From: an uncultured Candidatus Saccharibacteria bacterium
GTDB lineage: Bacteria; Patescibacteriota; Saccharimonadia; Saccharimonadales; JALRHH01
Reading direction: 5' to 3'
DNA length: 64,000 nucleotides
Assembly (NCBI GenBank): GCA_964559915.1
Contig: CAZLJP010000003.1
Location: 119,769 to 183,768, forward strand
In this document: piece by piece, positions 1 to 64,000 of the stretch
How positions within the stretch are numbered: the stretch's first letter is position 1
Layout of the letters: each line of letters begins with the position of its first letter
Translations under genes and position numbers: made by a program
The notes under the pieces: generated by a model
Told to the model about the DNA's origin: nothing
The model's input: only the letters and a program-made list of their open reading frames with translations
Databases searched by the model: none

Positions 1-861
1 CAACCCTCCGAGCATAATAGTGTTGCTTTCTGCCCGTACACGTCCACGAATTGCTGACTGAACAGTCTGCGGCGCTTCGTAAATTTCTTTGAGCATAAAG
101 TGGGGATAATCGCCTAGTGCAGCTTTTTCGGTATCGAAATAAAGCATTTCTGCCTCACGGTGCACCTGCACCACCTGCTTGATGTTCTTAATCTTGACTT
201 CGTCAGGGCAGATTCGAGCAATCTCGTAATCATCAAGATAGATAACTTTTTTGGTTCGGTCTAAAAGTGCGGTGGCGTCAGAAGCAACAAAGTGTTCCCC
301 GTTGCCAACACCGATTACTAGCGGGCTAGAGAGTCGTGCAACGTATATGCAATCAGGCTCTTCTATATGCATGGCGGCAATTGCATATGCACCATCAAGA
401 TCCTCGATAGTCTTTTCAAATGCCTCTTGGAAGGTAGAGAACTTTGTAAGGTTATGGTCAATAAGGTGGGGGATAACTTCAGTATCAGTCTCTGAGACAA
501 ACTCATAACCAACTGACTGCAGATGTGCGCGAAGTTCCTGGTAGTTTTCGATGATGCCGTTGTGCACGACAAAGATTGTCTGGGCCGTGTTGGTGTGCGG
601 ATGAGCATTCTTAATACTGGGCACGCCATGTGTTGCCCAGCGGGTATGACCAATGGCAACATGGGTATTATCCGTGGGAAGTGACTCTAGCTCGCCGCGT
701 AATGCATCAACTCGACCAACCTGCTTGGTGGTGACTGCTTGGTTGTCGATAATAGTAGTAACACCGGCAGAATCATAGCCTCGATATTCAAGTGATTGCA
801 GCCCATCAACTACAAAATCAACAGCTTTGGTTTTACCAATATATCCTACAATTCCGCACAT
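1..861 (-). CDS. glmS: glutamine--fructose-6-phosphate aminotransferase, N-terminal part (gene continues past left edge)
   Basis: Absent from the ORF track because it runs off the edge. Reverse-strand translation from ATG (861-859) gives MCGIVGYIGKTKAVDFVVDGLQSLEYRGYDSAGV...GHTRWATHG...VVHNGIIENY, the Cys1 Ntn-amidotransferase signature of GlmS. Frame is open to base 1. Confidence 0.9.
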   Translation of the reverse strand, partial: MCGIVGYIGKTKAVDFVVDGLQSLEYRGYDSAGVTTIIDNQAVTTKQVGRVDALRGELESLPTDNTHVAIGHTRWATHGVPSIKNAHPHTNTAQTIFVVHNGIIENYQELRAHLQSVGYEFVSETDTEVIPHLIDHNLTKFSTFQEAFEKTIEDLDGAYAIAAMHIEEPDCIYVARLSSPLVIGVGNGEHFVASDATALLDRTKKVIYLDDYEIARICPDEVKIKNIKQVVQVHREAEMLYFDTEKAALGDYPHFMLKEIYEAPQTVQSAIRGRVRAESNTIMLGGL

Positions 862-1871
862 GCGAGGGGCTCTCCTTCGTTTATATGTCGTTTAACGGTT
901 TGTACTACTTTGTACTGTGCCCAAGCCTTGCTGTGCAGCGCATCAGCCCGCGCCGTATATAGGCTAGGGTCCCAGGTAAAGTATTGCTGCCCGTCTACTA
1001 TATCACTGAGATAGCGCATGCCTAGTTCGGCTGCAATTCGTCGCGTTGATTGAAGGGCGGCATGTGTTGCCTCATCAGATGATATTGGACTGTCAGTAGC
1101 ATCAGTGTAGCTTTGAACAAAAGCATCAAAGCTTCTTGTGGTATCGGTGCCCGTGTCTATCAGCTTACCACTCAGTGATCTAAGAAAGTCGCCAACATCA
1201 GTCCAAACAGAGTCGCGGATGATGCAATCTAAATCAATCAATGTGAATGGGTTACCATCCCGGAATAACATATTATCTAGCTTTGGGTCACCATGAATAA
1301 TCTGCCTGTCTAGTGCTATATCAACGGGTTGCTGCAAATAATCATCCAGCAGCATATGTCCGAGCTCCTGCATCATATCATCGGGTAGTAAGGAAATTTC
1401 TCCACGTAGTTTATTGGCTATGTGCTCTGTGTCATGAAAATGCGGCAGGCTCTGAGGTATATAATCCAATGATTTGACGCTGGTATGCCAATCCCCCAAA
1501 AGATAGCCTACCTCTGACGCAAGTTCATGGCCGTATTCAACCTTTGTATTGCTGTCTGAATGAATGTAAGCTGCGGCGTGCCATAATCTTTGTGATTCAT
1601 CCATAACAAACAAATCGCCACCATGTGTCGGTTCAATAGTTGGGGCTTCCCAGCCGGCGTTCTGTAAATGATTGGCCACGGCATCAGTATTTCGTATGAT
1701 GTTTGCTCCGAGCAGTGGTGCTAACTTCCGCAATACAAATTTGCGTTCGTTGGTCTCGACCAACAACGTTTCATTAACTAAGCCACCACTAAGCTCTGTT
1801 AGGTGGGCTTGATTATCTATTCCATAGGAATCTTTAACAATAGGGGGTAATTGATGTGTCTCTGGTGCCAT
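846..1871 (-). CDS. phosphotransferase-family kinase (APH/choline/hexosamine-kinase fold)
   Basis: 341-aa ORF with catalytic-loop motif HGDPKLDN followed by IDLD. Its stop overlaps the glmS start by 16 nt, suggesting a sugar-related role. Substrate unknown. Confidence 0.65.
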   Translation of the reverse strand: MAPETHQLPPIVKDSYGIDNQAHLTELSGGLVNETLLVETNERKFVLRKLAPLLGANIIRNTDAVANHLQNAGWEAPTIEPTHGGDLFVMDESQRLWHAAAYIHSDSNTKVEYGHELASEVGYLLGDWHTSVKSLDYIPQSLPHFHDTEHIANKLRGEISLLPDDMMQELGHMLLDDYLQQPVDIALDRQIIHGDPKLDNMLFRDGNPFTLIDLDCIIRDSVWTDVGDFLRSLSGKLIDTGTDTTRSFDAFVQSYTDATDSPISSDEATHAALQSTRRIAAELGMRYLSDIVDGQQYFTWDPSLYTARADALHSKAWAQYKVVQTVKRHINEGEPLACAEL

Positions 1872-1881
1872 GCGGTACAGT

Positions 1882-3120
1882 CTATTTTATGACAGACAGC
1901 AGCGTATCCCGAAATCTTTTATGGAAATTGTCTATAGAGAATGCTACGGATGCATTTTTTATATCACCAGAGTTATATTTTCTAGAATCAAAGCCTTCTA
2001 GAACTTTTTTGAGTGATTCTGCGGTTTGCTCAGCAAAGAACTCACCAGTTTTACCAGGAACCACATAATCTAGAGCACCTCCGGCTTTGTATGCAATAAC
2101 GGGTGTCCCTGCGGCCATGGCTTCTACGGGCGCAATGCCAAAGTCGTCTTCACCGGTGAATATAAAGGCGCTAGCGGCAGCCATGTGTTCTGCAACAGAG
2201 TCATCGTCCAGGTTTGTTTGGAATGTGACAGACGGCCCAGCTGCTTTAACCAGTGCAACATGCTCTGGCCCATTGCCTCCAACAACTAGCGGTAGCCCAA
2301 GCTGAGTACAAGCCTCTATCGCCAGAATTTGACGTTTTTGAGCCACCTGACGTCCTACTACGAAGAAATATGGCCGTTTTGCTGCCGACACCTTAGCAAA
2401 TCTCTCTGTATCTATAGGCGGAAAAATAACTTCCGAATCACGGCCATAGTATCGTTTAATATCCGCCTGAATATGAGTAGAGTTGGCAATGACTATGTCT
2501 GCACGCTGAGCAGCCTTATAGTCCCAATTGCGGAGCGGACTCACCAGAAGCTTAAGCCCAAGTCGAGCCAGCGGGTTAAAAACGCCAAAGCCTGGTCGTT
2601 GCATATAAGTATCGTAATGACGCCAGTAATAGTGCGTAGGTGAGTGGCAGTAGTTTATGTGAAGGGGTAAGGGTTTAGGGGTAAGGGGTAAGAATCGCTT
2701 CCAGAAGGGGTGGTAGTTTTTGCGTACGGCGAAGGCTTCTCCGTTACCTGACGAACTAATGATTAAGTCATAGCCGGATAGGTCTATGTGGGTGAACCAC
2801 CAAATGCGCGGTATAACCATAAACTTACGAAGTTTGCCGAAGTGTTGTAGCCAGCCGGTAACTACTTTGCCATCTAGCTTGTCACGCCATTCCTGAGTAG
2901 CGTACGAGGTGTAGATAGGGGCATCAGGGAACATATGGTGTAGCTCTAACACTACTTTTTCAGCACCACCACCTACCAGCCAGTCATGGACTATAGCAAC
3001 CTTCAAGTGTGCCAAATCAGCCTGCTGACGAGCGGAGCTCGCGACCCGCTGATTTTCTTGGCGCACTGCTGTGTCAGCTGGCGTCTGTCGCTCATTCGCC
3101 GTATTATCTATACGGCTCAT
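1882..3120 (-). CDS. glycosyltransferase family 4 (GT-B, retaining type)
   Basis: Has KVAIVHDWLVGGGAEKV near the N-terminus and EDFGIAPVEAMAAGTPVIA (E-x7-E region) near the C-terminus. ATG 3120 has a strong SD (AGGAGGAG). An in-frame TTG at 3006 would give the canonical MKVAIVHDWL start and leave 3007-3185 non-coding (see findings). Confidence 0.85.
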   Translation of the reverse strand: MSRIDNTANERQTPADTAVRQENQRVASSARQQADLAHLKVAIVHDWLVGGGAEKVVLELHHMFPDAPIYTSYATQEWRDKLDGKVVTGWLQHFGKLRKFMVIPRIWWFTHIDLSGYDLIISSSGNGEAFAVRKNYHPFWKRFLPLTPKPLPLHINYCHSPTHYYWRHYDTYMQRPGFGVFNPLARLGLKLLVSPLRNWDYKAAQRADIVIANSTHIQADIKRYYGRDSEVIFPPIDTERFAKVSAAKRPYFFVVGRQVAQKRQILAIEACTQLGLPLVVGGNGPEHVALVKAAGPSVTFQTNLDDDSVAEHMAAASAFIFTGEDDFGIAPVEAMAAGTPVIAYKAGGALDYVVPGKTGEFFAEQTAESLKKVLEGFDSRKYNSGDIKNASVAFSIDNFHKRFRDTLLSVIK

Positions 3121-3165
3121 TTACTCCTCCTGGCTTCCTTGCACTGCATCCAAGCACACTTGAAG
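3001..3165. repeat. structured repeat element, copy 3 (family of three in this window)
   Basis: Closing helix CTTCAAGTGTGC (3001-3012) / GCACACTTGAAG (3154-3165). Inner stem ATCAGC/GCTGAT around hairpin CGAG-CGGAG-CTCG. Hairpin CCGTA-N-TACGG at 3099-3115. A 32-nt block (3018-3049) differs at one position from 4657-4688. Confidence 0.7.
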
Positions 3166-3185
3166 GAACCCATATGGCAAAGCTT

Positions 3186-4610
3186 TCATTTAGCCCCTGT
3201 GCCGCCAAGAACAGCGCGGATAGTTCGAATCAGAATAGAGAGGTCCAACGCAAAGCTCCAGTTCTGAACATAGTAGACGTCCAGTTTGCGGCGTTCATCA
3301 AAATCTATATTACGGCGTCCAGATATTTGTGCCAGCCCTGTCAGGCCGGATTTAACACTGAGGATGGCATGCCTTTTTTCGTAGCTATTGAGTTCTTTGG
3401 GTACTAATGCGCGCGGACCCACAAGGCTTAAATCGCCTTTTAGTACATTAAATAACTGGGGCAGTTCGTCTAAACTGCTAGCCCGTAGTAAACGGCCAAT
3501 CCGAGAAATACGGGGGTCATTGGCCAAGAAATCACCATTGCGTCGATATTTCTCTGATAGCTGTGGTTTGCCCATGGCCTGGAATGCTTCCTCGGGGCTT
3601 ATACCACTGTAGCGCTGCTTCATGGAGCGAAATTTATAGACAGTAAATTCGCGGTTGAATCTGGTCAGGCGAGTCTGCTTAAAAAATACGCCGCCCCGTG
3701 GGTCAAGTATCAAAATGAGCAATGAAATGAACCCCATGAGTGGCAGGGCGATTACCATACCAAGTGTAGTAACCAGTAAGTCAAACAGGCGTTTGACCAC
3801 GCGACCCCACCCAATGAGGGCTGTTTGGTGTACGGCAATGACTGGTAAGTTGGCAAATAGCTCAACGGTTATATTACCCACAAACAGGTCGCTGTTACCC
3901 GGCACAAAACGATATGAGACATGGTGTGTTTGTGCATATTGCAGAATCTCGTTGTTCTTATCGGTGTCTCGGTAGAGCTCAGTCTGAATAATACCGTGGG
4001 CTTGCTTGTCTACAGACGCTGCAATCGCCTTTTCGAACGTTTCATAGTTTCGAAAACCCGGCACTGATTTGCCGACAATGCCAACAACTCGTAGTCCGGT
4101 GTTTTTGGTATCACCCACAGCTGTGGCGATTTCTCGGCTAACAGCAGTATCACCAACAATCAAGATGTTACTAATGCCTAGCCCAAAACGGTACAAAACG
4201 CGGCGTAGCCAACGAGCCAGAGTCCTAAAGACTGCTAAAAATGCGAATCCTAGTCCAAGTGCATACAGCGGCACGAGTCTGCCGGGCAGCAAATTACTCT
4301 CGGTCAAAAAGTCGTAACTAATGACCGCCATAGTACCAATAGCAGAGCCAATAAGTAGCCGTCCCAGCTCAGAAAATCGCCTCTCGTATATCTCTGGGCG
4401 GTATAAACCAATAAAGGCATGAATCAATAGCCAAACAGGCAGCAGGCTAATAATCGCGGTCAGGAAATTTTCGCCGCCGACGGTTGCGATTTTTCCATCC
4501 TCGAGCAACCTAAAGCGGAGAATATATGCAGCTGCAAAGGCAGCAATCAGGGCCAAGAAGTCACCCACAAGTAGAAGGAGGGAGTATGCGAGCGAGGCGT
4601 TGTTCTTCAT
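3186..4610 (-). CDS. polyprenyl glycosylphosphotransferase (WbaP/bacterial sugar transferase family)
   Basis: 474 aa with N-terminal TM segments. C-terminal motifs FKFRSM, DPRISRIGRLLRASSLDELPQLFNVLKGDLSLVGPRA and YYVQNWSFALDLSIL are typical of the bacterial sugar transferase domain. Confidence 0.88.
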   Translation of the reverse strand: MKNNASLAYSLLLLVGDFLALIAAFAAAYILRFRLLEDGKIATVGGENFLTAIISLLPVWLLIHAFIGLYRPEIYERRFSELGRLLIGSAIGTMAVISYDFLTESNLLPGRLVPLYALGLGFAFLAVFRTLARWLRRVLYRFGLGISNILIVGDTAVSREIATAVGDTKNTGLRVVGIVGKSVPGFRNYETFEKAIAASVDKQAHGIIQTELYRDTDKNNEILQYAQTHHVSYRFVPGNSDLFVGNITVELFANLPVIAVHQTALIGWGRVVKRLFDLLVTTLGMVIALPLMGFISLLILILDPRGGVFFKQTRLTRFNREFTVYKFRSMKQRYSGISPEEAFQAMGKPQLSEKYRRNGDFLANDPRISRIGRLLRASSLDELPQLFNVLKGDLSLVGPRALVPKELNSYEKRHAILSVKSGLTGLAQISGRRNIDFDERRKLDVYYVQNWSFALDLSILIRTIRAVLGGTGAK

Positions 4611-4635
4611 ATTATGAGAAGTATTGTACCACTGT

Positions 4636-4808
4636 TAGCACGTATCCCACACCAGCCAGCCTGCTCACGAGCGGAGCTCGCGACCCGCCGGCTTCTTGTG
4701 CCTAGCACATTTTTCCTCTGCGATACTCCCTTCTTCGTATCAAACATACGGTTCGGTCTGTTTCTCAAGGAGAAAATGCGCTAGGCATCAAGTGTGGAAT
4801 GCGTGCTA
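4636..4808. repeat. structured repeat element, copy 1
   Basis: Closing helix TAGCACG (4636-4642) / CGTGCTA (4802-4808). Hairpin CGAG-CGGAG-CTCG. Long helix 4700-4718 / 4770-4786. Hairpin CGTAT-CAAAC-ATACG (4736-4750). Shares the unpaired block GATACTCCCTTC with copy 2. Lies in the divergent intergenic region between 4610(-) and 4839(+). Confidence 0.7.
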
Positions 4809-4838
4809 TACTTTTAGTAATCTGAACAAAACAGAAAC

Positions 4839-5288
4839 ATGACAAAAAATATTACAAAGATCACTAAGAAGCAACGCAAAGAGTTTACCAGGTTCGCCGA
4901 ATACATGGTTGGTGGTGGTGTCTGGTTCTGGAGCGGCTACGTTATTATTGTTGTTCTGGACAATCATATTGGATTGTTCTGGGCGAATGTTCTGGGTCAA
5001 ACCGTTGGCCTGACGCTCAATTTCATCATTGAACGTTATTGGGCGTTTAAGACCAAGAAACCCGCCAAACTTGGCGTGGCCACCAGACGATACATTGTGT
5101 ACACGGCGCTGAATGCGTTTGGGCTGAACTACCTCATTCTGCTGGGTCTCAAGAACGTAGGTATTGACCCGGCAATCGGCCAATTTATTGCCTCTGCCTT
5201 CTTTACTGCGTGGAATTACTACTGGTATAAAGTGTATGTATTTAAGGGCAACGAGAAGCCTAAACACGTAAAACACCACACGCCATGA
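4839..5288 (+). CDS. GtrA-family membrane protein
   Basis: 149 aa with four predicted TM helices and NFIIERYWAFK after TM2, as in GtrA-like proteins of glycan translocation. ATGA overlap with the next gene. Confidence 0.65.
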   Translation: MTKNITKITKKQRKEFTRFAEYMVGGGVWFWSGYVIIVVLDNHIGLFWANVLGQTVGLTLNFIIERYWAFKTKKPAKLGVATRRYIVYTALNAFGLNYLILLGLKNVGIDPAIGQFIASAFFTAWNYYWYKVYVFKGNEKPKHVKHHTP

Positions 5289-5731
5289 CAGAGACAACCG
5301 TACGACCAACCAAAAAACAGCGAGAATTACTGACGTATATAGAACAGTTCATTGGCGAGCACGGCTACAGCCCCAGCTACCGCGAAATCATGGCGGGTCT
5401 GCAATACAATTCCGTGGCAACCGTGGCGCTACACGTCAATAACCTCATAAAACGTGGCCATATTCGCAAACGCGACCACTCCGCTCGCTCCATAGAAGTA
5501 GTTGACTGGGTCGAAGAGCCAACACTCCGGACCAACGAGATAAAGCCTAGCGAGGAAAAATGGTTGGTAGAGAAGGTAGAGCACCTATTTGCCGAGGCAG
5601 AACAGGGTGCGTTGAGCCAGCAACAGCTTGATGAGTTGTACGTGCTGATTGGCGCGCTAAAAGTACTGGGCCTGGACGGCGCAGCCCAGTCATTTATTCC
5701 TCGGCTTAGCGGCTTAAAGGCGCATTCATGA
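5285..5731 (+). CDS. LexA N-terminal DNA-binding-domain protein lacking the S24 peptidase domain
   Basis: TKKQRELLTYIEQFIGEHGYSPSYREIMAGLQYNSVATVALHVNNLIKRGHIRK matches the LexA winged-helix domain. The C-terminal 70 aa have no Ser/Lys peptidase motifs. ATGA overlaps at both ends (5285-5288 and 5728-5731). Confidence 0.7.
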   Translation: MTETTVRPTKKQRELLTYIEQFIGEHGYSPSYREIMAGLQYNSVATVALHVNNLIKRGHIRKRDHSARSIEVVDWVEEPTLRTNEIKPSEEKWLVEKVEHLFAEAEQGALSQQQLDELYVLIGALKVLGLDGAAQSFIPRLSGLKAHS

Positions 5732-6552
5732 ATCTATTACACGCTATTTTGCTGGGTATAATCGAAGGTATCACCGAGTTCCTGCCCGTTTCCAGTACAG
5801 GACATCTGACAATTGCCGAGAAACTACTGGGCTATGACATTACCCAGCCTGCGATGACCGCATTCACTGCATTTATTCAGGTGGGCGCCACCTTGGCCAC
5901 GGTTTGGTATTTTAGAGATGATATTTGGCGTCTGACCAAGGGCTGGGTCGTGGGCTTGTTGGATGCCAACAAGCGCTCAACAGATTACCGTATGGGTTGG
6001 GCAGTTATTATTGGCTCCATACCAATTGCGCTGGTTGGGCTTGCGTTCAGACATCACATAGAAACCAGCCTGCGCAGCCTGTGGCTGGTGGCGGCTGCTT
6101 TGTTGCTATGGAGTGGTGTAATGTATGCCGCAGAGCACTATGGCCGCCAAAAGCGCTCCGAGAAGACAGCTACTTGGCGCGACACACTGATTGTGGGTGT
6201 GATGCAATGTATTGCGTTGATACCTGGCGTATCGCGGTCTGGCGCCACGATTTCTGGCTCGCTGTTTCTTGGTTTTGACCGCATAACGGCCACGCGTTTG
6301 TCGTTCTACCTCTCTATACCAGCACTCTTCGCAGCCGGCATACTAGAAGCTGTTACTAAGGCCGATGATATCGGCACTCAGATAGGCTGGTGGCCCACCA
6401 TCTGGGCCACGGTGACTTCGGGTATTGTGGCGTATATCAGCGTGGCCTGGCTGCTCAAGTTTATTGCTACCCATTCGTTCAAAAGCTTCATTATCTACCG
6501 CATAGGGCTTGGTTTATTACTGGTAGTCCTGCTCGCTCTTGGGGTTCTTTAA
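5728..6552 (+). CDS. uppP: undecaprenyl-diphosphate phosphatase
   Basis: MNLLHAILLGIIEGITEFLPVSSTGHL and PGVSRSGATISG are the two BacA/UppP signature motifs. 274-aa polytopic membrane protein. Confidence 0.92.
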   Translation: MNLLHAILLGIIEGITEFLPVSSTGHLTIAEKLLGYDITQPAMTAFTAFIQVGATLATVWYFRDDIWRLTKGWVVGLLDANKRSTDYRMGWAVIIGSIPIALVGLAFRHHIETSLRSLWLVAAALLLWSGVMYAAEHYGRQKRSEKTATWRDTLIVGVMQCIALIPGVSRSGATISGSLFLGFDRITATRLSFYLSIPALFAAGILEAVTKADDIGTQIGWWPTIWATVTSGIVAYISVAWLLKFIATHSFKSFIIYRIGLGLLLVVLLALGVL

Positions 6553-6623
6553 CACAGATTTGGTTGTTAAAGAACACCGATAGATGTGCTATCATAAGCG
6601 TAATTAAATAGAGAACTATAAAC

Positions 6624-7268
6624 ATGGCAAAACGAAGGATTTTCAACCGTATATCAATAAAGAATGTACTGTATGTGCTAGTACTACTAGGCGCTATTGG
6701 CTTCGGTGCTTACAACTTTAAGCAAAACCAGGACCTACGTAATGCTTCACCAGAGAAGCTACAGCAGGCTCAGGCAGACGACACTATTACTGCCGTTGGC
6801 AAGCTGTACGACCTGCCCAAGAACGAAAAACCCGATGTCGCCACCGTTAAAGACAAAGAAGCGCTTAAGAAGCAGTACCCATTCTTTGACCAAGCAGAGA
6901 ACAATGACGTGGTGTTGATTTACAAAGACGCTAAGCTGGCTATCCTGTACCGTCCATCAACCAACCGTCTGGTTAAAGTCGGCCCAGTGAATATCGAATC
7001 TGGTCTTTCTATCAAAACCTTAGGCTCAGACACAGAACGCAAGGCAGTCGAGGCACTCCTAACTGCCAACAAGCTGACATTTAATTCTGGTGGCGTTAGC
7101 AAGACTGCAGTGAGCGGCGTAATAGTGGTTGATTTGACTGGCAAAAATGCCGAACAAGCTAAGAGATTAGCTGAAATCGTAAAGGGTACCGTAGGACAAC
7201 TGCCAGCTGGCGAAGATAAGCCAGCGGACGGTGACCTACTGGTCATCGCCGGCCCAGCCGCTCAGTAG
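6624..7268 (+). CDS. hypothetical membrane-anchored protein
   Basis: 214-aa ORF with a single N-terminal TM segment (VLYVLVLLGAIGFGAY). No recognisable motif. Confidence 0.6.
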   Translation: MAKRRIFNRISIKNVLYVLVLLGAIGFGAYNFKQNQDLRNASPEKLQQAQADDTITAVGKLYDLPKNEKPDVATVKDKEALKKQYPFFDQAENNDVVLIYKDAKLAILYRPSTNRLVKVGPVNIESGLSIKTLGSDTERKAVEALLTANKLTFNSGGVSKTAVSGVIVVDLTGKNAEQAKRLAEIVKGTVGQLPAGEDKPADGDLLVIAGPAAQ

Positions 7269-7271
7269 CCA

Positions 7272-7531
7272 ATAGCACGCACCATCCGGTCTGCTTTCTG
7301 GCGGAGCCAGAAACTCTACCGGATTCTTGGCCTCATATCCAATTTTCTCTTCCGATACTCCCTTCACCGTACTGTTTTGTACGGCTCGGTCCGTTTCTCA
7401 GAGAGAAATTGAACCTGAGTCTCAAGTGCGAACTACTGGATAGTAGGCACCACTGGTAGCGTACGCTAGGGCTAGCGTGGATTGTGTAGCATATACTACT
7501 ACAGCTAGTGTGATGAATGCGTGGTATGCTA
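7272..7531. repeat. structured repeat element, copy 2 (with ~85-nt internal expansion)
   Basis: Stem ATCCGG (7284-7289) / CCGGAT (7319-7324) around hairpin TTCTGG-CGGAG-CCAGAA. GATACTCCCTTC at 7354-7365. Hairpin CCGTAC-TGTTTT-GTACGG (7367-7384). Helix 7340-7350 / 7400-7411. Ends TAGCACGC ... GCGTGgtatGCTA. Extra hairpins at 7430-7515 are absent from copy 1. Confidence 0.65.
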
Positions 7532-7550
7532 ATAGCACTTAACAAAAACA

Positions 7551-7650
7551 AGCTGGAAGACGGGTGTAATACCCGAACTGTGCCGCAACGGTGAAAGTCC
7601 GATACAGCGTAAACCTCTCGAGCAAGAGTGAGCATACCTTTGTATAAAGG
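7551..7650 (+). promoter_or_regulatory. riboswitch-like structured 5' leader (class unassigned)
   Basis: Compact junction: P1 GCTG (7552-7555) / CAGC (7605-7608), hairpin CGGGT-GTAAT-ACCCG, hairpin CCG-CAA-CGG, and single-stranded GGTGAAAGTCCGATA. Followed directly by an intrinsic terminator and then the ATG of the 7688 gene. Confidence 0.4.
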
Positions 7651-7687
7651 CCCTCATTTTCGTTCCAGAGAATGAGGGTATTTTTTT
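7651..7687 (+). terminator. intrinsic terminator / attenuator immediately upstream of the 7688 start codon
   Basis: CCCTCATT (7651-7658) pairs with AATGAGGG (7671-7678), followed by TATTTTTTT, then ATG at 7688. Confidence 0.7.
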
Positions 7688-9142
7688 ATGGAACTGTTGG
7701 CCGAGCAAGCCGAGCTACAAACACAAGCAAACTATTGCTTCGTGGATGATATCCCGATGGTGGCCATTGCCCGTGGTCACGAACGTTTTGCTGCCCAAGA
7801 ACTACTTGAATCACGACGTCTTACCGGAGTGGTCGAGAGAGGTGGTCAGATACCCGTCGATGCGCTGTCTACAGCTCATAACGTGCTGAATACCAGAAGA
7901 GTATATGGCGAGGATAGCGATGAACACCAACAAAGCCTGAAGGGGCTTGTGCTGGACTGTCAGCGCTTGGTGGGTGAGTGGTATCGCAAGAAGAAGCCAG
8001 AATATTTCGCCCCCGTCCGGCACGTTTTTAACCAGGATACTGAGGAGTTCTTCTCGCATGGGCTGTCTATTCGGCAGATGACAGACAATGCACTGATACC
8101 TATTGATGACAATCGAGAAGACGAGGAGCGCCGCGTCAACGAACGAGTCGAGGAGGCAACCCCACAGCTGCTTCGAAAGCTTGGTTGTATCGCGATTGGG
8201 CAGGAGTCAATCCGTACCATTTCTGAATGTACGGACAAGGCAATCGAAGATTATGCCCACGACATGAAGCATGGTAATAAACACCGTGGATACAGTGGCT
8301 ACGTGCCAGAGATTCAAAAAGTCATGATTCGCGACATTCGTTTGGATGACAAGTCGAATGATAGGTTTGAGGAGCAGATTGGGCTGCCCGGTACGTATAT
8401 TACTCATGAAATTATTAAGATGGCACTAGAGGAACAAGGGCTGGATGCAGCCCGACTTGATAAGACGACCCTACACGGTTCGCAAATACTTGCCCGCGAC
8501 AGCCTGATGGATTTTGTGGAGCTGCTGGACAGCGTTGCGAGCCGAGAGTTCTGTACAGAAGTTTTTATGGGCGAAATGGTACCCGAGGGTGCCGATAAGA
8601 ATTACGGCACTTTCCGCGAAGAAGCCTTGCAGCGCCAAGAAGACCTCAAAGACATGGCCACAACGACTGCCAACTTTGTACTAGACCTGGCCAAGGCTAA
8701 TTTTAGCCGCGAAAAAGCGCCCGCGCATGTTGAGGAATTTGTAAAGAAACAGCTACTTAGTCTGGCAAAACATGATACATCTGTAGCCGAGCAGATGTTT
8801 GATAAACCAACAGCAGCAGGACTGCAGCAAGTGGCCATACTAGAGCAAGCCGGCCGGTTCCAAGAAGCCTTTGAGTTGATGCAGACAGTAGAGAAAGCGG
8901 CGCCGGGTGGTGGGTTTTGTGGTGCTGGCAGCTGTGGGCTAGAAAGTGTGAACATTAGTAGTGAAAGCGGCAAAGACCTTGTCAAAAAGCTGAACGCAGA
9001 TAGCAAAGATACTATCGTCAAAGACACTGAACGGGCCTGCCGCTGCGGCAAGAAATCCATTGTCTATGCGTATAATAAAAACAAGGTAAATAAGCTCTGT
9101 ACTAGTTGTGGCTCATTCGAATCAAAAGTAAGTAAAGTGTAG
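7688..9142 (+). CDS. hypothetical protein with C-terminal Cys-rich (zinc-ribbon-like) tail
   Basis: 484-aa ORF with no family recognised. C-terminus has CGAGSCG ... CRCG ... CTSCG cysteine pairs. Confidence 0.7.
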   Translation: MELLAEQAELQTQANYCFVDDIPMVAIARGHERFAAQELLESRRLTGVVERGGQIPVDALSTAHNVLNTRRVYGEDSDEHQQSLKGLVLDCQRLVGEWYRKKKPEYFAPVRHVFNQDTEEFFSHGLSIRQMTDNALIPIDDNREDEERRVNERVEEATPQLLRKLGCIAIGQESIRTISECTDKAIEDYAHDMKHGNKHRGYSGYVPEIQKVMIRDIRLDDKSNDRFEEQIGLPGTYITHEIIKMALEEQGLDAARLDKTTLHGSQILARDSLMDFVELLDSVASREFCTEVFMGEMVPEGADKNYGTFREEALQRQEDLKDMATTTANFVLDLAKANFSREKAPAHVEEFVKKQLLSLAKHDTSVAEQMFDKPTAAGLQQVAILEQAGRFQEAFELMQTVEKAAPGGGFCGAGSCGLESVNISSESGKDLVKKLNADSKDTIVKDTERACRCGKKSIVYAYNKNKVNKLCTSCGSFESKVSKV

Positions 9143-9145
9143 GAT

Positions 9146-9736
9146 ATGACAAAAATTGGCGTATATCCCGGAGCGTTTGACCCGGTGCATAAGGGGCATT
9201 TGGCGTTTGCACGGGCTGCTCAGGAGCAGTATGGGCTGGATAAGGTCTACTTTTTGCCCGAACCGAATCCCCGCCACAAACAAGGTGTCAAAGCTTTTGA
9301 GCATCGTATAAATATGGTGCAGCTGGCGACAGCCAACGAGCCGGACTTTGGTGTGATTGTGCTGGATCTTCAGGAGTTTGATGTGCCGCAGGTATGGTCA
9401 CGTATTACGGCCCGTTTTTTGGGTGCTGAGTTGTTCATGCTCGTAGGTAGCAACGCCATCAAGCGACTTGCCGCCTGGCCCCACACCATGCAAAAGGGCC
9501 AGCAAGTACCGACATTTGTCATTGCCAACCGCCACAAAGCAGTCGATATCAATGATTCAATAGCGACCTTACTCAAAACCAAGAAATTAAAACTGTCTTA
9601 TGAAGTCCTAGGGGCTCGTTACGCAATTTTTAAATCACCTGACATCAGGTTAAAGATTAAACGAGGAGAGCAGCCAGCCGGATTGCAGTACGAAATTTAC
9701 GAGTACATTAAGCGCAACAAACTGTACCACACCTAG
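9146..9736 (+). CDS. nadD: nicotinate-nucleotide adenylyltransferase-like cytidylyltransferase-fold protein
   Basis: N-terminal GVYPGAFDPVHKGHL (the (H/T)xGH nucleotidyltransferase motif) and FLPEPNPRHK as in NadD. 196 aa. Confidence 0.7.
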   Translation: MTKIGVYPGAFDPVHKGHLAFARAAQEQYGLDKVYFLPEPNPRHKQGVKAFEHRINMVQLATANEPDFGVIVLDLQEFDVPQVWSRITARFLGAELFMLVGSNAIKRLAAWPHTMQKGQQVPTFVIANRHKAVDINDSIATLLKTKKLKLSYEVLGARYAIFKSPDIRLKIKRGEQPAGLQYEIYEYIKRNKLYHT

Positions 9737-9764
9737 CCACCAGCTTGAGGTGTGGTTTGGCGGA

Positions 9765-11468
9765 TTACATATCAGGGGCTATTTGAGTGAAATGACTCTC
9801 TAGATAGGCCATGTGCTTTTCCTTGAACTGGCCAAATTGCTCGGGGTCTGGGCCATTTTTGCGCAGGAAGGCACTGACTTTCTCGCTGCCGATGTAGTGT
9901 GGAATCATGACATAGCTGGCGCCTTCGTCGTATAGCTGAATGGCTTCTTCTTGGTTCGTGGCGTGACAAATAACGACAGCCTTGGGATTGAGCTTGTGGA
10001 TGAGCGTTACCAGCTGCAGTGTTATGTTGAAATCAGTAAAGGTGCTGACAATCAGCTGGGCGTGTTCTACGCCGATTTCTTGCATGAGCTCGGGGTCGGT
10101 AGCATCGCCGTACATAAAGGCCACATCGTGGTGTTCCAACGTATCAATCACGGCCGGGTCGTAATCGACAACTACAAAGCGTTTGCCCATTTGCTGGAAG
10201 GTATTGATAAATTGATGACCACCTTTGTGATAGCCAAACAGTATAAACTGATAGCTTTTGCGTTTGATGTGCTCTTTGTACGCAGCCTCTCGCTCAAACA
10301 AACGAAGTTTAACCTTATCAAACAGCCCAAACAACTTTTCGTCGTAATACATGAGATAGGTGGAGACAGCGATAGTAATCATGGCAACAAGCGTTATAAC
10401 TGCGCTGACATGAGGCCGAATGAGGCCAGTCGAGGCCGCCAGAACGGCGAGGATAATAGAGAACTCACTAATTTGTGACAGGTTGATACCAGCCTTGAAA
10501 CTGACACGTTTTGTGTAACCAAGCAGCCCGAGCGACAGTGTGATAATAGCCGGCTTGGCAATCATGACGAGCGTTGCTAGTACCAGTGCGGGCATCACCG
10601 CGCTGCCGAGGCTCTGCAAGTCAAGGCTCTCACCCAAAGTAATGAAGAACAGCACTACAAAGAAATCTCGCAGTGGCTTGAGACGAGCAGTGATTTCTTG
10701 TGAATACGCCACTGAGCCAAGTGCAACACCAGCAAATAGGGCACCGACTTCGAGTGAAAAGCCAGCGTATTCAAACAAGGTACCAATACCAAATCCCCAA
10801 GACAGAGCAAATAAGAAGAGCAGTTCCTGGGAAGTAGCCATAAAGCGCGTTATTCTGCCGAGCAGACGCAGATTGGCTAACACCAGGAAGGCACCAAGCG
10901 CCAAGCCTTTGAGCACCAACAAGCCGATCTGGTGCAGTTCCAGACCACCGTCTTTATTAGCGGCAATAAATAGCAGCGCCAAAGTGGCAATTAAGTCATC
11001 AAACAGAATAATACCAATGGCCAATTGACCGTGCAGACGGTTGGTTTCTTTTTTGTCGCTCAGAATCTTGACGATAATAATGGTGCTACTAAAGAACAGC
11101 GAAATACCAATAATGAGCGCTTCATTGCTGGTGAAACCCAGTAATGCCGCTGCGGTGAAGCCTAGTGAGCCAACCACAATTAATGCCGTGAAAGCAGTAA
11201 TAATGACCGATTTTCCCTGTTTGCGCAGCTCGGACACATTCATGCCCAGACCAATGATGAATAGCAACAGGGCAATACCAATATGGCTGAATGTTTCGAA
11301 CATCTCCTGGTTGCTTTGGCTAATTAAGCCAAGAAACGACGGCCCCACTATCAGGCCAGCCAGAATGTAGCCAAGAATCAGCGGTTGGCGGATGAGGCGC
11401 ATAATCAGAGCCATGCCGGCGGCAACGGCTATGGTCAAGCTTAGTTCTGCAAAGATATTACCGCTCAT
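9765..11468 (-). CDS. cation:proton antiporter (CPA2/Kef type) with C-terminal RCK/TrkA-N domain
   Basis: 567 aa. N-terminus LIRQPLILGYILAGLIVGPSFLG is typical of Na+/H+ exchanger-family proteins, with about 12 TM segments. C-terminal FILFGYHKGG...VVVDYD resembles a Rossmann-type RCK domain. Confidence 0.85.
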   Translation of the reverse strand: MSGNIFAELSLTIAVAAGMALIMRLIRQPLILGYILAGLIVGPSFLGLISQSNQEMFETFSHIGIALLLFIIGLGMNVSELRKQGKSVIITAFTALIVVGSLGFTAAALLGFTSNEALIIGISLFFSSTIIIVKILSDKKETNRLHGQLAIGIILFDDLIATLALLFIAANKDGGLELHQIGLLVLKGLALGAFLVLANLRLLGRITRFMATSQELLFLFALSWGFGIGTLFEYAGFSLEVGALFAGVALGSVAYSQEITARLKPLRDFFVVLFFITLGESLDLQSLGSAVMPALVLATLVMIAKPAIITLSLGLLGYTKRVSFKAGINLSQISEFSIILAVLAASTGLIRPHVSAVITLVAMITIAVSTYLMYYDEKLFGLFDKVKLRLFEREAAYKEHIKRKSYQFILFGYHKGGHQFINTFQQMGKRFVVVDYDPAVIDTLEHHDVAFMYGDATDPELMQEIGVEHAQLIVSTFTDFNITLQLVTLIHKLNPKAVVICHATNQEEAIQLYDEGASYVMIPHYIGSEKVSAFLRKNGPDPEQFGQFKEKHMAYLESHFTQIAPDM

Positions 11469-11518
11469 ATTTTCGTTTTGTATCCTCTTGCGCTATATTG
11501 TAACTAAGGATAAGTATA

Positions 11519-12070
11519 ATGCAAAACCCCTTAGGACCCTTCAACCCACTCAATATTATTACGCCGCACCAAGAGACGGTGCTGCGCCGCCGTAAGGCTA
11601 TCCGTAGCTTCAAAGCCAAAGCTGATGCCAAGCGCACGGCCAGTGAAAAATTTGCTGACCTGTTGACCGTCAAGTTTGGTACTGTCACGTTCCTGACGCT
11701 GAACTTTGTCTGGTTCACAGTTTGGATACTTATTAATACCAATATGATTCCTGGTATTGAGCCGTTTGACCCGTTCCCATTTGGTCTTTTGACTATGATT
11801 GTATCGCTTGAGGCGATTGGTTTGGCGATTATCGTGCTGATTTCGCAAAACCGCGAAGCCCGCGTCAGTGAACTACGTGAAGAAATAGACTTACAACTCA
11901 ATACTATCTCAGAAAGTGAAGTCAGTAAGCTAATTGGCCTCATGGCTATCTTGTTAGAGAAGCAAGGTGTCAATATTGACGCTGACCCAGAGCTTAAGAA
12001 AATGCTCAAGCCGATTGATAGTGCCGAAATGGTTCGTCAGCTCGAAGAAGAACTTGCAAGCAAAAAGTAA
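11519..12070 (+). CDS. DUF1003 domain-containing membrane protein
   Basis: FGTVTFLTLNFVWFTVWILIN...DPFPFGLLTMIVSLEAIGLAIIVLISQNR matches the DUF1003 two-TM core. Confidence 0.65.
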   Translation: MQNPLGPFNPLNIITPHQETVLRRRKAIRSFKAKADAKRTASEKFADLLTVKFGTVTFLTLNFVWFTVWILINTNMIPGIEPFDPFPFGLLTMIVSLEAIGLAIIVLISQNREARVSELREEIDLQLNTISESEVSKLIGLMAILLEKQGVNIDADPELKKMLKPIDSAEMVRQLEEELASKK

Positions 12071-12156
12071 TTGACCCCTAGTAGATTTTCCATTTACTAC
12101 ATCTACGGTGGAGTATACATTCTCAGAGAAAATGCCATGAAAAACTCACTACAGGG

Positions 12157-12440
12157 TTGACAACACGCTTGTGTTTATGAGAGAATAACGCTACTTCAAG
12201 TAGCGTTTCGGAGCGCTAGGCGAAACAAAAACAACGAAAAAGAGAGCAAATGGTGTGCGAGACCAGGAGCCCCAATGGGAGAGGTTCTGTAGAGGTATGT
12301 CAATTAAAATCAAAGTTTTAAATTCACGAGGTACACGCGTGGAAGTAAAAGTACGTAGGCCTTCCTGGCAGCAGTTCTTGCAGTACTAGAAGGCAAAAAC
12401 AAAAATGAAAGACCGACTATATTAAGTCGGCCTTTTTGTT
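12157..12440 (+). ncRNA. candidate orphan transcription unit (possible sRNA) in a 386-bp gene-free gap
   Basis: TTGACA at 12157-12162 with a weak -10 (GAGAAT, 18-nt spacer). Stacked hairpins (CGCTACT-TCA-AGTAGCG, TTTCG-N10-CGAAA, GCCTTC...GAAGGC). Ends at a hairpin plus T-run at 12411-12440. No convincing ORF and no known RNA family recognised. Confidence 0.3.
12411..12440. terminator. bidirectional intrinsic terminator
   Basis: GACCGACT-N6-AGTCGGCC flanked by an A-run upstream and TTTTTGTTT downstream. Lies just after the stop of the minus-strand gene at 12457. Confidence 0.65.
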
Positions 12441-12456
12441 TGGCTTCAATAATTAT

Positions 12457-13098
12457 CTATTGATTCTTAGCTTTGATTGCGTCTTCGATTAGCTTGCTAA
12501 AGCCATCAGCGTCAGCAGGGTTGGTTATCTTTTTGCCATCTAGGATAAAGGTTGGCGTAGAGTTGGCGCCTAGCTTCTGGCCAGCTGCGATATCTGCGTT
12601 GATAATATCGTTGGTTGCCGAACTCTTCACATCTTTATCATACTGAGCAAGGTCTAGCCCGAGGCTCTCTGCATATGAGCGGAAGGTGCTGCTTGGGTCA
12701 GATGTGGCACTCCAGGTTGTCTGATTCTGGTAGAGCAGGTTGTACATCTCCCAGAATTTGTTCTGGTTGCTCGCGGCCTGCGCAGAGCGGTGAGCCAGCA
12801 TAGCATGACGGTGTATTTGGGTGAGCGGGAAGTTGCGGTACTGGAAAGTAATATCGGCTTTGTACTTCTCGACTACTTGTTCCACGATGGGGTAGTAGCC
12901 ACCACATGCTGGGCATTCAAAATCACCGTACTCAACTAGCGTGACGCCTTTTTTACCATCACCTCTAACATGGTTCGTGACGAGGTTTGAATTATCCTGA
13001 CCGTCTTTAGGGGCGCGGGCATCGTTGCCGTTAAAAATAAGTATGCCTACAAATATTGCTACGAACGCGGCGAGTATTACGCCAAATCGTGATCCCAT
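12457..13098 (-). CDS. DsbA-family thiol:disulfide oxidoreductase (membrane-anchored)
   Basis: N-terminal TM segment and a thioredoxin-fold active site FECPACGGYY (CxxC). 213 aa. Confidence 0.8.
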   Translation of the reverse strand: MGSRFGVILAAFVAIFVGILIFNGNDARAPKDGQDNSNLVTNHVRGDGKKGVTLVEYGDFECPACGGYYPIVEQVVEKYKADITFQYRNFPLTQIHRHAMLAHRSAQAASNQNKFWEMYNLLYQNQTTWSATSDPSSTFRSYAESLGLDLAQYDKDVKSSATNDIINADIAAGQKLGANSTPTFILDGKKITNPADADGFSKLIEDAIKAKNQ

Positions 13099-13174
13099 AA
13101 TTCCTCCGTTATCTATCCAACTCTTTTAGGGTCCACTGTATTGTACCAACAATTGGTGCCTTTCAAAACGGCCC

Positions 13175-14251
13175 TTGGTCATCTACACTTTGGATATGAC
13201 ATTCATAAGCGTTGTAGCATTAACGGGGCTTGTACTGCTGGCTATTAGTTTGCAGCGGACTTACGGGAGTGTGCCAGTTAAGGAATTAAAACGACGGGCA
13301 CGTGGCGGTGATACAGCCGCCGCAGCATTACACAGAGCGGCTGTGTTTGGTTCGAGCTTACGTGCACTACTGTGGGCTCTGATTGTTGGCCTAAACGCGG
13401 TGTTGTTCCTGATGTTGGTACGACGTTTTGACACGCCGCTGGCGATTATATTGATTGCTGCACTACTGTGGGTTGGCTTTGTCTGGTTGCCGGCCCGGCA
13501 GGCGACCTCTGTTGGAGTCTGGTTAGCGGCACGTTTAGCGCCGTTGTTCGAGAAGATTCTAAACTACGCACACCCTTTGCTTAATCGTGCGCACCGCTTT
13601 ATATCACGCCACCGGCCGGTCACGATTCATACTGGCCTATATGACAAAGATGATTTGCTGCAGCTATTTGAGCGCCAGAAGGTCCAGGCTGACAACCGTG
13701 TTGATGCTCAAGTACTGGAAATTGCGCAACATGCCTTGGCATTTGGCGATAAAAAAGTATCAGACATCCTGACGCCACGGCGAGTCGTAAAGGCCGTTTC
13801 TATTCACGACACCATTGGCCCAATTGTCTTAGATGATTTGCACAAGAGTGGCTTCTCGCGCTTCCCTGTGTACGAAGACAAACAAGACAACATTGTGGGC
13901 GTGCTGTATCTCAAGTCATTGGTGCGTGCCAAGGCTGGCGGCACCGTAGCTAAGCACATGCACAAACAGGTTTGTTATGTACACGAAAACCAGCCGCTCA
14001 CAGAGGCGCTCAAGGCTATATTAGCGACCCATCAGCAACTGTTCGTGGTAGTGAATAGCTTTGAGGAATACGTAGGTGTGGTATCCATAGAAGATATCCT
14101 GGAAGAAATTGTTGGCAAGCAAATTGTTGACGAGCTCGATCAATATGATGATTTGCGTGTTGTTGCCGCCAAAATGGCCGCCAAGGAGCACAAAGAGCAT
14201 ATAGAAACCCCGCACGAGAATATACAAGAAGTTACAGAGGTGATAGAATAG
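13175..14251 (+). CDS. CNNM/DUF21 + CBS-pair membrane protein (CorC/TlyC-like)
   Basis: Three to four N-terminal TM helices followed by tandem CBS-like segments (VSDILTPRRVV..., VCYVHENQPLTEALKAI...VVNSFEEYVGVVSIEDILEEIVG). The track start is TTG 13175. ATG 13196 is an alternative start. Confidence 0.75.
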   Translation: MVIYTLDMTFISVVALTGLVLLAISLQRTYGSVPVKELKRRARGGDTAAAALHRAAVFGSSLRALLWALIVGLNAVLFLMLVRRFDTPLAIILIAALLWVGFVWLPARQATSVGVWLAARLAPLFEKILNYAHPLLNRAHRFISRHRPVTIHTGLYDKDDLLQLFERQKVQADNRVDAQVLEIAQHALAFGDKKVSDILTPRRVVKAVSIHDTIGPIVLDDLHKSGFSRFPVYEDKQDNIVGVLYLKSLVRAKAGGTVAKHMHKQVCYVHENQPLTEALKAILATHQQLFVVVNSFEEYVGVVSIEDILEEIVGKQIVDELDQYDDLRVVAAKMAAKEHKEHIETPHENIQEVTEVIE

Positions 14252-14259
14252 TTCCTAAG

Positions 14260-16023
14260 ATGACAAGAGTGTTGGCAAAAGAGGCCATTAATAAAGTTGG
14301 CGAGAATATTGAGCTAAAGGGCTGGGTCCAGTCACGTCGTGACCATGGCGGCCTTATTTTTGTTGATGTACGTGACCACACTGGCATTGTGCAGCTGGTA
14401 GTACATCCGGAGGCTAAAGAGGCCTTTGGCCTAGCAGAGCAGTTACGTGACGAGTTTGTTATTGCTGCGAGTGGCGAAGTGGTAGAACGTGGTCAAGGGC
14501 TCAAGAATCCTAATATACCAACCGGCAACATTGAAATAATACTTAACAAGTTAAGTATTCTGAACAGGGCAGAACCTTTGCCTATTCAGCTACACGGTGA
14601 CCAGATATCCAGCGAAGAACAACGCCTTAGGTATCGCTTCCTGGACCTACGCCGCGACAAGATGCAGACCATGCTTAAACGCCGCGCTGATTACTACAAA
14701 GTTATGCGCGCCTACATGGAAAAGCATGATTTTACAGAGGTAGCAACCCCAATATTGGCAAATAGCAGCCCGGAAGGTGCCCGTGACTTTCTGATTCCTT
14801 CACGTCTCCAGCCCGGTAGTTTTTACGCGCTGCCACAGGCCCCACAACAGTTTAAGCAACTACTCATGGTTGGTGGCGTGCCACGCTACTATCAATTTGC
14901 TGCTTGTTTTCGTGATGAAGACCCGCGCGCCGATCGTCTGTACGGCGAGTTTTACCAACTTGACCTAGAGCAATCATTCGTAGAGGACGGCGAAGAAATT
15001 CGTAGTCTCATGGACCCACTTATCAAGAACCTCGTTACTGATTTTGCTGGCAAGAAATTGCTCAGCACTGACATCCCGCGTATCCCATACCAAGAGGCAA
15101 TGAACCGCTTCGGTACCGATAAACCCGACCTACGTTTTGGCATGGAGCTGATTGATTTGACCGAAGATTTACGTGCTAGCGAGTTCGGTGTGTTCAAGAA
15201 CCCGATTGCCGCTGGCGGGGCTGTTAAAGCTATTTGCGTGGCTGGCGGCAGTCAGTTGACCCGTTCGCAGATTGATTCATTTACCGATATTGCCAAATCA
15301 GAAGGTGCCGGTGGCTTGGCCTACATAGCCTGGGAAGGTGGTGAGGTTAAATCACCAATTGCCAAGTTCCTGACAGAAGCCGAACTAAAAGCTATTCAAA
15401 ATAAGACCGGAGCTAAAGACGGCGATACCGTATTCTTTGGTGCTGACCGCACCACAGTGGTCAACAAGGTACTTGGCCGACTGCGCAACGAGTTTGCCAA
15501 CCACTTTAATCTCAAAGACCCCAATGTAGTCGCACTGGCATGGGTTGTTGATTTTCCATTCTACGAAGCAGACGAAAAGACAGGCAAGATAGACTTTGGC
15601 CACAACCCGTTTAGTATGCCAAAGGGCGGCCTGGATGCGCTGCAATCAGACGACAAGCTGGGCATTTTGGCCGACCAATATGACATGGTCATGAACGGCT
15701 ATGAGATATGTAGCGGTAGTGTCCGTAACCATAACCCAGAGGTGCTGTATAAGGTATTTGATGTGCTGGGCTATGACAAACAGTATGTTGAAGACCGTTT
15801 TGGCGCCATGATTAATGCCTTTAAGTACGGCGCACCACCACATGCTGGCTGTGCATTTGGTATTGATCGAATTTTTATGGTTCTGATGGACGAAGATAAC
15901 ATTCGTGAAATCGTAGCCTTCCCAAAGAACGGCTCTGGTGTAGACCTCATGATGAGTTCCCCAAGCGCCGCCGAAGCCAATCAGCTTAGTGACCTGAGCA
16001 TTCAGGTCACGATAGAAGATTAG
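14260..16023 (+). CDS. aspS: aspartate--tRNA ligase
   Basis: 587 aa with an OB-fold N-terminus (LKGWVQSRRDHGGLIFVDVRD), class II motifs FRDEDPRADR, QLDLEQSF and GSVRNH...GCAFGIDR, and a bacterial-type insertion domain. Confidence 0.95.
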   Translation: MTRVLAKEAINKVGENIELKGWVQSRRDHGGLIFVDVRDHTGIVQLVVHPEAKEAFGLAEQLRDEFVIAASGEVVERGQGLKNPNIPTGNIEIILNKLSILNRAEPLPIQLHGDQISSEEQRLRYRFLDLRRDKMQTMLKRRADYYKVMRAYMEKHDFTEVATPILANSSPEGARDFLIPSRLQPGSFYALPQAPQQFKQLLMVGGVPRYYQFAACFRDEDPRADRLYGEFYQLDLEQSFVEDGEEIRSLMDPLIKNLVTDFAGKKLLSTDIPRIPYQEAMNRFGTDKPDLRFGMELIDLTEDLRASEFGVFKNPIAAGGAVKAICVAGGSQLTRSQIDSFTDIAKSEGAGGLAYIAWEGGEVKSPIAKFLTEAELKAIQNKTGAKDGDTVFFGADRTTVVNKVLGRLRNEFANHFNLKDPNVVALAWVVDFPFYEADEKTGKIDFGHNPFSMPKGGLDALQSDDKLGILADQYDMVMNGYEICSGSVRNHNPEVLYKVFDVLGYDKQYVEDRFGAMINAFKYGAPPHAGCAFGIDRIFMVLMDEDNIREIVAFPKNGSGVDLMMSSPSAAEANQLSDLSIQVTIED

Positions 16024-16631
16024 AATCTTTTAGTAAGTCTTGGCAGGCCGACGATAGTTGCTAATATAACGAGTCCACCAATGGCAACAACAACGCAGTT
16101 GGCTGTGACTTGCGCATAACCCAAGACGTCTACGTTGAGGAATGGATATGGATACCAATGTACATATGCACCTCTTACTAAGCTATACATGGCGTAAACA
16201 ACAGGGAATGTGAGCCACGTGAGTGCTCGCTTGAATGTAATACGCTTTTTAGGTGGATCAATTAACCAGTCGGCAACGATAATTACAGGGAAAATGTAGT
16301 GCAACACTGCATTAACCCAGGGAATTGGCGTTTGTACATCCGCGTTTGCTAACAACAAGCTGTAAACAATGCCCGTGATAGCCATATACAGTGTGCTGGC
16401 GCCGCGTAACAAGACTAGTTTAGTAACATTGCGGTTCTGATATGCCGCCCACCCAGTGACCGCAAAAACTACGGCGCCCAGGATATTTGATTCAATAGTA
16501 AAAAAGCTAAAGAAATTAGTTGCAGAGAAAGTAGCTTGCTGAGCACCGTGCAGTAGTTGAGTTATTACTGCCGCCAGAACTACGATAGCCGTTACGAGCC
16601 GATAGAGCCCAATTGTTTGTGTTGTTTTCAT
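16020..16631 (-). CDS. Pr6Pr-family integral membrane protein
   Basis: 203 aa with six TM segments. FSFFTIESNILGAV and LHYIFPVIIVADWL resemble the Pr6Pr / FAR-17a-AIG1-like family (recalled from memory). Confidence 0.5.
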   Translation of the reverse strand: MKTTQTIGLYRLVTAIVVLAAVITQLLHGAQQATFSATNFFSFFTIESNILGAVVFAVTGWAAYQNRNVTKLVLLRGASTLYMAITGIVYSLLLANADVQTPIPWVNAVLHYIFPVIIVADWLIDPPKKRITFKRALTWLTFPVVYAMYSLVRGAYVHWYPYPFLNVDVLGYAQVTANCVVVAIGGLVILATIVGLPRLTKRF

Positions 16632-16696
16632 AGTCTGTATTTTACACTACGTTATTACTTAGGCTTGTATGGAGCCACCTTGTAAAATAAAAGTAC

Positions 16697-18238
16697 ATGA
16701 CCCAAGCAGAAGCACTAGCTATTTTAGAATCAGGACAATCTGTTTTATTAACTGGTGCTGCTGGCACCGGCAAGACATATCTCATTAACGAGTTTATTAA
16801 GCGTGCCAAAAAGCGACGTAAGAGTATTGCCGTGACGGCGACTACTGGTCTAGCGGCTACTCATTTGAATGGCACTACGATTCATTCATGGGCAGGTATT
16901 GGTGTGCATGACACATTGCCGGACCGCTTTTTTCAGAAGGTTGGTAAACAACGCCAGGGTTTGATTGCTAAAGCCGATATTCTGATTATTGACGAGATTA
17001 GTATGCTGCATGATTACCGCTTGGATATGGTCGAGGAAGTTGCTCGCAAGGTCCGCGGTAATGACAAACCGTTCGGTGGTTTGCAGGTAATACTTGTGGG
17101 TGATTTTTTCCAGTTACCACCAGTTAATCGCAACGAAGGCCGCACGGGCGGTTTTGTGTTGAGCTCTGATACTTGGCAATCGGGTGACTTCACGGTCTGC
17201 TATCTGGAGCAGCAATATCGGCAGAGTGATGATGCCGACTATGCCCAGATTCTGAACGGCATCCGCGCTGGTGTGCTAACCCGCAATCAACTGACCAATC
17301 TGCAAAACCGTATTAATGCTGTGATTGACCCATTTTTAGCCCACACCAAGTTGTTGACCACCAATGCCGACGTTGACCGTATTAATGACGCCGAACTCGA
17401 TAAATTGGATAGCGATACCTATGAGTATGAAATGGAAACCACGGGTAGCAAGAAATATATTGAGCAACTGACCCGTTCGTGTTTAGCACCGCAAATATTG
17501 GTGCTAAAAAAAGGTGCACACGTGATGTGCATTAAAAACAGCCCTGACAAGAAATATGCCAATGGGACATTGGGTATCGTCACTGGTTTTGACGACGAAG
17601 AATACCCGATTGTGAAACTAAATAATGGCAAAACGCTCACCATAACACCCGATACGTGGGAGTTGATAGATGGTGATAAACGCCGAGCAACACTGCGGCA
17701 ACTGCCGCTGCGACTGGCGTGGGCAATCACCGTGCACAAGAGCCAAGGGATGACACTGGACGGGGCGCATATAGACCTGCGCCGGGCGTTTGTAGAAGGC
17801 ATGGGTTATGTCGCCTTATCAAGGGTTAAGAGCATGAAGCAACTGGCGCTAGAAGGCCTTAATGGCATGGCGCTGAAGACCAGTCCGCTGGCCCGTGAAA
17901 TTGATGCAGAGCTGCGCAAACGCAGTGAGCAGGCTATAGCTACGTATGCTGCTGTAATAGAGAAGTGGCACCTGGATGAAGAAAAACGCAAGAATACTCC
18001 CGAGCCCGAAGAGGAAGAGAAGCCAAAGACTGATTGGTCAGAAAAATTAGCCAAAATGCGCGAAGAATACCCAAACGCGTACATGCCGTGGGCAGAAGAA
18101 GATGACGCGAAGCTTAGGAAGCTATTTGAAGACGGCAAAACACTTAACATGTTAACTAAAGAGTTTGGTCGCCATCCTGGCAGCATCAAAAAACGCCTCG
18201 AAAAACACTTCGGCGAAGACGTAATAATTAATAAGTAG
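16697..18238 (+). CDS. PIF1/RecD-family ATP-dependent DNA helicase
   Basis: Walker A LLTGAAGTGKTYL, Walker B ILIIDEISML, VGDFFQLPPV, and C-terminal AITVHKSQGMTLD and YVALSRV. Acidic/basic C-terminal extension. Confidence 0.88.
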   Translation: MTQAEALAILESGQSVLLTGAAGTGKTYLINEFIKRAKKRRKSIAVTATTGLAATHLNGTTIHSWAGIGVHDTLPDRFFQKVGKQRQGLIAKADILIIDEISMLHDYRLDMVEEVARKVRGNDKPFGGLQVILVGDFFQLPPVNRNEGRTGGFVLSSDTWQSGDFTVCYLEQQYRQSDDADYAQILNGIRAGVLTRNQLTNLQNRINAVIDPFLAHTKLLTTNADVDRINDAELDKLDSDTYEYEMETTGSKKYIEQLTRSCLAPQILVLKKGAHVMCIKNSPDKKYANGTLGIVTGFDDEEYPIVKLNNGKTLTITPDTWELIDGDKRRATLRQLPLRLAWAITVHKSQGMTLDGAHIDLRRAFVEGMGYVALSRVKSMKQLALEGLNGMALKTSPLAREIDAELRKRSEQAIATYAAVIEKWHLDEEKRKNTPEPEEEEKPKTDWSEKLAKMREEYPNAYMPWAEEDDAKLRKLFEDGKTLNMLTKEFGRHPGSIKKRLEKHFGEDVIINK

Positions 18239-18252
18239 TACAATTAGCCCAA

Positions 18253-18852
18253 ATGATTAACGAAAAATTTGTGTTAGTTGGTGCTTTGCTCAATATAACT
18301 GGTAGTGCTACATATGCTTGGAATACCTTAAAGGGTAAAACAAAGCCAAATCGAGTTACCTGGTTTCTTTGGGCTGCCGCTCCGCTGATTGCCTTTTCAG
18401 CACAACTTGATGAGGGCGTTATTTGGCAAGCAATAATGACATTTATGGTGGGTTTTGGACCTCTAATTATTTTCTTAGCCTCTTTCATTAACCGCAAGGC
18501 ATTCTGGAAGATAACAAAACTCGACATAGCATGCGGGATTATATCAGTGCTTGCTTTAGCCCTATGGTTAATAACAGGCACTGGTTTGGTGGCTATATTA
18601 TTCAGCATTTTGGCTGATTTAATCGCAGGTGTACCGACATTCATAAAGGCTTATTTTGAACCAGAGACTGAGCACCACAGCGTGTTTCGTAATGGTGCAA
18701 TCAGTGCAGCAATTACCTTATTGACGATTAAAAATTGGACAGCTGCAAACTATGCATTCGCTTTATATATACTAATTATCTGCTTAGTACTTTATCTTTT
18801 GATTCGATTTAAGCTGGGCAAAATAATTCAAACAAAATTAAAAACAGCGTAG
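18253..18852 (+). CDS. hypothetical polytopic membrane protein
   Basis: 199-aa ORF with about six hydrophobic helices. No motif recognised. Confidence 0.55.
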   Translation: MINEKFVLVGALLNITGSATYAWNTLKGKTKPNRVTWFLWAAAPLIAFSAQLDEGVIWQAIMTFMVGFGPLIIFLASFINRKAFWKITKLDIACGIISVLALALWLITGTGLVAILFSILADLIAGVPTFIKAYFEPETEHHSVFRNGAISAAITLLTIKNWTAANYAFALYILIICLVLYLLIRFKLGKIIQTKLKTA

Positions 18853-18869
18853 AGATTCTACGCTGTTTT
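18841..18869. terminator. bidirectional intrinsic terminator between convergent genes
   Basis: AAAACAGCGTAG-AGATT-CTACGCTGTTTT is a perfect 12-bp hairpin with A and T runs on both sides. Confidence 0.75.
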
Positions 18870-18876
18870 AGGTTGC

Positions 18877-19050
18877 TTACCAGCCGAAGGTTTGGCCGAG
18901 AATCCAGATTGCTCCCGCACATGCCAGGAAAAACAATCCGAGCCCCACTGGTGAACCCCAGCTGAACCATGAACCCCACGCACGCCAGTTCTTGTGCGTT
19001 CGTTCGTACCAGTCCAGCTGTTCTTCTTTCGTCATCTTTTGATGATTCAT
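18877..19050 (-). CDS. small Trp-rich membrane protein (57 aa, below the track cut-off)
   Basis: MNHQKMTKEEQLDWYERTHKNWRAWGSWFSWGSPVGLGLFFLACAGAIWILGQTFGW. AAGGAG SD 8 nt upstream of the ATG. One TM helix. Terminator immediately downstream. Confidence 0.55.
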   Translation of the reverse strand: MNHQKMTKEEQLDWYERTHKNWRAWGSWFSWGSPVGLGLFFLACAGAIWILGQTFGW

Positions 19051-19180
19051 GAGCTGACTCCTTTTACGTTTGTAAAGAGCCGTTTTTGTAGCTATTGTCT
19101 TGGGTGATGTTGTTCGCTTAAACGGTACCGCGCATACCCGTTCGTGACACTACATTATCATTATTGAATCATAAAAACGG

Positions 19181-19825
19181 TTATTGACCAAGAATGCTAA
19201 CCGAGCGGGCAACAACTAGGGCCAATGTAAACACAGACACAAGTGCTTGAATGCCCATTAGCGCCTTAGCCTGGCCAGTCAGTGGCTTGGTATCGGCTGG
19301 AGCAAAGTTAATGGCGTTAGTAAGAGATAGATACAAATAATCCTGAAAGCTTGGCCGCCAGTTTTTGAAATCTTGTGCCATATCTTGCTGAGTAAACTGA
19401 AAGTCCTTGTCGTGTCTGGACCACTTTTTGCCAGACAAGCCAGGGCTATCTATCTCCCAGTACCACAGGGCAAAGACAATGATGTTTGTCAGGAATATGG
19501 CCAGCGCCGAAGCCAGCAAGTTGTAACCAGTCACCACGTCACTCTCACGAATGAGTAGTTGGATAACGATAATAATTGAACTGATGTTTTCTGCTGAGAT
19601 AATACCCAGGAGTAAGAAAGAAAGGCTGCGGTAGACAGATTTTTTGCGCAATTGTGGCGTACGAGCGCTGAGCCCTAGAATGGTAGCCAATGACAACTCA
19701 CTGAGAATAATAATAGGGTGCGGGCCGTACGTCAGGCTGCCGCTAGTAGCCCAGGTACTAATTTGCAGCAATATCGCAATATAGAGGGCGATTTGTGCTA
19801 ACCAAAACTCCTTACGGCTAATCAT
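19181..19825 (-). CDS. DUF1345-like membrane protein
   Basis: 214 aa with four to five TM segments. The C-terminal region DYLYLSLTNAINFAPADTKPL...ALVSVFTLALVVARSVSIL resembles DUF1345. Confidence 0.5.
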   Translation of the reverse strand: MISRKEFWLAQIALYIAILLQISTWATSGSLTYGPHPIIILSELSLATILGLSARTPQLRKKSVYRSLSFLLLGIISAENISSIIIVIQLLIRESDVVTGYNLLASALAIFLTNIIVFALWYWEIDSPGLSGKKWSRHDKDFQFTQQDMAQDFKNWRPSFQDYLYLSLTNAINFAPADTKPLTGQAKALMGIQALVSVFTLALVVARSVSILGQ

Positions 19826-19916
19826 TGCTCTATTATGGCACGAATATGCTTATGCCAAAACAGAGCAGTCTGCAGGAGTATGTTTTTTGGCTCAAAACTG
19901 GCATACTGGATGACAT

Positions 19917-20309
19917 ATGCAAAACCAAGCAACCGGTAATCTCCAGCAACAGCAGACCAATTTGCAACCCAGTGGCACGAGTTTACAGCCGAATAGTACT
20001 CCAGCTACATCTTCTAACTCGAGCTCAATTAACCAGGCGCCAGCTGCTGCCCGACAATTGACAGTTCAATCTCAGGGTTCATCAATCACAACACCATTGC
20101 CAACCCAAGATACTACGAGTGGTGCTAGCCCATGGTTATGGCTACTGCTTGTGCCCGTTATCCTGATTGCCCTCTATTTTTGGCCACAGCCAAAAGAGGC
20201 CGTAGCCGAAGCAGAAGAATCTGTGCCAGCTCCTAAGTCGACTCCGCGCAAACAAGTATCTCGCAGCAAAAAGAAACAACCTCGTCGCAAACGAACAAGC
20301 AAAAAGTAA
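19917..20309 (+). CDS. hypothetical low-complexity membrane protein with basic tail
   Basis: Q/S/T-rich N-terminal half, one TM helix (PWLWLLLVPVILIALYFW), and a Lys/Arg-rich C-terminus. Confidence 0.5.
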   Translation: MQNQATGNLQQQQTNLQPSGTSLQPNSTPATSSNSSSINQAPAAARQLTVQSQGSSITTPLPTQDTTSGASPWLWLLLVPVILIALYFWPQPKEAVAEAEESVPAPKSTPRKQVSRSKKKQPRRKRTSKK

Positions 20310-20367
20310 TCCTACTCGCCCAGGCGTGCTACACTATAGCCAAGCGTAAGCATGACTCAATAAACAG

Positions 20368-22542
20368 ATGGTGGACAAGGAACGTAAACAAGACCTGGGG
20401 AGCCCAGACGAAGAGGCTTTGGAGCAACGCGTCCGTGAAATGATGGATGTTAATGTGCCTGATGCTCCCGAACCCATAGAATCAACCGCACCAGCCGAGA
20501 AGAAAACAGTTTCTATTAGCATTACGCATGATGACGAACCAGCTGAAAAACTGACTGCTAAACCAAAGAAGCCTAAAGCGAAGTCCGAGATTGCGGCAGC
20601 TGCTGAGACTGTAAATGAACAGCTGAGCCAAGATGTAGGGACGGCGCCATTACTTGAAACAGCCCCGCCAAGCGAACCAAAGAAAATTGTGGTGGCTGAA
20701 CACGTAGAAGAACCGGAAGAGGTACCCGAGACAGTGCAAGAAGAATCGGAACCAGCTGAAACTCCAACAGAGAAGCCCGAGTCTGAAACTGAGCCTGAGA
20801 CATCTGAAGCGGAGGTTATTGAGGAGTCGCCACTCGAAGCTGCCATAGAATCACCCGAGACAGACAAGGCAGTAGCAGACATTATCGCGGAAGAAAGCGA
20901 TGAATTGCTCGATGTTCAGGACAACAAAATTGCACAGCCGCTGCCACCTGCACCCAAGCAAAAGCCGCAAAAGAAAAAGCATCGTAGCCCGCTGGGCCGC
21001 TGGTTCGCCAACCCAATTGCTCGTTGGGCAACCATACTTTTGCTGCTGGGTGGTATTGGCGCGGCTGGGGTCATACCAGCCAGCCGGTATTACATCCTCA
21101 ACAAAGCTGGTGTTAAAAGCAGCGCCACAATCATAGTTACCGACAGAACAAGCCTTCGTACACTAAAAAATGTCGAGATATCAATCGCAGGGCATACAGC
21201 CAAGACTGATATCGAGGGCAAAGCAACCCTAACAGGGCTGCCGCTTGGCCCGACGCAGCTGACCGTCCACAAACGAGCATTTACCACTATCAACAAACAA
21301 GTGACGATTGGTTGGGGCAGTAACCCATTACCAACAGTTAACTTACAGCCCGAGGGCGATCAACATACCTTCATTATTACCGATGCATTATCCGGCCAAC
21401 CTATTGCTAACGCACAGGCCCACGTTGGCGAAGCAGATGCCACATCCAATGAAAAAGGTGAGCTGGTACTGACGGTTGATGCTGGTGACGAGCAACAACT
21501 TAAAGTTGAGATAGCTGCTGATGGTTACCGAACAGAAACGGTCACACTAGTGCTCAGTAACAAAGAAAAGATGGCCGTAAAACTAGTGTCGCCACATGCT
21601 GTTGCGTTTGTATCAAAGCGCTCTGGTACGTACACGGTCTATAAAGTTGACGCTGATGGCAAGAATGAGTCGTTGGTACTGGCTGGTACTGGCAAAGAGA
21701 GCAGTGACATTGCTCTGACAACCAGCCCAACTGCCGATGTAGCGGCGCTCATATCAACACGTGATGGCACCCGAACAGACAAGGGAGCATTGCTCAAGAC
21801 ACTGACCTTTATTAATCTCAAAGATACTAGTACGAAGGCGGTTATTTCTGCTCCTGATATCAAGCTCATTGATTGGATTGGCAGCCGACTAATCTATGTA
21901 CAGCTGACAACTGCAGGCAGTGAAGACCCCGCCCGCTACAAGCTGATGAGCTACGACCACAACTCCGGTGATAATCGCCAGCTAGCTGCTGCTAACTACT
22001 TTAATAGTGTCGTGACATTGGGTGGGCAGGTAATTTATTCCCCGGCCAGCGCCTACCAAAATGGCGTCAACCTTGGCGTGTTTAGCGTCAAGCCAGATGG
22101 CAGCAAGAAACAGGCATTACTTGACCAAGAAGCCTGGAATCTCCTTCGAACAAGCTACGACCGCCTCACGATTCCGGTTCAACAAGATTGGTATGAATAT
22201 GCACTGGGCAGTACCAAGCCAGACAAGTTGGCGGGGCAGCCAAGTAACACTGGCTCACGTCTATACAGTGATAGTCCTGATGCCAAACATAGCGTCTGGA
22301 TTGATACAAGAGACGGTAAGGGAACACTGCTACTTTATAATACTGTTACCAAGGAAGAAAAAGTGTTGGTTGCGGCAAACGGTGTGAAGGCTCCAGTCCG
22401 CTGGCTCAGCAACAACACCATAGTCTATCGGCTGGCCACAGGCACCGAAACCGCTGATTATGTCTTGAGCATCGATGGCGGCAAACCTCAGAAGGTTGTT
22501 GATGTGACTGATGCTCCTGGCATTGATCGCTGGTCCTTCTAG
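20368..22542 (+). CDS. large hypothetical surface protein (acidic N-terminus, one TM, beta-rich ectodomain)
   Basis: 724-aa ORF with an E/P/T-rich region, TM helix WATILLLLGGIGAAGVI, then repeated beta-strand-like segments. No catalytic motif seen. Confidence 0.7.
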   Translation: MVDKERKQDLGSPDEEALEQRVREMMDVNVPDAPEPIESTAPAEKKTVSISITHDDEPAEKLTAKPKKPKAKSEIAAAAETVNEQLSQDVGTAPLLETAPPSEPKKIVVAEHVEEPEEVPETVQEESEPAETPTEKPESETEPETSEAEVIEESPLEAAIESPETDKAVADIIAEESDELLDVQDNKIAQPLPPAPKQKPQKKKHRSPLGRWFANPIARWATILLLLGGIGAAGVIPASRYYILNKAGVKSSATIIVTDRTSLRTLKNVEISIAGHTAKTDIEGKATLTGLPLGPTQLTVHKRAFTTINKQVTIGWGSNPLPTVNLQPEGDQHTFIITDALSGQPIANAQAHVGEADATSNEKGELVLTVDAGDEQQLKVEIAADGYRTETVTLVLSNKEKMAVKLVSPHAVAFVSKRSGTYTVYKVDADGKNESLVLAGTGKESSDIALTTSPTADVAALISTRDGTRTDKGALLKTLTFINLKDTSTKAVISAPDIKLIDWIGSRLIYVQLTTAGSEDPARYKLMSYDHNSGDNRQLAAANYFNSVVTLGGQVIYSPASAYQNGVNLGVFSVKPDGSKKQALLDQEAWNLLRTSYDRLTIPVQQDWYEYALGSTKPDKLAGQPSNTGSRLYSDSPDAKHSVWIDTRDGKGTLLLYNTVTKEEKVLVAANGVKAPVRWLSNNTIVYRLATGTETADYVLSIDGGKPQKVVDVTDAPGIDRWSF

Positions 22543-22556
22543 TACAATAGTCAGTA

Positions 22557-23345
22557 ATGACAGCCATCGAGCAGTTTCAGCAAACAGTCTGGGATTATTA
22601 TCATGACCATGGGCGAACCATGCCCTGGCGTGAGGATACTCGGCCATACTATGTATTGGTGAGTGAGCTGATGCTGCAACAAACACAAGTGAGCCGAGTC
22701 GTGCCAAAATTTGAATCCTTTATTGCAGCATTTCCTGATGAACAGACTTTGGCGGGTGCTGAGCTTGCGGCCGTGCTGCGCGCATGGCAAGGACTAGGGT
22801 ATAACCGTAGGGCTAAGTTTTTACATCAGGCGGCGCAGCATGTTGTGTCACAAGGCAGTTTCCCCAACACAGTCGAGAGACTTGTAGAATTGCCTGGCGT
22901 AGGTAAAAACACAGCGGGTGCAATCATGGCATATAGCTATAATCACCCGATTGTATTTATAGAAACCAACATTCGCACGGTCTATATTCATCACTTCTTT
23001 ACTGACCGTGATGATGTAGCTGACGCTGAACTACTGCCTATTATTGAGCAAAGTCTGGACCAAGAGCATCCGCGCGAATGGTACTGGGCACTGATGGATT
23101 ATGGTAGTTATTTGAAAACAACCATTGGTAACGTATCCCGAAGTAGCAGACACTATGCCAAACAATCAACTTTTCATGGTTCCAAACGCCAGATACGTGG
23201 CCAAGTGCTTAAGCTATTAGCAGAGGTTTCTCAGACAGAAAATCAGTTACGAACCACTATTGATGATCAAAGGCTCGGGTCCGTGCTGCAAGACCTAACG
23301 AACGAAGGTCTGATACGGTACAAAAACAACAGTTATTATCTCTAG
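22557..23345 (+). CDS. HhH-GPD base-excision glycosylase, MutY-like, without Fe-S cluster cysteines
   Basis: YYVLVSELMLQQTQVSRV (catalytic Glu context), the HhH hairpin LPGVGKNTAGAIMAYSY, and IETNIRTV in place of DGNV. The 262-aa protein contains no cysteine and has no NUDIX-like C-terminal domain. Confidence 0.75.
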   Translation: MTAIEQFQQTVWDYYHDHGRTMPWREDTRPYYVLVSELMLQQTQVSRVVPKFESFIAAFPDEQTLAGAELAAVLRAWQGLGYNRRAKFLHQAAQHVVSQGSFPNTVERLVELPGVGKNTAGAIMAYSYNHPIVFIETNIRTVYIHHFFTDRDDVADAELLPIIEQSLDQEHPREWYWALMDYGSYLKTTIGNVSRSSRHYAKQSTFHGSKRQIRGQVLKLLAEVSQTENQLRTTIDDQRLGSVLQDLTNEGLIRYKNNSYYL

Positions 23346-23386
23346 TTGCTTATGCTAAAATATCCCCTAAGGAGCACTCAAATTAT

Positions 23387-24037
23387 ATGAAATCTCGAAC
23401 TATTATGACGGTCGCTATTAGTCTGCTGTTGCCAGCAGTGTTGGTTGGCTCGGTATTTGCCCAAGAACAAACACCCACCACAACTTCTGCACAAACAACA
23501 ACGGCCGCTCAAGCTGAAGCACAGAAACAAGCTATGCAAACCCGTGTGCAACAACGTAAGGACGCACTCAAGCTGAAGCTTACAACTGTCCAACAAAAGC
23601 GCCTGCAGAGTCGCTGTAAGGCTGCCCAGGGTAAGATTACCTCTGAACAGGCTAAGGTTACGGGCGTTTCCACGAGTCGCACCAAGGTATATGCCAACAT
23701 CAGTACTCAGTTGACTAATCTAGAAGCAAAACTAAATGGCCAGGGGCTTGATACAACCGCGCTCAAAGCCGACATAGCAGCGCTTAAAACCAAAATCGAT
23801 ACCTTTAATACCGACCTCGCTACCTACAAAGATGCAGTGAGTGATTTGGCTGCCATGGACTGCGTAGCTGACCCAACGGCATTCAAGGCATCATTAGAAA
23901 CGGCCCGTACAACACGCAAGCAACTACGTACTGATAGTGAAGCTATCCACGCCTATATCAAAGATACTATCAAACCAATCCTTGCTACCCTGCGGACTCA
24001 GCTTGAGCCCCAGGCCACAACAGGGGGCACGAACTAG
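23387..24037 (+). CDS. hypothetical secreted coiled-coil protein
   Basis: Signal-like N-terminus (MTVAISLLLPAVLVGSVFA), then a Q/K/A/T-rich helical sequence. Confidence 0.6.
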   Translation: MKSRTIMTVAISLLLPAVLVGSVFAQEQTPTTTSAQTTTAAQAEAQKQAMQTRVQQRKDALKLKLTTVQQKRLQSRCKAAQGKITSEQAKVTGVSTSRTKVYANISTQLTNLEAKLNGQGLDTTALKADIAALKTKIDTFNTDLATYKDAVSDLAAMDCVADPTAFKASLETARTTRKQLRTDSEAIHAYIKDTIKPILATLRTQLEPQATTGGTN

Positions 24038-24039
24038 CC

Positions 24040-24612
24040 ATGGAAAATAACCCAACTCCCGTACCAAGCACTGACAATACTACAAAACCTGGCCAGGTTA
24101 TGGATATCCAGCCAACACCAGCAGCTAGCTCGGTGATTACGCCGACTACTGCAATAGCATCACCAGAGTTAGTCGTGCCTGCAGCCCCAGTTGAAGAGCA
24201 ACCAGTCGCTCAGACAGAAGTAGCTCCCGCACCTACTACAGATGCCCCGACAGAACCCGTAGTGGCCCCCGATGATGCTACTAGTTCACACAACGAACAA
24301 TCATCTGAAGTACCAGCACCATTGGCTGCTCAGGCGTCCCCAGCACACAAGAAGCCGATTCTACCGGTGATTATTGCAGTGCTCATCGCAGCTGCACTGA
24401 TAGGCGTGGCGGTGTTTGCGTACATGCAGCAGAATAAGAAACCAGCCGCATCTACAGGTGGTAATTCTACAGGCCAAACCGAGGCCCCAGCCAAAGCAAC
24501 CGGAGCCGACGTCGACAGTACAAACAAAGCCATTGATGATAATCTGGGCACCACGAACGATGCTGCCGATTTTGACGATAATACGTTGAGCGACACCACC
24601 CTCGGACTCTAA
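24040..24612 (+). CDS. hypothetical Pro/Ala/Thr-rich single-pass membrane protein
   Basis: 190 aa with a central TM helix ILPVIIAVLIAAALIGVAVFAY. Low-complexity flanks. Confidence 0.55.
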   Translation: MENNPTPVPSTDNTTKPGQVMDIQPTPAASSVITPTTAIASPELVVPAAPVEEQPVAQTEVAPAPTTDAPTEPVVAPDDATSSHNEQSSEVPAPLAAQASPAHKKPILPVIIAVLIAAALIGVAVFAYMQQNKKPAASTGGNSTGQTEAPAKATGADVDSTNKAIDDNLGTTNDAADFDDNTLSDTTLGL

Positions 24613-24633
24613 AATCGTGTATCATACACGAGT

Positions 24634-25206
24634 ATGAATAGTGATGTAATTAGTCGAATCACTGACGGGGCAGTTGTAGCACTGCCCACTGACACTGTGT
24701 ATGGATTAGTCTGTAGCGCTCACTTGCCAGACGCAGTACAGCGCTTGTATGGGCTGAAGGCACGGGAAGCAAAGCCCGGCACCGTAGTGGCTGCTACTAT
24801 TGAGCAGCTAGTTGAGCTTGGTATACCGCAGCGCTATTTAAAGCCGGTAGAATACTATTGGCCTAATGCAATTTCGGTTGTCGTTCCCGCTGGAGCGGTG
24901 CCATCAGTTGTTCACCAGGGTATGGGTTCCATCGCAGTCAGAATCCCCAAAGACCCCAGTTTTCACGAGCTGCTTCTCCATACCGGCCCATTGTTGACTA
25001 CCAGCGCTAATCAACCCGGCAAACCACCCGCAGAGACTATTACCCAGGCAGAGGCTTATTTTGGCGATGCGGTTGATTTATACGTAGACGGTGGTGACTT
25101 ATCTGGTCGTCAAGCGTCAACTATTATTCAGGTTATAGATGATGCCGTAGAAGTACTACGTAGTGGTGCAGTGATAGTAAATGAAAGAGGAGAAATCGAA
25201 CAATGA
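24634..25206 (+). CDS. tsaC: L-threonylcarbamoyladenylate synthase (YrdC/TsaC type)
   Basis: 190-aa YrdC-domain protein with LPTDTVYGLVC, SIAVRIP, LLTTSANQPGKPP and ASTIIQV. Confidence 0.8.
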   Translation: MNSDVISRITDGAVVALPTDTVYGLVCSAHLPDAVQRLYGLKAREAKPGTVVAATIEQLVELGIPQRYLKPVEYYWPNAISVVVPAGAVPSVVHQGMGSIAVRIPKDPSFHELLLHTGPLLTTSANQPGKPPAETITQAEAYFGDAVDLYVDGGDLSGRQASTIIQVIDDAVEVLRSGAVIVNERGEIEQ

Positions 25207-25550
25207 AACTTAATGATTACCAACAGCAAGCCATAACTTTTGAACTTATGAGTCGTGAAGGAAAAATATCAGCCAACAGTCCCTCATATGTCGCAAAGGT
25301 TTTAGGATTGGTTGGTGAAGCTGGCGAGGTTGCAGAGAAATACAAGAAAATCATCAGGGACAAAAACGGTGAAGTGAACCAGCAGGACGCCGCGGAAATC
25401 ATTAAAGAGCTCGGTGATGTCTTGTGGTACGTATCGGCGCTGGCCAGTTATCTGGATGTTGATTTACAAACAGTTGCCCAAACGAATCTCGACAAACTAG
25501 GTAGCCGCAAACAGCGCGGTGCCCAGCACGGCTCGGGCGATAACCGCTAA
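25203..25550 (+). CDS. MazG-like nucleotide pyrophosphohydrolase
   Basis: LGLVGEAGEVAEKYKK and ELGDVLWYVSALA form the EExxE/D four-helix MazG core. ATGA overlap with tsaC. Confidence 0.7.
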   Translation: MKLNDYQQQAITFELMSREGKISANSPSYVAKVLGLVGEAGEVAEKYKKIIRDKNGEVNQQDAAEIIKELGDVLWYVSALASYLDVDLQTVAQTNLDKLGSRKQRGAQHGSGDNR

Positions 25551-26869
25551 GCAAAATTCTGACGTAGCCACTCGTCCAAGCTATTGCCGCCACCAGCAGT
25601 CAAGCAGAGCACAGTGTCACCAGTAGTAATGTGCTTTTGAATCGTACTAGCTAGCTCTGCATTCAATGCTGCTGTCTCAGTTTTTGTCTGAGTCTCTGAC
25701 GAGAGCAAGGCTTTGAGTTTTTCTGGAGTTAGAAGTTCTAGCGAAGTGTCTTCTCGTGCCAGGTAGCTCGGCACAATGTATAGTTGTTTTACATCATCAA
25801 ACAATGTCACCAAACCATCTTTTATAAAATGTTGGCGAGTGTTGTGGAGCCCTTCATATATCACTACTAAATTATCTCCTGCTACTTCGTGCCCAAGCTG
25901 CAGTGCACCCTCAATCTTGGGTACGGTATGGGCGTAGTCGGTGTACAAGCCGGGGACAATTTGCTCAAAACGACGTGATACCCCGGGGAATCGATTAAGT
26001 ATCTCGTACAATGGTTGATTATCGTCGATTGCCAGGAGTGTCTCAATACCCTGTACTACTAATGCGGCATTTTGTTTGTTAACCGTACCGGCCAGAGTAG
26101 CAAAGGGGTAATCCTCAAAGTTAATCACTGCCACGGAGGCAGAATTAGTGATGCCTGCTTTATCTGCATCAGGCTGCCAGATGTATGTTAGGTTACTTTG
26201 AGCTACAAATTTCTGGAAGGCCTGGTTATATTCATCGCGGGTGGGATAAATATCCGGATGGTCCCAATCAATGCCTGTTATAAGGCTGAGAGCAGGCTTG
26301 TACGCCAGGAAATTACGATCATACTCATCTGCTTCGTAGACGAAATATTCCGAGCCCTCCACGTATGCGCCAAGGTCGGCAAAGCTTGTTTTTGCAGGCA
26401 GTAGATAACTGAAGCTTGTGCCGAGTTGCTGCAGTAGCCAGACGGTCATGGCGGTCGTCGTGGTCTTGCCGTGCGTCCCAGCAATCGCAATCATTTTCAG
26501 ATTTTTATCAGTTAGTAGCTGGTTGATAAAATCATCACGCTTGGTGGCTTTAATATTGTTTTCTTGGCAGAACAAAAGCTCGGGATGATTAGGGTTCTCC
26601 ATTGGCAGTGCAGAGCTGTATACAAACCAGTCAATTGGTTTCTGTGTGTGCGTTTTGGCTATTTCATCCTGTGTTTGGCCAATGTGAATGTCGGTAATAC
26701 CATGCTCTTTCAGATGAGATATATAGCTAGAGTCCTGTTTATCGGAACCAGAGACTTCATAGCCTGCTTGTTTGGCTACGAGGGCGAGCGGGCCGATGCC
26801 AGCACCGCCAATACCTGAGAAGTAAATATGCATATGTATATGGTACACTGAAGAAAAGCTAAAACACAT
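25547..26869 (-). CDS. Mur ligase family protein (MurC/Mpl-like)
   Basis: N-terminal Rossmann motif IYFSGIGGAGIGPLALVAKQAGYEVSGSD and P-loop IAIAGTHGKTTTTAM. The likely true start is the internal ATG at 26833 (MHIYFSG). Confidence 0.8.
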   Translation of the reverse strand: MCFSFSSVYHIHMHIYFSGIGGAGIGPLALVAKQAGYEVSGSDKQDSSYISHLKEHGITDIHIGQTQDEIAKTHTQKPIDWFVYSSALPMENPNHPELLFCQENNIKATKRDDFINQLLTDKNLKMIAIAGTHGKTTTTAMTVWLLQQLGTSFSYLLPAKTSFADLGAYVEGSEYFVYEADEYDRNFLAYKPALSLITGIDWDHPDIYPTRDEYNQAFQKFVAQSNLTYIWQPDADKAGITNSASVAVINFEDYPFATLAGTVNKQNAALVVQGIETLLAIDDNQPLYEILNRFPGVSRRFEQIVPGLYTDYAHTVPKIEGALQLGHEVAGDNLVVIYEGLHNTRQHFIKDGLVTLFDDVKQLYIVPSYLAREDTSLELLTPEKLKALLSSETQTKTETAALNAELASTIQKHITTGDTVLCLTAGGGNSLDEWLRQNFA

Positions 26870-26872
26870 AGG

Positions 26873-28084
26873 GTGGGCATGCTCAAAGCGATATTTAGTA
26901 GAATGCTACAGAAGAATCACTTCTGGCGTGAAGTTGGTTTTGATGAGCTAAGTGAGCTGTATATCAGTACTATGCTCCGCTGGACAGCTTTAACTATTTT
27001 CATGGTTTTTGTGCCATTCTACCTCTATCAGCATGGGTACAGCGCGTCTGCGATTATGCTGACGTTTGGTTGTGTGTTTCTCGTTCGTATTGGTGGTGAT
27101 ATTGGTGCTGCCTATAGTGTTGCCAGATTTGGCCCCAAACATGCCATGATTATTAGCTGTTTATTACAGATTACCAGCACTGCTTTTTTATTAACCATAC
27201 CGAACCATCATTGGCATCCGCTGCTGATTGCTGCTCCCTGGGGGGCCTCGGCTAGCTTCTTCTTTATTGCCTATCATGTAGAACTTTCCAAGATAAAACA
27301 TACCGCCAAAGCAGGTCATGAACTAGGCCACCTGCAATCTTTCGAGAAGGTCGGTTATCTTGTGGGTCCGGTAATTGGCGGGGTCGTCGGTAGCCAATTT
27401 GGACCGCAGTATATTTTTCTAACAGCCAGCCTTCTGCTAATTGCTAGTCTATGGCCGCTGTTTATTTCTGCCGAACCGGTTAAGATACGCCAGAAGCTAG
27501 ACTTTTCGTCACTGCCACTCCACAAGATAAAGCATGATATATTCGCCTATTGTTGTTTGGGTGTAGAGAATACCCTCTGTATCAACGCCTGGCCCTTGTA
27601 TGTAGCAGTGTTTGTGCTGAGCGGGGCAGTATACGCCAAGCTTGGTCTGCTAGCCGCCGCCGGCGTACTTGCAGGGATTGTGACTGCTAGATTAATTGGC
27701 CGTTTGACCGATACGGGTATAGCTCGTCCGCTATTAAGGGCCAGCGCATTATTGAACTCCTTGACCTATGTGATTCGTCCGTTCGTGCAAGGGCTGGGTG
27801 GTGTTTTTGTGGTGAATGTCATAAATGAAGTAGTTACTACAGGCTACCGCATGCCTTTTACCAAAGGAATGTATGCGGCAGCTGATGATTTGCCTGGCCA
27901 GAGAATTGTCTACGTCGCCTCACTGGAGGTAATCGCTAGCGTTGTTAAAGCAACGGCGTGGTTTTTCCTGGCGCTACTGGCTCTGGTCTTTTCACTTAAA
28001 ACAGTGTTGCTTATTAGTTTTGCTATAGCCGCCCTAGCGTCACTGGGCATTACCAGCGAACGATTCAAGGTATATAATCGGTAG
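26873..28084 (+). CDS. MFS-type transporter
   Basis: 403 aa with about 12 TM helices in two six-helix halves. ATG 26879 is an alternative start. Confidence 0.65.
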   Translation: MGMLKAIFSRMLQKNHFWREVGFDELSELYISTMLRWTALTIFMVFVPFYLYQHGYSASAIMLTFGCVFLVRIGGDIGAAYSVARFGPKHAMIISCLLQITSTAFLLTIPNHHWHPLLIAAPWGASASFFFIAYHVELSKIKHTAKAGHELGHLQSFEKVGYLVGPVIGGVVGSQFGPQYIFLTASLLLIASLWPLFISAEPVKIRQKLDFSSLPLHKIKHDIFAYCCLGVENTLCINAWPLYVAVFVLSGAVYAKLGLLAAAGVLAGIVTARLIGRLTDTGIARPLLRASALLNSLTYVIRPFVQGLGGVFVVNVINEVVTTGYRMPFTKGMYAAADDLPGQRIVYVASLEVIASVVKATAWFFLALLALVFSLKTVLLISFAIAALASLGITSERFKVYNR

Positions 28085-28089
28085 ATAAT

Positions 28090-28689
28090 ATGCATAAGCG
28101 TCATCTACACCACCTTTTAGTCCTCATCCGCAAGATACGTGTTTTTTATTTGGTCGCGCTGATAGCCGTTGGAGTAGGGGTATCCGTCTTTGGCCTGAGG
28201 GATAATAATCTACAGGCTATCAAGCTTCGTGACCAGGTGCTCAAGGCTGATCAACAAAATGCAGATGTCGAAACACCACTCAGGGAGCTCCGCGAATTTA
28301 CCTATGGCCATATGGGTAGCCATCTTGCATCGCCGACTCCGCCAGTGCAGCTTAAATACCGATATGACCGGCTAACAGCAGAGCAGAAGGCCAAAGAACC
28401 ATCCAATACCCAGCTGGCTACTCAAGCTCAGAATTATTGCGAGGCTCAAATTCCTACGGGCCGTTCCCTCAACAGAATAGATTGTATCCAGAACTACATC
28501 TTGGGTCACGGCGCACAGGCATCAAAGCCCATCCCTGACGCGCTGTATAAGTTTGATTTTATTGCACCTGCCTGGTCACCCGATTTGGCTGGCTGGAGTA
28601 TTGTCCTAACGGTGCTCTTTATTGTTGTGTTGTTGGTTCGAGTATCGGCCGTGGCCTGGCTCAAACATGTTGTTAAGCAACACGCATAA
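28090..28689 (+). CDS. hypothetical membrane protein
   Basis: 199 aa with N- and C-terminal TM helices flanking a soluble domain. Confidence 0.55.
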   Translation: MHKRHLHHLLVLIRKIRVFYLVALIAVGVGVSVFGLRDNNLQAIKLRDQVLKADQQNADVETPLRELREFTYGHMGSHLASPTPPVQLKYRYDRLTAEQKAKEPSNTQLATQAQNYCEAQIPTGRSLNRIDCIQNYILGHGAQASKPIPDALYKFDFIAPAWSPDLAGWSIVLTVLFIVVLLVRVSAVAWLKHVVKQHA

Positions 28690-28807
28690 TCAACATACTG
28701 CGGCAAAGCCGACCTATACATACGGCCTGGGGCCATATGTATCCAGGCGAATAATAAAAATACCCCGCTCACTTGGGGCGGGGTATTGATTCGTTCTAGT
28801 GTAGTAA

Positions 28808-29479
28808 CTAGTTCGTAGTTTTCTTGTTTGTAGTACTGTTATTTGTACTATTTGAGTTCGTGGTGGTGTTAGAGTTCGTAGTGCTGTTATCTGTAGTGCC
28901 CGTACCAGTGTTGGTTTGTGCACTAGAAGTCTCACACTTCTGACCATTTGGATTCTGTTTCTTGTAATCGGCTACAGCCTTAGCAACCTGGCCGTCATCC
29001 TTGAGATTTTCCCAGAAGATAACTTGCTCGCGGTTGATTACCATCTTGTCAGTTGGGCCATGTAGCTCACAACCAAGCTTCACCAATGAAATATCATTTG
29101 ATGTAGATGATTGGTCTTGGTTTGGCTGTACCTGTTGGTTGACACGCAAGTAGTAGATGTTAGCCATGCTTAGGAACTTCGTGTTCAAGTCATTGATATT
29201 GCCAAAGTAAACTTGGCCGCCGTTTAGGAACACAGCCTGGAGCTTGTTCTTATCGACATAACTATCCTCTGATTTGCCACCGCCTAATGCGAGGAACCAA
29301 ACAACTGCAATAATCAGTACTGTTACAGAGAACAATAAGACGATTTGTGCAATTCGAAGGCCTCTCCAGAATGCTAAGCCACCCTTAGATTTTTTTGTTG
29401 TAGCTGCCGCTGGTGCTGCAGGTCGAGCAGCGCCGAGGCCAGCTGGTTGGTCTTGGCCTTGGCCACGATTCCATTCCAT
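28808..29479 (-). CDS. hypothetical membrane-anchored protein with Thr/Asn-rich tail
   Basis: 223 aa with TM helix IAQIVLLFSVTVLIIAVVWFLAL and a C-terminal (T/N/S) low-complexity stretch. Confidence 0.6.
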   Translation of the reverse strand: MEWNRGQGQDQPAGLGAARPAAPAAATTKKSKGGLAFWRGLRIAQIVLLFSVTVLIIAVVWFLALGGGKSEDSYVDKNKLQAVFLNGGQVYFGNINDLNTKFLSMANIYYLRVNQQVQPNQDQSSTSNDISLVKLGCELHGPTDKMVINREQVIFWENLKDDGQVAKAVADYKKQNPNGQKCETSSAQTNTGTGTTDNSTTNSNTTTNSNSTNNSTTNKKTTN

Positions 29480-29662
29480 GTGTGATCTCCACCTTTCTTA
29501 ACTATACCCCGCTAGTGTAATGCATAAGCACCTTATCTTGCAATCCTCTTGTGCTATTTCGCTGGGGAAAGGTCACAGAGCAGGCTCTTTTTACACACAA
29601 TACTTACAACGTTTCTACAGAGGAAACGAGTGATTCTAAGGTGTTAATTTAGCGAAAAGTTG

Positions 29663-29692
29663 TTGACAACTCAAATCACCCAAGAGTATGTT
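29663..29692 (+). promoter_or_regulatory. sigma70-type promoter for the 29733 gene
   Basis: TTGACA (29663-29668), 18-nt spacer, TATGTT (29687-29692). Strong SD AGAGGGAGG before the ATG at 29733. Confidence 0.55.
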
Positions 29693-29732
29693 AAGAGGTA
29701 CCAATACTTAAGTAAGAAGAGGGAGGCCATTT

Positions 29733-29930
29733 ATGGCAGCTTACAAGCACACGAATTCAAAGGGTGTAACATACTACCTTAACTCAAAATTAGTAACACT
29801 TCGCGGTGGCAAAGAACAGCGCATTTACTACTTCAGCAAGGACCAGCGCCCAGAAGGTACTGAACTTCCTGCAGGTTTCGTAGTTAACGAAAACCCACGC
29901 AACGGTTTCCTTACCGTAAAGCGCGGCTAA
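29733..29930 (+). CDS. small hypothetical protein (65 aa), probably highly expressed
   Basis: Promoter, strong SD, and a perfect terminator immediately downstream. Sequence MAAYKHTNSKGVTYYLNS...RIYYFSK. Confidence 0.65.
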   Translation: MAAYKHTNSKGVTYYLNSKLVTLRGGKEQRIYYFSKDQRPEGTELPAGFVVNENPRNGFLTVKRG

Positions 29931-29950
29931 TCACAGCCTGATTATCCAAA

Positions 29951-29976
29951 ACACCCCAGGAAACTGGGGTGTTTTG
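29951..29976 (+). terminator. intrinsic terminator
   Basis: ACACCCCAG-GAAA-CTGGGGTGT followed by TTTGC. Confidence 0.75.
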
Positions 29977-30606
29977 CTATATTATAGAGATATGCTGAAA
30001 CAACGCCTTGTCTCCGTTGCCTGGATTTTGAGTCTGACAGTGGCGTTGCTGGCACTCATTGCCTGGTGGCAAGGGCTGTTGGTGCCTTTTAGTAGACTGA
30101 CTGTCTACGATATCTTCCCCCTGTTTGGCATGGTGGCGTTTAGTCTGATGTGGACACATTATATTGTTGGCGGGCTACGCCACTACACTGATTTTGACCG
30201 CACCAGACTTAATGCTTTCTACAATAGTACGGCTGCCGTAGTACTGGGAGCTTTGTTACTGCACCCAGGGCTGATTATCTGGCAAACCTGGCGTGACGGT
30301 ATTGGCCTGCCAATCAACTATGTGGCACCAGATTTACGACTCTTTGTGGTCCTGGGTGTTGTCGGTTGGCTTGTGTTCATGCTTTTTGAGTTCAAAGAAG
30401 TCTACGGCAAACGCCTCTGGTGGCACTACATAGAGCGTGCCAACGAACTGGCGATGATTGCTATATTAGTCCACGGTTTTGTGTTGGCGCGAGACCGTCT
30501 CCCTGGCTGGTATATGCTTATTTGGATATTTTACGGTCTGACCTTCGCTGCAGCGGTTGCGTATGATGCGGCTAAGCGTCGCAATCAAACTGGCAGTTGG
30601 TTGTAG
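29974..30606 (+). CDS. hypothetical polytopic membrane protein
   Basis: 210 aa with five to six TM helices and conserved-looking His residues (WTHYIVGGLRHY, LLHPG, ILVHGF). ATG 29992 is a likelier start than TTG 29974. Confidence 0.6.
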   Translation: MLYYRDMLKQRLVSVAWILSLTVALLALIAWWQGLLVPFSRLTVYDIFPLFGMVAFSLMWTHYIVGGLRHYTDFDRTRLNAFYNSTAAVVLGALLLHPGLIIWQTWRDGIGLPINYVAPDLRLFVVLGVVGWLVFMLFEFKEVYGKRLWWHYIERANELAMIAILVHGFVLARDRLPGWYMLIWIFYGLTFAAAVAYDAAKRRNQTGSWL

Positions 30607-30627
30607 TTCAGCACATCATTTGATACC

Positions 30628-31392
30628 GTGGATGTTATGAGTACAATTCTTGAAGTAAAAGATTTAGTAAAAACATATGGTGACCGCAATGTCGTAGACG
30701 GCATATCGTTTGAGGTTAAAAAGGGTGAGGTTTTTGGTATTTTGGGGCCCAACGGCGCCGGCAAAACCACTACACTGGAAATGATAGAAGGCATGCGGCC
30801 AATTGATGGTGGTACGGCCACCATCGCTGGCATCAATGTACACGATGACCCCTGGGCTATCCGACGCATTATTGGCGTTCAGCCACAACAGCCCGCTTTC
30901 CAAGACAAGCAAAAGCTAACCGAAATCATCGAGATGTTTTCTGCTACGTACGGGGAAAAGGTCAATCCTAAAAAATTTCTAGATGATGTAAATCTTGGCG
31001 AAAAGGCCAATGCCTTTGCCGAGAATTTATCCGGCGGTCAGCGCCAACGTCTGAGCATCGCGACGGCGCTAGTACACAATCCCAAGGTCTTCTTCCTGGA
31101 CGAGCCAACTACGGGTCTTGACCCGCAGGCTCGACGTAATCTATGGGACCTTATCCGTGATATCCAGAAAAAGGGCGTGACTGTTATTTTGACTACTCAC
31201 TACATGGACGAGGCCGAACTACTCTGTGACCGCATCGCAGTGATGGACCGTGGCAAGGTTATCTCTTTGGATACGCCCAAGAATCTCATTCAAGATTTGC
31301 TCAAAAAGGGCTTCAAGAAGGAACAGCACGTCGAACAAGCCAATCTTGAAGACGTCTTTATCGATTTAACTGGAAAGGCACTACGGGATTAA
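30628..31392 (+). CDS. ABC transporter ATP-binding protein
   Basis: Walker A GPNGAGKTT, signature LSGGQRQRL, Walker B VFFLDEPTTGLD. ATG 30637 is the likely start. Confidence 0.92.
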   Translation: MDVMSTILEVKDLVKTYGDRNVVDGISFEVKKGEVFGILGPNGAGKTTTLEMIEGMRPIDGGTATIAGINVHDDPWAIRRIIGVQPQQPAFQDKQKLTEIIEMFSATYGEKVNPKKFLDDVNLGEKANAFAENLSGGQRQRLSIATALVHNPKVFFLDEPTTGLDPQARRNLWDLIRDIQKKGVTVILTTHYMDEAELLCDRIAVMDRGKVISLDTPKNLIQDLLKKGFKKEQHVEQANLEDVFIDLTGKALRD

Positions 31393-31393
31393 T

Positions 31394-32524
31394 ATGGCAG
31401 ATATGAATACGCCACTCACATTCAAGCAAAAACTCTTTACCGTCCAGGTGTTTGTCAAACAAACTACGCGCCGCTTTTTCCGCGACCGCTTGGCCATTTT
31501 CTTTGGTGTTTTGTTCCCACTTATCTTCTTGTTCGTCTTTGGTAGTTTTAATAAGGGCGGCAACGACCTGTCGTTTAATGTTGCACTTATCAACCAGTCA
31601 CAGTCAGCTTTTGCCGGTGATTTGGCCAAGCAGTTAAGCGATAGCAAGACATTTAAGGTCGCAAAAGACGTTACAACCTTCGAACAAGCCAAAGAAAAGC
31701 TCAGCCGCAACCAGCTCGATGGCGCAATTGTATTGCCTGCAGGTTTTGGCGATACAAAGGGCAATAATCCTGCTGGCGCTGCCGAAGTCTTCTACACACA
31801 GAACAACGAATCCGCTGGCCAGACTCTCGTGACGGTTCTCGACGGTACGTTCAAGGGTATCAATGCGCAGTATGTCAGCACAGAAGTACCATTTACGGTA
31901 GATGCCAAGAAACTAAACGAAAACAGTCTGAGCGCCTTTGACTACACCTTTGCTGGTCTGCTTGGTTTCTCTATCATCGGGCTTGGCATCTTTGGACCCA
32001 TAAACGTCTTCCCGGAGCTCAAGAAACAGGGGATTCTGCGTCGTCTACACACCACACCCATTCGTGTTTGGCAGTATTTTCTGGCAACTATGCTGTCGCA
32101 GGCCATCATTGGTATCTTCTCGCTCGCCATCATGTTTGCCGTGGCAATAGCTGCTTTTGACCTACACGTTACCGGCAATTATTTAGAAATCGGCTCATTT
32201 ATCGTGTTGGGTATCTTCATGATTTTGGGTGTGGGTCTCAGTATTGGTGGTTGGGCCAGCAACGAACGCCAAGCTGCGCCGCTGGCAAACCTCATCGTTT
32301 TCCCGATGATGTTCTTATCGGGCACGTTCTTCCCGCGATTTCTGATGCCTGAGTGGCTTCAGCATGTGTCCGCATTCCTACCGCTGACACCTGTCATTGA
32401 TGGCATCCGTTTGCTTACCACAGAGGGCAAACACTTGCTCGATATTGGGCCACAGCTCGGTATGATTGGCGCCTGGATGATTGTTATCTACGCCATAGCG
32501 TTCCGAGTATTTAGGTGGGAGTAG
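31394..32524 (+). CDS. ABC-2 type transporter permease
   Basis: 376 aa with an N-terminal TM helix, a large extracytoplasmic loop and five C-terminal TM helices. Starts 2 nt after the ATPase gene. Confidence 0.75.
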   Translation: MADMNTPLTFKQKLFTVQVFVKQTTRRFFRDRLAIFFGVLFPLIFLFVFGSFNKGGNDLSFNVALINQSQSAFAGDLAKQLSDSKTFKVAKDVTTFEQAKEKLSRNQLDGAIVLPAGFGDTKGNNPAGAAEVFYTQNNESAGQTLVTVLDGTFKGINAQYVSTEVPFTVDAKKLNENSLSAFDYTFAGLLGFSIIGLGIFGPINVFPELKKQGILRRLHTTPIRVWQYFLATMLSQAIIGIFSLAIMFAVAIAAFDLHVTGNYLEIGSFIVLGIFMILGVGLSIGGWASNERQAAPLANLIVFPMMFLSGTFFPRFLMPEWLQHVSAFLPLTPVIDGIRLLTTEGKHLLDIGPQLGMIGAWMIVIYAIAFRVFRWE

Positions 32525-32658
32525 CAACCACGAGACAGCCATTCTGGGTTTCTCATCGCGTCGGCAAAAAGGCGTGGCTTTTTGTCGGGCTGCTCTTCCC
32601 AAACACAACCATGGCTAATCTTGTTTAATTAGCATAACTATGTTATAATTGTATTAAT

Positions 32659-32862
32659 ATGTCAAGAGAACACATTGGTCGAGCTCATCACGAGCACTTT
32701 GACCCCCTGGTCCACAAAAACTGGGAGCACTTACCTCACCCCGAGATTCATAAACACCTTGGTGCTTTAGCTCGCCGCGGCGAGAATCTTCACGATATCA
32801 TTCTCCCTGGTGATTTTCTTGAAGAGCACGATATTCCGACCGTTTCAACAGAACGAGCATAA
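32659..32862 (+). CDS. small His-rich hypothetical protein
   Basis: 67 aa with 11 His residues (HHEHFDPLVHKNWEHLPHPEIHKH). A near-consensus promoter lies upstream (TTGTTT, 17 nt, TATAAT). Confidence 0.5.
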   Translation: MSREHIGRAHHEHFDPLVHKNWEHLPHPEIHKHLGALARRGENLHDIILPGDFLEEHDIPTVSTERA

Positions 32863-32909
32863 GCACAATCACCCTTGTAAAAGTTGCATAACTGTGGTAT
32901 AGTACAGTA

Positions 32910-33245
32910 ATGAGCACACCTCATGCATCACAATACGAACTTGAATCAGCCGCTTTCCATAGTATGGATAGTGGCTTTGACGCTGAGGTAGCCGAGGACC
33001 TTGGACTAACAACACCAGAAAATGCCACGCGCCAAATAGAGAGCGGCAAAAAGGTCGGTGAACTGCTTGCACAGGCGTCCATAGCCCTTGCTAAGGATAA
33101 TGATGAATGGAAGCCAGGAGACCCCTATAAGAATGGTCCTGATTCAGCCCTTTTAGATCTATCTGCAGAACAAAAAGAAAGAAACCGTACAAGCTGGAAT
33201 CGGATAAAAGCAGAGATGGCCGAACAAGCCAATAAGGGGCAGTAA
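32910..33245 (+). CDS. hypothetical protein
   Basis: 111-aa ORF. The stop is adjacent to or overlaps the start of the next ORF. Confidence 0.5.
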   Translation: MSTPHASQYELESAAFHSMDSGFDAEVAEDLGLTTPENATRQIESGKKVGELLAQASIALAKDNDEWKPGDPYKNGPDSALLDLSAEQKERNRTSWNRIKAEMAEQANKGQ

Positions 33246-34108
33246 TGCCTCCCGTGTCTCGAAATCCTATCGTACCGGGTGAAGGCCAGATGGACACAGA
33301 GGGCCATATCACTCATATTGAACCAGCGTTTAATCCAGAACGTGCACGCTGTTCCGTGGCTAGTATGCTCAATGCCGAAAAGCTCGGCCTGAACGAGCGT
33401 GATTATCTTTTTGTTCGACCAGAAATGGTTGAGGCTATCCAACCTGGCGAGATGCGAAAATCACTCATAGATGTTCCTCGTTCTATTCAGGATAGTCAGT
33501 TTGTCGTTTCCTATACTGAATTCGGACGTGCAGGTGGTCGAGAGCGCTATATTGCAGTTACTGCCCCAGAGGCAAAGGTTTTACCGCGTAGCATAGCAGC
33601 GCTCGGTAACAACGCACGCATCGCATCACGTGCCAAAGCTGTTGGACCTGTTGTAACAAATCGTGACCAGTTACGGGGAGAGCGCGCAAACATTCATGCC
33701 CAGGAATCAAAGCTTCCTGGCGTTGCTACATACCTAGAATCGCTCAAGAATCAGGGTAGGCTTATTGCCAAATTCAAAAAGGCTTCAGACGGTAGGAACA
33801 TTGGTCTATCAATGTTTGGCAGTGAAGGTAAGTTTCGCGAAAATTTTGCATATCTTCAGACGTTTATCATCGATGATATGGTGCGTGCGTACGGTGAACA
33901 GCAAAAATTAACAGAGTCACAGATGAAAATGGTGGCCAACACCGTGACTTATGATATCGTTCTAGGTCCCAATAAATTCGGTAATTTTCATAACTTTATG
34001 AAATTTGCTTTAGAATATAATCGTCACAAACAAGAGTTAGCCCTCCAGCGCAAGATAGCAATGGAACGAAACATAGGAAAGTATCTCACCAGCCTTGCCC
34101 AAGAATAA
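33245..34108 (+). CDS. hypothetical protein
   Basis: 287-aa ORF. No motif recognised. Confidence 0.6.
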   Translation: MPPVSRNPIVPGEGQMDTEGHITHIEPAFNPERARCSVASMLNAEKLGLNERDYLFVRPEMVEAIQPGEMRKSLIDVPRSIQDSQFVVSYTEFGRAGGRERYIAVTAPEAKVLPRSIAALGNNARIASRAKAVGPVVTNRDQLRGERANIHAQESKLPGVATYLESLKNQGRLIAKFKKASDGRNIGLSMFGSEGKFRENFAYLQTFIIDDMVRAYGEQQKLTESQMKMVANTVTYDIVLGPNKFGNFHNFMKFALEYNRHKQELALQRKIAMERNIGKYLTSLAQE

Positions 34109-35099
34109 CTTGCCCTTTTTTGTATTGGCACCGATGGACGACGTTACGGACACGGTGTTCCGCCAGGTCGTAGCAACAACTGCTGCGGCTGATTTGTACT
34201 TTACGGAGTTTGTAAATGTTGATGGCCTACAGAGTCCCGGCCGCAGCAAATTGCTCAAGAAATTGCAGTTTGTTCCGTCTGAGACTCAGTTGGTAGCCCA
34301 GCTATGGGGCAAGGAGCCAGAGAACTTCCGCAAAACTGCCCAGCAAATTGTTGACGGTACCTTTGCGCGCGAGCTTGGTTTGCCTGAAGGTGTTAACTTC
34401 GTGGGCATAGACCTCAATATGGGCTGCCCAGCCAAATCGGAGGTTAAAAATGGTACTTGTAGCGCACTGATTCAGAATCGGCCACTGGCAGGGGAGATTA
34501 TCAAAGCAACACAAGAGGGCGCGGGTAATTTACCTGTAAGTGTAAAGACACGCTTGGGCTGGAACGAGATTGACCACACGTGGCTAGAATTTTTACTTTC
34601 ACAAAAACTTAACATGTTAACTATTCATGGCCGCACCAAAAAAGAAATGAGCAAAGTCCCTGCGCACTGGGACGAGATTGGCAAAGTCCGTGAGCTTCGT
34701 GACAAGCTAGCTCCAGATACATTGATTGTTGGTAATGGCGACGTAGAATCTCGGGTTCAAGGTCTAGAACTAGCCAAAAAGTATGGCTTGGACGGTATTA
34801 TGATTGGCCGTGGCGTGTTCCACGACCCCTATGTATTTGCCAAAGATACGCCGTGGGCAGATGTGCCCCGCGAAGAGCGCCTGGCATTATATCGTCGACA
34901 TGTACAGCTCTTTGCAGACACCTGGCAGGCAGGCGAACGGCCCATCCATACGCTGAACAAATTCTGCAAAGTCTATATTAGTGACTTTGACGGCGCCAAA
35001 GAACTACGTGAGCAACTGATGGCCGCCGATTCTACGGACACACTACTGCAGCTTTTGGACGCAGCGTTGGTTATATCACAACCAGCTACCCCGCTATAA
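34095..35099 (+). CDS. dus: tRNA-dihydrouridine synthase
   Basis: FVLAPMDDVTDTVFRQV, DLNMGCP (catalytic Cys), HGRT and GNGDV are Dus TIM-barrel motifs. The start is uncertain (TTG 34095 or ATG 34134). Confidence 0.88.
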   Translation: MPKNNLPFFVLAPMDDVTDTVFRQVVATTAAADLYFTEFVNVDGLQSPGRSKLLKKLQFVPSETQLVAQLWGKEPENFRKTAQQIVDGTFARELGLPEGVNFVGIDLNMGCPAKSEVKNGTCSALIQNRPLAGEIIKATQEGAGNLPVSVKTRLGWNEIDHTWLEFLLSQKLNMLTIHGRTKKEMSKVPAHWDEIGKVRELRDKLAPDTLIVGNGDVESRVQGLELAKKYGLDGIMIGRGVFHDPYVFAKDTPWADVPREERLALYRRHVQLFADTWQAGERPIHTLNKFCKVYISDFDGAKELREQLMAADSTDTLLQLLDAALVISQPATPL

Positions 35100-35135
35100 G
35101 TTGTATACTAATAGGTACTAAGAGGAGGGGAGACT

Positions 35136-35342
35136 ATGTCCGAAATTGCCAAGAAACATGAACTTACTGCAAAGCAGAGCAGCACTATGTTAAGAATAGT
35201 GGCGGCCCTGGGGTCTGTTGTGGTGGCGCTCTTTGCGTTTTACCAACTGCCGATGACAGGCTGGTCCCATTTACTGATATTTATAGCTGGTATTGGCTTT
35301 GGCTGCGCCTGGCTTAGCCCCACGGAAAGGAAGCAAAACTAA
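35136..35342 (+). CDS. small two-TM membrane protein
   Basis: 68 aa. Its stop overlaps the sodC start (TAATG). Confidence 0.5.
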   Translation: MSEIAKKHELTAKQSSTMLRIVAALGSVVVALFAFYQLPMTGWSHLLIFIAGIGFGCAWLSPTERKQN

Positions 35343-35863
35343 TGAAACTCGAACTCCAAACAGACAGTAAGCAAGTTACTGCCCAAGCTACGGCAGCCGT
35401 TAACGGTCCAAGCGTGGAAGGCACAGCCCAGTTTACTGAATATGATGTAGACGGCGCCAAATATGTGCATTTGCATCTAGAACTATCAGGTGACCCAACA
35501 GTGCTCAAACCTGGCAAACATGCCGTACACATTCACGAAAAGGGTGCTTGTGACTGCGATGGCTTCAAATGCGCCGGCGGCCATTTTGATCCGGGTCCTA
35601 GTGGCAACACTGACCCCGATGCCAATCACGGATTCCATGCCGGTGATTTACCAAGCATTACTATCGATGAGCAGGGCAAGGGCGTGCTAGAGGCTATTAC
35701 CACTCGCGTCACACTGTCTGCTGGCCCTGTATCTATACTGGAGCAGCCAGATAAGACTTCCTTGATGGTCCATGCCAACCCAGACCCACACACGCCAGGT
35801 GAATCAGGCTCTGGCCACAGCGGCGGCCCCCGTCTTGCTTGTGGCACTATCGAACGTGCCTAA
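35342..35863 (+). CDS. sodC: superoxide dismutase [Cu-Zn]
   Basis: Metal ligands in HAVHIHEKGAC, GGHFDP, HAGDLP and VHANPD, with C-terminal GGPRLACGTI. No obvious signal peptide. Confidence 0.88.
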   Translation: MKLELQTDSKQVTAQATAAVNGPSVEGTAQFTEYDVDGAKYVHLHLELSGDPTVLKPGKHAVHIHEKGACDCDGFKCAGGHFDPGPSGNTDPDANHGFHAGDLPSITIDEQGKGVLEAITTRVTLSAGPVSILEQPDKTSLMVHANPDPHTPGESGSGHSGGPRLACGTIERA

Positions 35864-35870
35864 AATAAAA

Positions 35871-35894
35871 AGACCGACAAAATCGGTCTTTTTT
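35871..35894 (+). terminator. intrinsic terminator after sodC
   Basis: AGACCGA-CAAAA-TCGGTCT followed by TTTTT. Confidence 0.75.
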
Positions 35895-35918
35895 GGTGGG
35901 GGTGGAAGGACTTGAACC
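35894..35918 (-). repeat. 25-nt exact duplicate of the 3' end of the tRNA at 36064-36139
   Basis: TGGTGGGGGTGGAAGGACTTGAACC is identical at 35894-35918 and 36064-36088. Adjacent hairpin GAAACG-N7-CGTTTC at 35922-35940. Confidence 0.85.
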
Positions 35919-36063
35919 CGAGAAACGCCAGTGACGTTTCGAGTTCACGCTAGAAAAGCTTGTCTGATTGATAGACTTTCGGTACCTGTAAAAACTTTTC
36001 TGGTTGTAGAGTGATGAGGTTCATTAGAACCGATCGACCAAATTATTTTGGCAGCTAGTGATT

Positions 36064-36139
36064 TGGTGGGGGTGGAAGGACTTGAACCTTCGACCAAAGG
36101 ATTATGAGTCCTCTGCTCTAACCACTGAGCTACACCCCC
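36064..36139 (-). tRNA. tRNA, anticodon CAT, elongator type (Met or lysidine-dependent Ile2)
   Basis: Reverse complement GGGGGTGTAGCTCAGTGGTTAGAGCAGAGGACTCATAATCCTTTGGTCGAAGGTTCAAGTCCTTCCACCCCCACCA folds as a 76-nt cloverleaf (7/4/5/5-bp stems) with an encoded CCA. Confidence 0.92.
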
Positions 36140-36329
36140 TCGTCGAAGTGTGATTCTGCGTTGCCGCAAGCTGCCGACAAAACAAGTTTGCTCGGCAACT
36201 GTGGGCAACCCAGAAAGCCTTCTCCTCTCAAAACTGTAAACAGCAGCAAGCTGCTTGGTTTCCAGTTTTGGCATGAACTGCAAGGTAACAGATGTGAGTA
36301 TACCATTTCGTGTATACTTATCTCTAGTC

Positions 36330-36788
36330 ATGTTCGACAAAATAAAAACTTATTACAACCACGCACTCGTTCAGCAATTCAAGGATGTGCGGTTTGTGGG
36401 TTTTGTCGTATTCGGTATCTTAGTATTGCTGGTAAGCTGGAGTGGTGTATCTGTTATCGAAGCTAATTATGATTTGCAAAAGCAGGTCTCCAAACTAGAG
36501 CAAGAGAATCAAGTAGTTGCGTTAGAGAATAACAATCTGAAACTCCAGAACCAGTACTATAACAGTGACCAATACCTAGAACTTACGGCTCGCCGCCAGT
36601 TTGGCAAAGGCCAGCCCGGCGAGAAGTTATTATTGGTACCCAAGAGTGTAGCGCTCAAGTATGTTGCTGATATTCCAGAGGCTGCTAAGGAAGCTGCAGC
36701 AACACCCGTCTTGGAAAAGCCACTACTGCAACGCAACATCGAATCTTGGGTAGATTTCTTTCTGCACCGCGGTAGCTTAGACAATTGA
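36330..36788 (+). CDS. septum formation initiator family protein (FtsB/DivIC-like)
   Basis: One TM helix (FVGFVVFGILVLLVSW), then a coiled coil LQKQVSKLEQENQVVALENNNLKLQNQ and YLELTARRQFG. The track ORF 36255 starts inside the tRNA flank, so ATG 36330 is preferred. Confidence 0.7.
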   Translation: MFDKIKTYYNHALVQQFKDVRFVGFVVFGILVLLVSWSGVSVIEANYDLQKQVSKLEQENQVVALENNNLKLQNQYYNSDQYLELTARRQFGKGQPGEKLLLVPKSVALKYVADIPEAAKEAAATPVLEKPLLQRNIESWVDFFLHRGSLDN

Positions 36789-36863
36789 CATTCCTACCTC
36801 TGTTTGTTAAGATAATACGGCTAAACAGCCCGCGGATACGTGCTCAATCGTATCCGCTAGTAA

Positions 36864-36938
36864 CGCGGGGTAGAGCAGTGGCAGCTCGTGTGGCTCATAA
36901 CCACAAGGTCCCAGGTTCGAGTCCTGGCCCCGCTACCA
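36864..36938 (+). tRNA. initiator tRNA-fMet (anticodon CAT)
   Basis: CGCGGGGTAGAGCAGTGGCAGCTCGTGTGGCTCATAACCACAAGGTCCCAGGTTCGAGTCCTGGCCCCGCTACCA is a 75-nt cloverleaf. It has an unpaired 1:72 position (C/T) and an A11:T24 pair as in bacterial initiators, and is close to the E. coli tRNA-fMet sequence as recalled. Encoded CCA. Confidence 0.85.
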
Positions 36939-37074
36939 AGAAAAGAGTCCCAACACAGTTGGGGCTTTTTTCTTGGTACTGAGACAAGATTCGAGCCAAA
37001 AAGGTTCGGTCTTCAGTCACAGGCCCCAGCGCAGCGGGCGCCTGGATTGAAGTGCGCTGTCCTGGCCCCGCTAC
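36913..37074 (+). repeat. left direct repeat unit: tRNA-fMet 3' end, terminator hairpin, spacer, second copy of the tRNA 3' end
   Basis: TCCTGGCCCCGCTAC occurs at 36922-36936 and again at 37060-37074. Blocks CGCTACCAAGAAAA, hairpin + T-run, GAGCC, AAGGTTCGGTC, GTGCGCT and CCTGGCCCCGCTAC recur in the same order at 40875-41060. Confidence 0.8.
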
Positions 37075-37273
37075 GTAAATAGCCATATTGGAACAAAGCA
37101 AGCTGATAACTACATGCTGCGCTGGGGATACCTGCTTGACCATGATTCTAGCTTGGACGAACTCATTCATGGCACCAGCAACGCCTGGTACGCACTCACA
37201 AATCTGCAATAGTCAACCAAGCAAAAGCATTCCCACCGGACCTAGGCATACCTGGGTGTATTGGTGTAAAAAC

Positions 37274-37882
37274 CTAACCCTTTACGTACTGGAGCTGTCT
37301 GCGGACACCAGACACATTAACGCGATAGTTATACAAACTTTTGCTGACACAGAAGCGTTCCAGCGAATCCTCAAGAGCTTCATTGCGATAGGCCGTGTTC
37401 AACAGGGCTGTTCTCGGCAAAAGTAAGCAGCCCGCAAACCAGTTAGCTTCATTCTCTTGGATTTGATCAAAATCCCTCAGGGCGTATGCTTCATACACAT
37501 AAACCTTTGCTGGTTCGTGTCCACGAATAATATGGGCGAGTTCATGCATTACATTACTAGCTTGGCGAGCCTGCGAATGCCGTGGATTCACAACGATTAT
37601 TTGCTTATCAGCGGTATGTACGGTTACCGCTGACCATTCATCCCCGGCTGGTGATGACAGATAAGCGTAGGTGTCTGTGGCTAGGCCGGACACTTGATCT
37701 AGCTCCAGAATTGTGACGCCCATATTCTTAGCAAGCTCTGTTGGGGGAAGTGGGCTTGAAGGATCTAGATCCATGCGTTTTCGAATACTTATCGCCGTAT
37801 TCTCGCACCAAGTCTTGAAGCCACGCTCAAAACGTTTCTCCTCAGTCTTTGAGATAGCTAATGAGTTGGTCTCACTAGCCAC
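37274..37882 (-). CDS. ImmA/IrrE-family (M78) metallopeptidase
   Basis: HEXXH motif in NVMHELAHIIRGHE with downstream ENEANWFAGCLLLP. GTG start lies 1 nt after the stop of the upstream XRE gene. Confidence 0.85.
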   Translation of the reverse strand: MASETNSLAISKTEEKRFERGFKTWCENTAISIRKRMDLDPSSPLPPTELAKNMGVTILELDQVSGLATDTYAYLSSPAGDEWSAVTVHTADKQIIVVNPRHSQARQASNVMHELAHIIRGHEPAKVYVYEAYALRDFDQIQENEANWFAGCLLLPRTALLNTAYRNEALEDSLERFCVSKSLYNYRVNVSGVRRQLQYVKG

Positions 37883-37883
37883 G

Positions 37884-38213
37884 TTAAAATCCTTGTTCGG
37901 CTGCCTTTTGAACGGTAATAATTAGCTTCGCTAAATGATTGGCCGTATCAGGACTCATCGCCTTATGTGCTCTAAAGTGTGCGTGAACGGGGGCTGCCAT
38001 ATCGGGTAATACGCCGCTGGGAGTATTGATGCCAAGCAGCGTACTCGGGTCAACGTTCAGCCATCTACAAATAGCCCGGAAAGTATCCAGGTCAGGTTGT
38101 TTGCCATTCTCTACACGGGACAGTGTCGCAGGACTAATACCGATGTCTTCGGCTACCTTGCGAATACCTTGCCCACCTCGCTTCTGCTTAATCTTGAGAC
38201 TAAGTTCGTCCAT
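37884..38213 (-). CDS. XRE-family helix-turn-helix transcriptional regulator
   Basis: IRKVAEDIGISPATLSRVENGKQPDLDTFRAICRWLNV is a classic HTH_3 (Cro/C1) domain. 109 aa. Confidence 0.88.
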   Translation of the reverse strand: MDELSLKIKQKRGGQGIRKVAEDIGISPATLSRVENGKQPDLDTFRAICRWLNVDPSTLLGINTPSGVLPDMAAPVHAHFRAHKAMSPDTANHLAKLIITVQKAAEQGF

Positions 38214-38370
38214 ATTTACCTCTGTTCCATTATACTATACATGTTCAACTCTTGCAACGCTGTTTCATATGTGAGACACTAGTTCTAAGACTTTCACTCG
38301 ACAGGTTAGAGAGACCAGCCAGATAAAAAGTCAAAAATCACCAACTAGCCTGTCAGGAGGAACAAGTAAC

Positions 38371-38655
38371 ATGGCAGTACGTATCATCGCAATTAGAAAA
38401 CCTGGGGACAATTACAACGCCTACGAAGCGATCAGTCATTACAAGTGGCTAAACGAGGGCACCGGCAAATCGGCAATTGCCGATCGTCCTACCATGGTTG
38501 ACTGGGTCGAGAATAAGAACGGACGAGCTTACGTTAGTAGCCAAGAGGGCACCGTCGACTGTTTCGTTAACACAAGCGCTAGGGGCACCAAGTTTCTTCA
38601 GACAAATGCTGATAGCCGTTCTTCGAATAACTTGTTAAATCTTCCGGGGTGTTGA
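38371..38655 (+). CDS. DUF3892-like small protein
   Basis: 94 aa. ISHYKW...TMVDWVENKNGRAYV...KFLQTNADSRSSNNLLNLPGC resembles the DUF3892 consensus (C-terminal NNLLxLPxC). SD AGGAGG before the ATG. Confidence 0.6.
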   Translation: MAVRIIAIRKPGDNYNAYEAISHYKWLNEGTGKSAIADRPTMVDWVENKNGRAYVSSQEGTVDCFVNTSARGTKFLQTNADSRSSNNLLNLPGC

Positions 38656-38657
38656 CT

Positions 38658-39398
38658 ATGGGCGATTCGATTCAGAACCCTCGCACTGTATTCCAGCAGC
38701 TTCAGGAGAGCATGTTGGCCGAACTTGAAATGACCAAGGCGACCGTGAATCACGCCCCCACCCAAGGCGCTGCGACTGAAGATAATTGGCTCAAACTGTT
38801 CCAGGACTATCTTCCTAGCCGGTACCGAGCCGAGAGAGGTCAGGTAATGGACTCTAGGGGTGGAATGAGTGACCAAATCGATGTGATTATATTCGATCGA
38901 CACTTCACTCCGTTCTTATTCAACTACAAAGGTGTATATTTTGTTCCAGCAGAGAGTGTCTACGCCGTAATTGAGGTAAAGCCCACGCTTAACAAGAGCT
39001 ACATACAATACGCTGGCGAGAAGGCGGCCTCAGTACGAAGGCTCCACAGGACCAGCGTGCCGATACCGCACGCTGGCGGAGTTTATCCACCAAAGGTACT
39101 ATTCCCGATATTGGGTGGTGTCGTCGCACGATCTGCCGAATGGACTACGGGTCTCGGTGGTGCTTTTAAAAAGGCCATCGTCACGAAAGACCCCAATATG
39201 ATGATTGATTTTGGCTGCGCTCTTAATGCTGGATCTTTCAAGGTTGATTACTCAGGTATCCAGCCAGCTATCACTATCAGTGACCAGAATGTACTGCTGG
39301 CCTTCATCATGGGCTTATTGGACAAGTTGCAATCCTTGGCTAGCGTGCCGGCGCTGGATTACAAGGCATACGGAGAACAGGGAGCTGCAAATGTCTGA
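38658..39398 (+). CDS. PD-(D/E)xK-like putative nuclease (DUF6602-like)
   Basis: GGMSDQIDVIIFD followed 23 aa later by SVYAVIEVKPTL gives a D...E-x-K arrangement typical of the restriction-endonuclease fold. The track ORF starts at GTG 38649, overlapping the upstream stop. ATG 38658 is the alternative. Confidence 0.55.
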   Translation: MGDSIQNPRTVFQQLQESMLAELEMTKATVNHAPTQGAATEDNWLKLFQDYLPSRYRAERGQVMDSRGGMSDQIDVIIFDRHFTPFLFNYKGVYFVPAESVYAVIEVKPTLNKSYIQYAGEKAASVRRLHRTSVPIPHAGGVYPPKVLFPILGGVVARSAEWTTGLGGAFKKAIVTKDPNMMIDFGCALNAGSFKVDYSGIQPAITISDQNVLLAFIMGLLDKLQSLASVPALDYKAYGEQGAANV

Positions 39399-40776
39399 AG
39401 TTAAAAGCTTATTCAAGGAATACCTGAGTGCCATTGAGCCAGACACAAAAGCAAAAAATATTGCTGCAAAGAGCCATGTTCAACCCAGAGAGTATCTTGA
39501 GAATGACGAGGTAATCGGTGACACAGTCGAGGATTCATTCTTGTACGGTTCTTACCGACGACACACCGCTATACACGATATTAAGGATGTTGATATCGTT
39601 ATGATCTCGAGTTTTGACCCAGATACAGATACTCCTAACACTGTGCTGAACAAATTGCATGCAGCTTTAAAGCGATGTTATGGAGACACCAACGTTCTTG
39701 AACTCAACCGCCGATCTGTTTGTGTCACGAACCCGCTGCCGGATGAAGAGACTGACCTAACGCTCGACATACTGCCTGCAGTTGAAGTTAACGATGGAAG
39801 TGGATATCTGCTAGTTCCAGACCGTGATCAAAAAGATTGGATACTCACTAACCCACGCGGTCACATAGAAGCGATTACAACGGCTAATAAGAAGCTGGAT
39901 AAAACGCTGGTACCGATGATAAAAATCATGAAGGCTTGGTGGCATCACCAGTCGTCACTTATTACCGGTGATTCAACTCAGAAGCTCCGGCCTAAAGGAT
40001 TCTGGATAGAAACACTAGTTCTTACTCATTTTGATTCATCTGCAGACAATTGGGCGCAGCGCTTTATAGAACTCCTCGAGAACATAACAACATCGTACCC
40101 TAAGGGTTCTGATGTACCTGAATTGCCAGATCCGGGTATGCCTGAGTCGATTCTTCAGACCAGTATGAGCAAGTCTGAGTTTGAAGTATTCATGAATACA
40201 GCTAGAAGCTCCTTGGGACTGGCGTACTCTGCATTTAACGAGACGGACCGACACGCCAGCTCTCAAACATGGTCACAGATTTTTGGCGATCACTTCCCAA
40301 TTGAAGAGGCAAAGGAGAAGCAAAAGTTTCTTACTGGGCAACAGTACGTACTGGGCAACATTAACCACGCGGTCGACTTGAGTTTCCCTTACTCCGTGAA
40401 TGGACAAGCAAGCCTCCGTGCAGAGCTCTATCGCCGCAATTACGATAATCGCAGGCTGAAGGTAAGATTTGGCACCCTGCAGCCACACGACTCAATAACC
40501 AGTGGTTTACACATCCGATTTAAGGCATGGACTGATGTCACGCTCCCTTATCGTGTGTACTGGCGTGTGGTGAATACTGGAGCACACGCAGCACAAGACA
40601 AGGGTTTGAGAGGCAAGCCCTTTCTAGATGACTCAGGCACTGAGCTCACTAGATGGGAGCCTACAGAATACACTGGTAAGCATTGGATGGAGTGCTTCAT
40701 TGTTAAGGGTGGTGAGGTAGTAGCTGCCAGTGAACGCTTCTACATCAACATCACTAACCCTAAGTGGGCTACGTAG
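39391..40776 (+). CDS. Pol-beta-fold nucleotidyltransferase, SMODS/CD-NTase-like, with uncharacterised C-terminal domain
   Basis: SFLYGSYRRHTAIHDIKDVDIVMI (G-S ... DxD) and TLDILPAVE (third acidic residue), then NPRGHIEA...LVPMIKIMKAWW as in SMODS-type cyclases. The ~180-aa C-terminal region is beta-rich. ATG 39391 overlaps the upstream stop (ATGTCTGA). The track ORF start at 39205 lies inside the preceding gene. Confidence 0.7.
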   Translation: MSEVKSLFKEYLSAIEPDTKAKNIAAKSHVQPREYLENDEVIGDTVEDSFLYGSYRRHTAIHDIKDVDIVMISSFDPDTDTPNTVLNKLHAALKRCYGDTNVLELNRRSVCVTNPLPDEETDLTLDILPAVEVNDGSGYLLVPDRDQKDWILTNPRGHIEAITTANKKLDKTLVPMIKIMKAWWHHQSSLITGDSTQKLRPKGFWIETLVLTHFDSSADNWAQRFIELLENITTSYPKGSDVPELPDPGMPESILQTSMSKSEFEVFMNTARSSLGLAYSAFNETDRHASSQTWSQIFGDHFPIEEAKEKQKFLTGQQYVLGNINHAVDLSFPYSVNGQASLRAELYRRNYDNRRLKVRFGTLQPHDSITSGLHIRFKAWTDVTLPYRVYWRVVNTGAHAAQDKGLRGKPFLDDSGTELTRWEPTEYTGKHWMECFIVKGGEVVAASERFYINITNPKWAT

Positions 40777-40874
40777 CTGAAGGCAACATACAGTTCCACT
40801 CCTAGTTGCTAGAGGAAGCTAACTGATTGGCTGATCTGATTAGGGGCTTCCAGCGCAGTATCTCCTTACAGATT

Positions 40875-41060
40875 AGGTTCCATTGCGATTGCACGCACGC
40901 TACCAAGAAAAAAGCTTTGGAATGGTTCCAAAGCTTTTTTCTTTGTTCGGAGCAGGACGAGAGCCTGATGCGCGGTAGCCAAGGTTCGGTCATCCAGTCA
41001 GAGCACAGGGGTTTACTCCGAGCACTGGTGCAGATGTGCGCTACCCTGGCCCCGCTACCA
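40875..41060 (+). repeat. right direct repeat unit (degenerate tRNA 3' end, hairpin, spacer, tRNA 3'-end copy)
   Basis: AGGTTC...CGCTACCAAGAAAA (40875-40911), a perfect 16-bp hairpin at 40907-40941, AAGGTTCGGTC at 40981-40991, and CCCTGGCCCCGCTACCA at 41044-41060. Confidence 0.8.
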
Positions 41061-41070
41061 TAAGCGTTCT

Positions 41071-41098
41071 GACCTCTGGAAATCAGAGGTCTTTTTTT
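41071..41098 (+). terminator. intrinsic terminator
   Basis: GACCTCTG-GAAAT-CAGAGGTC followed by TTTTTTT. Confidence 0.8.
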
Positions 41099-41132
41099 AT
41101 GCCCAAGTTTCAGCTATGCTTAAGTTAATTAA

Positions 41133-41627
41133 ATGGTGGCTCACATGAAGAAAGATGAAAATGGTTTCAGTACTACAATAATCTTAACGCTGGTGGCAGT
41201 TCTAGCACTGATTGGTGCTATTGGCTGGTATGTATCAAGCTCTGGCGATGGTAAGAGTTGTGGCTCCAGAGATTTAGGAAACACGATTTCCGCCGACTCT
41301 AATCAACCGGCCGAGTCAACAAACGACTGCTTTGAACAAGCCTTTGCTCATTGTGAAAAAGCTACATATAGCATCAAATACTCTGGTTTTGATACGACAG
41401 CTCAGTATTCAATACAGGGTAAAGATGCAAAATCTGGTAAGTGCAGAGGCGGGTATAAGTACACAGAGCACTCCACGAAGAAATTGGTCGGCAAGTATAT
41501 GTACTGCGAGTTAGACCAATCAACCACGCCTTTTATGACTGCATTTAGCAATGCTAGTAGTGGTTCTCAGCATGAGCTAGAACAGCGCTGCAAAGGACCT
41601 TTACTAGAAGGACCCCTCGGACCTTAG
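41133..41627 (+). CDS. hypothetical membrane-anchored Cys-containing protein
   Basis: 164 aa with an N-terminal hydrophobic anchor (TTIILTLVAVLALIGAIGWYV) and six Cys in the ectodomain. ATG 41145 is an alternative start. Confidence 0.6.
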   Translation: MVAHMKKDENGFSTTIILTLVAVLALIGAIGWYVSSSGDGKSCGSRDLGNTISADSNQPAESTNDCFEQAFAHCEKATYSIKYSGFDTTAQYSIQGKDAKSGKCRGGYKYTEHSTKKLVGKYMYCELDQSTTPFMTAFSNASSGSQHELEQRCKGPLLEGPLGP

Positions 41628-41747
41628 ATTTTTTCATCTTGCTAACCCTTCAAGAATATCGTTCCAATTCGAATGAACTACGGCTACCAAGCGCAGGCAT
41701 TATGAACTCAGAAAAATCTGGGATCTTTATTTGCTATAGTGAGGTAG

Positions 41748-42194
41748 ATGAACAACAAGTCAATTAACAGGACGGCAGCCAGTGCTACACTTCATTGCCT
41801 GACAGGGTGTGGCATAGGTGAAGTGCTTGGCATGGCAATTTCTACCTTCTATGGTTGGTCTACTGTGCCAAGTATCGTATTGGCAGTAGTGTTAGCTTTC
41901 GTATTCGGTTATTTGCTTAGCATAATGCCACTTCTTAAACATGGCTTACATTGGAGAAAGGCAATCAGAATTGCCCTTGCTGCCGACACAGCATCAATAG
42001 TAGTAATGGAAATTACAGATAATGCTTTTATATTAGCAGTGCCCAATGCGATACACGCCGAGCTTAATTCTTGGCTTTTTTGGATAAGTCTTATTTCTTC
42101 TTTGGCAGTAGCTTTCCTGTTCGCATTTCCTCTAAACAAATTTCTCATTCAGCGGGGTAAGGGTCATGCTGTTATCCACTCACACCATCACTAA
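41748..42194 (+). CDS. DUF4396 domain-containing membrane protein
   Basis: ATLHCLTGCGIGEVLGM at the N-terminus and four TM helices are typical of DUF4396. Confidence 0.6.
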   Translation: MNNKSINRTAASATLHCLTGCGIGEVLGMAISTFYGWSTVPSIVLAVVLAFVFGYLLSIMPLLKHGLHWRKAIRIALAADTASIVVMEITDNAFILAVPNAIHAELNSWLFWISLISSLAVAFLFAFPLNKFLIQRGKGHAVIHSHHH

Positions 42195-42449
42195 GAGGTC
42201 CTAGTCTGCTTCGGATGAACCTCGGGCCTTATTTTATAATGTTCTAATATGTGATTAGGGAAATGTCAAATACGGGCGTATAATTATAGATGTAGATAAG
42301 CTTAATGCCAAGTACCGCACAGGGAGCTAACCAAAAATTGTTGTTAGGCCATTGAGCAGTAACCTCTAATGAAAGGACCTCATTATGGCCAAAGACAAGG
42401 GACGAAAAGAAATCAAAAAAGTTAAGCAACCCAAGAGCAAGATTTAATC

Positions 42450-42695
42450 GTGCCTGGTGCAACTAAAGCAAAGTTTATTGATACCGAAGAAGCTCAGGAA
42501 GTTAAACGCCAGCTTGAACTTATAGCTAATGACGAAAAGTACAATACCGCCGCAAGCTATAGCGCAAATGAATTGCTGTATCCAGATAATCTCATCCCGT
42601 TTGTTGATAAGCACATGAAGTATCTCATCAGTCATCCACAGCTTGACCCAGAAATGTACCTGGCTAACGTCAGACTATTGACTCGAATTCGATAA
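42450..42695 (+). CDS. hypothetical protein
   Basis: 81-aa ORF with a GTG start, 2 nt after a 20-codon Lys-rich mini-ORF (42385-42447). Confidence 0.45.
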   Translation: MPGATKAKFIDTEEAQEVKRQLELIANDEKYNTAASYSANELLYPDNLIPFVDKHMKYLISHPQLDPEMYLANVRLLTRIR

Positions 42696-42804
42696 CTCGA
42701 TACTTCCAATTACTGCGTCTATCCCCAAGAGGCCGCGGAAATTTTTGGTTGAAAAATGCTATTGGTTGGCGCACACTCTAGGCAAGTAACTGGAGCGCAC
42801 ATGT

Positions 42805-43599
42805 ATGGATAATCAAGCATCTAAAACAGTAGTCACAAAATCGAACACCATATCGCTATCATTAAATCTCAAATACATTTGTGTGGCCTTATTGCTCGTC
42901 ATTGTTGCCATGTTGGCTCTGTGGCGACCATGGCAAACCTCAGTATCTGATAACAGTCGAGTAATAAAAGTGACTGGTGAAACCCAGGTAACTGCCCAGC
43001 CTGACGAATTTGTGTTTTATCCCAGCTATCAATTGAAAAATGCTAGCAAAGATGCGGCCTTGGCAGAGCTCACCCAAAAAAGTGATGATGTAGTCAAGAA
43101 ACTCAAAGAGTTAGGAGTTGAGGATAGCAAAATTAAGACCGATTCAAATGGCTGGGAAGGCTATCAGTACTTCTACGACGATAGCGCCAAGCAAGCAAAC
43201 TATACGCTCACCCTAACAGTCACTGTTGGCAACAAGGAACTTGCCCAGAAGGTTCAAGATTATCTTGTAACAACCGCTCCAACTGGCTCGGTATCGCCAC
43301 AAGCAGGATTTAGTGATGCCACGCGCAAAAAGCTTGAGGATAAAGCCCGTGATGAAGCTACAAAAGATGCTCGGGCTAAGGCGGATCAGTCAGCCAAAAA
43401 CCTTGGCTACAAAATTGGCAGGGTTAAGAGTGTCGACGATGCCGGCGGTCTTGGTAACATGGGCGGCTGCCGTGGCGGCATCTGCGCCGGTGCGGCGTTA
43501 TCTGTTGCCGAGGACAAAGCCACTACACCAAGCCTGAGCGTGCAATCAGGCGAAAATAAGCTGATTTACAGCGTAACTGTCGAGTACTTCATCCGCTAA
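42805..43599 (+). CDS. SIMPL (DUF541) domain-containing protein
   Basis: TM anchor, then IKVTGETQVTAQPDEFVF...YTLTLTVTV...KADQSAKNLGYKIGRVKSV...LIYSVTVEYFI, a pattern typical of SIMPL/26-kDa periplasmic immunogenic proteins. Confidence 0.65.
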   Translation: MDNQASKTVVTKSNTISLSLNLKYICVALLLVIVAMLALWRPWQTSVSDNSRVIKVTGETQVTAQPDEFVFYPSYQLKNASKDAALAELTQKSDDVVKKLKELGVEDSKIKTDSNGWEGYQYFYDDSAKQANYTLTLTVTVGNKELAQKVQDYLVTTAPTGSVSPQAGFSDATRKKLEDKARDEATKDARAKADQSAKNLGYKIGRVKSVDDAGGLGNMGGCRGGICAGAALSVAEDKATTPSLSVQSGENKLIYSVTVEYFIR

Positions 43600-43624
43600 C
43601 AGGCGTCATGCTACAATAACGCTT

Positions 43625-43879
43625 ATGAATACATTTGCATACGCAGCTGAAGAGTTGCCAAACGCCAACGAGACAACCGCGACAATCGGTTTGTGGGTTT
43701 TTGTCGTTTCTGCATTTGTGGTGGGTGGTATTATCATTTACATCATCTGGTCACACATACAGGAAGCCAACAAAAAACCTACCAAGAAGACTCCAGCCAA
43801 AAAGGCTGCTACCAAGAAGCCAGCCCCTAAGGCCAAGGCCGCTCCCAAGAAAAAAGCTCCCGCCAAACGCAAAAAGTAG
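43625..43879 (+). CDS. small membrane protein with histone-H1-like Lys/Ala/Pro tail
   Basis: 84 aa with one TM helix, then KKPTKKTPAKKAATKKPAPKAKAAPKKKAPAKRKK. Confidence 0.55.
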   Translation: MNTFAYAAEELPNANETTATIGLWVFVVSAFVVGGIIIYIIWSHIQEANKKPTKKTPAKKAATKKPAPKAKAAPKKKAPAKRKK

Positions 43880-43978
43880 TTTTTGCATTACCTGCTGTGA
43901 GATTTCCAACAGCAGGCCAGTAGTACATGTCATAAACTGTGTGCAGCTACGCTTGTAGCTAAGGGTTTGGAGGGATGT

Positions 43979-44242
43979 ATGAACTACGATAAACGTTTGC
44001 CCGATATGGCGGAGATTTTACGATTAAGCACGCTAGTGCGGCCGTATCCCACGACACGTCGCGAGGTGGTTCGTGTAGCTCGAATGTGGAACTTTCCTGA
44101 ATCCGTCGTCAGTCTTGTCAGGCAGTTCCCAGCAGATGAGGTCTTTGATGCGAGGATAGATCTAGTGAATCGCTGTAACGATTTAGCCAGTCTGATACGT
44201 CATCAGTGGCAAGTACCAAGGCAAAGCAGCCTTAATTTGTAA
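43979..44242 (+). CDS. hypothetical protein
   Basis: The track ORF starts at TTG 43967. ATG 43979 is preceded by SD GGAGGG at the proper distance. 87 aa. Confidence 0.5.
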   Translation: MNYDKRLPDMAEILRLSTLVRPYPTTRREVVRVARMWNFPESVVSLVRQFPADEVFDARIDLVNRCNDLASLIRHQWQVPRQSSLNL

Positions 44243-44252
44243 CATAAGCATA

Positions 44253-44280
44253 TTGACAAAATAGCAAAACCATGTATAAT
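44253..44280 (+). promoter_or_regulatory. near-consensus sigma70-type promoter
   Basis: TTGACA (44253-44258), 16-nt spacer, TATAAT (44275-44280). Confidence 0.6.
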
Positions 44281-44343
44281 GAGTAGTGTTATATCGCGAT
44301 AAAACAAAAACGTAATAACAAACATAAAAAGGAAAGGAATATC

Positions 44344-44448
44344 GTGAGCGTACTTGCGCTATCACATCAGTTGGCATACGAATTATTGCCAACAACTAGC
44401 GAAGAAATCCTACAACTCGATATAGAGTTAAATGAGATTTATTCGTAA
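44344..44448 (+). CDS. candidate 34-aa small ORF
   Basis: GTG start preceded by AAAGGAAAGGAA. Encodes MSVLALSHQLAYELLPTTSEEILQLDIELNEIYS. Lies between the strong promoter and the 44559 terminator. Confidence 0.3.
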   Translation: MSVLALSHQLAYELLPTTSEEILQLDIELNEIYS

Positions 44449-44558
44449 CAAACTATGTTAATACAAGATATTAGGCCTGCCCCTAAACAAGCAGCCAAAA
44501 AACTACGACACATTAGTCGGACCAGACGATATATTGTAATCGCTGGCTAAAGCAAAAA

Positions 44559-44587
44559 GCCCCTCCATTACGAGCGAGGGGCTTTTT
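44559..44587. terminator. bidirectional intrinsic terminator
   Basis: GCCCCTC-N10-GAGGGGC with AAAAA upstream and TTTTT downstream. Abuts the stop of the minus-strand gene at 44588. Confidence 0.75.
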
Positions 44588-45493
44588 CTATGCAGCATGT
44601 GCGATATGCGGTGGCTCAATACCGGCATAGTGCAGTAACAGTGGTAATTGTCTCTCGCCAGCAGTATGTTCGCCGGGTTGTCGCAGTGTATCTTCAATTG
44701 CAAAAAACTTATGAGCCGGTGTAATAGCCTGGTAACGCGGCAGGGCACAGTTGGTGTTTACCACGTGGTCAGATGGGCCGTGCACATAATACACGGCGTC
44801 CATAATATCGGGCAGGCTGCCATCAGGATGAGACTGGCCCATAAAGAGCCCCTCAGAGCGAATGGTATCCAGATGGGCACCAGCGGACATTGGCCCAGCT
44901 ACATGGCTGTAAATCTGACGTTTCAGGAAATCTAGAGTCATGCTTGAACGCACGCCTTTACTCGATGCCATAGTAAGCAAGCGTTTGTGGCTATCGTGTA
45001 CGTCCTGCAGGTCAAAAGGTGAGGCATCCAAGATAATCGGGCCAAAACCACCCAGTTTTTCGGCTACACCGGTCTGCTGGGCATAGTGCAGGAAGTGTCG
45101 CATCACAATGCCCCCCATAGACTCACATAGCAGGGCGGGTCGTTCAGCTCGGTTTTTAACAAGCTGCTTGGCTAGGCCTTCACAGACTGCCTCCACGTTA
45201 AAAGTGTGTTCTGGGTAATCGGTAGCAATGAGCTTCGTGTTGGGCGTGACCTTGGCCAGGCTCTCAAAGAATAGTCGGCCATTTGTTTGGCAGCCAGGCA
45301 GGACTCCTAGGGTGTGCCGGGCACCTTGGTTGAGGTGAGCGGTATGAAACTCGGGGGTGGTGCGGCGCGTCGCATTGCTGTGGGCGCCAAAAATCTGGTC
45401 GATAGCAAACACAGTCCCAACAGCTAAGACAGGCATAAGGCCTTTCTCGAAGTTGTTTGGTATTTGACTGTGTTTTTGTGTTGAACTAAGCAT
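44588..45493 (-). CDS. putative alpha/beta-fold hydrolase
   Basis: 301 aa with a nucleophile-elbow-like LLCESMGGIV, and later HGPSDHVV and GEHTAG as possible Asp/His. Weak call. Confidence 0.45.
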   Translation of the reverse strand: MLSSTQKHSQIPNNFEKGLMPVLAVGTVFAIDQIFGAHSNATRRTTPEFHTAHLNQGARHTLGVLPGCQTNGRLFFESLAKVTPNTKLIATDYPEHTFNVEAVCEGLAKQLVKNRAERPALLCESMGGIVMRHFLHYAQQTGVAEKLGGFGPIILDASPFDLQDVHDSHKRLLTMASSKGVRSSMTLDFLKRQIYSHVAGPMSAGAHLDTIRSEGLFMGQSHPDGSLPDIMDAVYYVHGPSDHVVNTNCALPRYQAITPAHKFFAIEDTLRQPGEHTAGERQLPLLLHYAGIEPPHIAHAA

Positions 45494-45586
45494 TGTGCTT
45501 ACGCCCTCAAACCTAGTTATACTACCAATTTAAAATATGTCAATAGTGATAAATATCACTAAATCTCTCGAGTATTTTGCTGATTC

Positions 45587-45619
45587 TGGTAGCGATGAGT
45601 GGACTTGAACCACTGACCC
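45587..45619 (-). repeat. tRNA 3'-half fragment (T-arm, acceptor strand, CCA) of a second tRNA-Met-like copy
   Basis: TGGTAGCGATGAGTGGACTTGAACCACTGACCC versus the intact tRNA 3' end TGGTAGCGGCGAGTGGGCTTGAACCACTGACCT (4 mismatches in 33). Adjacent perfect 11-bp hairpin at 45619-45643. Confidence 0.8.
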
Positions 45620-45785
45620 GTAAACGCCCTGTGGGCGTTTACGTTTTCCTTGCTTGACCGAAATTTGAACGCATTCAAATTTCGTAGGATATGACAGGCT
45701 TATATTTCATATAAACTGCAGCCATACTCGAAGTAAACTTCTGCGTGTGGCTTTGTTTATGAGCCCTGACAATTTAGAACATTTC

Positions 45786-45862
45786 TGGTAGCGGCGAGTG
45801 GGCTTGAACCACTGACCTCAGGCTTATGAGTCCTGCGCTCTAACCAGCTGAGCTACGCCGCC
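45786..45862 (-). tRNA. tRNA, anticodon CAT, elongator type (Met or Ile2)
   Basis: Reverse complement GGCGGCGTAGCTCAGCTGGTTAGAGCGCAGGACTCATAAGCCTGAGGTCAGTGGTTCAAGCCCACTCGCCGCTACCA is a 77-nt cloverleaf with an encoded CCA and one A/G mismatch at the base of the anticodon stem. Confidence 0.9.
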
Positions 45863-45884
45863 CCAGAAATAGTCTAAATTGTTA

Positions 45885-45912
45885 ATGCTCTAACCAGCTG
45901 AGCTGCATCGCC
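45885..45912 (-). repeat. tRNA 5'-half fragment (acceptor strand + D-arm) matching the 45587 fragment
   Basis: Reverse complement is GGCGATGCAGCTCAGCTGGTTAGAGCAT. Its acceptor strand GGCGATG is complementary to CATCGCT in the 3' fragment, not to the intact tRNA (GGCGGCG). Confidence 0.75.
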
Positions 45913-45965
45913 ACAAGAAAAAGCAAAATAACAGGGGTTAATATAACAGATTTTCTTGCTCCTGG

Positions 45966-46478
45966 CTAGAGCAGATGCACAATCTCCGCATTACCGAATC
46001 TAGCAGAGCCATGGAATGGCGTGCTTGGTGTTAGGATGTGACGTATAGCCCGGCCTGTTGCACCATGGCTGACCACTAAGATAGTATCACCAGGTAACGA
46101 CTCTATCCATTCTATGGCGAGGCGTGCTCGGTTAAATAATGTGTCGGTTGTTTCTATGTCTGCAATGCCGTCCATATCAAAATCTGGTCTATACGGCTGA
46201 CCCTCGAGCTGACCCATATGCCGTTCTACCAGCAGGCTACTCTGGTGAATTTTATCCAATGTATAACCAATTTCTTTCGCCACGATTTGCGCTGTTTCAA
46301 TTGCCCGACTTTGCGTAGAGCACACAATAGTATCTATATTAAGTTCCTTGGCATGCTGGCCTGCAAGCTTGGCCTGAGTCCGCCCTTCGTCTGTAAGATC
46401 AGTTTCACTTGAACCCGACCACAAACCCGCGACATTCATTTCGGTTAACCCATGACGCATAAAGTAGAGTGTTTTCAT
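45966..46478 (-). CDS. histidine phosphatase family protein (phosphoglycerate-mutase-like)
   Basis: MKTLYFMRHGLTEMN (RHG motif) and VVSHGATGRAI. The start at 46478 gives an ATGA overlap with the upstream gene. The track ORF extends to 46517. Confidence 0.8.
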   Translation of the reverse strand: MKTLYFMRHGLTEMNVAGLWSGSSETDLTDEGRTQAKLAGQHAKELNIDTIVCSTQSRAIETAQIVAKEIGYTLDKIHQSSLLVERHMGQLEGQPYRPDFDMDGIADIETTDTLFNRARLAIEWIESLPGDTILVVSHGATGRAIRHILTPSTPFHGSARFGNAEIVHLL

Positions 46479-47071
46479 GAATATTTTTCCTTGTACCATT
46501 TTACGAGCTCGTGCCATGCATCGGGACGGTTTTTATATCGTTCAGCAACCGCATCAGCACCTTGTGCAAAAACCTCGGCTATCGTTTTGCCATTATCTGA
46601 ATCAAGTGCCACTACTGTCATGCACGGTGATTTAGTATTTTCTCCCTGTTGTTTGGTAAGTATAACCCCAGGAATGTCGTTCTGAAATATTAAGATTTCA
46701 CGACCATCATAGTAGGCAAGATATTGGTGAATATACACAGATCGGTCTTCGATGCCGTTCATCAATCGTAAAAAATCCTCTGGCTTGAACCAGTAGTTTA
46801 GTGACTTCATGTATGGACCAGGGAACCCATTTAGTGCCGGAATACTCCAGGAGTCATCGCTGACAACGACTGGCTTGCCATATTGTTCGTATGCGCGTAT
46901 GGCTTTATCTTTGACAATTAATTCGGGATTCTCGCCTTGAATCTCGTCAATTTCAAGAAATAGCTGGTTGATTGTTAGCCCAGCTTTTTCGCAAACGTGC
47001 ATAGCAATGGCGAACTTTTCTTTGTTACTACTAGCGAAGGCAATTGGTGGAAGGCTCATAATTACGTACAA
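46475..47071 (-). CDS. non-canonical purine NTP pyrophosphatase-like (Ham1/RdgB family)
   Basis: IAFASSNKEKF, EIDEIQGE, VVVSDDSWSIPALNGFPGPYMK. TTG start in the track; ATG at codon 5 is an alternative. Confidence 0.7.
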   Translation of the reverse strand: MYVIMSLPPIAFASSNKEKFAIAMHVCEKAGLTINQLFLEIDEIQGENPELIVKDKAIRAYEQYGKPVVVSDDSWSIPALNGFPGPYMKSLNYWFKPEDFLRLMNGIEDRSVYIHQYLAYYDGREILIFQNDIPGVILTKQQGENTKSPCMTVVALDSDNGKTIAEVFAQGADAVAERYKNRPDAWHELVKWYKEKYS

Positions 47072-47082
47072 TTGTTACAGAT

Positions 47083-47970
47083 ATGGATATCGCAGTAAAG
47101 CCAGGTACATATGTTATAGCGGTGTCGGGTGGAGTCGACAGCATGGTATTGTTCGATATGCTTAAGCAACAACCAGGACTAAAACTGATTGTCGCCCATT
47201 TTGACCATGGTATTCGACATGACTCATTTATCGACAGAGAGCTAGTGCAAACAGTAGTCAAACAGCATCAGATTCCGTTTGTGTACCACGAGGGCAAGCT
47301 GGGCCCCGAGGCGAGTGAAGACGCTGCACGTAAAGCACGGTATGACTTTTTGCATACAGTACGCCGGGCAAGTGGTGCGCGGGCGATTATTACGGCACAC
47401 CATCACAACGATGCGCTAGAAACAGCTGTTATTAATCTGCTGCGAGGAACGGGCCGTAAGGGGTTGAGCTCTTTGCACACTAACCAGCTTGTACACCGGC
47501 CGTTGCTACATATCCCTAAACAGGCTTTGCGAGCCTATGCGGCAGACCAGGGCCTAGTCTGGCGTGAAGACTCCACCAATCAGGATATGCGTTATCTGAG
47601 GAACCATGTGCGCCATCAGATTTTGCCGCAATTTAGCGACCAACAGCGTCAACAACTAGCTGAATTAGTAGAACGCGCCCACCAAACTAATGTCGAGCTG
47701 GATACGCAATTACTCAATTATCTGCACCAGCAGCCGGCATTAGACAGACTGGACCGTCATGCTTTTATACAGCTGCCACATACAGTCGCCCGGGAAGTTT
47801 TAGCTAGCTGGCTACGCTCAAATAACATTCGTGACTTTGACCAGCGCACACTTGAACGCCTAGTGGTAGCTGCCAAGACATTGGCTCCGGCCAAGATAAC
47901 TGACATCACAAAAGGCTATAGTTTGCATGTCACAACCAATCATTTGGCACTCAAACGCCCAGACCGCTAG
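47083..47970 (+). CDS. tilS: tRNA(Ile)-lysidine synthase
   Basis: PP-loop VIAVSGGVDSMVL, then HFDHGIR and ITAHHHNDALET. 295 aa (short form). Confidence 0.88.
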   Translation: MDIAVKPGTYVIAVSGGVDSMVLFDMLKQQPGLKLIVAHFDHGIRHDSFIDRELVQTVVKQHQIPFVYHEGKLGPEASEDAARKARYDFLHTVRRASGARAIITAHHHNDALETAVINLLRGTGRKGLSSLHTNQLVHRPLLHIPKQALRAYAADQGLVWREDSTNQDMRYLRNHVRHQILPQFSDQQRQQLAELVERAHQTNVELDTQLLNYLHQQPALDRLDRHAFIQLPHTVAREVLASWLRSNNIRDFDQRTLERLVVAAKTLAPAKITDITKGYSLHVTTNHLALKRPDR

Positions 47971-47998
47971 TAATCATATGTTCTGCTCTGTATAATGG

Positions 47999-49894
47999 AT
48001 GCGTATGGATAAAAAACCTTTTCGCATGAAGAAACCAGCAACCCCTAATAAGCGTGGCATGAAAAACGCTGGCTTCGTAGCTTTACTGATATTATTTGGT
48101 CTTATCGTATTTGCCTCATATGGTAATAAAGAACAACCCAAGGACATCCCTATTAATCAGGTGATTTCTCAGGCCAATGACAAAGATAACAAGGATGCCG
48201 ATAAGAAAATCGGCAGACTAGAAATTACTGGCAACGACATCAAAGTTTACAAAAACGCTGATGACAAGAACCCTATCGGAGTCTCTCACAAAGAATCAGG
48301 CTCAAGTATCTATGAGCAGGGCCTGACTAACCGCGATGTTGAGGTTGTAGTAAAGAAAGAATCAGCCAGCGGTTCTATCTGGACAAATATTCTCATTACG
48401 TTACTACCCGTGATTGTTATTGTGGGTGTTCTAGTCTTTATGATGCGCAGTGCGCAGGGCCAGGGCAACCAGGCAATGAGCTTTGGCAAGAGCAAGGCAC
48501 GTTTGTACGGCAACGAAAAAGACAAAGTCAGCTTCAAGGATATTGCTGGCTACGACGAGTCCAAGCAAGATTTGGAAGAAGTCGTAGAATTCCTCAAATT
48601 CCCCAAGAAGTTTGAATCTGTTGGTGCCAAGATTCCAAAGGGCGTGCTATTAATTGGCCCTCCTGGAACCGGTAAGACTATGATTGCCCGTGCGGTAGCA
48701 GGCGAAGCCGAAGTACCGTTCTTTAGCATCTCTGGTTCAGAGTTTGTTGAAATGTTTGTGGGTGTCGGTGCATCACGTGTACGTGACTTGTTTGCTAAGG
48801 CCAAGAAAAACGCACCGTGCATCATCTTCATAGATGAAATTGATGCTGTTGGTCGCCGCCGTGGTTCTGGTATGGGCGGTGGTCACGATGAGCGTGAGCA
48901 GACATTAAATCAGATTTTGACCGAGATGGACGGGTTCGAACAGGGAGCAAATGTGATTGTTGTTGCCGCAACCAACCGTGTTGATGTACTTGATCCAGCC
49001 TTATTACGCCCAGGTCGCTTTGACCGTCGTGTGACAGTAGGTTTACCTGACCGCAAAGAACGTGAAGCAATTTTGAAAGTTCATTTCGAGAAGAAGCCAA
49101 CCGCTAAAAATGTCGACCTTGATTCACTTGCGGCAAAGACCGCCGGTTCATCAGGCGCAGACTTGGCTAATATTTCTAACGAGTCTGCAATTGTAGCCGC
49201 TCGACACAATCGTAAGGAAATCACACAAGATGATGTGACAGCAGCCTTCGAAAAAGTAGCCATTGGTCCAGAGCGCAAGAGCAAGATTATGAGCGAAAAG
49301 GAAAAGGAACTAACCGCGTATCACGAAGCCGGTCATGCGATTGTTGGCCATGTACTACCCGATAGTGACATGGTGCACAAGGTCACAATTATTCCACGTG
49401 GTGGTACAGGCGGTGTTACCTGGTTTATTCCACCAGAAGACAAAAGCTACCATAGCATCATTGAATACAAGGATGTCCTTGCTCGTATGCTTGGTGGTCG
49501 TATCGCCGAAGAAGTTATCTATGGCAAAGAACGTGTCACTACCGGTGCTGGCTCTGACCTCCAAAAAGCCGCCGAGTTGGCTCGCGAGATGATAGTAAAC
49601 CAAGGTATGGGCAAAAAACTCCGAGACCAAGTCTTCCACGTAGAAGAAGGCATGATGCTAGACCGTATGGTGCACGAAAAGCAATTCTCTGATGAAACTG
49701 CCAAGGTTATCGACGACGAAGTAGAGGCGCTTATTACTGAAGCCGCTACGAGGGCCCGTGAAGTTATCAAGGCAAACAAAGCCAAGATTGACCTGCTCAA
49801 GGATGCCCTGCTCGAAAAAGAAACCGTTGAAGCAGAAGAAGTGATTGAAATCCTAAACGGTGCAATCCTACCAAAAGCAGCTTCTTTGTACTAA
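47999..49894 (+). CDS. ftsH: ATP-dependent zinc metalloprotease FtsH
   Basis: Two TM helices, Walker A GPPGTGKT, Walker [13 protein letters not shown] region [20 protein letters not shown], and zinc site HEAGHAIV. Confidence 0.96.
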
Positions 49895-50016
49895 ACCATT
49901 CTAAAAGTACTATCCAGTGCCAATAACAATTCTTCGAATTGTTGAAACGGGCGGTACTTAAAATAAACATGTAAACACGTTTATTTCTCCGTTCCTACGT
50001 TATAATATGGGGTTGA

Positions 50017-51639
50017 ATGGTACGGCCTCAAATAAAACTACTCAAACGGGCAAATAAGCGTATTTCTCTCGGGAATGCCGCTGCCTTATTGGTGGGCGCG
50101 GCACTTATTGGCCAAGTACTGGGTTTCCTTAGGCTCAAGCTGATTAACGCCAACTTTGATGAGTTTGGTGCAAACAGTACTGACGCATTCTTTGCTGCAT
50201 TTAAAATTCCAGATTTTTTCTTTTATACGATTGCAGCGGGTGCGCTTGGTGTAGCTTTTATTCCGGTATTGTCTGATCATTTGCACAAGCATGACCGCAA
50301 AGGGGCGTGGGAACTAGCTACGAGCCTGCTCAATTTGCTAGCCATATTCATGGCAATTGTCGGTGTGATTATTCTGCTGTTTGCAGAACCGTTGCTTTCT
50401 ATTGTGGCACCTGGCTTGAACCCAGAACAAAAGGATACCGCAGCCACGATTATGCGGCTAGTGTCGTTTAACCCATTCCTGTTTACGCTATCGGGCATCA
50501 TTACTGCTATGCAGCAGACAATTGGCCGTTTCTTCTTCTTTGCAATTGCTCCATTTTTCTACAATGGAGCAATTATTATTTGTGCCATGATTTTCAGCAC
50601 GCTGGGTGGTAATGATGGGGGACCAGGCCATCTTGGACTGGTAGGTCTTGGTATTGGTGCACTCATTGGTGCAGTACTACAGCTTCTGATTGTCATGTTT
50701 GGTTTGAGTGGAGCTGGCTTTAGCTGGCGTGCCCAAATTCGCAAAACTCAGGAGTTGCGAGGTGTACTGCAGCGCTTACCAGCCCGCTCAATTGACCAGG
50801 GTATAGATTCTATTAACAGTATTGCCGAGACACGGTTTGCCTCAAGGCTGGGGACGGGGAACATCACCTATTACGAAAATGCCTATACATTGCACACCGT
50901 GCCAATCCAGCTAGTAGGTACTACTATTGCCACGGCGGCTTTCCCGCGCCTAACAGAGCGTATATCATCTGGCCGTACAGACCTGTTTAGAAAAGATTTC
51001 TTGATGGTACTTCGGGCCATGATATGGATTATGATGCCGATTGTAGTAATTAGTTACTTTACCCGCGGTTACTTATCCCGTCTGATTTTTGCACAGGGCA
51101 CGTCCGAGATTTCACTTATCTTTGGGTTCTTGGTTGGAGCTATATTTTTCCGCACAATGTATGCCATTATCTCGCGCTGGTTCTATGCGCAGAAGGATAC
51201 CAAGACGCCACTCATCGTGTCGCTGTTTATCATCGCGCTTAACATTGCACTGGCATACAATCTTTCGCAGCCGGATGCTTACGGAGTTGCCGGTTTAGCC
51301 ATGGCCCAATCAATTGTGGCAGTGGTAGAAGTAATGGTGCTAACAGCCATTATGTTGGTACGCGACCATAAGCTATTCGATGCTAGTTTTTGGAATGGTG
51401 TACTACGAATATTTTCCGTAACAGGCTTTACGCTGCTAACGGCCTTCATTATGATTTCGTTGCTTCCACTCAATGTCAACGACCGTGGTTTTGCCACACT
51501 TGGTTCCAAGCTTGGTTTGATTACAATCGTTACATTAACGGTGCATTTGGGGGTCTCATTATTGTTCGGTTTACAGGAAGCTCGGCCAGTCGTAGATAAA
51601 ATCAAAAAGCTTGCCCTCAAGCCAGTCAGGCTTTCATAA
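50017..51639 (+). CDS. murJ: lipid II flippase MurJ
   Basis: 540 aa with about 14 TM helices. The N-terminus ...FFAAFKIPDFFFYTIAAGALGVAFIPV is typical of MurJ/MviN. Confidence 0.85.
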   Translation: MVRPQIKLLKRANKRISLGNAAALLVGAALIGQVLGFLRLKLINANFDEFGANSTDAFFAAFKIPDFFFYTIAAGALGVAFIPVLSDHLHKHDRKGAWELATSLLNLLAIFMAIVGVIILLFAEPLLSIVAPGLNPEQKDTAATIMRLVSFNPFLFTLSGIITAMQQTIGRFFFFAIAPFFYNGAIIICAMIFSTLGGNDGGPGHLGLVGLGIGALIGAVLQLLIVMFGLSGAGFSWRAQIRKTQELRGVLQRLPARSIDQGIDSINSIAETRFASRLGTGNITYYENAYTLHTVPIQLVGTTIATAAFPRLTERISSGRTDLFRKDFLMVLRAMIWIMMPIVVISYFTRGYLSRLIFAQGTSEISLIFGFLVGAIFFRTMYAIISRWFYAQKDTKTPLIVSLFIIALNIALAYNLSQPDAYGVAGLAMAQSIVAVVEVMVLTAIMLVRDHKLFDASFWNGVLRIFSVTGFTLLTAFIMISLLPLNVNDRGFATLGSKLGLITIVTLTVHLGVSLLFGLQEARPVVDKIKKLALKPVRLS

Positions 51640-51668
51640 CAGAGGTAGATAAGGTATACTCCCTTGAG

Positions 51669-53450
51669 ATGAATCAGGGAAATATCCGAAATTTTTGCAT
51701 CATTGCACACATTGATCATGGCAAGTCTACGCTAGCTGATCGTCTTTTGGAATTGACTGGTACGGTCCAGAAGCGTGATATGAAAGCTCAGCTATTGGAT
51801 AGGATGGATCTTGAACGCGAGAAGGGTATTACTATCAAGCTGGCACCTGTTCGTATGAAATACCAAGACTACGAGCTGAACTTGATTGACACGCCCGGCC
51901 ACGTGGACTTTAGCTATGAAGTATCGCGCAGTCTTCAGGCGTGTGAAGGTGCGCTGTTGGTGGTTGATGCCAGCCAGGGAATCCAGGCGCAAACACTGGC
52001 TAATGTATATCTCGCGATGGATGCAGACCTAACCATTATCCCCGTGCTCAATAAGATTGATTTACCCGCAGCAGATGTTGAGCGGGTGAGTGAAGAAGTT
52101 ATTAGCTTGCTCGGCTGCAAAAAAGAAGACATCCTGCATATTTCTGCCAAGACGGGTTTGGGTGTTGAGGCGGTGCTTGAGAAAATCGTCAGTGATATTC
52201 CAGCCCCTAAGGCTGTTGAATCAAAGCATACAAGGGCACTCATCTTTGATAGCTACTATGATGATTACCGTGGTGTGATTTTGTATGTACGTGCGTTTGA
52301 AGGGAAAATTGGCAAAGGTGAGCAAATCCAAATGATGGCGACGGGTAGCCAGGGGTTGGCATTGGAAGTCGGTGCGCTGAGGCCCGAAATGTCGGCATTG
52401 CCAGCCATTGATTGTGGCGAAATCGGCTACATCGTGACTAACTTGCGCAGTACGCGTGAGGCTAAGGTTGGCGATACAGTTACGCTTGCTAAGAACCCAG
52501 CCAGCCAAATCTTACCAGGCTATAAAGAGGTTCAGCCATTTGTCTACGCTGGCTTTTTCCCAGAGAGCAACGAGCAGTACAACGACCTGAAGCAGGCAAT
52601 CGAAAAGCTATCACTCAGTGATTCTGCGTTGGTTTGGGAGCCTGAAAACTCTCCAGTTTTGGGCTTTGGTGTACGTATCGGTTTCTTGGGCCTACTGCAT
52701 ATGGACATCGTGCGTGAGCGCTTGGAGCGCGAATACAATCTGGACATGATTATCACCAATCCAAGCACGGATTATCAGATTGATTTAGAAAATGGAGAAA
52801 ATTTAGACATTCGGTCTGCGGCTGATTTGCCCGATGTTTCTAAAGTAAGTCAGATTAGAGAACCGTGGATTAAGGGTGAAATTGTAGTGCCCAAAGAGTA
52901 CGTCGGCGCTGTCATTCAGCTTGTTATTAGTAAGCGTGGTGTGCAAAAAAATCTATCGTTTGTCGATGCTCAACTAGCTGTTGTGACGTTTGAAGCCCCT
53001 CTAGCTAACCTCCTGACTGATTTTTATGACCAACTCAAAAGTGTCTCCAGTGGCTACGGCAGTTTTAACTACGAACTGGATGATTATAGAGCCGAAGATT
53101 TGGTACGCGTGGACTTCTATATTGCTGGTGATATGGTGGCTGCGCTCAGTGTAATGGCCCACAAAACCGAAGCCCAAGCTCTTGGCCGCGACACGGTGAA
53201 GAAACTTAAAGAAGTAATTCCTCGTCAGAACTTTCAGGTAGCATTGCAGGCAGCCATTGGCGGGCGATTCATCGCGCGTGAAGATGTCAGCGCATATCGC
53301 AAAGATGTCACCAGTGGTCTCTATGGGGGTGACGTATCTCGTAAAAAGAAAGTTTTAGCTAAGCAAAAGAAGGGCAAGGCTCGCCTAAAACGTTTTGGTA
53401 AGGTTGATATTCCGGCTGAAGCATTTACAGTCATGTTAAAACGAGATTAA
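51669..53450 (+). CDS. lepA: elongation factor 4
   Basis: IRNFCIIAHIDHGKSTLADRLL, DTPGHVDF, NKIDL, and the LepA-specific C-terminus ...KKGKARLKRFGKVDIPAEAF. Confidence 0.96.
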   Translation: MNQGNIRNFCIIAHIDHGKSTLADRLLELTGTVQKRDMKAQLLDRMDLEREKGITIKLAPVRMKYQDYELNLIDTPGHVDFSYEVSRSLQACEGALLVVDASQGIQAQTLANVYLAMDADLTIIPVLNKIDLPAADVERVSEEVISLLGCKKEDILHISAKTGLGVEAVLEKIVSDIPAPKAVESKHTRALIFDSYYDDYRGVILYVRAFEGKIGKGEQIQMMATGSQGLALEVGALRPEMSALPAIDCGEIGYIVTNLRSTREAKVGDTVTLAKNPASQILPGYKEVQPFVYAGFFPESNEQYNDLKQAIEKLSLSDSALVWEPENSPVLGFGVRIGFLGLLHMDIVRERLEREYNLDMIITNPSTDYQIDLENGENLDIRSAADLPDVSKVSQIREPWIKGEIVVPKEYVGAVIQLVISKRGVQKNLSFVDAQLAVVTFEAPLANLLTDFYDQLKSVSSGYGSFNYELDDYRAEDLVRVDFYIAGDMVAALSVMAHKTEAQALGRDTVKKLKEVIPRQNFQVALQAAIGGRFIAREDVSAYRKDVTSGLYGGDVSRKKKVLAKQKKGKARLKRFGKVDIPAEAFTVMLKRD

Positions 53451-53458
53451 ATACGTCT

Positions 53459-53716
53459 ATGACAAAAAGCATTATTCCTTTCACAGAAGTTGACGATAAA
53501 ATTATCGAAAAGGCCCGTCGCAGCCGTGAAAGTATAGCCCAGCGTTATCCGCTGACATTTGCTCTCATCGGTACTTTTGGATTAGTCTCTACCTTTTATG
53601 GTTTTGAAAAAATCATCGACAGCATTCAATTATTTGTGAACCACCCCTGGATATTACTGGTCTTTGGCCTAGTTACGCTATCCGTGACTGGACTGGCGCT
53701 GCGTAAACTAGGATAG
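53459..53716 (+). CDS. hypothetical two-TM membrane protein
   Basis: 85-aa ORF with two hydrophobic helices. Confidence 0.5.
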   Translation: MTKSIIPFTEVDDKIIEKARRSRESIAQRYPLTFALIGTFGLVSTFYGFEKIIDSIQLFVNHPWILLVFGLVTLSVTGLALRKLG

Positions 53717-53737
53717 GTTTGCTATACTTGACGCCAC

Positions 53738-53932
53738 ATGAGTGAATTTGAAGTATCTGGAGGTGCTGAAATTTTTTTCCTCGAAGATATGAGGAAGGTA
53801 TTGCGTGGCTTTGTATCGAGTGAGATAGAGAAGGCTAGTGAGCCACAGATTCCATCGACGCCACGACATCTCCGTGCAGTCACGCCCGACTATGACCTTA
53901 ATGAAGGCTACGTTGAAGATTTGCAGTTTTAA
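53738..53932 (+). CDS. hypothetical small acidic protein
   Basis: 64-aa ORF. No motif recognised. Confidence 0.4.
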   Translation: MSEFEVSGGAEIFFLEDMRKVLRGFVSSEIEKASEPQIPSTPRHLRAVTPDYDLNEGYVEDLQF

Positions 53933-54387
53933 CGTTGCAACGCTTTTAAATCATCGATAATTTCAGCAGCGTGTTTGTTGGGGTCCACCTTAGGATACTC
54001 CTTAGCAATCTTGCCGCTAGGGTCAATGATGTATGTTGCACGCTGGATGCCCATATATTTTTTACCAAACATACTTTTTTCTTGCCAGGCACCATAAGCA
54101 TCAATTGTTGTGTGATTTGGGTCACTCAAAAGTGTAAAGTTTAGCCCAAATTTATCAGCAAACTTTTTATGACTTTTTGGCGTATCCTTACTGATGCCGA
54201 TAACTACGGCATTGCCAAATTCGGCAATTGCATCGCGCGCATCACGGAAGTTGCAAGCCTCGGTGGTGCAACCAGGCGTGTCATCCTTGGGGTAAAAGTA
54301 CAGTACCACCCACTTGCCAGCGTAATCTGCCAATGAATGTGATTGTTCGTCTTGATCGATAAGCGTGAAGCTCGGTGCTTGTTTCAT
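53929..54387 (-). CDS. bcp: thioredoxin-dependent thiol peroxidase (Bcp/PrxQ type)
   Basis: FTLIDQDEQSHSLADYAGKWVVLYFYPKDDTPGCTTEAC is the peroxiredoxin active site. The start at ATG 54387 (MKQAPSF) avoids overlap with the divergent gene. The track ORF extends to 54474. Confidence 0.88.
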   Translation of the reverse strand: MKQAPSFTLIDQDEQSHSLADYAGKWVVLYFYPKDDTPGCTTEACNFRDARDAIAEFGNAVVIGISKDTPKSHKKFADKFGLNFTLLSDPNHTTIDAYGAWQEKSMFGKKYMGIQRATYIIDPSGKIAKEYPKVDPNKHAAEIIDDLKALQR

Positions 54388-54409
54388 ATAGCTAGTATAT
54401 AATGACCGC

Positions 54410-54988
54410 ATGCATAAAAAACACATAATCACGATTGCCGGCAGACCCGGCAGTGGCAAATCAACCGCAGCCAAGAGTGTGGCTAGCGAATTAGGCTACA
54501 TGCATTTTTCCTCAGGTGATTTGTTCCGTGCTATTTCCCGTGAGCACGGGCAGGATATCTTGCAATCTAATTTGGCAGCAGAAAAAGAAGATGGTATTCC
54601 AAAAATTGACCAGCTGGTAGATGACCGTCTGCGTGATATCGGCAAACATGAAGATACTGTTGTACTTGATTCTCGTATGGCTTGGCATTGGATGCCTAAT
54701 TCGTTTAAAGTGTTTTTGAACCTTGATATAGAAACTGCAGCGCAGCGCATTCTGTCCGCCATGACACCTGAGCGCATTCATGCCGAACACATACCAGAAG
54801 ACCCGCACAAATATGCTCAAAACCTGCAGGGCAGACTAGATAGCGAGACTCGTCGCTACAAGAAAATTTATGATGTAGACCCATATGATATTGATAACTA
54901 TGATTTGGTTATCAATACCAAAACTACCAAGCCAGAAGAAGTCGTACGATTAATTATTGAGCGGTACACAGGCTGGCTGCAGTCTTAG
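54410..54988 (+). CDS. P-loop nucleoside-monophosphate kinase-like protein (cytidylate kinase family)
   Basis: ITIAGRPGSGKSTAAK P-loop, SSGDLFR, VVLDSRMAWHW. 192 aa. Confidence 0.65.
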   Translation: MHKKHIITIAGRPGSGKSTAAKSVASELGYMHFSSGDLFRAISREHGQDILQSNLAAEKEDGIPKIDQLVDDRLRDIGKHEDTVVLDSRMAWHWMPNSFKVFLNLDIETAAQRILSAMTPERIHAEHIPEDPHKYAQNLQGRLDSETRRYKKIYDVDPYDIDNYDLVINTKTTKPEEVVRLIIERYTGWLQS

Positions 54989-55031
54989 CACTCTGGACAT
55001 CTGACTGCCAGTTGAGTACAATGTGCCTATT

Positions 55032-55736
55032 ATGACAGAGCGTCAAAAACAGATTCTGCGTGCTGTAGTAGAACAATATGCCGAAGTCGCTAGCCCGGTT
55101 GGTTCGAGCCTCATGGCTAAGGTGTTCAATGTATCTTCTGCCACCATTCGTGCCGAAATGGCCGAGTTGGAACGGCTTGGTTTTATTGCTCAGCCGCACA
55201 CCAGCGCTGGTCGTATTCCTACTGATAAAGGCTATCGTTTTTATGTAAATGGCCTGGTGGGTGGTGAAGAGACCCAGACTGAACGCCGCGCAGAGCGCGC
55301 ACTGACTTCTCGTGTAGAAGGTGGCGGTTTGCCAGAACGAACTATTCGTAACGCGGTAGATACGCTCGTAGAACTGACACATAACCTTGGTATTGCGACT
55401 ATTGGTGACCAGCTGTATATGGCTGGTTTATCCAACCTATTTAGTCAGCCAGAATTTGTAAGTGGTGGCCAGGTCCAACAAGTAGCCCGCCTACTCGATA
55501 ACTTAGAGCCGTGGCTCAAAGAAGCAGCGCCCAACGAACCACTCAGTGTTTACATCGGTGCAGAGAACCCCATTGGCCGCAGCGCCGGTGCGAGCCTTAT
55601 TATCAGCCGTTTTCGTAGCCCATATAGTGACCGCAGCTACATTGGCGTGCTGGGGCCAACTCGTCAACAATACCGTAATGTCATGAACTTAGTAGAACAC
55701 GCTGGCCGATCATTGGAGGAAGTACTATATGCCTAA
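55032..55736 (+). CDS. hrcA: heat-inducible transcriptional repressor HrcA (short form)
   Basis: MTERQKQILRAVVEQYAEVASPVGSSLMAKVFNVSSATIRAEMAELERLGFIAQPHTSAGRIPTDKGYRFYV is the HrcA winged-helix N-terminus. 234 aa is shorter than the usual ~340 aa. The track start is GTG 55023. Confidence 0.88.
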   Translation: MTERQKQILRAVVEQYAEVASPVGSSLMAKVFNVSSATIRAEMAELERLGFIAQPHTSAGRIPTDKGYRFYVNGLVGGEETQTERRAERALTSRVEGGGLPERTIRNAVDTLVELTHNLGIATIGDQLYMAGLSNLFSQPEFVSGGQVQQVARLLDNLEPWLKEAAPNEPLSVYIGAENPIGRSAGASLIISRFRSPYSDRSYIGVLGPTRQQYRNVMNLVEHAGRSLEEVLYA

Positions 55737-56187
55737 AAAATTAACTCATGAAGAACTAGAGCAGAAGATTGCGGAGCTAACGGAAGCATTACAGCGCGAA
55801 CGCGCAGATGTTATCAATGTACGCCGCAGACACGACGAACAAATCAGTGGTTTACGAAATAATGTCAAAGCCAGTGTGGTTCATGACTTGCTGCCCGTAG
55901 TCGATAACTTCGAACGTGCGCTCAAGCACGTGCCAAAAGACCTTGCAGACAACGACTATGTTAAAGGCGTGCAAGGTATCGTAAAACAGTTCGAGAAAAC
56001 CCTAGAAGACATTGGTGTTGCTCGTATCAAAACAGTAGGTGAAGTCTTCGATCCATCACTACACGAAGCAGTCAGCATGGAAGAGGGCAAGGGCGGCACA
56101 GAAGTTGTCAGCGAAGAGCTGCAGGCTGGATACCAACTAGGTGATGAAGTTATTCGTCATGCTATGGTGCGGGTAACTACCCAATGA
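55729..56187 (+). CDS. grpE: nucleotide exchange factor GrpE
   Basis: Coiled-coil N-terminus, then LLPVVDNFERAL, and FDPSLHEAV...V at the C-terminus. Confidence 0.92.
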   Translation: MPKKLTHEELEQKIAELTEALQRERADVINVRRRHDEQISGLRNNVKASVVHDLLPVVDNFERALKHVPKDLADNDYVKGVQGIVKQFEKTLEDIGVARIKTVGEVFDPSLHEAVSMEEGKGGTEVVSEELQAGYQLGDEVIRHAMVRVTTQ

Positions 56188-56567
56188 GCGAACACTCCCC
56201 AATCCTAGGCCACCTAGGCGAAGAGCTGCAGCCGCTGTTTGCTGAGTATCAACAGCTTCAGGCAACCGCACCAACAGAGCCATATTTTGTCCGATATGTT
56301 CCAGAGATAAAACTTGATAAAGGCAAAGAAGGCTTCACGATATCAGGCTTTGAGCACAAGCTCACTCAAGCTGGTTTTGCTACCGATAGTTTACGCGGAC
56401 TGTTGGCAAAATGCGTTGAGTATAACAATAATCCTTCAATAGAGATTGACCAGATAGACTTGGATATTATTGCTTCACTCAAGGCAGTCCCTGAAGAATT
56501 ACGCAAAAAAGTTCGTGTTACCAGCGATTCTTACTATTACGCTGGAAACCACCACCCAACAGTATAA
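56184..56567 (+). CDS. hypothetical protein inserted between grpE and dnaK
   Basis: 127-aa ORF with an ATGA overlap with grpE. No motif recognised. Confidence 0.55.
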   Translation: MSEHSPILGHLGEELQPLFAEYQQLQATAPTEPYFVRYVPEIKLDKGKEGFTISGFEHKLTQAGFATDSLRGLLAKCVEYNNNPSIEIDQIDLDIIASLKAVPEELRKKVRVTSDSYYYAGNHHPTV

Positions 56568-56594
56568 TTAGCACTCTTGACATGAGAGTGCCAA
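56568..56594. promoter_or_regulatory. CIRCE operator 1 (HrcA binding site), overlapping the dnaK promoter -35
   Basis: TTAGCACTC-N9-GAGTGCCAA versus consensus TTAGCACTC-N9-GAGTGCTAA (17 of 18). The spacer contains TTGACA (56577-56582), with TATGAT 18 nt downstream. Confidence 0.85.
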
Positions 56595-56615
56595 CTTTAT
56601 TATGATATACTTGTA

Positions 56616-56642
56616 TTAGCACTCAAACATCCCTACTGCTAA
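56616..56642. promoter_or_regulatory. CIRCE operator 2 (weaker right arm)
   Basis: TTAGCACTC-N9-TACTGCTAA (16 of 18 to consensus), between the promoter and the dnaK SD. Confidence 0.7.
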
Positions 56643-56660
56643 CGGAAAGGAACTATTACA

Positions 56661-58580
56661 ATGGGAAAAATCATTGGTATCGACTTAGGTACAACTAACA
56701 GCGCCATGGCGGTCATGCAGGCCGGCAAGGCAGAAATTATTGCTAACTCCGAGGGTAACCGTACGACGCCTTCAGTAGTGGCCGTGAACAAGAACGGTGA
56801 ACGCTTGGTTGGCCAGGTGGCCCGCCGTCAGCAAGTAACCAACCCCAAGAACACGATTTACGAAGTCAAACGTCTGATTGGGCGCAATTTCGAAGATAAA
56901 GAAGTACAGCGTGACCTCAAGCTCATGGGCTACGAGATTGTAAAATCCGGCACTGGCGTGAAGGTCAAAATGGGCGACAAGGAATACAGCCCAGAAGAAG
57001 TCAGCGCCATGATTTTAAGCAAGCTTAAAGCTGACGCCGAAGCTTTCTTGGGTGAGCCCGTAACAGAAGCGGTCATTACCGTACCTGCATATTTTGACGA
57101 CAGCCAACGCCATGCGACCAAAGATGCAGGCAAGATTGCTGGTCTGGAAGTAAAGCGCATTATCAACGAACCAACTGCCGCAGCTCTAGCCTACGGTCTG
57201 GACAAGCCTGATAAAAAAGACGAGAAAATTGCTGTATACGACCTTGGTGGCGGTACATTCGACGTATCTATCCTTGAGCTCGGCGACGGCGTCTTTGAAG
57301 TTAAGTCTACCAATGGTGACACGCACCTAGGTGGTGCCGACTTTGACCGTTCTATCGTGAATCACTTTGTAGATGAGTTCAAGAAAGAACACGGCATTGA
57401 TGTGACTGATGACAATGCCGCCATGCAACGTCTGCGTGACGAAGCAGAAAAAGCTAAGATTGAGCTATCTACAACCAACGAAGTTACCGTAAACCTGCCG
57501 TTCCTAACTGCCGATGCTGATGGCCCTAAGCACTTTGAGTACAAGCTCACCCGTGCCAAGCTGGAAAGCCTAGTTGGTGACCTTATTACGAACACCGCCG
57601 CTCCATGCGAAAAGGCTTTGAAGGACGCTGGTCTCACCGCTAGCGACATCAACGCAGTAGTTCTGGTTGGCGGCATGACTCGTATGCCGGCCGTGCAAGA
57701 GCAGGTTAAGAAAATCTTCGGCCAGGAACCTATGAAGGGCGTAAACCCTGACGAGGTTGTAGCCGTTGGTGCTGCTATCCAGGGTGGTGTATTGCAGGGT
57801 GACGTCAAAGACGTCCTGCTACTGGATGTAACTCCACTCAGCCTTGGCATCGAGACACTAGGTGGTGTTGCTACTAAACTCATTGAGCGCAACACAACTA
57901 TCCCAACTTCTAAGAGTGAAGTATTTTCAACAGCCGCCGATAACCAGCCACAGGTAGAAATCCATGTGGTTCAGGGCGAGCGTGAAATGGTTGCCGATAA
58001 CAAATCACTTGGTCGTTTTGTGCTAGATGGTATCCCACCAGCTCCTCGCGGCGTGCCACAGGTTGAGGTAACCTTTAACATCGACGCTAACGGTATTCTT
58101 AACGTAACTGCCAAGGACAAAGGTTCCGGCAAAGAGCAGAGTATTACTATTCAGGGTTCAGGCAATCTTGATAAGACAGAAGTTGAGAAAATGGCCAAAG
58201 AAGCCGAAGCTCACGCCGAAGACGATAAGAAAAAGCGTGAAGCAATTGATACTCGAAACCAATTAGACAGCGCTGTTTATCAGGCAGAAAAGCTCAAGAA
58301 CGACAGCGGTGATAAGATTAGCGATGATGACAAAAAGGTAATCGACGAAGCGGTTGAAGCAGCCAAGAAAGTTATTGCTGATGAAAAGGCAGAGAAAGAA
58401 GCCCTCGAAACAGCCGTCAAAGAACTGAATGACAAAATCATGCCAATCGGTGCCAAGTTGTATGAGCAGGCGCAGAGCGAAGACAAACCTGCCGAAGGCG
58501 AAGAGTCCAAAAAAGACGATAAAGAAGAGCCCGTAGAAGGCGAAGTTGTTGACGAAAAGCCAGAAGAAGACAAGAAGTAA
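56661..58580 (+). CDS. dnaK: molecular chaperone DnaK
   Basis: [33 protein letters not shown]. 639 aa with an acidic C-terminal tail. Confidence 0.97.
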
Positions 58581-58583
58581 TTC

Positions 58584-58928
58584 ATGGTCGAGCAGAGCAC
58601 TTCGCTTTGTGAAGCCTGTCCTGGAAAGGGCAACTATGAAGTTGACCTCGATGTCCAAGGTAGTTCGCCAAGACTGACAGTAGACTCTTTTTTGCAGGCT
58701 AGACGGTTCTGGATAACTGATAAATCAAGCTACGACAATGATTTATCACAATTGGCAGAAATCGTCGGGGGTGGGCTGATTTACTACGATGAAGAAATAG
58801 ACGATAACTACTTTTCTCTGGGGTCTGAAGAAGCTGCAATGCTCGGAGGCCTCTGTGCACAAAAGTTCTTAGAGGGCGGTTGTACAAAAACACGAGACGA
58901 GATACTACTCCAGAGTGAAACTGACTAA
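58584..58928 (+). CDS. hypothetical protein
   Basis: 114-aa ORF starting 3 nt after the dnaK stop. No motif recognised. Confidence 0.5.
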   Translation: MVEQSTSLCEACPGKGNYEVDLDVQGSSPRLTVDSFLQARRFWITDKSSYDNDLSQLAEIVGGGLIYYDEEIDDNYFSLGSEEAAMLGGLCAQKFLEGGCTKTRDEILLQSETD

Positions 58929-58949
58929 TATAGGGTAGAATAATTAGGC

Positions 58950-58973
58950 ATGGCCAAGAGAGATTATTACAAA
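58950..58973 (+). repeat. duplicate of the dnaJ 5' end (pseudo-start)
   Basis: ATGGCCAAGAGAGATTATTACAAA versus the dnaJ start ATGGCCAAAAGAGATTACTACGAA at 59686 (21 of 24 identical). Opens a 44-codon ORF (MAKRDYYKANTG...) whose stop overlaps the NYN gene start (ATGA at 59081). Confidence 0.7.
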
Positions 58974-59080
58974 GCCAACACGGGTAGCATATTGACAAAT
59001 AGGGCTTTTTTTGCTAGTATTGACTTACAACACCCCGTGTTGGCGAAAGCCTCAGCGGGGCTTTTTTATGGAGAAAATCT

Positions 59081-59686
59081 ATGAAAGTTTTAATAGATGG
59101 AGAGAACCTACGCCACCAATTAGCCCACGTGTTGGACTATAATCAGAAAATCACTGACCACAATGCCTATTTTCGCTTTGACCTAACAGGATTCATCTCT
59201 GAAGTTTTACATACAGAGAATGTAGATATCACCTACTACACAACACGTATTAAGCAGCCAGATCAGAAGATCCCCGTTAAACTCCAGAACAAGATTACGG
59301 CCATATCAGCTTCAAAGAGGCGATGGGTAGCCGATTTAACAAATCAGAATGTTACAGTAGTGAAGGCAGGCTACTTGCGGGTGAGGACATCAAACGCATG
59401 CATACACTGTGGCAAGAAAACACTGGTTCTTCAGGAGAAGGGTGTTGATGTGCGTTTGGCAACTGATATGGTTATTACAAGTAGCCAGGCAACTGAGAAA
59501 ATTATTGCAGTCGGCTCATCTGATAGTGATCTTATACCGGCTATTGCTGCTGTCAGACGGGCTGGTCTGCAGATACTTTATTTTTGCTATGCAGGTTGGC
59601 TGAACCGTTCAGTCGCCGCCCAAACCGATAAAACGATTACTTTCGACGACGAGACAGTTCTGAAGTATTTCAAAGGAAGTAAATAA
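59081..59686 (+). CDS. NYN (LabA-like) domain-containing protein
   Basis: VLIDGENL at the N-terminus, [14 protein letters not shown], and [13 protein letters not shown], giving the acidic residues of the PIN-like NYN fold. A CIHCGK zinc-knuckle-like insert is present. Stop overlaps the dnaJ start (TAATG). Confidence 0.65.
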
Positions 59687-60777
59687 TGGCCAAAAGAGAT
59701 TACTACGAAATTTTAGGCATCCAAAAGGGTGCATCTGCGGACGAAATTAAAAAGGCGTTCCGCAAGCTTGCTGTGCAATATCACCCGGACAAACAGGGTG
59801 GTGACGAGGCTAAGTTTAAGGAAATCAACGAAGCTTACGAAGTACTGAAAGACAGCAGTAAGCGTCAACGCTACGACCAGTTTGGCCATGCTGGCGTAGG
59901 TGGCAATGGCGGTGGTGGTAACCCGTTTGAAGGCTTTGGCGGCCAGGGCCAGAATATTAACTTCGACTTTGGTGATTTAGGACTTGGTGATTTGTTTGGT
60001 AGTTTTTTTGGCGGCCAGGGCCAGCAGCAGCGCCAAAACCGTGGTAATGATATAGAAACCGGTGTAGAAATTGATTTCGAACAAGCTGTTTTTGGCACCG
60101 AAATTGATCTTAACCTGACCCTTGATGACACATGCGAACACTGTAAGGGCAGCACTGTCGAGCCCGGTCACGAACTCAAAACTTGTGATCAATGTAAGGG
60201 CTCAGGCCAAACCGTCCGAGTCATGCGTACCATGTTTGGTAATATCCAACAGGCTGCCATCTGTGATAAGTGTCACGGCAGCGGCAAAATACCAGAAAAG
60301 GTCTGTAGCGTTTGTCATGGCAGCGGTACACAGCGTCGCAAACAGACCTTTGGACTTAAGATTCCGGCCGGTGTAGACGATGGTGCAACTATTCGCTTGC
60401 GTGAACACGGAGAGGCAATAGCTCATGGTCCCAAAGGCGATTTATACGTAAACATTCGGGTCAAACCACACAAGAAATTTACCCGTGAAGGCGACCTTAT
60501 CCTATCCGAAGAAACTATCGATATGGTTGATGCGGCGCTCGGCACAGAGATAGATGTTGATACTGTAGATGGCCCCGTCAAAATGAAAGTACCTGCTGGT
60601 ACGCAGAGCGGTACAGATTTCAAACTATCTAATCACGGCGTTACACATCTGCGTGAAAATTCACGTGGGGCACATATTGTCACAATCGTGGTCGCAACAC
60701 CAACCAAGCTCAGCAAAAAGCAGCAAGAACTCCTCGAACAGTTCAAAGAAAATCCCAAATCCGGCCTCTTTAGCTAG
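59686..60777 (+). CDS. dnaJ: molecular chaperone DnaJ
   Basis: J-domain [10 protein letters not shown]...YHPDK, a G/F-rich region, and four CxxCxGxG zinc-finger repeats ([31 protein letters not shown]). Confidence 0.96.
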
Positions 60778-60818
60778 ACATAGACAAAAAGCATAAAATA
60801 TGCTAATATAAATGTATT

Positions 60819-62246
60819 ATGACGAGGTTCCTCACGCCTTCAGAAATAGACAGCTATATCCAAACTGATAGTTCTTTTGATGATTTTACACTTTTTGAGG
60901 ACGATCCTAATATACGATTACTAGCGAAAGAAGCTTTTCTAACGGGTGCTGTTAATGCACCAAAGTATGATTATCCAAAGCTGGATATACTAGGAGATTC
61001 TGGTACGGCTGATGAAGATAAACAGCCAACGGACCTACGTGACAAAAAACATCAAACTTATGAAGCAATTCTTGAGCTAGAACAGAACAAGGATTCAGGC
61101 TATCTTACGCCAGAGATTTATGAATTATATGCTGGCTATCATGAAGCAAGCTTGCAAAAGATGATGTTAGTGCAGGCAGCGGAACACTTGCGCCACGCTG
61201 GTTCTTCGAGTGCAGAAGAAACGGCTCGTACAGAGTTTATGCAGCTCAATAAAGAGCTGTATGGTGAGATGGACTCGCATGCGTTTAACGCAATAATGAC
61301 ATCTGAGCAAAATCGAGTCACTAGATTTAAGCCTACAACTGAGCTTGCGTGGGACATTCAATCTAGCCTGGAAGATTATTTCAATCGTCATGAATTTAAT
61401 GTTCATGAAGAGCCACTACTAGACACAGAGACAATTGAGCAACTGAACGAAATTATTTTAGAACGCTACGCACATATTCTTAATGTAGTGCCTGGCACAG
61501 AAGATATCGTATATGATGCTGTTGAATGTCGTGACATTATGAATGAGGCTTTGGAGCGAGGTGGTCTATCTGCTGATGGTTGGACGGTTGAAGTCAGTAC
61601 AACTAAGGCTAATCCCACTACTAATGATAATTTGAAAAAGATTTTCCTACCTGTTACCACCAGGCGTACAGCCCCAGAGTTAAGGCGCGTGATAGTACAC
61701 GAGCAAGAAGTCCACGCTCGCAGAGCAAAAAATGGCGCAGATCTTGGCGTAAAAGCTTTGGAGTCTGGTACCGCAAACTATGCCGATGTTGAAGAAGGAC
61801 TAGGAGTATTGCTGGAGTGTGTACTGAGCAAAAATCTTAATAATCCATCATTCAACCGTGCGCGAGACAGATATATTACAGCCGGCCTAGCATTAGGCAC
61901 TGACGGTACTCCTAAGGACTCATTAGCAACTTTTAATATTCTTTGGAAACTACTTGCGATTCGCAGTGCAACAGACGGTTCAATCAGTGAAGGCAATGTA
62001 CTCGCGGCAAAGAAACAAGCCTTCGTTCATATTGAGAACGCTTTTCGTGGTACCAATTTTGCTAAACCAGGGGTTATTTATAGCAAGCTTAAGGTATATT
62101 ACGAGGGTTTATCAAAAAATGCTCAGTTCTTTATGGACCAAAAGGGTGATCTGAGCGGTGCTCTTGACCGTGCCATGCGAGGTAAACATGACCATACTGA
62201 CCCTGAGGAGGCTGCACTTGTGCAGCGTATCGCCAAGGGTGCATAG
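60819..62246 (+). CDS. DUF1704-like putative metallocarboxypeptidase (MATCAP/QEGLA-motif family)
   Basis: 475 aa. VIVHEQEVHARR (H-E...H) followed by ADVEEGLGVLLE resembles the HExxxH + (Q/E)EGLA pattern of DUF1704 (recalled from memory). Confidence 0.45.
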   Translation: MTRFLTPSEIDSYIQTDSSFDDFTLFEDDPNIRLLAKEAFLTGAVNAPKYDYPKLDILGDSGTADEDKQPTDLRDKKHQTYEAILELEQNKDSGYLTPEIYELYAGYHEASLQKMMLVQAAEHLRHAGSSSAEETARTEFMQLNKELYGEMDSHAFNAIMTSEQNRVTRFKPTTELAWDIQSSLEDYFNRHEFNVHEEPLLDTETIEQLNEIILERYAHILNVVPGTEDIVYDAVECRDIMNEALERGGLSADGWTVEVSTTKANPTTNDNLKKIFLPVTTRRTAPELRRVIVHEQEVHARRAKNGADLGVKALESGTANYADVEEGLGVLLECVLSKNLNNPSFNRARDRYITAGLALGTDGTPKDSLATFNILWKLLAIRSATDGSISEGNVLAAKKQAFVHIENAFRGTNFAKPGVIYSKLKVYYEGLSKNAQFFMDQKGDLSGALDRAMRGKHDHTDPEEAALVQRIAKGA

Positions 62247-62288
62247 TTCGGTTGCTCATTTAATGCTTATGGTAAATAATAAGGGTTA

Positions 62289-62399
62289 ATGAATAAGTTA
62301 CTAAAATCTCAGAGCGGTTTTATACCTATGCTCATCATGATTCTGTTGACCATCATTGGTGTGATTGCGCTGGCGTACTTCCGTGTCGCCTCTAAATAG
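62289..62399 (+). CDS. candidate 36-aa hydrophobic peptide
   Basis: MNKLLKSQSGFIPMLIMILLTIIGVIALAYFRVASK. One TM helix. Weak SD. Confidence 0.3.
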   Translation: MNKLLKSQSGFIPMLIMILLTIIGVIALAYFRVASK

Positions 62400-62401
62400 T
62401 A

Positions 62402-62430
62402 TTGATTTATATTCGTAAATATGCTATAAT
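62402..62430 (+). promoter_or_regulatory. sigma70-type promoter with extended -10
   Basis: TTGATT (62402-62407), 17-nt spacer ending TGC, TATAAT (62425-62430). Upstream of the retropepsin-like/rimK pair. Confidence 0.6.
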
Positions 62431-62473
62431 TACATAGTTATAGTGCTATTGCTTTAAACATGAATATGCTTAA

Positions 62474-62986
62474 ATGCTACGGCAAGAAACAGAACAATAT
62501 ATGCCTAAGTATCAAGTAATTATTGGTCGCGCAGAACACATCGACTTTGTCGGTACTTCTTTAAGTGTGCCCGCCAAAATTGATACTGGCGCTTTCCGCT
62601 CGTCTGTTCATGCCAGCAACATCAAAGAGATAAAAAATAAGAACGGAAAGAAAGTTCTGAAGTTTGACCTCTTGGGCCATCCATGTGCTCCCACTGCATT
62701 CCCACTCGAGGCAACACGCTACGACAAAGTCCTGGTCAAAAGTTCCAACGGCAGCGAAGAAATCCGTTATGAAATAACCATCAAGATAAAGATTGGCCCA
62801 AAAATTTTTGATACGAGCTTTACATTGGCTAACCGGGCAAACAACGTGTATCCAATATTAATTGGGCGTAAAGCATTAAATGACCGTTTTGTGGTAGACT
62901 CGGCAAAGACATCAGTGCCATTATCTGAATTAAAAAGAACGACTGGTCTTGTTACTTCAGATGATGCGGAAGATTTAGAGGATTAG
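62474..62986 (+). CDS. retropepsin-like ATP-dependent zinc protease family protein (RimK-associated)
   Basis: VIIGRAEHIDFVGTSLSVPAKIDTGAFRSSVHA (D-T-G aspartyl motif) and ILIGRKALNDRFVVD. ATG 62501 (MPKYQVIIG) is an alternative start. Confidence 0.75.
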   Translation: MLRQETEQYMPKYQVIIGRAEHIDFVGTSLSVPAKIDTGAFRSSVHASNIKEIKNKNGKKVLKFDLLGHPCAPTAFPLEATRYDKVLVKSSNGSEEIRYEITIKIKIGPKIFDTSFTLANRANNVYPILIGRKALNDRFVVDSAKTSVPLSELKRTTGLVTSDDAEDLED

Positions 62987-62987
62987 T

Positions 62988-63899
62988 ATGCGCATTGCTA
63001 TTTTGTCCAACGGACCAGGTAATTATTCAACCAAGCGCCTCAAGGAAGAGGCTGTACTTCGTGGTCACGAAGTAAAGGTTATCAAGTACAAGGATTGTTA
63101 TGCTGGTATCGAGCAGAGTAATCCAGTGGTGCGTTACGAGGGCGAAATGCTGAAGGATTTTGACGTCGTTATTCCACGTATTGCCAGCTACATGACACGC
63201 TATGGTACGGCTATTGTACGTCAGTTCGAGATGCAAGGTGTGTACACTCCAACTAGCTCGATTGCTATTGTTCGTGCCCGTGACAAGCTGCGCAGTATGC
63301 AGCTATTAGCGCGCGCCGGAGTAGGCGTGCCTAAGACTGTTTTTGCCCGTTCAGCGGCCGATGTTGATGACCTGATTGATGAGCTTGGTGGCACGCCAGT
63401 TATTATCAAGCTGGCTCGTGGTACCCACGGTAACGGTGTGGTATTGGCAGAGACTAAAAAGGCTGCAAAATCTGTACTCCAGGCGTTCTACGTTATGGAC
63501 GAAGACGGCACCAACATCCTATTGCAGGAATTCGTCAAAGAATCTGCCGGTACAGATATTCGTGCTTTTATCGTTGGTGGCAAGGTTGTTGCCAGCATGC
63601 AGCGCCAGAGTTTGGATGATGATTTCCGTTCTAACTTACACCAAGGCGGCGAAGGCAAGTCTATTAAACTGACTGACGAAGAGCGCAAGACTGCTCAAAA
63701 GGCAGCCAAGGCCATGGGCCTGGCTATTTGTGGTGTTGATATGATGCGGAGCGACCGTGGTCCACTAGTACTAGAAGTAAATGCCAGCCCAGGATTTGGT
63801 ATTGAAAAAGTGACTGGTCGTGATGTTGCAGGCAAGATTCTTGATTACATAGAGCAAAATGCCAAGGGCAAGCGCCGCCGTGACCGCGTGGGCGCGTAG
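62988..63899 (+). CDS. rimK: ATP-grasp ligase RimK (ribosomal protein S6--L-glutamate ligase family)
   Basis: MRIAILS...DVVIPRI...DKLRSMQLLARAGVGVPKT...VIIKLARGTHGNGV...DIRAFIVGGKVVASMQR...FRSNLHQGG...GVDMM...PLVLEVNASPG. Confidence 0.92.
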   Translation: MRIAILSNGPGNYSTKRLKEEAVLRGHEVKVIKYKDCYAGIEQSNPVVRYEGEMLKDFDVVIPRIASYMTRYGTAIVRQFEMQGVYTPTSSIAIVRARDKLRSMQLLARAGVGVPKTVFARSAADVDDLIDELGGTPVIIKLARGTHGNGVVLAETKKAAKSVLQAFYVMDEDGTNILLQEFVKESAGTDIRAFIVGGKVVASMQRQSLDDDFRSNLHQGGEGKSIKLTDEERKTAQKAAKAMGLAICGVDMMRSDRGPLVLEVNASPGFGIEKVTGRDVAGKILDYIEQNAKGKRRRDRVGA

Positions 63900-64000
63900 G
63901 CTTCTCCGTTCTGCTACTTTTTGGTGTCTGATTGTTGGGTTTATGCTTGGTTTCGTTTTATTGTTTACCCGTAATCAGGCTGATGTGGCAGGTATTGCGG
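63880..64000 (+). CDS. partial ORF (5' end only) encoding an N-terminal membrane anchor
   Basis: The only frame open to the window edge. GTG 63880 overlaps the rimK end. Encodes ...RRLLRSATFWCLIVGFMLGFVLLFTRNQADVAGIA. Confidence 0.3.
   Translation, partial: MTAWARRLLRSATFWCLIVGFMLGFVLLFTRNQADVAGIA

Follow-up and report, generated by a model that had tools for sequence, protein, structure and literature searches.

A previously undescribed Y-shaped folding repeat of Saccharibacteria, present in spacers, RNA genes and protein genes

Results

A repeat family of Saccharibacteria

The window, a 64-kb stretch of the genome of an uncultured Candidatus Saccharibacteria bacterium, holds exactly three copies (~2999–3167, 4639–4805 and 7269–7439, located with a covariance model) of a ~170-nt Y-shaped folding repeat of Saccharibacteria that has not been described previously. 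The explanation that we consider probable, although well short of assured, is a Saccharibacteria-wide family of ~170-nt non-autonomous mobile "protein-coding palindromes" that resembles the Rickettsia palindromic elements (RPEs) and in which one strand forms a three-way junction.

The original prediction, made from the sequence of the window, was that three homologous copies of a structured element lie here, and an nhmmer search recovered these three (E = 5e-52 to 8e-38) and none besides in the 64 kb. Covariance model R1 scored all three well (listed below) and returned 66 good matches among 81 sources. Full-length matches were all on Saccharibacteria-type contigs, and ~60 further copies beyond the window, from Saccharibacteria genomes and metagenomes, have the three-way junction in common. 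The number of copies per genome is low (~3–5, range 1–5), and at least 10 loci carry two or three copies inside a few kb. The element is small, non-coding and multi-copy, and its presence is polymorphic among related genomes, all of which are properties of a MITE. A cmscan of the window against Rfam 15 gave no element match at the gathering threshold, nor did a scan of region 2900–7700 on both strands at E ≤ 10, in agreement with the earlier failure to recognise an Rfam family; the sole match beside the elements was the neighbouring AdoCbl-II riboswitch. The features of the three copies are as follows.

2999..3167, minus strand: copy 3, whole, P1 to P1′ (R1 147.7 bits; helices from model alignment)
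3155..3167, minus strand: copy 3, P1 5′ arm (CCUUCAAGUGUGC; model alignment)
2999..3011, minus strand: copy 3, P1 3′ arm (GCACACUUGAAGG), overlapping native GT4 L-K-V codons
3062..3148, minus strand: copy 3, long arm P4-P5, type A (tip hairpin 3100–3114)
3014..3055, minus strand: copy 3, short arm P2-P3 (invariant GC-UCC-GC loop 3032–3038)
3121..3189, minus strand: remnant of the original GT4 start, translation MKALPYGFLQVCLDAVQGSQEE*MSRIDN
4639..4805 (13-bp model P1), minus strand: copy 1 (R1 132.8 bits; pairing reaches 4636–4808)
4701..4785, minus strand: copy 1, long arm P4-P5, type B (tip hairpin 4736–4750)
4654..4693, minus strand: copy 1, short arm P2-P3 (loop 4671–4677)
7269..7439, minus strand: copy 2, true extent (R1 145.2 bits; minus-strand fold z = -8.2)
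7331..7418, minus strand: copy 2, long arm P4-P5, type B (tip hairpin 7368–7383)
7284..7324, minus strand: copy 2, short arm P2-P3 (loop 7301–7307)
7440..7531, plus strand: native spacer/promoter region upstream of the AdoCbl riboswitch, outside the element (relatives' alignment)

The consensus fold and its covariation

In the consensus three-way junction, helix P1 closes the structure, P4-P5 form its long arm and P2-P3 its short arm. The termini pair in every copy to form P1, which is hypervariable, about 8–20 bp long and the most variable part of the element, with several pair types at all 13 modelled pairs. The purine-rich long arm contains tandem G-A loops and ends in a tip hairpin, GCCGUAC...GUACGGU, that includes a conserved G.U pair, while the short arm combines an invariant GGNGU/AGCAG internal loop with a GC-UCC-GC triloop. 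Helices (i), (ii), (iii), (v) and (vi) of the original prediction reappear here as P1, P2, P3, P5 and P4, respectively. Its TTCTTGG block, which had been described as unpaired, does not: the consensus pairs the CTTG of this block with CAAG at the other junction (CUUG/CAAG), although the pairing is unproven because these invariant pairs never vary.

Double-sided changes were found in 46 of the 57 base pairs. Across 45 sequences, 90.4% of the paired cells were paired, compared with 65.7% in shuffles and 33–42% with slid partners, and 730 cells carried a double change against 239 in shuffles; none of 500 shuffles reached the observed pairing and covariation, and all six slid-partner controls were exceeded too. 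The window copies fold far better than shuffled sequence (z down to -8.4). This is a family that conserves its fold rather than a plain duplication, as had been argued from the three copies alone. Much of the covariation consists of whole-helix or whole-arm swaps from copy to copy, and its value as proof of stepwise RNA selection is consequently lower than it appears. Between the copy in L076 and window copy 3, for example, 5% of the unpaired positions differ, yet there are 10 double changes. Arms are also shuffled among copies (mosaicism), and the short arm of copy 1 is 97% identical over 32 nt to that of copy 3 (repeat D2).

The constraint on the fold is strand-specific. Across all copies the ratio of G.U to A.C was 249:62 in favour of the window minus strand, and this strand folds better than the plus strand in all three window copies (copy 1, minus strand, z = -8.4; copy 2, minus strand, -77.8 kcal/mol and z = -8.2, plus strand, z = -4.3), so that the orientation chosen originally has to be reversed. 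The bias was larger in sense (116:19) than in antisense copies (52:20; p = 0.024), which hints at selection on host transcripts.

Insertion sites in the window and in relatives

Copy 3 interrupts the coding sequence for the N-terminus of a GT4 glycosyltransferase, downstream of a polyprenyl-phosphate sugar transferase gene (Pfam Bac_transf). The outer CCUUCAA of its P1 5′ arm is the complement of UUGAAGG in the native GT4 codons, and its long arm contains GGAGGAG followed by an ATG at 3120. From the ATG at 3189 there are 22 codons to a TAA, directly next to which the ATG at 3120 lies in the same frame; since the frame runs via the TAA into this ATG, copy 3 is an in-frame insertion that now has one stop. 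Copy 1 separates two extended -10 boxes that stand back to back, one of gtrA and one of Bac_transf, and lies upstream of the latter. Copy 2 begins right behind the stop codon of a 214-aa gene and is antisense to both neighbour genes. The three copies thus share one DNA orientation and occupy three different transcriptional contexts, as noted at the outset.

Copy 2 had been assigned to 7272–7531, with an ~85-nt expansion. Its closing helix pairs 7269–7281 with 7427–7439, and with these ends the minus strand gives z = -8.2, compared with z = -2.35 for the plus strand with the earlier ends. The remaining 7440–7531 is native sequence that aligns with the element-free relatives L004, L006 and L007 (TAGCGTATACTACTACAGCTAGCG...), and hence neither the AATAGCAC flanks nor the helix TAGCACGC/GCGTG..GCTA, both attributed earlier to copy 2, belong to the element.

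Four syntenic relatives have no element at the sites of copies 1 and 3. At the copy 3 site in L003, L004, L006 and L007 the Bac_transf and GT4 genes overlap by 4 nt and GT4 has 366 aa; the copy 1 spacer measures 228 nt in the window against 68–108 nt in relatives. L037 has an element at the copy 2 site, where L004, L006 and L007 have none; a dsbA site occupied in L004 and L037 is empty, with no remnant, in the window. Genes that flank elements are core genes whose synteny is conserved with element-free relatives; for this reason, and because P1 ends have no common core motif, an integron attC/gene cassette array was rejected.

Elsewhere, elements flank or interrupt the genes for ribosomal protein L27, yebC, dus, rarA, comEC, pilin and 5S rRNA. 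The L014 copy lies inside a cobalamin riboswitch loop and the L015 copy in a 23S-5S spacer, abutting 5S rRNA. Among copies between co-directional genes 12 were sense and 13 antisense, a further nine were inside ORFs, and the genes downstream of copies had no common function and formed no coherent set; a riboswitch or leader with a constant sense 5′ UTR position was rejected on these counts. The implied link with an envelope-glycan gene cluster does not survive, given that each of the three window sites has an element-free counterpart in syntenic relatives and that copies elsewhere lie at unrelated genes: the element is not a regulator specific to sugar-envelope genes. Overall, the original observation was partly confirmed and its interpretation partly supported. 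For ~22 of 60 copies there is a co-oriented start codon at -22 to +5 nt from the P1 3′ end, which places the Shine-Dalgarno sequence within P1.

One reading frame is open in copies inside genes

Protein genes that carry an insertion include dus (at two different sites), rarA, one for a SAM-dependent methyltransferase, one for a pilin (in the leader) and that for GT4 (at the N-terminus); the insertions adjoin highly conserved protein motifs. In element-bearing dus genes the Pfam matches are broken into three or two stretches; the window's own dus is uninterrupted. The frame that reads the invariant loop as Ser-Ser-Ala (SSA frame) is open in all eight intragenic copies, comprising five of five with the exact GCTCCGC loop and three without it, compared with just 5 of 46 other copies. 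Copy 3 of the window is in the SSA frame too, interrupted by one stop codon. Loss of the invariant loop is seen in intragenic copies, whose model scores are lower and fall to as little as 50 bits.

Variable ends and conservation at shared sites

Across all copies there was no conserved terminal inverted repeat and no common core motif at the P1 ends. TA termini occurred in 5 of 60 copies, one copy (L058) is flanked by an ACTTTGC direct repeat, and among the copies there was no consistent direct repeat and no near-identical pair of filled and empty sites. In repeated instances the outer portion of P1 copies the native flank in inverted form. Transposase, reverse transcriptase, endonuclease and HUH genes were not seen nearby or among the window proteins tested. 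The scenario of a scattered, decaying MITE, which would have counted against the original interpretation, applies to the scattered, mobile-like copies but not to their supposed decay.

Copies at the same site in diverged genomes have an element identity of 0.68–0.90, compared with 0.37–0.59 at third codon positions of the flanking genes, and this better conservation holds for the antisense copy 2 as well. P1 undergoes locus-specific compensatory change among same-site copies and, in the orthologous copies that precede the L27 gene, it covaries. This pattern is harder to reconcile with neutral selfish DNA than with a function, host-level or intrinsic, or with frequent gene conversion.

Discussion

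Likeness to known repeats

The RPEs show the same three kinds of insertion, between genes, in frame within genes and in RNA genes (Ogata et al, 2000, 2002, as reviewed in PMC2229807 and PMC10969869). RPEs and the present element are both ~100–170-nt non-coding palindromic repeats of reduced-genome, host-dependent bacteria whose 5′ and 3′ ends pair; both lie in spacers, in structured RNA genes and in frame in conserved enzymes, to which they would add a hydrophilic peptide, and both have no transposase known and copies retained at orthologous sites across species. They differ in that an RPE is a single long stem-loop present in hundreds of copies in an alphaproteobacterium, whereas the present element is a three-way junction found in few copies per genome of a candidate phyla radiation (CPR) epibiont, with its termini least conserved and its invariant nucleotides in internal loops and junctions. 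Because host phylum and architecture differ, we suggest that the element may work like an RPE and claim no membership, RPE-1 to RPE-10 being compared by description only. The Caulobacter/Brucella CIR repeats (~110 nt) resemble the element in their predicted two-armed RNA and the conserved motif in a terminal loop, but have no closing helix, carry a GANTC methylation motif, are never intragenic and have all six frames closed (PMC2229807).

The Correia/NEMIS, ERIC and RUP MITEs are likewise small and non-autonomous, and their co-transcription with neighbour genes in either orientation, as stable stem-loop transcripts, counts as a further likeness. A cognate IS transposase is known for them, and their terminal inverted repeats are conserved, usually with TA termini and target duplications; none of these was recognised as a consistent feature here. 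A classical MITE defined by conserved terminal inverted repeats was rejected, since the ends of the element pair but are its most variable part. RNase III-excised rRNA intervening sequences are sporadic ~100–200-nt inserts with a long stem formed from both ends, which are tolerated inside structured RNAs and known only from rRNA helices; they are not known to have a conserved internal architecture common across sites or to occur in ORFs. The element shares their end-paired closing stem and tolerance in structured RNAs, and differs in its conserved internal architecture and its copies in ORFs.

A mobile family and its alternatives

In the mobile, RPE-like family that we favour, machinery acting in trans would copy the element, often locally, into new sites, recognising a single strand, as RNA or ssDNA, by its invariant internal motifs and ignoring the variable ends, and arms would be exchanged between copies through recombination. 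Only harmless insertions would survive, in the spacers of a compact genome, the loops of structured RNAs and the surface loops of proteins; in proteins, one orientation and one frame (...GVAS-SAG-KQA...) stays open and would be translated as a hydrophilic insert. We propose that, because its ends pair, the insert may fold on itself and leave the flanking RNA free to function. Against this reading stand the ~3–5 copies per genome, compared with hundreds for classical MITEs and RPEs, the failure to find a conserved terminal inverted repeat, terminal dinucleotide, target-site duplication or mobility gene, the conservation at shared sites beyond third codon positions, and the stronger G.U bias of sense copies.

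The last two observations would suit a domesticated RNA module, a Y-shaped fold kept in transcripts by host selection whatever its origin, as would P1 covariation upstream of the L27 gene and the Shine-Dalgarno sequence within P1 in ~22 of 60 copies. Such a module might act as an insulating or stabilising structure, as an RNase processing site, or in translational coupling, where P1 would hide the Shine-Dalgarno sequence until an upstream ribosome opens it. We think this rather unlikely, however, as intergenic copies are equally sense and antisense, the associated genes are without common function, close relatives with the same operons have empty sites, intragenic copies lose the invariant loop, and no spacer of a compact genome offers an insertion site away from a start or stop codon. 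A classical cis-regulatory RNA (riboswitch or protein-binding leader) for envelope-glycan genes would account for a structured junction with invariant loop and junction nucleotides, for a regulon-like 1–5 copies per genome and for the two of three window copies that precede glycosyl-transfer genes on the better-folding strand; it is contradicted by context and most improbable, given that copy 1 lies upstream of the Bac_transf -10 box, copy 2 is antisense, relatives have the same operon without elements, copies occur in ORFs, a riboswitch loop and an rRNA spacer, and the downstream genes are incoherent as a set.

Insertion beside highly conserved protein motifs and 5S rRNA, and once in a riboswitch loop, together with ends that pair without exception, could instead point to an intervening sequence removed from RNA, either a tiny intron or an RNase III-excised insert with P1 joining the cut sites; rRNA insertions are known in the CPR. 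This too has very little to recommend it: excision would need neither the single frame nor the absence of stops seen in intragenic copies, no group I/II intron or ribozyme family in Rfam matches, 170 nt is below the size of known self-splicing introns, and element lengths show no constraint suggestive of defined splice sites. Against a self-splicing intron in particular, no intron model matches and the frame is open in every intragenic copy. Alternatively, the active form might be ssDNA, as a substrate of an HUH-type (IS200/IS605 or RAYT-like) enzyme or through template switching in replication, with helix covariation made mechanically by quasi-palindrome correction. Variable ends around conserved internal hairpins, orientation independent of transcription, local clustering, replacement of whole helices with few one-sided intermediates, and an outer P1 that copies the native flank in inverse all fit, but we judge it very unlikely in view of the RNA-typical preference for G.U over A.C and the conserved G.U beside tandem G-A pairs, of the lack of any HUH gene seen, and of the weak association of element strand with the GC skew of the flanks (26 negative, 10 positive, p = 0.048, with copies not independent). 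Beside the mobile RPE-like family we also entertain, as quite unlikely, a strand-specific functional nucleic-acid module, more than tolerated junk, that would move or act in a novel manner. If this were a protein-bound or catalytic junction under purifying selection, the host would keep the element at orthologous sites, coding regions included; if it were guide-directed homing, the variable 5′ end of the RNA or ssDNA would base-pair with sequence beside the insertion site, which would account for the native flank being repeatedly found, inverted, in the outer P1.

The element and its copies in the window

Repeat finding, three-way alignment and profile search all identified three homologous segments in the 64-kb window and no fourth, confirming the three related copies of the original prediction. 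A covariance model of the element (R1) gave exactly three matches over the window, all on the minus strand: copy 3 at 2999-3167, copy 1 at 4639-4805 and copy 2 at 7269-7439. Each is far better folded than shuffled sequence. Copy 2 had been thought to run to 7531 with an expansion of ~85 nt; its true end is 7439, and 7440-7531 is native DNA that aligns with element-free relatives. Ending at 7439, it folds with -77.8 kcal/mol (z = -8.2) on the minus strand and -55.9 kcal/mol (z = -4.3) on the plus strand. The plus strand orientation assigned originally was therefore reversed, since all three copies fold better on the minus strand and the ratio of G.U to A.C, an indicator of strand, also favours it (249:62 in the model alignment; 188:59 in a hand tally from the pair table of a plain MAFFT alignment).

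The element had been described as belonging to no recognised Rfam family, and it was indeed unmatched in Rfam 15 on both strands, at the gathering threshold over the window and at E <= 10 over 2900-7700. The sole match in the searched window region was an AdoCbl-II riboswitch at 7538-7614, and Rfam searches of four other loci (L030, L014, L015 and L037) returned nothing matching the element. Inspection by eye revealed no convincing -35/-10 pair within it on either strand.

The fold is supported by covariation, part of which is helix replacement

Forty-five copies, aligned on the complement of the strand used originally, provided the consensus and the basis for measuring covariation. The consensus contains 57 pairs and is Y-shaped, with a closing helix (P1), a long arm (P4-P5) and a short arm (P2-P3).

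Anatomy of the element
Element strand, first from the 5′ end: P1 5′ arm, 8-20 bp (mean 13), hypervariable
Element strand, after the P1 5′ arm: CUUG(A/G), invariant
After CUUG(A/G): long arm P4, short helices parted by purine-rich and tandem G-A loops
Tip of the P4 arm: P5, GCCGUAC-loop-GUACGGU, basal G.U pair in 31 of 45 sequences
After the long arm: (G)CCAAGA, invariant; its CAAG can pair with CUUG
Following (G)CCAAGA, in this order: P2, internal loop GGNGU/AGCAG, P3 closed by GC-UCC-GC, P2′
3′ end of the element: two unpaired nucleotides, then the P1 3′ arm

An alternative pairing, GCGGAG/CUCCGC, competes with P3; both partners are invariant, and one is part of the pattern used for searching. 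The length from P1 to P1 is 166-173 nt and follows no multiple-of-three rule. The P1 ends need not be the true insertion ends, and neither a terminal dinucleotide nor a target-site duplication was consistent among the copies.

Both sides had changed in 46 of the 57 pairs across the 45 copies. Of all cells, 90.4% were paired; column shuffles reached 65.7%, and slid partners 33-42%. Double-change cells numbered 730 (239 in shuffles) and the covariation score was 0.678 (0.226 in shuffles). Thus, the claim that pairing had been preserved despite changed sequence stands against shuffles, but part of this "covariation" reflects the replacement of whole helices. Copies 1 and 3 have P2-P3 in common (32 nt, 97% identical) and different long arms, copies 1 and 2 carry the same long-arm type, and arms have thus been exchanged between copies. 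Moreover, copy 3 and a related copy (L076) have diverged at 5% of their unpaired positions but carry 10 double changes, most of them in P1-P3.

Sampling of the family

A core-pattern scan of species-representative genomes yielded 11 loci (10 from Saccharibacteria and one on a scaffold binned as Prolixibacteraceae), a pattern scan of metagenomes yielded 65 loci, ~45 of them true, and the core-pattern scan of viral contigs gave 0 matches. Both collection scans demanded the invariant loop and its flanks, so the sample is biased towards well-conserved copies. A covariance model and wider search had been proposed as the check on the original prediction; R1 found 66 good matches in the fetched loci (its E-values are rough), and the 11 that lack the search pattern, picked up by R1 alone, form the unbiased part of the sample. 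The element on the 9-kb scaffold of the bin labelled Prolixibacteraceae (JALOCD010000139.1) is full-length (133 bits), and this is probably a mis-binned Saccharibacteria contig.

A separate contig with 67% GC (L030), not Saccharibacteria-like, carries at 170-256 a hairpin that matches only the P4-P5 arm of R1 (43 bits), is closed by its own stem and has no Rfam match. It may be that the long arm is a hairpin module in its own right, older and more widely distributed.

Sites are empty or filled in relatives

The polyprenyl-phosphate sugar transferase (Bac_transf) beside the copies marks the window as Saccharibacteria (TM7) DNA. In relatives whose transferase is 70-79% identical, gene order is kept and the element is absent at all three sites. 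At the site of copy 3, Bac_transf and the glycosyltransferase gene GT4 overlap by 4 nt in relatives, and GT4 encodes 366 aa compared with 412 aa in the window. At that of copy 1, the gtrA/Bac_transf spacer measures 68-108 nt in relatives and 228 nt in the window, and at that of copy 2 the spacer before the riboswitch is ~170 nt shorter. The last site is filled in one locus (L037). Conversely, L004 and L037 have a copy downstream of dsbA where the window site is empty, with no decayed remnant detected there by R1 with filters off. Several short-read contigs stop within an element, which is usual for repeats. One of the fetched contigs (L003, 1-132) ends inside an antisense copy that replaces the last codons of a LexA-like gene and provides its stop codon; the insertion site is the junction at which lexA-like and uppP overlap in the window.

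Insertion into protein and RNA genes

Copies also lie within genes. The dus reading frame passes through two elements in L052, splitting the Pfam Dus match into three stretches, and through one element in L058 and L060, where the match falls into two; comparison with the uninterrupted window dus (34095-35099) places the inserts in alpha-to-beta loops. Elements likewise interrupt rarA before the Walker B strand (L080), a SAM-dependent methyltransferase gene before motif I (L055, L083) and a type IV pilin leader (L029). All eight intragenic copies are in sense orientation and share one frame, in which the invariant loop encodes Ser-Ser-Ala (SSA), within ...GVAS-SAG-KQA.... This frame contains no stop codon in any of the eight (five with the exact GCTCCGC loop, three without the loop) and is open in 5 of 46 other copies. 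Such open frames favour translation of the inserts over their removal by splicing, and the peptide predicted in Dus and RarA includes the stretch ...GGVAGSAGQQAK.... The insert peptides evolve rapidly, constraint being at the nucleotide level; older intragenic copies have lost the invariant loop, with R1 scores down to 50 bits. A coding repeat was rejected, because an indel puts copies 1 and 2 out of their common frame and stop codons are present in most copies between genes, which again places conservation in the nucleotides.

Copy 3 lies within the 5′ end of the GT4 reading frame. Its SSA frame is in phase with the original GT4 ATG at 3189 and is interrupted by one TAA, directly followed by an ATG at 3120 behind GGAGGAG. 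The longest-ORF call (window 1882-3120; 412 aa) includes a 46-aa N-terminal extension from the element, and the true start may be either the ATG at 3120 or a TTG at 3005.

Structured RNAs are entered as well. In L014 (~6990-7165) the orthologous cobalamin riboswitch carries a copy in one of its hairpin loops (GCAACGGU / element / GAUAGUCCGA), and this riboswitch is undetected by Rfam at E <= 0.01. In L015 (6977-8000) an element oriented along the rRNA strand fills the spacer between 23S and 5S rRNA, and the 3′ end of its P1 adjoins the first base of 5S rRNA.

The window riboswitch (AdoCbl-II, 37.9 bits) is followed by a terminator-like hairpin (together 7538-7686) upstream of a 484-aa ORF (7688-9142) with a C-terminal CxxC...CxxC motif and no Pfam match. 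The arrangement is kept in L004, L006, L007 and L037, and the product is predicted to be an uncharacterised cobalamin-regulated Saccharibacteria protein.

Gene context argues against a gene-specific regulator

Genes flanking the copies were taken from our own crude ORF calls. In around 22 of 60 copies a co-oriented start codon falls between -22 and +5 nt relative to the 3′ end of P1, which places the Shine-Dalgarno sequence inside P1, and in ~17 that end instead meets the stop codon of a gene on the opposite strand; in compact genomes any spacer insertion necessarily adjoins both neighbouring genes. The genes downstream of the former are unrelated (the L27 gene, yebC, mnmA, ruvA-like, comEC, GT4 and others), and copies between co-directional genes divide into 12 sense and 13 antisense. 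This context argues against the element as a gene-specific regulator, and the tie to envelope-glycan genes proposed originally was not borne out.

Copy 2 is antisense to both neighbouring genes. Copy 1 occupies precisely the gap, only 7 nt wide in L004, that separates two extended -10 boxes placed back to back, and hence is probably upstream of both transcription starts.

Promoter elements flanking copy 1
Location of the two boxes: window 4612-4632 and 4800-4815
Minus strand: extended -10 box of Bac_transf, TGGTACAAT
Plus strand: extended -10 box of gtrA, TGCTATACT, its TG provided by the element end

GC skew is positive throughout the window and the plus strand, which encodes 47 of the 65 long ORFs, is thus probably the leading strand. 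The G.U-rich strand of all three window elements is the minus strand, opposite the presumed leading strand; over the family, orientation relative to the replication strand shows only a weak trend.

A probable Rickettsia palindromic element-like repeat in Saccharibacteria

Rickettsia palindromic elements (RPEs) and, more loosely, other bacterial MITEs have been described with a matching combination of features (PMC2229807, PMC10969869). Like RPEs, the element is polymorphic for insertion among relatives and takes either orientation in spacers. It enters ORFs in a single open frame as well as structured RNAs, its copies cluster locally and are mosaic, and it encodes nothing itself. Two or three copies lie within 1-6 kb at no fewer than 10 loci, though there are few copies per genome (three pattern matches in ~640 kb of GCA_964639295). 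It differs from RPEs in its Y shape, its variable ends with invariant internal motifs, its low copy number and its host. Likened by behaviour and described features, it is therefore treated here as a variant of the RPE-like kind and not as a member of the RPE families. Full-text searches of open-access literature returned no description of it in Saccharibacteria or CPR, only the RPE/MITE parallels.

We leave room for the main alternative, that the element has an intrinsic or host-level function. This would account for how well it is conserved where orthologous sites are filled: element copies sharing a site in diverged genomes are 0.68-0.90 identical, well above neutral sites (third codon positions, 0.37-0.59), and high conservation extends to antisense copy 2 compared with L037. 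Among the four orthologous copies that precede the L27 gene, P1 shows compensatory change. The strand bias points the same way; G.U:A.C is 116:19 in copies sense to their neighbours and 52:20 in antisense copies (Fisher p = 0.024), such that the bias is weaker in the latter, not reversed. The native DNA lying 3′ of the insertion is in many cases complementary to outer P1 (e.g. GT4 codons, the L27 Shine-Dalgarno and AUG, dus codons and the L037 stop-codon region), a match that may stem from selection, from template switching at quasi-palindromes or from the way the element inserts.

In-frame "protein-coding palindromes" have hitherto been regarded as a peculiarity of Rickettsia. Finding this behaviour in CPR/Saccharibacteria, an unrelated lineage with reduced genomes, provides a second, independent case, and suggests a general route for small genomes to gain peptide inserts and RNA-gene inserts. 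For annotation, the element misleads gene calling (GT4 at 412 instead of 366 aa; dus apparently split or lengthened), breaks short-read assemblies and can conceal riboswitches from model searches.

The invariant internal motifs and covariance model provide a means of searching for the machinery that mobilises the element, a question that for RPEs goes back 25 years. The ten window ORFs searched against Pfam included no transposase, reverse transcriptase or endonuclease. Elsewhere in the window, tRNA genes at 36067-36139, 36864-36935 and 45789-45862 bound a stretch (36067-45862) that may be an integrated island; it carries an IrrE/ImmA-type M78 peptidase and XRE repressor pair (37274-38213) and a SMODS + AGS_C cyclic-oligonucleotide synthase (39205-40776), a CBASS-like defence gene.

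Follow-up and report, generated by a model that had tools for sequence, protein, structure and literature searches.

The window, as we call the whole 64-kb stretch of DNA that was analyzed, raises the question of what kind of structured leader lies directly in front of the gene at 7688–9142, which ligand it answers to, and what it can tell us about a gene that carries no annotation. An earlier sequence-only reading had described a compact three-way junction followed by a strong terminator, and had likened its conserved strings to those of cobalamin and FMN aptamers. It had also proposed an Rfam search, a search for the same leader upstream of orthologs, and a covariation test.

Analysis of the 64-kb window with Rfam at curated thresholds returned three tRNAs and one riboswitch. 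The sole riboswitch match is RF01689 (AdoCbl-II) at 7538–7614 on the + strand, with 37.9 bits against a gathering cut-off of 36.5 (E 2.1e-5; whole-window scan), which is a margin of only 1.4 bits. The match spans positions 1–81 of the 81-position model, which belongs to clan CL00101 (cobalamin riboswitches), while a match to RF00174 in the window scored below RF01689 and was dropped as the lower-scoring clan overlap. A permissive Rfam rescan of 7250–7750 added only noise beyond RF01689, and the FMN riboswitch (RF00050) gave no match in this region even at E ≤ 10 with permissive filters. The resemblance to cobalamin aptamers was therefore correct, as RF01689 lies above its gathering score, and the resemblance to FMN aptamers was not. 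An independent covariance model (R1), derived from 31 leaders found in other genomes and not from the window itself, gave a single match in the 64-kb window, at 7532–7631 with 91.8 bits (E 2e-20).

The structured leader is thus a class-II cobalamin riboswitch, an element of a known kind. The junction string quoted in the sequence-only reading is present at 7552–7608 and forms the core of the element, which really begins further 5′, at about 7538, and also includes a hairpin, P13 (7615–7628), that had been missed. No B12 box could be placed at the time because this subfamily has a 4-bp P3 (CAGC) and a 3-nt J6/3 (AUA) instead of the ...GCCACUG ending. The features are as follows.

7497–7510, + strand: upstream motif TACTAYANNTAGYG (here TACTACAGCTAGTG), about 12 nt upstream of the −10; conserved
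7522–7530, + strand: putative extended −10 TGGTATGCT (TGnTAnnnT), at a conserved position in the leaders
7538–7551, + strand: 5′ leader CUUAAC (nominal P1 5′ strand) and single-stranded J1/3 AAAAACAA (7544–7551), aligned by Rfam as P1 and J1/3; TTAACAA conserved
7552–7608, + strand: cobalamin aptamer core, a four-way junction (RF01689, 37.9 bits; R1, 91.8 bits; covariation)
7552–7555/7605–7608, + strand: P3, GCUG/CAGC; compensatory changes
7556–7560, + strand: J3/4
7561–7575, + strand: P4 (7561–7564/7572–7575) and L4; compensatory changes
7579–7580/7586–7587, + strand: P5, with L5 UGCCG at 7581–7585; compensatory changes
7589–7591/7599–7601, + strand: P6, with the 7-nt L6 UGAAAGU at 7592–7598; compensatory changes
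7602–7604, + strand: J6/3, AUA
7615–7628, + strand: P13 hairpin CUCU-CGAGCA-AGAG, stem 7615–7618/7625–7628; 4/4 pairs covary
7620–7665, + strand: antiterminator, 7620–7623 and 7625–7632 with 7653–7660 and 7662–7665, enclosing the hairpin 7637–7641/7646–7650
7650–7687, + strand: intrinsic terminator hairpin (7650–7661/7668–7679) and U7 run (7681–7687), from a terminator scan
7688–9142, + strand: regulated gene for a 484-aa protein restricted to Saccharimonadales (alignment A1; 256 homologs)

Orthologous leaders were collected by scanning GTDB species genomes with the 27-member protein alignment, which gave 16 loci, all in Saccharibacteria MAGs (loci are referred to by L numbers). DNA upstream of the gene is available for 15 of them, and every one of these carries the same aptamer core there, so the leader is conserved in front of the orthologs. 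Its parts come in a fixed order: TTAACAA, GCUGGAA, a covarying hairpin, ACUGUGCCGCAACGGU, an optional insertion, AAGUCCGAUACAGC, a hairpin YCYC-CGAGCA-GRGR, and finally, immediately in front of the start codon, a GC-rich hairpin with a U run. The Rfam thresholds are passed by just three of the 15 leaders, two with RF01689 and one with RF00174 (L006); the others apparently escape detection owing to the variable insertions they carry in P6 or L4. The P6 insertions range from 0 to ≈100 nt across the orthologous leaders. They measure ≈85–105 nt in L001, L002, and L014 and are absent from the window (7592–7598), and L4 insertions are seen in L004 and L007. The peripheral elements of the aptamer are unusually fluid within one orthologous lineage, and selectivity for a corrinoid form can therefore not be inferred from them, in line with the view that cobalamin-form selectivity is not reliably readable from peripheral elements (discussion of PMC7367189).

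The fold was assessed in an alignment of 32 Saccharibacteria-type leaders, that of the window plus 13 from genomes and 18 from metagenomes. Before alignment, insertions in P6 had been cut down to three nucleotides, and the metagenome loci had been chosen by an RNA pattern in which GGAA, GT and the P5/L5 string are set, with P3, P4, P6, and P13 left unconstrained. Standard pairs occupy 97.2% of the cells in this alignment, compared to 25–48% when the partners are slid by 1–3 columns, and 13 of the 22 pairs have changed on both sides. The covariation score was 0.407 against 0.125 for shuffled alignments, a value reached by none of 500 shuffles, and compensatory changes are present in each of P3, P4, P5, P6, and P13. 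The covariation test thus came out in favor of a conserved structure, but of a somewhat different one than first drawn. The closing helix GCUG/CAGC (7552–7555/7605–7608) and the hairpin CGGG(U)...(A)CCCG (7561–7575) had been recognized from the window alone, and both show compensatory changes in homologs. The proposed third helix, CCG CAA CGG, shows no covariation and is broken in 7 of the 32 homologs, and its only variable column instead covaries from G-C to U-A with position 7600 in P6. The junction is therefore four-way (P3, P4, P5, and P6) and not three-way.

A P1 helix closing the aptamer was considered and set aside as weak. In the window UUAAC can pair with GUAAA (7609–7613) in four of five positions with an A·A mismatch, but the pairing is unsupported across homologs, as comparable pairing beats 90% of shuffles in only 4 of 35 leaders.

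Downstream of the core, the loop of P13 (L13, 7619–7624) is complementary to L5 through the pairs G7585–C7619, C7584–G7620, C7583–G7622, G7582–C7623, and U7581–A7624. L5 UGCCG and L13 CG-A-GCA can in this way form five pairs if A7621 is bulged. Among the matches listed, a hairpin with a CGNGC loop was found downstream in 113 of the 127 loci that carry the window-type L5 and enough downstream DNA, where 22 would be expected. The middle base of this loop varies (A in 99, C in 7, U in 5, and G in 2 of these 113 listed hairpins), as expected for the bulged nucleotide typical of cobalamin kissing loops. Such kissing-loop architectures have been described (PMC5028336; PMC7367189), and bulged nucleotides in them are conserved and functionally required (PMC5028336). 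The L5–L13 kissing loop is predicted from this complementarity, with L5 invariant in the genome set and fixed by the pattern in the metagenome set.

The segment from P13 to the start codon can adopt two folds. When the nascent RNA 7609–7667, without the 3′ arm of the terminator, is folded, the antiterminator is the minimum free energy (MFE) structure with −14.6 kcal/mol and 65% of the ensemble (z −3.26; none of 200 shuffles as stable). This structure uses up L13 and the 3′ arm of P13. A test of the antiterminator as a duplex only was weak in the window (z −0.7) and was replaced by this folding of the whole nascent segment. With the 3′ arm included (7615–7687), the MFE structure consists of P13, a small hairpin and the terminator, at −23.1 kcal/mol. 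The antiterminator topology is the MFE structure in 28 of 30 homologous leaders, the window included, despite differing sequences of the terminator arms, and L068, whose L13 reads CGUGCA, has a matching A in the strand with which it pairs. Both alternative folds exist and are conserved, as shown computationally.

The terminator itself has a 12-bp stem (−18.4 kcal/mol) followed by ATTTTTTT, after which the ATG comes at 7688. The strong terminator at 7650–7679 with a T-run (7681–7687) abutting the ATG had been correctly described from the sequence, as had the overall layout of an aptamer with an expression platform. Its 3′ arm also contains the Shine-Dalgarno sequence GAGGG (7674–7678).

The conserved region extends upstream of the aptamer. 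In most of 37 leaders TGnTAnnnT or plain TAnnnT is found 22–30 nt upstream of the GGAA in J3/4, and the extended −10 of the window predicts a transcription start near 7537. A single copy of the pattern TACTAYANNTAGYG is found in the 64-kb window, where 0 are expected. The motif is present upstream of most orthologous leaders and was noted at the equivalent position in L001–L016, L052, L121 and others. By eye, its TAGYG can pair with a UGCUA that overlaps the −10. The motif may be a promoter element peculiar to these leaders or an inverted repeat of the operator kind. A small protein with a LexA DNA-binding domain is encoded at 5285–5731 (+), and such a gene recurs in nearly all Saccharibacteria loci, two or three genes before the riboswitch.

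With these data a skeptical explanation can be weighed, namely that the terminator ends the transcript of the upstream gene (6624–7268) and that the likeness to an aptamer is due to chance and has no regulatory role. The marginal Rfam score would fit this, as would the failure of RNAfold to recover the native fold from the whole leader or from the aptamer alone (z −0.76 to −1.8). However, the hairpin lies ≈380 nt past the upstream stop codon at 7268, and a conserved extended −10 is found between the two genes, which answers the objection raised in the sequence-only reading that a separate promoter might be missing. The R1 match (E 2e-20) and the strong covariation are also hard to reconcile with chance, 28 of 30 leaders have a terminator whose 5′ arm complements L13/P13, and the leader stays with the downstream gene even where the upstream neighbor differs. 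We regard this explanation as effectively refuted. The riboswitch is genuine and well conserved, and it belongs to a known class with a known mechanism in a little-studied phylum. A literature search for cobalamin riboswitches in Saccharibacteria or Patescibacteria found none described.

Whether control would be exerted on transcription or on translation can be judged from the terminators of the homologous leaders. Of 35 leaders, 31 have a GC-rich stem followed by at least 5 U. In 29 of these 31 terminators the 3′ arm contains a purine run resembling an SD, most often GAGGG, and in 27 the start codon is no more than 16 nt away. The last two counts could also be explained by purely translational control, in which the 7650–7679 hairpin hides the SD, the U run is an A/U-rich spacer, and no termination is regulated; L001, which has an SD hairpin without a clear U run, would agree with this. 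We consider it improbable in view of how common the stem and U run are in the leaders, and since the 12-bp stem and U7 of the window make up a textbook intrinsic terminator. The two modes are moreover not exclusive. As the 3′ arm of the terminator holds the SD, repression is probably both transcriptional and translational.

The element is very probably a class-II (Cbl-IIa-like) cobalamin riboswitch that acts as an OFF switch on 7688–9142. Transcription would start near 7537 from the extended −10 promoter of the leader itself, and 7552–7608 fold into the P3–P6 four-way junction, as the covariation shows, which would bind a corrinoid. With ligand, L5 UGCCG and L13 CG-A-GCA would pair and stabilize the weak 4-bp P13. 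This would free the 5′ arm of the terminator, allow the 12-bp terminator to form and stop transcription in U7 just before the ATG, and any read-through RNA would keep the SD GAGGG buried in the terminator hairpin. Without ligand, P13 would melt and 7620–7632 would pair with the 5′ arm and loop of the terminator (7653–7665), and this antiterminator would give read-through with the SD free. For the direction of the switch we rely on analogy with the experimentally dissected metE riboswitch of Priestia megaterium. [quoted passage not shown]

That the ligand could not be guessed from gene context, as concluded from the window alone, no longer holds when homologous aptamers are included. An exact-pattern scan of metagenome contigs for the core GGAA-N-GT-N-CWGTGCCGCWACNGT gave at least 120 loci. 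Among the matches listed, the two W positions of the pattern occur only in complementary combinations in 119 loci, and the sole exception (L093) lies in GC-rich, probably coding, sequence. The first downstream ORFs of the matches listed include a 24-member cluster, of which the scanned representative matches Pfam DUF4430, and others that by sequence inspection are TonB-receptor/BtuB-like, periplasmic BtuF-like, CobG-like and CbiX. DUF4430 is the C-terminal domain of transcobalamin-type B12 binders (PMC4350170). The Saccharibacteria-type leaders of L047 and L087 likewise precede DUF4430-like proteins, here with an N-terminal hydrophobic segment resembling a membrane anchor. Family membership and the genes beside homologous aptamers thus suggest that the aptamer binds a corrinoid.

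A cobalamin-fold aptamer that has changed to a non-corrinoid ligand would explain both the borderline Rfam score (37.9 against a gathering score of 36.5) and a gene that cannot be recognized, since the regulated family has no known function. J6/3 and P3 read AUA-CAGC where the model consensus is AGcGCCaCc, and L5 is UGCCG and not the UCCCG consensus cited in PMC10327014. Yet the identical J3/4-P4-P5-L5-P6 core string precedes classic B12 genes, namely the BtuB-like, BtuF-like, CobG-like, CbiX and DUF4430 ones, and the same style of P3 and J6/3 precedes DUF4430 both in L047, in the same genomic slot as the window gene, and in L087. L13 CG-A-GCA complements the altered L5, which would keep the geometry of the kissing loop intact. 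A changed ligand therefore appears very unlikely to us, and a corrinoid remains the preferred ligand.

The gene under this predicted control was found to be without recognizable function, as previously noted. Its 484-aa protein has no match in Pfam or NCBIfam, no PDB match by sequence profile except for designed helical repeats (E 0.14), and no Foldseek match of its model to the PDB at E < 0.1 (best E 0.15). In a collection of 5.8 billion proteins we found 256 homologs, all unnamed or "hypothetical," and those with a named source belong to Candidatus Saccharimonadales or Saccharibacteria. Only 181 relatives, all of the same family, turned up when 1.84 billion representatives were searched with a profile. 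The 27 members of alignment A1 share more than 100 invariant positions, among them eight cysteines. An invariant Cys pair near the C-terminus (GGGxCGxGSCGLE) is followed by a CxC...CxxC zinc-ribbon-like motif. The AlphaFold2 model (pLDDT 85.4, pTM 0.84) is confident and combines helical with alpha/beta parts; its GGGFCGAG loop is disordered, and at the C-terminus four strands form a unit resembling a zinc ribbon.

The riboswitch–gene pair is always located between GtrA-LexA-(BacA) and NadD-Na/H antiporter genes. In other Saccharibacteria this slot holds genes from clusters that show no BLAST link to the protein of the window. By hhalign, A1 is linked to the L097 cluster with 96% probability, the L052 cluster to L136 with 95%, and the L098 cluster to L025 with 94.5%, and the remaining pairs of clusters are linked weakly. 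All slot clusters share a conserved Cys motif and then a C-terminal CxxC...CxxC ribbon, and they matched no Pfam family. Many otherwise unrelated proteins of 270–560 aa follow the aptamer in L025, L026, L027, L039, L059, L052, L070, L084, L097, L098, L130, and L136; they have a C-terminal Cys motif (e.g., GSCGG or ACP) with a CxxC...CxxC ribbon ≈30–45 residues on. A Pfam scan of nine of them found no family in any, and L059 gave only a sub-threshold match to TackOD1 (16.3 bits vs. a cut-off of 32). The 270–560 aa proteins may form one cobalamin-regulated superfamily. In L047 (582–2358, oriented), the same slot just upstream of the NadD-like and Na/H antiporter genes (7538–9736 in the window) holds a riboswitch and a 160-aa DUF4430 protein resembling B12 binders in place of the ≈485-aa protein.

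The slot context points to a possible function of the 484-aa protein in B12 starvation. More tentatively, and at somewhat below an even chance, the riboswitch may mark an undescribed, fast-evolving superfamily related to corrinoids in Saccharibacteria and other CPR-like bacteria, which could act as a scavenging or handling factor for corrinoids or as a B12-independent substitute enzyme and would have a fold unmatched by any solved structure. This superfamily would take in the A1 family and the L052-, L097-, L098-, and L136-like families in the one slot.

A NadD-like nucleotidyltransferase is encoded at 9146–9736 (+), 3 nt after the regulated gene. Its best score of 91.6 bits (vs. 150) is below every NCBIfam NadD equivalog cut-off, and since it is well below, the protein is a divergent member. 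The gene was rejected as a functional partner, as other genes intervene in L003 and L004, and its adjacency thus reflects general synteny and not an obligate operon. At other loci, genes resembling that of the window protein have no B12-related operon partner and look monocistronic, and no B12-related family was found in the ten largest other ORFs of the window. Two of the proteins encoded elsewhere in the window are a 523-aa protein (39205–40776, +) with SMODS nucleotidyltransferase and AGS-C sensor domains, as in CBASS-like anti-phage signaling, and a 475-aa protein (60819–62246, +) matching Pfam MATCAP (microtubule-associated tyrosine carboxypeptidase) with 36.9 bits, which is unexpected in a Saccharibacterium.

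Alone, the riboswitch adds little, since it is within reach of Rfam and its predicted mechanism has been published for another riboswitch. It is of value as a functional label, which would link B12 status to an otherwise unannotated family of Saccharibacteria proteins, and this rapidly diverging family under riboswitch control is the more interesting lead. Saccharibacteria are ultrasmall epibionts that must get their cofactors from their hosts, and the locus offers a testable handle on how they cope with B12 scarcity. It also represents a natural and compact (≈150 nt) terminator/SD switch for Patescibacteria with predicted ligand control; a recent perspective called for riboswitch-type tools for inducible expression in this group (PMC11665869).

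Among known systems, Cbl-I riboswitches (RF00174; E. coli btuB, T. tengcongensis 4GMA) share with the window the core strings GGAA...GUG...CNGUGCCGCAACGGU...AGUCCG and the kissing-loop principle, whereas the window has neither the P2 loop-stem-loop nor the P7–P11 extension. The closest likeness in architecture is to Cbl-IIa (RF01689, AdoCbl-variant; env8HyCbl, PDB 4FRN). Two features that mark this type by the definitions in PMC7367189 are present in the window. J1/3 is single-stranded in place of a P2 loop-stem-loop, as the only 8 nt (AAAAACAA, 7544–7551) between the nominal P1 strand and P3 leave no room for a P2 hairpin, and P6 is closed by a 7-nt loop without a P7–P11 extension. By these definitions the predicted fold of the window element is of Cbl-IIa architecture. 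[quoted passage not shown] Unlike Cbl-IIa, the window has a P3 of only 4 bp, AUA as J6/3 and a weak or absent P1. Its predicted L5–L13 interaction (UGCCG/CG-A-GCA) has one bulged base, while that of env8 has a mismatch and two bulged purines. L13 contains no RBS, and a separate antiterminator/terminator platform takes the place of direct RBS occlusion. The orthologous leaders carry P6 extensions of 0 to ≈100 nt, many of them with a hairpin or longer insertion that looks like Cbl-IIb or larger, and the host is a Saccharibacterium and not a marine bacterium.

The expression platform is most similar to that of the transcriptional corrinoid riboswitch of P. megaterium metE (PMC10327014), in which a kissing loop stabilizes P13, as it would in the window, and a structured spacer likewise separates P13 from the terminator. 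[quoted passage not shown] The aptamer of metE is of the Cbl-I type, with a P2 arm and a greatly extended P6, and its 5-bp kissing loop (UCCCG) is contiguous, whereas the aptamer of the window is minimal. In contrast to metE, the predicted antiterminator of the window also takes up the loop bases of L13, and the terminator would double as the sequestor of the SD.

What the first reader, a model, noticed from the sequence alone, without database searches (positions are those of the whole stretch)
36864..41098. Islet bracketed by ~160-190-bp direct repeats containing four copies of the tRNA-fMet 3' end, with no integrase
**What the sequence shows**
- The tRNA-fMet 3' end (TCCTGGCCCCGCTACCA) recurs at 37060-37074 and 41044-41060. 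A degenerate copy (AGGTTC...CGCTACCA) lies at 40875-40905.
- The whole unit recurs on both sides of the 3.8-kb gene block. The unit is: tRNA 3' end, AGAAAA, hairpin + T-run, GAGCC, AAGGTTCGGTC, GTGCGCT, then a tRNA 3'-end copy.
- The hairpin stems differ in sequence but sit at the same position.

**Interpretation**
- This looks like attL/attR of a tRNA-targeting integrative element, yet no recombinase is encoded inside.
- The islet is therefore either fixed and decayed, or mobilised in trans.
Basis: seen in the sequence. Interest (0 to 1): 0.6.

Follow-up and report, generated by a model that had tools for sequence, protein, structure and literature searches.

The report
Defence islet in tRNA-anchored insertion array
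Behind the initiator tRNA gene of this Saccharibacteria genome lies a stack of site-specific insertions, one of them an integrase-less CBASS anti-phage cassette, separated by copies of an undescribed ~150-base structured module that ends in an exact copy of the tRNA's 3' end.

Summary
The repeats are real. CCTGGCCCCGCTAC occurs three times, against 0.23 expected. The diverged copy sits at 40875-40905.

The 3.8-kb block is a CBASS defence cassette: CapP, CapH, DUF3892, NucC and a CD-NTase. It encodes no recombinase.

The ~160-190-bp "direct repeats" are probably not the islet's attL/attR. They are two different members of a module family: terminator hairpin, structured spacer, exact copy of the tRNA 3' end. 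This family is widespread in Saccharibacteria:
- It follows 13 of 43 initiator tRNA genes without any cargo.
- It also follows elongator tRNA-Met genes.
- It occurs in tandem arrays.

The islet's own junction repeat is only CGCTAC. Its right end is a conserved 29-nt pseudo-tRNA end found in about 20 other loci.

Relatives carry large serine recombinases:
- A sister CBASS cassette lies in a recombinase-bearing island at a tRNA-Lys gene.
- A recombinase-bearing island at tRNA-fMet has the same right-end type.

The window holds an array: tRNA, module 1, CBASS islet, module 2, mini-islet 2.

What the modules are remains unresolved. Their core hairpin covaries strongly.

The parts
36864..36938 (+). 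Initiator tRNA-Met(CAT) gene. Its 3' end up to GCTACC(A) is the anchor site of the array.
   Evidence: ARAGORN. Rfam tRNA, 62 bits. Promoter-like TTGACA-17-TAAGAT at 36785-36813.
36939..37074 (+). Module 1. It consists of terminator hairpin T1 (arms 36934-36954/36958-36978), spacer X1 (stem CGAGCC/GGTTCG and a long hairpin at about 37012-37048) and B1 (37059-37074), an exact copy of the tRNA from the T-loop to GCTAC.
   Evidence: The same subfamily is present in L073, L096, L101 and L102.
37069..37074 (+). Left copy of the 6-bp core CGCTAC, at the junction between B1 and the islet.
   Evidence: Read directly from the sequence. Identity with the tRNA stops after GCTAC.
37075..40897 (.). CBASS islet (cargo). 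There is 200 bp of non-coding DNA at the left end, then five genes, then the right-end site P1.
   Evidence: The stretch 37293-40770 is 68% identical at nucleotide level to L172 3628-7111. No recombinase remnant was found in either end.
37274..37882 (-). CapP-like ImmA/IrrE (M78) metallopeptidase.
   Evidence: Pfam PF06114, E = 1.7e-19. PADLOC capP, E = 2.9e-11.
37884..38213 (-). CapH-like XRE-type helix-turn-helix (HTH) repressor.
   Evidence: Pfam HTH_3, E = 1.9e-10. PADLOC capH, E = 5e-5. Promoter-like site at 38257-38229.
38371..38655 (+). DUF3892 protein, the first gene of the operon.
   Evidence: Pfam PF13031, E = 1.5e-11. It holds the same position in L172.
38652..39398 (+). NucC-type endonuclease effector (DUF6602).
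   Evidence: PADLOC NucC effector, E = 4.6e-89. Pfam PF20247.
39391..40776 (+). CD-NTase (SMODS domain plus AGS-C sensor domain).
   Evidence: Pfam PF18144 and PF18134. PADLOC cyclase, E = 3.5e-61. Homologues reach 72-77% identity.
40875..40905 (+). P1, the pseudo-tRNA 3' end that closes the islet (AGGTTCCATTGCGATTGCACGCAC + GCTACCA). It contains the right copy of the core CGCTAC at 40898-40903.
   Evidence: It is homologous, together with about 15 nt upstream, to the P site of L165 and to that of L078. It belongs to the conserved P family GTTCCAATTCGAATGTACTTGGGCWACCA.
40906..41060 (+). Module 2. It consists of hairpin T2 (arms 40902-40922/40926-40946), spacer X2 with the conserved hairpin core at 41003-41023, and B2 (41044-41060).
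   Evidence: It is orthologous to the module of L165, with compensatory stem changes.
41061..41689 (+). Mini-islet 2. It consists of the left-end hairpin T3 (41061-41100, TAAGCGTTCTGACC...), the ORF 41133-41627 (164 aa, pilin-like N-terminus) and a second pseudo-tRNA end P2 (41661-41689).
   Evidence: (repeat family D5). A terminator-like hairpin follows at 41707-41722.

Best explanation
**What it is**
- The flagged stretch is part of a tandem array of site-specific insertions stacked behind the initiator tRNA gene of a Candidatus Saccharibacteria genome.
- The order is: tRNA-fMet, module 1, CBASS islet, module 2, mini-islet 2.
- Every segment ends in something that imitates the tRNA's 3' end up to GCTACC(A). 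Modules end in an exact 16-18-nt copy (B). Islets end in a conserved 29-nt pseudo-tRNA end (P).

**The CBASS islet**
- It is a five-gene cassette regulated by CapH and CapP (type I CBASS: CD-NTase plus NucC).
- It was inserted between the tRNA-end copy of module 1 and the terminator hairpin of module 2. Only CGCTAC is repeated at its two junctions.

**Likely mechanism (inferred)**
- Insertion by a large serine recombinase of the kind found at the left end of related islands. It would cross over in the GC(T/A)A-CC core between the element's site (P-core-P') and the tRNA end, or any copy of that end.
- This islet has lost that gene or never had it, so it is now either fixed or dependent on a recombinase supplied in trans.

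**The long 'direct repeats'**
- They are two independently derived copies of the module family, not a duplication made by the islet.
- Because each module recreates a tRNA-end-plus-hairpin junction, modules multiply the available landing sites and arrays grow.

**Shown versus inferred**
- Shown: the anatomy, the distribution of modules and P sites, the cassette homology, and recombinases in relatives.
- Inferred: the recombinase type for this islet, the order of events, and any current mobility.
For: **Repeats and genes**
- Repeats.
- CBASS genes.

**Modules without cargo**
- They follow tRNA-fMet in L009, L012, L026, L029, L036, L043, L056, L060, L067 and L073.
- They appear in about 16 metagenome contigs.
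- 13 of 43 initiator and 6 of 62 elongator tRNA-Met genes have such a copy within 450 nt.
- L139 has three modules in tandem.

**Arrays of modules and islets**
- Seen in L003, L015, L063, L078, L102, L106, L165 and the window.
- The P site is conserved in about 20 loci.

**Recombinase-bearing relatives**
- L106: a 527-aa recombinase with Resolvase and Recombinase domains lies next to the tRNA-fMet. The island's right end is P, followed by a module. The two junctions rebuild a palindromic site, TACTTGG-GCAA-CCAAGTA.
- L172: the same five-gene cassette lies in an island with a 532-aa serine recombinase abutting tRNA-Lys.
- L056 and L067: a serine recombinase lies at the elongator tRNA-Met, with P plus module at the far end in L067.

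**Subfamilies and orthology**
- Module 2 and P1 are orthologous to those of the relative L165. Module 1 belongs to another subfamily.

**Synteny**
- Gene order upstream of FtsB and the tRNA is conserved and breaks right after the tRNA.
Against: **Recombinase**
- None was found in the 64-kb window: tblastn and Pfam scans of 20 mid-size ORFs.
- No recombinase remnant lies in the islet ends.

**Inverted repeat between the islet's ends**
- It is weak in the window: only GTTCCA/TGGAAC at symmetric distance. It is not the best-scoring partner in an ungapped scan.
- The serine-recombinase reading for this islet therefore rests on analogy.

**Empty site**
- No genome of the same species lacking the islet was available. 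The nearest relatives have 82-84% FtsB identity, and their downstream regions differ entirely.

**Module at the right end**
- Seven P sites are followed directly by a module.
- In L165, near-identical modules bracket 6 kb.

**Excised forms**
- No excised or viral copies of the sites were found.
Confidence: 0.55

Rival explanations
1. One integrative element carried its own copy of the whole unit: tRNA 3' end, hairpin, spacer, tRNA-end copy. It recombined with the resident unit. The two ~160-190-bp units would then be its attL and attR, and the integrase was later lost.
For: - In L165, two modules identical except for a handful of substitutions and small indels bracket a 6-kb block. Identity starts and ends exactly at GCTACC.
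- Seven P sites are followed directly by a module.
- The relative L165 has one unit directly behind the tRNA where the window has two flanking the islet.
Against: - The window's two units share only 76% column identity. Their hairpins differ entirely and they fall in different subfamilies.
- Unit R is orthologous to the relative's unit, whereas unit L groups with units of other genomes.
- Modules occur alone or in tandem without cargo in many genomes.
- Other P sites are followed directly by non-module sequence.
Confidence: 0.2
2. The modules are host-encoded structured RNAs or tRNA 3' trailers inherited vertically. The islets would enter by homologous recombination after DNA uptake, using the conserved tRNA and module sequences as flanks. 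No site-specific recombinase would be involved.
For: - The module's core hairpin covaries strongly and has invariant unpaired bases.
- G.U pairs outnumber A.C by 15 to 6 on the tRNA strand.
- The module and P are conserved between the window and L165.
Against: - The modules have a patchy distribution: 13 of 43 initiator tRNA genes.
- T1 hairpins are near-identical in distant genomes: the window and L060, which share 51% FtsB identity.
- Tandem and near-identical intragenomic copies exist.
- Junctions fall precisely at one 6-bp core.
- Recombinase genes abut the same site in relatives.
- There is no Rfam match.
- Folding energy shows no strand asymmetry.
Confidence: 0.1
3. The catalyst is not a large serine recombinase. 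It would be a host-encoded tyrosine or Xer-type recombinase, or a single-strand (hairpin-recognising) enzyme acting in trans, as in IMEX elements or integron cassettes.
For: - Only 1 of about 20 P-bounded islets at tRNA-fMet carries a serine recombinase.
- The modules are rich in hairpins whose structure, rather than sequence, is conserved.
- The exact tRNA-end copies are 16-27 nt long, which is typical of tyrosine-integrase core identity.
Against: - No such enzyme was seen in any array examined.
- The L106 junctions rebuild a palindromic site typical of serine recombinases.
- The Dehalococcoides ssrA islands show that serine recombinases can give ~20-bp repeats (PMC3146451).
Confidence: 0.12

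Closest known systems
Dehalococcoides ssrA-specific genomic islands (DsiB, a CcrB-like large serine recombinase; PMC3146451)
   Same: - Tandem islands lie downstream of a single essential small-RNA gene.
- Each island is bounded by a ~20-bp copy of the gene's 3' end that starts in the T-loop.
- A conserved motif lies just upstream of the repeat.
- A ~540-aa serine recombinase sits on the reverse strand next to attL.
- Some islands lack the integration module and were proposed to be cis-mobilizable elements.
   Different: - The anchor here is tRNA-fMet (and other tRNAs), not tmRNA.
- The host is a Saccharibacteria (Candidate Phyla Radiation, CPR) genome.
- Most islets are tiny (0.6-6 kb) and lack a recombinase.
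- The arrays are interleaved with ~150-nt structured, cargo-less modules that have no described counterpart.
SCCmec / pseudo-SCC composite islands (CcrAB recombinases). Comparison from general knowledge, not tested here.
   Same: - Cassettes stack at the 3' end of one conserved gene.
- Each cassette is bounded by short integration-site repeats.
- Cassettes without ccr genes depend on a recombinase encoded by a neighbour.
   Different: - Different target gene, host and cargo.
- No pair of recombinase genes was seen.
- No modules.
Tycheposons of Prochlorococcus (bioRxiv 10.1101/2020.12.28.424599)
   Same: - tRNA-anchored islands are built by repeated integration.
- Partial tRNAs are scattered through the island, and degenerate remnants are present.
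- A minority of elements use large serine recombinases.
- Cargo is defence or adaptation genes.
   Different: - Tycheposons are defined by carrying their own integrase, mostly a tyrosine recombinase, and often replication genes.
- This islet has neither.
Cis-mobilizable elements (CIMEs) and accretion with integrative conjugative elements (ICEs) in streptococci (reviewed in PMC5704250)
   Same: An element flanked by att sites, lacking integration and transfer genes, sitting in tandem with related elements.
   Different: - The CIME concept comes from tyrosine-integrase ICEs.
- Mobilisation has not been shown here.
Type I CBASS with CapH/CapP regulation (bioRxiv 10.1101/2022.04.27.489752)
   Same: A CD-NTase and a NucC nuclease effector, with a divergently transcribed HTH repressor and M78 peptidase.
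   Different: - The cyclase carries an AGS-C domain.
- An extra DUF3892 gene leads the operon.
- The CapH and CapP matches are modest (E = 5e-5 and 3e-11).

Membership tests
tRNA-targeting integrative element (genomic island with attL/attR) | A copy of the tRNA 3' end at the boundary distal to the tRNA | tested here: met
   B1, P1 and B2 all end in (C)GCTAC(CA).
tRNA-targeting integrative element (genomic island with attL/attR) | A site-specific recombinase encoded within the element | tested here: not met
   The five ORFs are CapP, CapH, DUF3892, NucC and CD-NTase. No recombinase remnant was found.
tRNA-targeting integrative element (genomic island with attL/attR) | An empty site in close relatives that collapses to a single att copy | tested here: inconclusive
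   - L165 to L167 (82% FtsB identity) have one module directly behind the tRNA, but also a second copy 6 kb downstream.
- L169 has one module.
- No genome of the same species was available.
Large-serine-recombinase island | A recombinase with Resolvase and Recombinase domains adjacent to attL | tested here: not met
   It is absent from the window. It is present in the relatives L106, L172, L056 and L067.
Large-serine-recombinase island | Element ends that form an imperfect inverted repeat around a short core (P-core-P') | tested here: inconclusive
   - L106 rebuilds TACTTGG-GCAA-CCAAGTA.
- In the window only GTTCCA/TGGAAC lie at symmetric distance, and this is not the top-scoring partner.
Cis-mobilizable element / pseudo-SCC-like cassette | Flanked by the integration-site sequence, with no integration or transfer genes, in tandem with related elements | tested here: met
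   The array runs module 1, islet 1, module 2, islet 2.
Cis-mobilizable element / pseudo-SCC-like cassette | Excision or transfer with a helper element | not testable with these tools
   This needs junction PCR or reads, or a helper recombinase assay.
CBASS | A CD-NTase together with an effector activated by a cyclic nucleotide | tested here: met
   SMODS plus AGS-C cyclase and NucC.
CBASS with CapH/CapP control | A divergent HTH repressor plus an M78 peptidase upstream of the operon | tested here: met
   The gene order matches, with PADLOC capH and capP matches. There is a promoter-like site between the two transcription units.
Known RNA family (Rfam 15) for the module | A match to a curated covariance model | tested here: not met
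   Only the two tRNAs scored in 35500-42000 at E <= 1.
Structured nucleic-acid element (module core hairpin) | Base pairs kept through compensatory changes, above the controls | tested here: met
   - 27 distinct copies, with 94.3% of cells paired.
- 10 of 11 pairs show double changes.
- The covariation score is 0.69, against 0.26 for shuffles (0 of 500 reached it) and at most 0.15 for slid partners.

The most novel reading that the evidence does not exclude
The ~135-190-nt modules would be a new class of miniature tRNA-end-targeting element, or a new structured RNA or single-stranded DNA element.

**Anatomy**
- A terminator hairpin that begins at the tRNA's CCA.
- A stem pairing GGTTCG with an upstream complement.
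- A long hairpin with an invariant internal loop (GC-GCA ... GA-GC-A).
- Then a 16-27-nt exact copy of the 3' end of whichever tRNA lies upstream.

**Proposed behaviour**
- They copy themselves to tRNA-end sites.
- They regenerate landing sites and so seed defence-cassette arrays in the tiny genomes of Saccharibacteria.
- A scaffold followed by a 3' target-matching tail also leaves open a guide-RNA-like role.
Probability: 0.35. Interest if true: 0.75.

Novelty: new variant of a known kind. Interest (0 to 1): 0.55.

Why it matters
- Saccharibacteria and other Candidate Phyla Radiation (CPR) bacteria have very small genomes. Little is known about how they gain defence genes.
- This locus shows a concrete route: cassette arrays anchored on the 3' end of tRNA genes. 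Most cassettes lack their own recombinase.
- The undescribed structured module recreates the landing site.
- If the modules are mobile or functional RNAs, they are a new player in island formation. They are also a handy marker for finding variable regions in CPR genomes.
- The islet itself is an ordinary CBASS system.

Tried and rejected
**Searches that found nothing**
- Rfam at E <= 1 gave no family for the spacer.
- G+C and skew profiles show no contrast between islet and flanks.
- Three DNA-pattern scans of viral contigs found nothing: module end, hairpin core and P site. The recombinase search there returned one 22%-identical relative.
- Of 83 metagenome pattern hits, only about 16 were true modules. 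The rest were chance matches in GC-rich DNA.
- tblastn with island recombinases against the window, and Pfam on 20 further ORFs, found no recombinase or transposase.
- Literature searches on island formation in Saccharibacteria found nothing relevant.

**Ideas rejected or revised**
- The module is a tRNA T-arm interrupted by an insertion. Rejected: the GGTTCG block always pairs with an upstream complement, and in elongator-type modules it does not copy the T-stem.
- TAAGCACTTTGACC is the native tRNA terminator, so modules are insertions in front of it. Revised: this sequence is a partial inverted copy of P and marks the left end of islets.
- The strand of a putative RNA can be read from folding energies. 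No asymmetry was found. There is only a weak G.U excess.

**Ideas that could not be tested**
- The module resembles a TnpB omega-RNA or an integron attC site.

Full report
**Observation**

The window comes from a Candidatus Saccharibacteria genome. Homologues of the FtsB/DivIC gene just upstream of the tRNA are nearly all from that group.

The tRNA-Met(CAT) at 36864-36938 is of the initiator type.
- CCTGGCCCCGCTAC is exact at 36923, 37061 and 41045. With up to 2 mismatches allowed, 0.23 matches are expected and 0 of 100 shuffles reached three.
- AAGGTTCGGTC is exact at 37001 and 40981.
- Both terminator-like hairpins occupy the same position with different stems.
- A diverged tRNA-end-like stretch lies at 40875-40905.

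**Cargo**

The block between the units holds five genes:
- an M78/ImmA peptidase (CapP-like)
- an XRE helix-turn-helix protein (CapH-like), divergently transcribed
- a DUF3892 protein
- a NucC-type endonuclease
- a CD-NTase with SMODS and AGS-C domains

This is a type I CBASS system under CapH/CapP-type control, as described in bioRxiv 10.1101/2022.04.27.489752. No recombinase is present. G+C content does not differ from the flanks.

**The long repeats are a widespread module**

I fetched 80 loci around FtsB homologues from species-representative genomes. In these, tRNA-fMet is often followed by the same arrangement with nothing in between:
- a hairpin that starts at the CCA
- a 100-150-nt spacer
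- an exact copy of the tRNA from the T-loop (GTCC...) to the CCA

This is seen in L009, L012, L026, L029, L036, L043, L056, L060, L067 and L073.

A metagenome pattern scan added about 16 more. They include three modules in tandem in L139.

Within 450 nt downstream, 13 of 43 initiator and 6 of 62 elongator tRNA-Met genes carry a copy of their own 3' end. In the elongator cases the spacer has the same architecture, but the terminal copy matches the elongator tRNA.

In the window itself, the other two tRNA(CAT) genes carry analogous downstream copies:
- 35892-35918, for the tRNA at 36064-36139
- 45587-45617, for the tRNA at 45786-45862. The conserved hairpin core lies at about 45716-45754.

The unit is therefore a common intergenic module.

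**Module structure**

Folding and alignment show three recurring features:
- the GGTTCG block pairs with an upstream complement
- a long hairpin has a conserved internal loop
- the tRNA-end copy follows as a tail

I aligned 27 distinct copies of the hairpin core, taken from modules behind three different tRNA species.
- 94.3% of cells are paired.
- 10 of 11 pairs show changes on both sides.
- The covariation score is 0.69. Shuffles give 0.26 (0 of 500 reached the observed value) and slid partners give at most 0.15.
- The unpaired C-A and G-A-G positions are invariant.

G.U pairs outnumber A.C by 15 to 6 on the tRNA strand. Folding energies of the two strands do not differ. Whether the structure acts as RNA or as single-stranded DNA is open. 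Rfam has no match.

**The 'degenerate tRNA copy' is a conserved site**

Sequences of the form GTTCCAATTCGAATGTACTTGGGC(T/A)ACCA occur in about 20 Saccharibacteria loci. They always lie downstream of tRNA-fMet and on the same strand. I call this site P.

- P closes islets of 0.6-6 kb.
- P is followed either by a module or by other hairpins. Some of these are of a TAAGCACTTTGACC type, which is a partial inverted copy of P and marks the left end of the next islet.
- The window has a second P at 41661-41689. This defines a 0.63-kb mini-islet (41061-41689) with one 164-aa ORF.

The window's array is therefore: tRNA, module 1 (36939-37074), CBASS islet (37075-40897 plus P1), module 2 (40906-41060), mini-islet 2.

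The sequence shared by the islet's two junctions is only CGCTAC, at 37069-37074 and 40898-40903.

**Recombinases in relatives**

- L106: a 527-aa protein with Resolvase and Recombinase domains lies on the reverse strand directly after tRNA-fMet. Its reading frame runs into the tRNA. The island, which carries another SMODS/AGS-C cyclase, ends in P followed by a module. The two junctions rebuild a palindromic TACTTGG-GCAA-CCAAGTA, as expected for a serine-recombinase attP.
- L172: the same five-gene CBASS cassette is present, with 68% nucleotide identity over 3.5 kb and 72% for the cyclase. It lies in an island whose left end is a 532-aa serine recombinase abutting tRNA-Lys(CTT).
- L056 and L067: serine recombinases sit at the elongator tRNA-Met.
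- L078 is a close parallel to the window: a Fic-protein islet without recombinase, between a module and P plus module.
- The window has no such recombinase and no remnant of one in the islet ends.

**Relatives**

Gene order upstream of FtsB and the tRNA is conserved and breaks immediately after the tRNA.

The nearest relatives with long contigs are L165, L166 and L167 (82% FtsB identity).
- They have one module right behind the tRNA.
- A second, nearly identical module lies 6 kb further on, preceded by a P site. That P site is homologous to the window's P1, including about 15 nt upstream.
- Their module is orthologous to the window's module 2, with compensatory stem changes.
- The window's module 1 belongs to a different subfamily, shared with L073, L096, L101 and L102.

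This argues that the window's two units were not made by one crossover. However, the L165 arrangement keeps alive the rival view that a module can travel as part of an islet.

**Mechanism**

The best-supported reading is repeated site-specific insertion at the tRNA 3' end or at any copy of it.
- It would be catalysed by a large serine recombinase that most islets no longer carry, or never carried.
- Modules multiply the landing sites.

For this islet the recombinase type is inferred from relatives. The inverted symmetry of its own ends is weak.

**Closest described systems**

- The tandem ssrA islands of Dehalococcoides have a CcrB-like recombinase, ~20-bp repeats starting in the T-loop, and members without an integration module (PMC3146451).
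- Tycheposons.
- SCC/pseudo-SCC arrays (from general knowledge).

The interleaved structured modules have no described counterpart that I could find.

**Verdict**

- The islet itself is an ordinary CBASS cassette in a tRNA-anchored array.
- The module family is the unexpected part and deserves follow-up.

Noticed in passing
window 41061-41689: A second, tiny recombinase-less islet. It has a left-end hairpin (TAAGCGTTCTGACC...), one 164-aa ORF with a pilin-like N-terminus (41133-41627) and a second pseudo-tRNA end (41661-41689). A terminator-like hairpin follows at 41707-41722.
   Followed up: partly
window 35892-36139: The elongator tRNA-Met (36064-36139, minus strand) has an exact 27-nt copy of its 3' end 143 nt downstream (35892-35918). 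The spacer lacks the conserved hairpin core.
   Followed up: partly
window 45587-45862: The 77-nt tRNA(CAT) (45786-45862, minus strand) is followed by a spacer holding the same conserved hairpin core (about 45716-45754). A copy of the tRNA's own 3' end, with 3 mismatches, lies at 45587-45617.
   Followed up: partly
window 38371-38655; L172 4708-4995: A DUF3892 protein is the first gene of the CBASS operon in both islands. This suggests it belongs to the system. Its role is unknown.
   Followed up: no
L139 1502-2030: Three modules lie in tandem behind tRNA-fMet. The first and third are nearly identical, and the middle one is of another subfamily.
   Followed up: partly
L165 8664-15036: Two near-identical modules bracket about 6 kb that holds a 367-aa M78-peptidase protein, a GDSL lipase and small ORFs. 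Identity between the two copies starts and ends exactly at GCTACC.
   Followed up: partly
L124 (module at about 2817-2902 on the strand matching the scan pattern, the reverse of the stored sequence): A module that ends in the tRNA-fMet 3' end lies behind a different tRNA, one ending ...CCCGGAGCCA. The tail and the upstream tRNA can therefore be mismatched.
   Followed up: no
L106 3821-3864; L172 22-79; L056 about 3130: The serine recombinase reading frames run into the antisense of the tRNA 3' end. The C-terminus of the protein therefore changes on integration and excision.
   Followed up: no
L063 (about 1.3 kb downstream of the tRNA at 13595-13669, minus strand): A longer copy of the tRNA, running from the anticodon loop onwards. 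A 29-nt hairpin is inserted in the T-loop. This is another form of interrupted tRNA-end copy.
   Followed up: no
L001 (Logan contig, equal to window 36915-45842): The short-read assembly of the same sequence breaks inside the tRNA-fMet 3' end and inside the 77-nt tRNA(CAT). This is as expected if these repeats confuse assemblers.
   Followed up: no
L170/L171 951-8763: The NucC and CD-NTase pair (71.6% nucleotide identity; cyclase 77% amino-acid identity) occurs without CapH/CapP, next to a 1329-aa Eco57I-type restriction-modification gene. This is another defence-island context.
   Followed up: no
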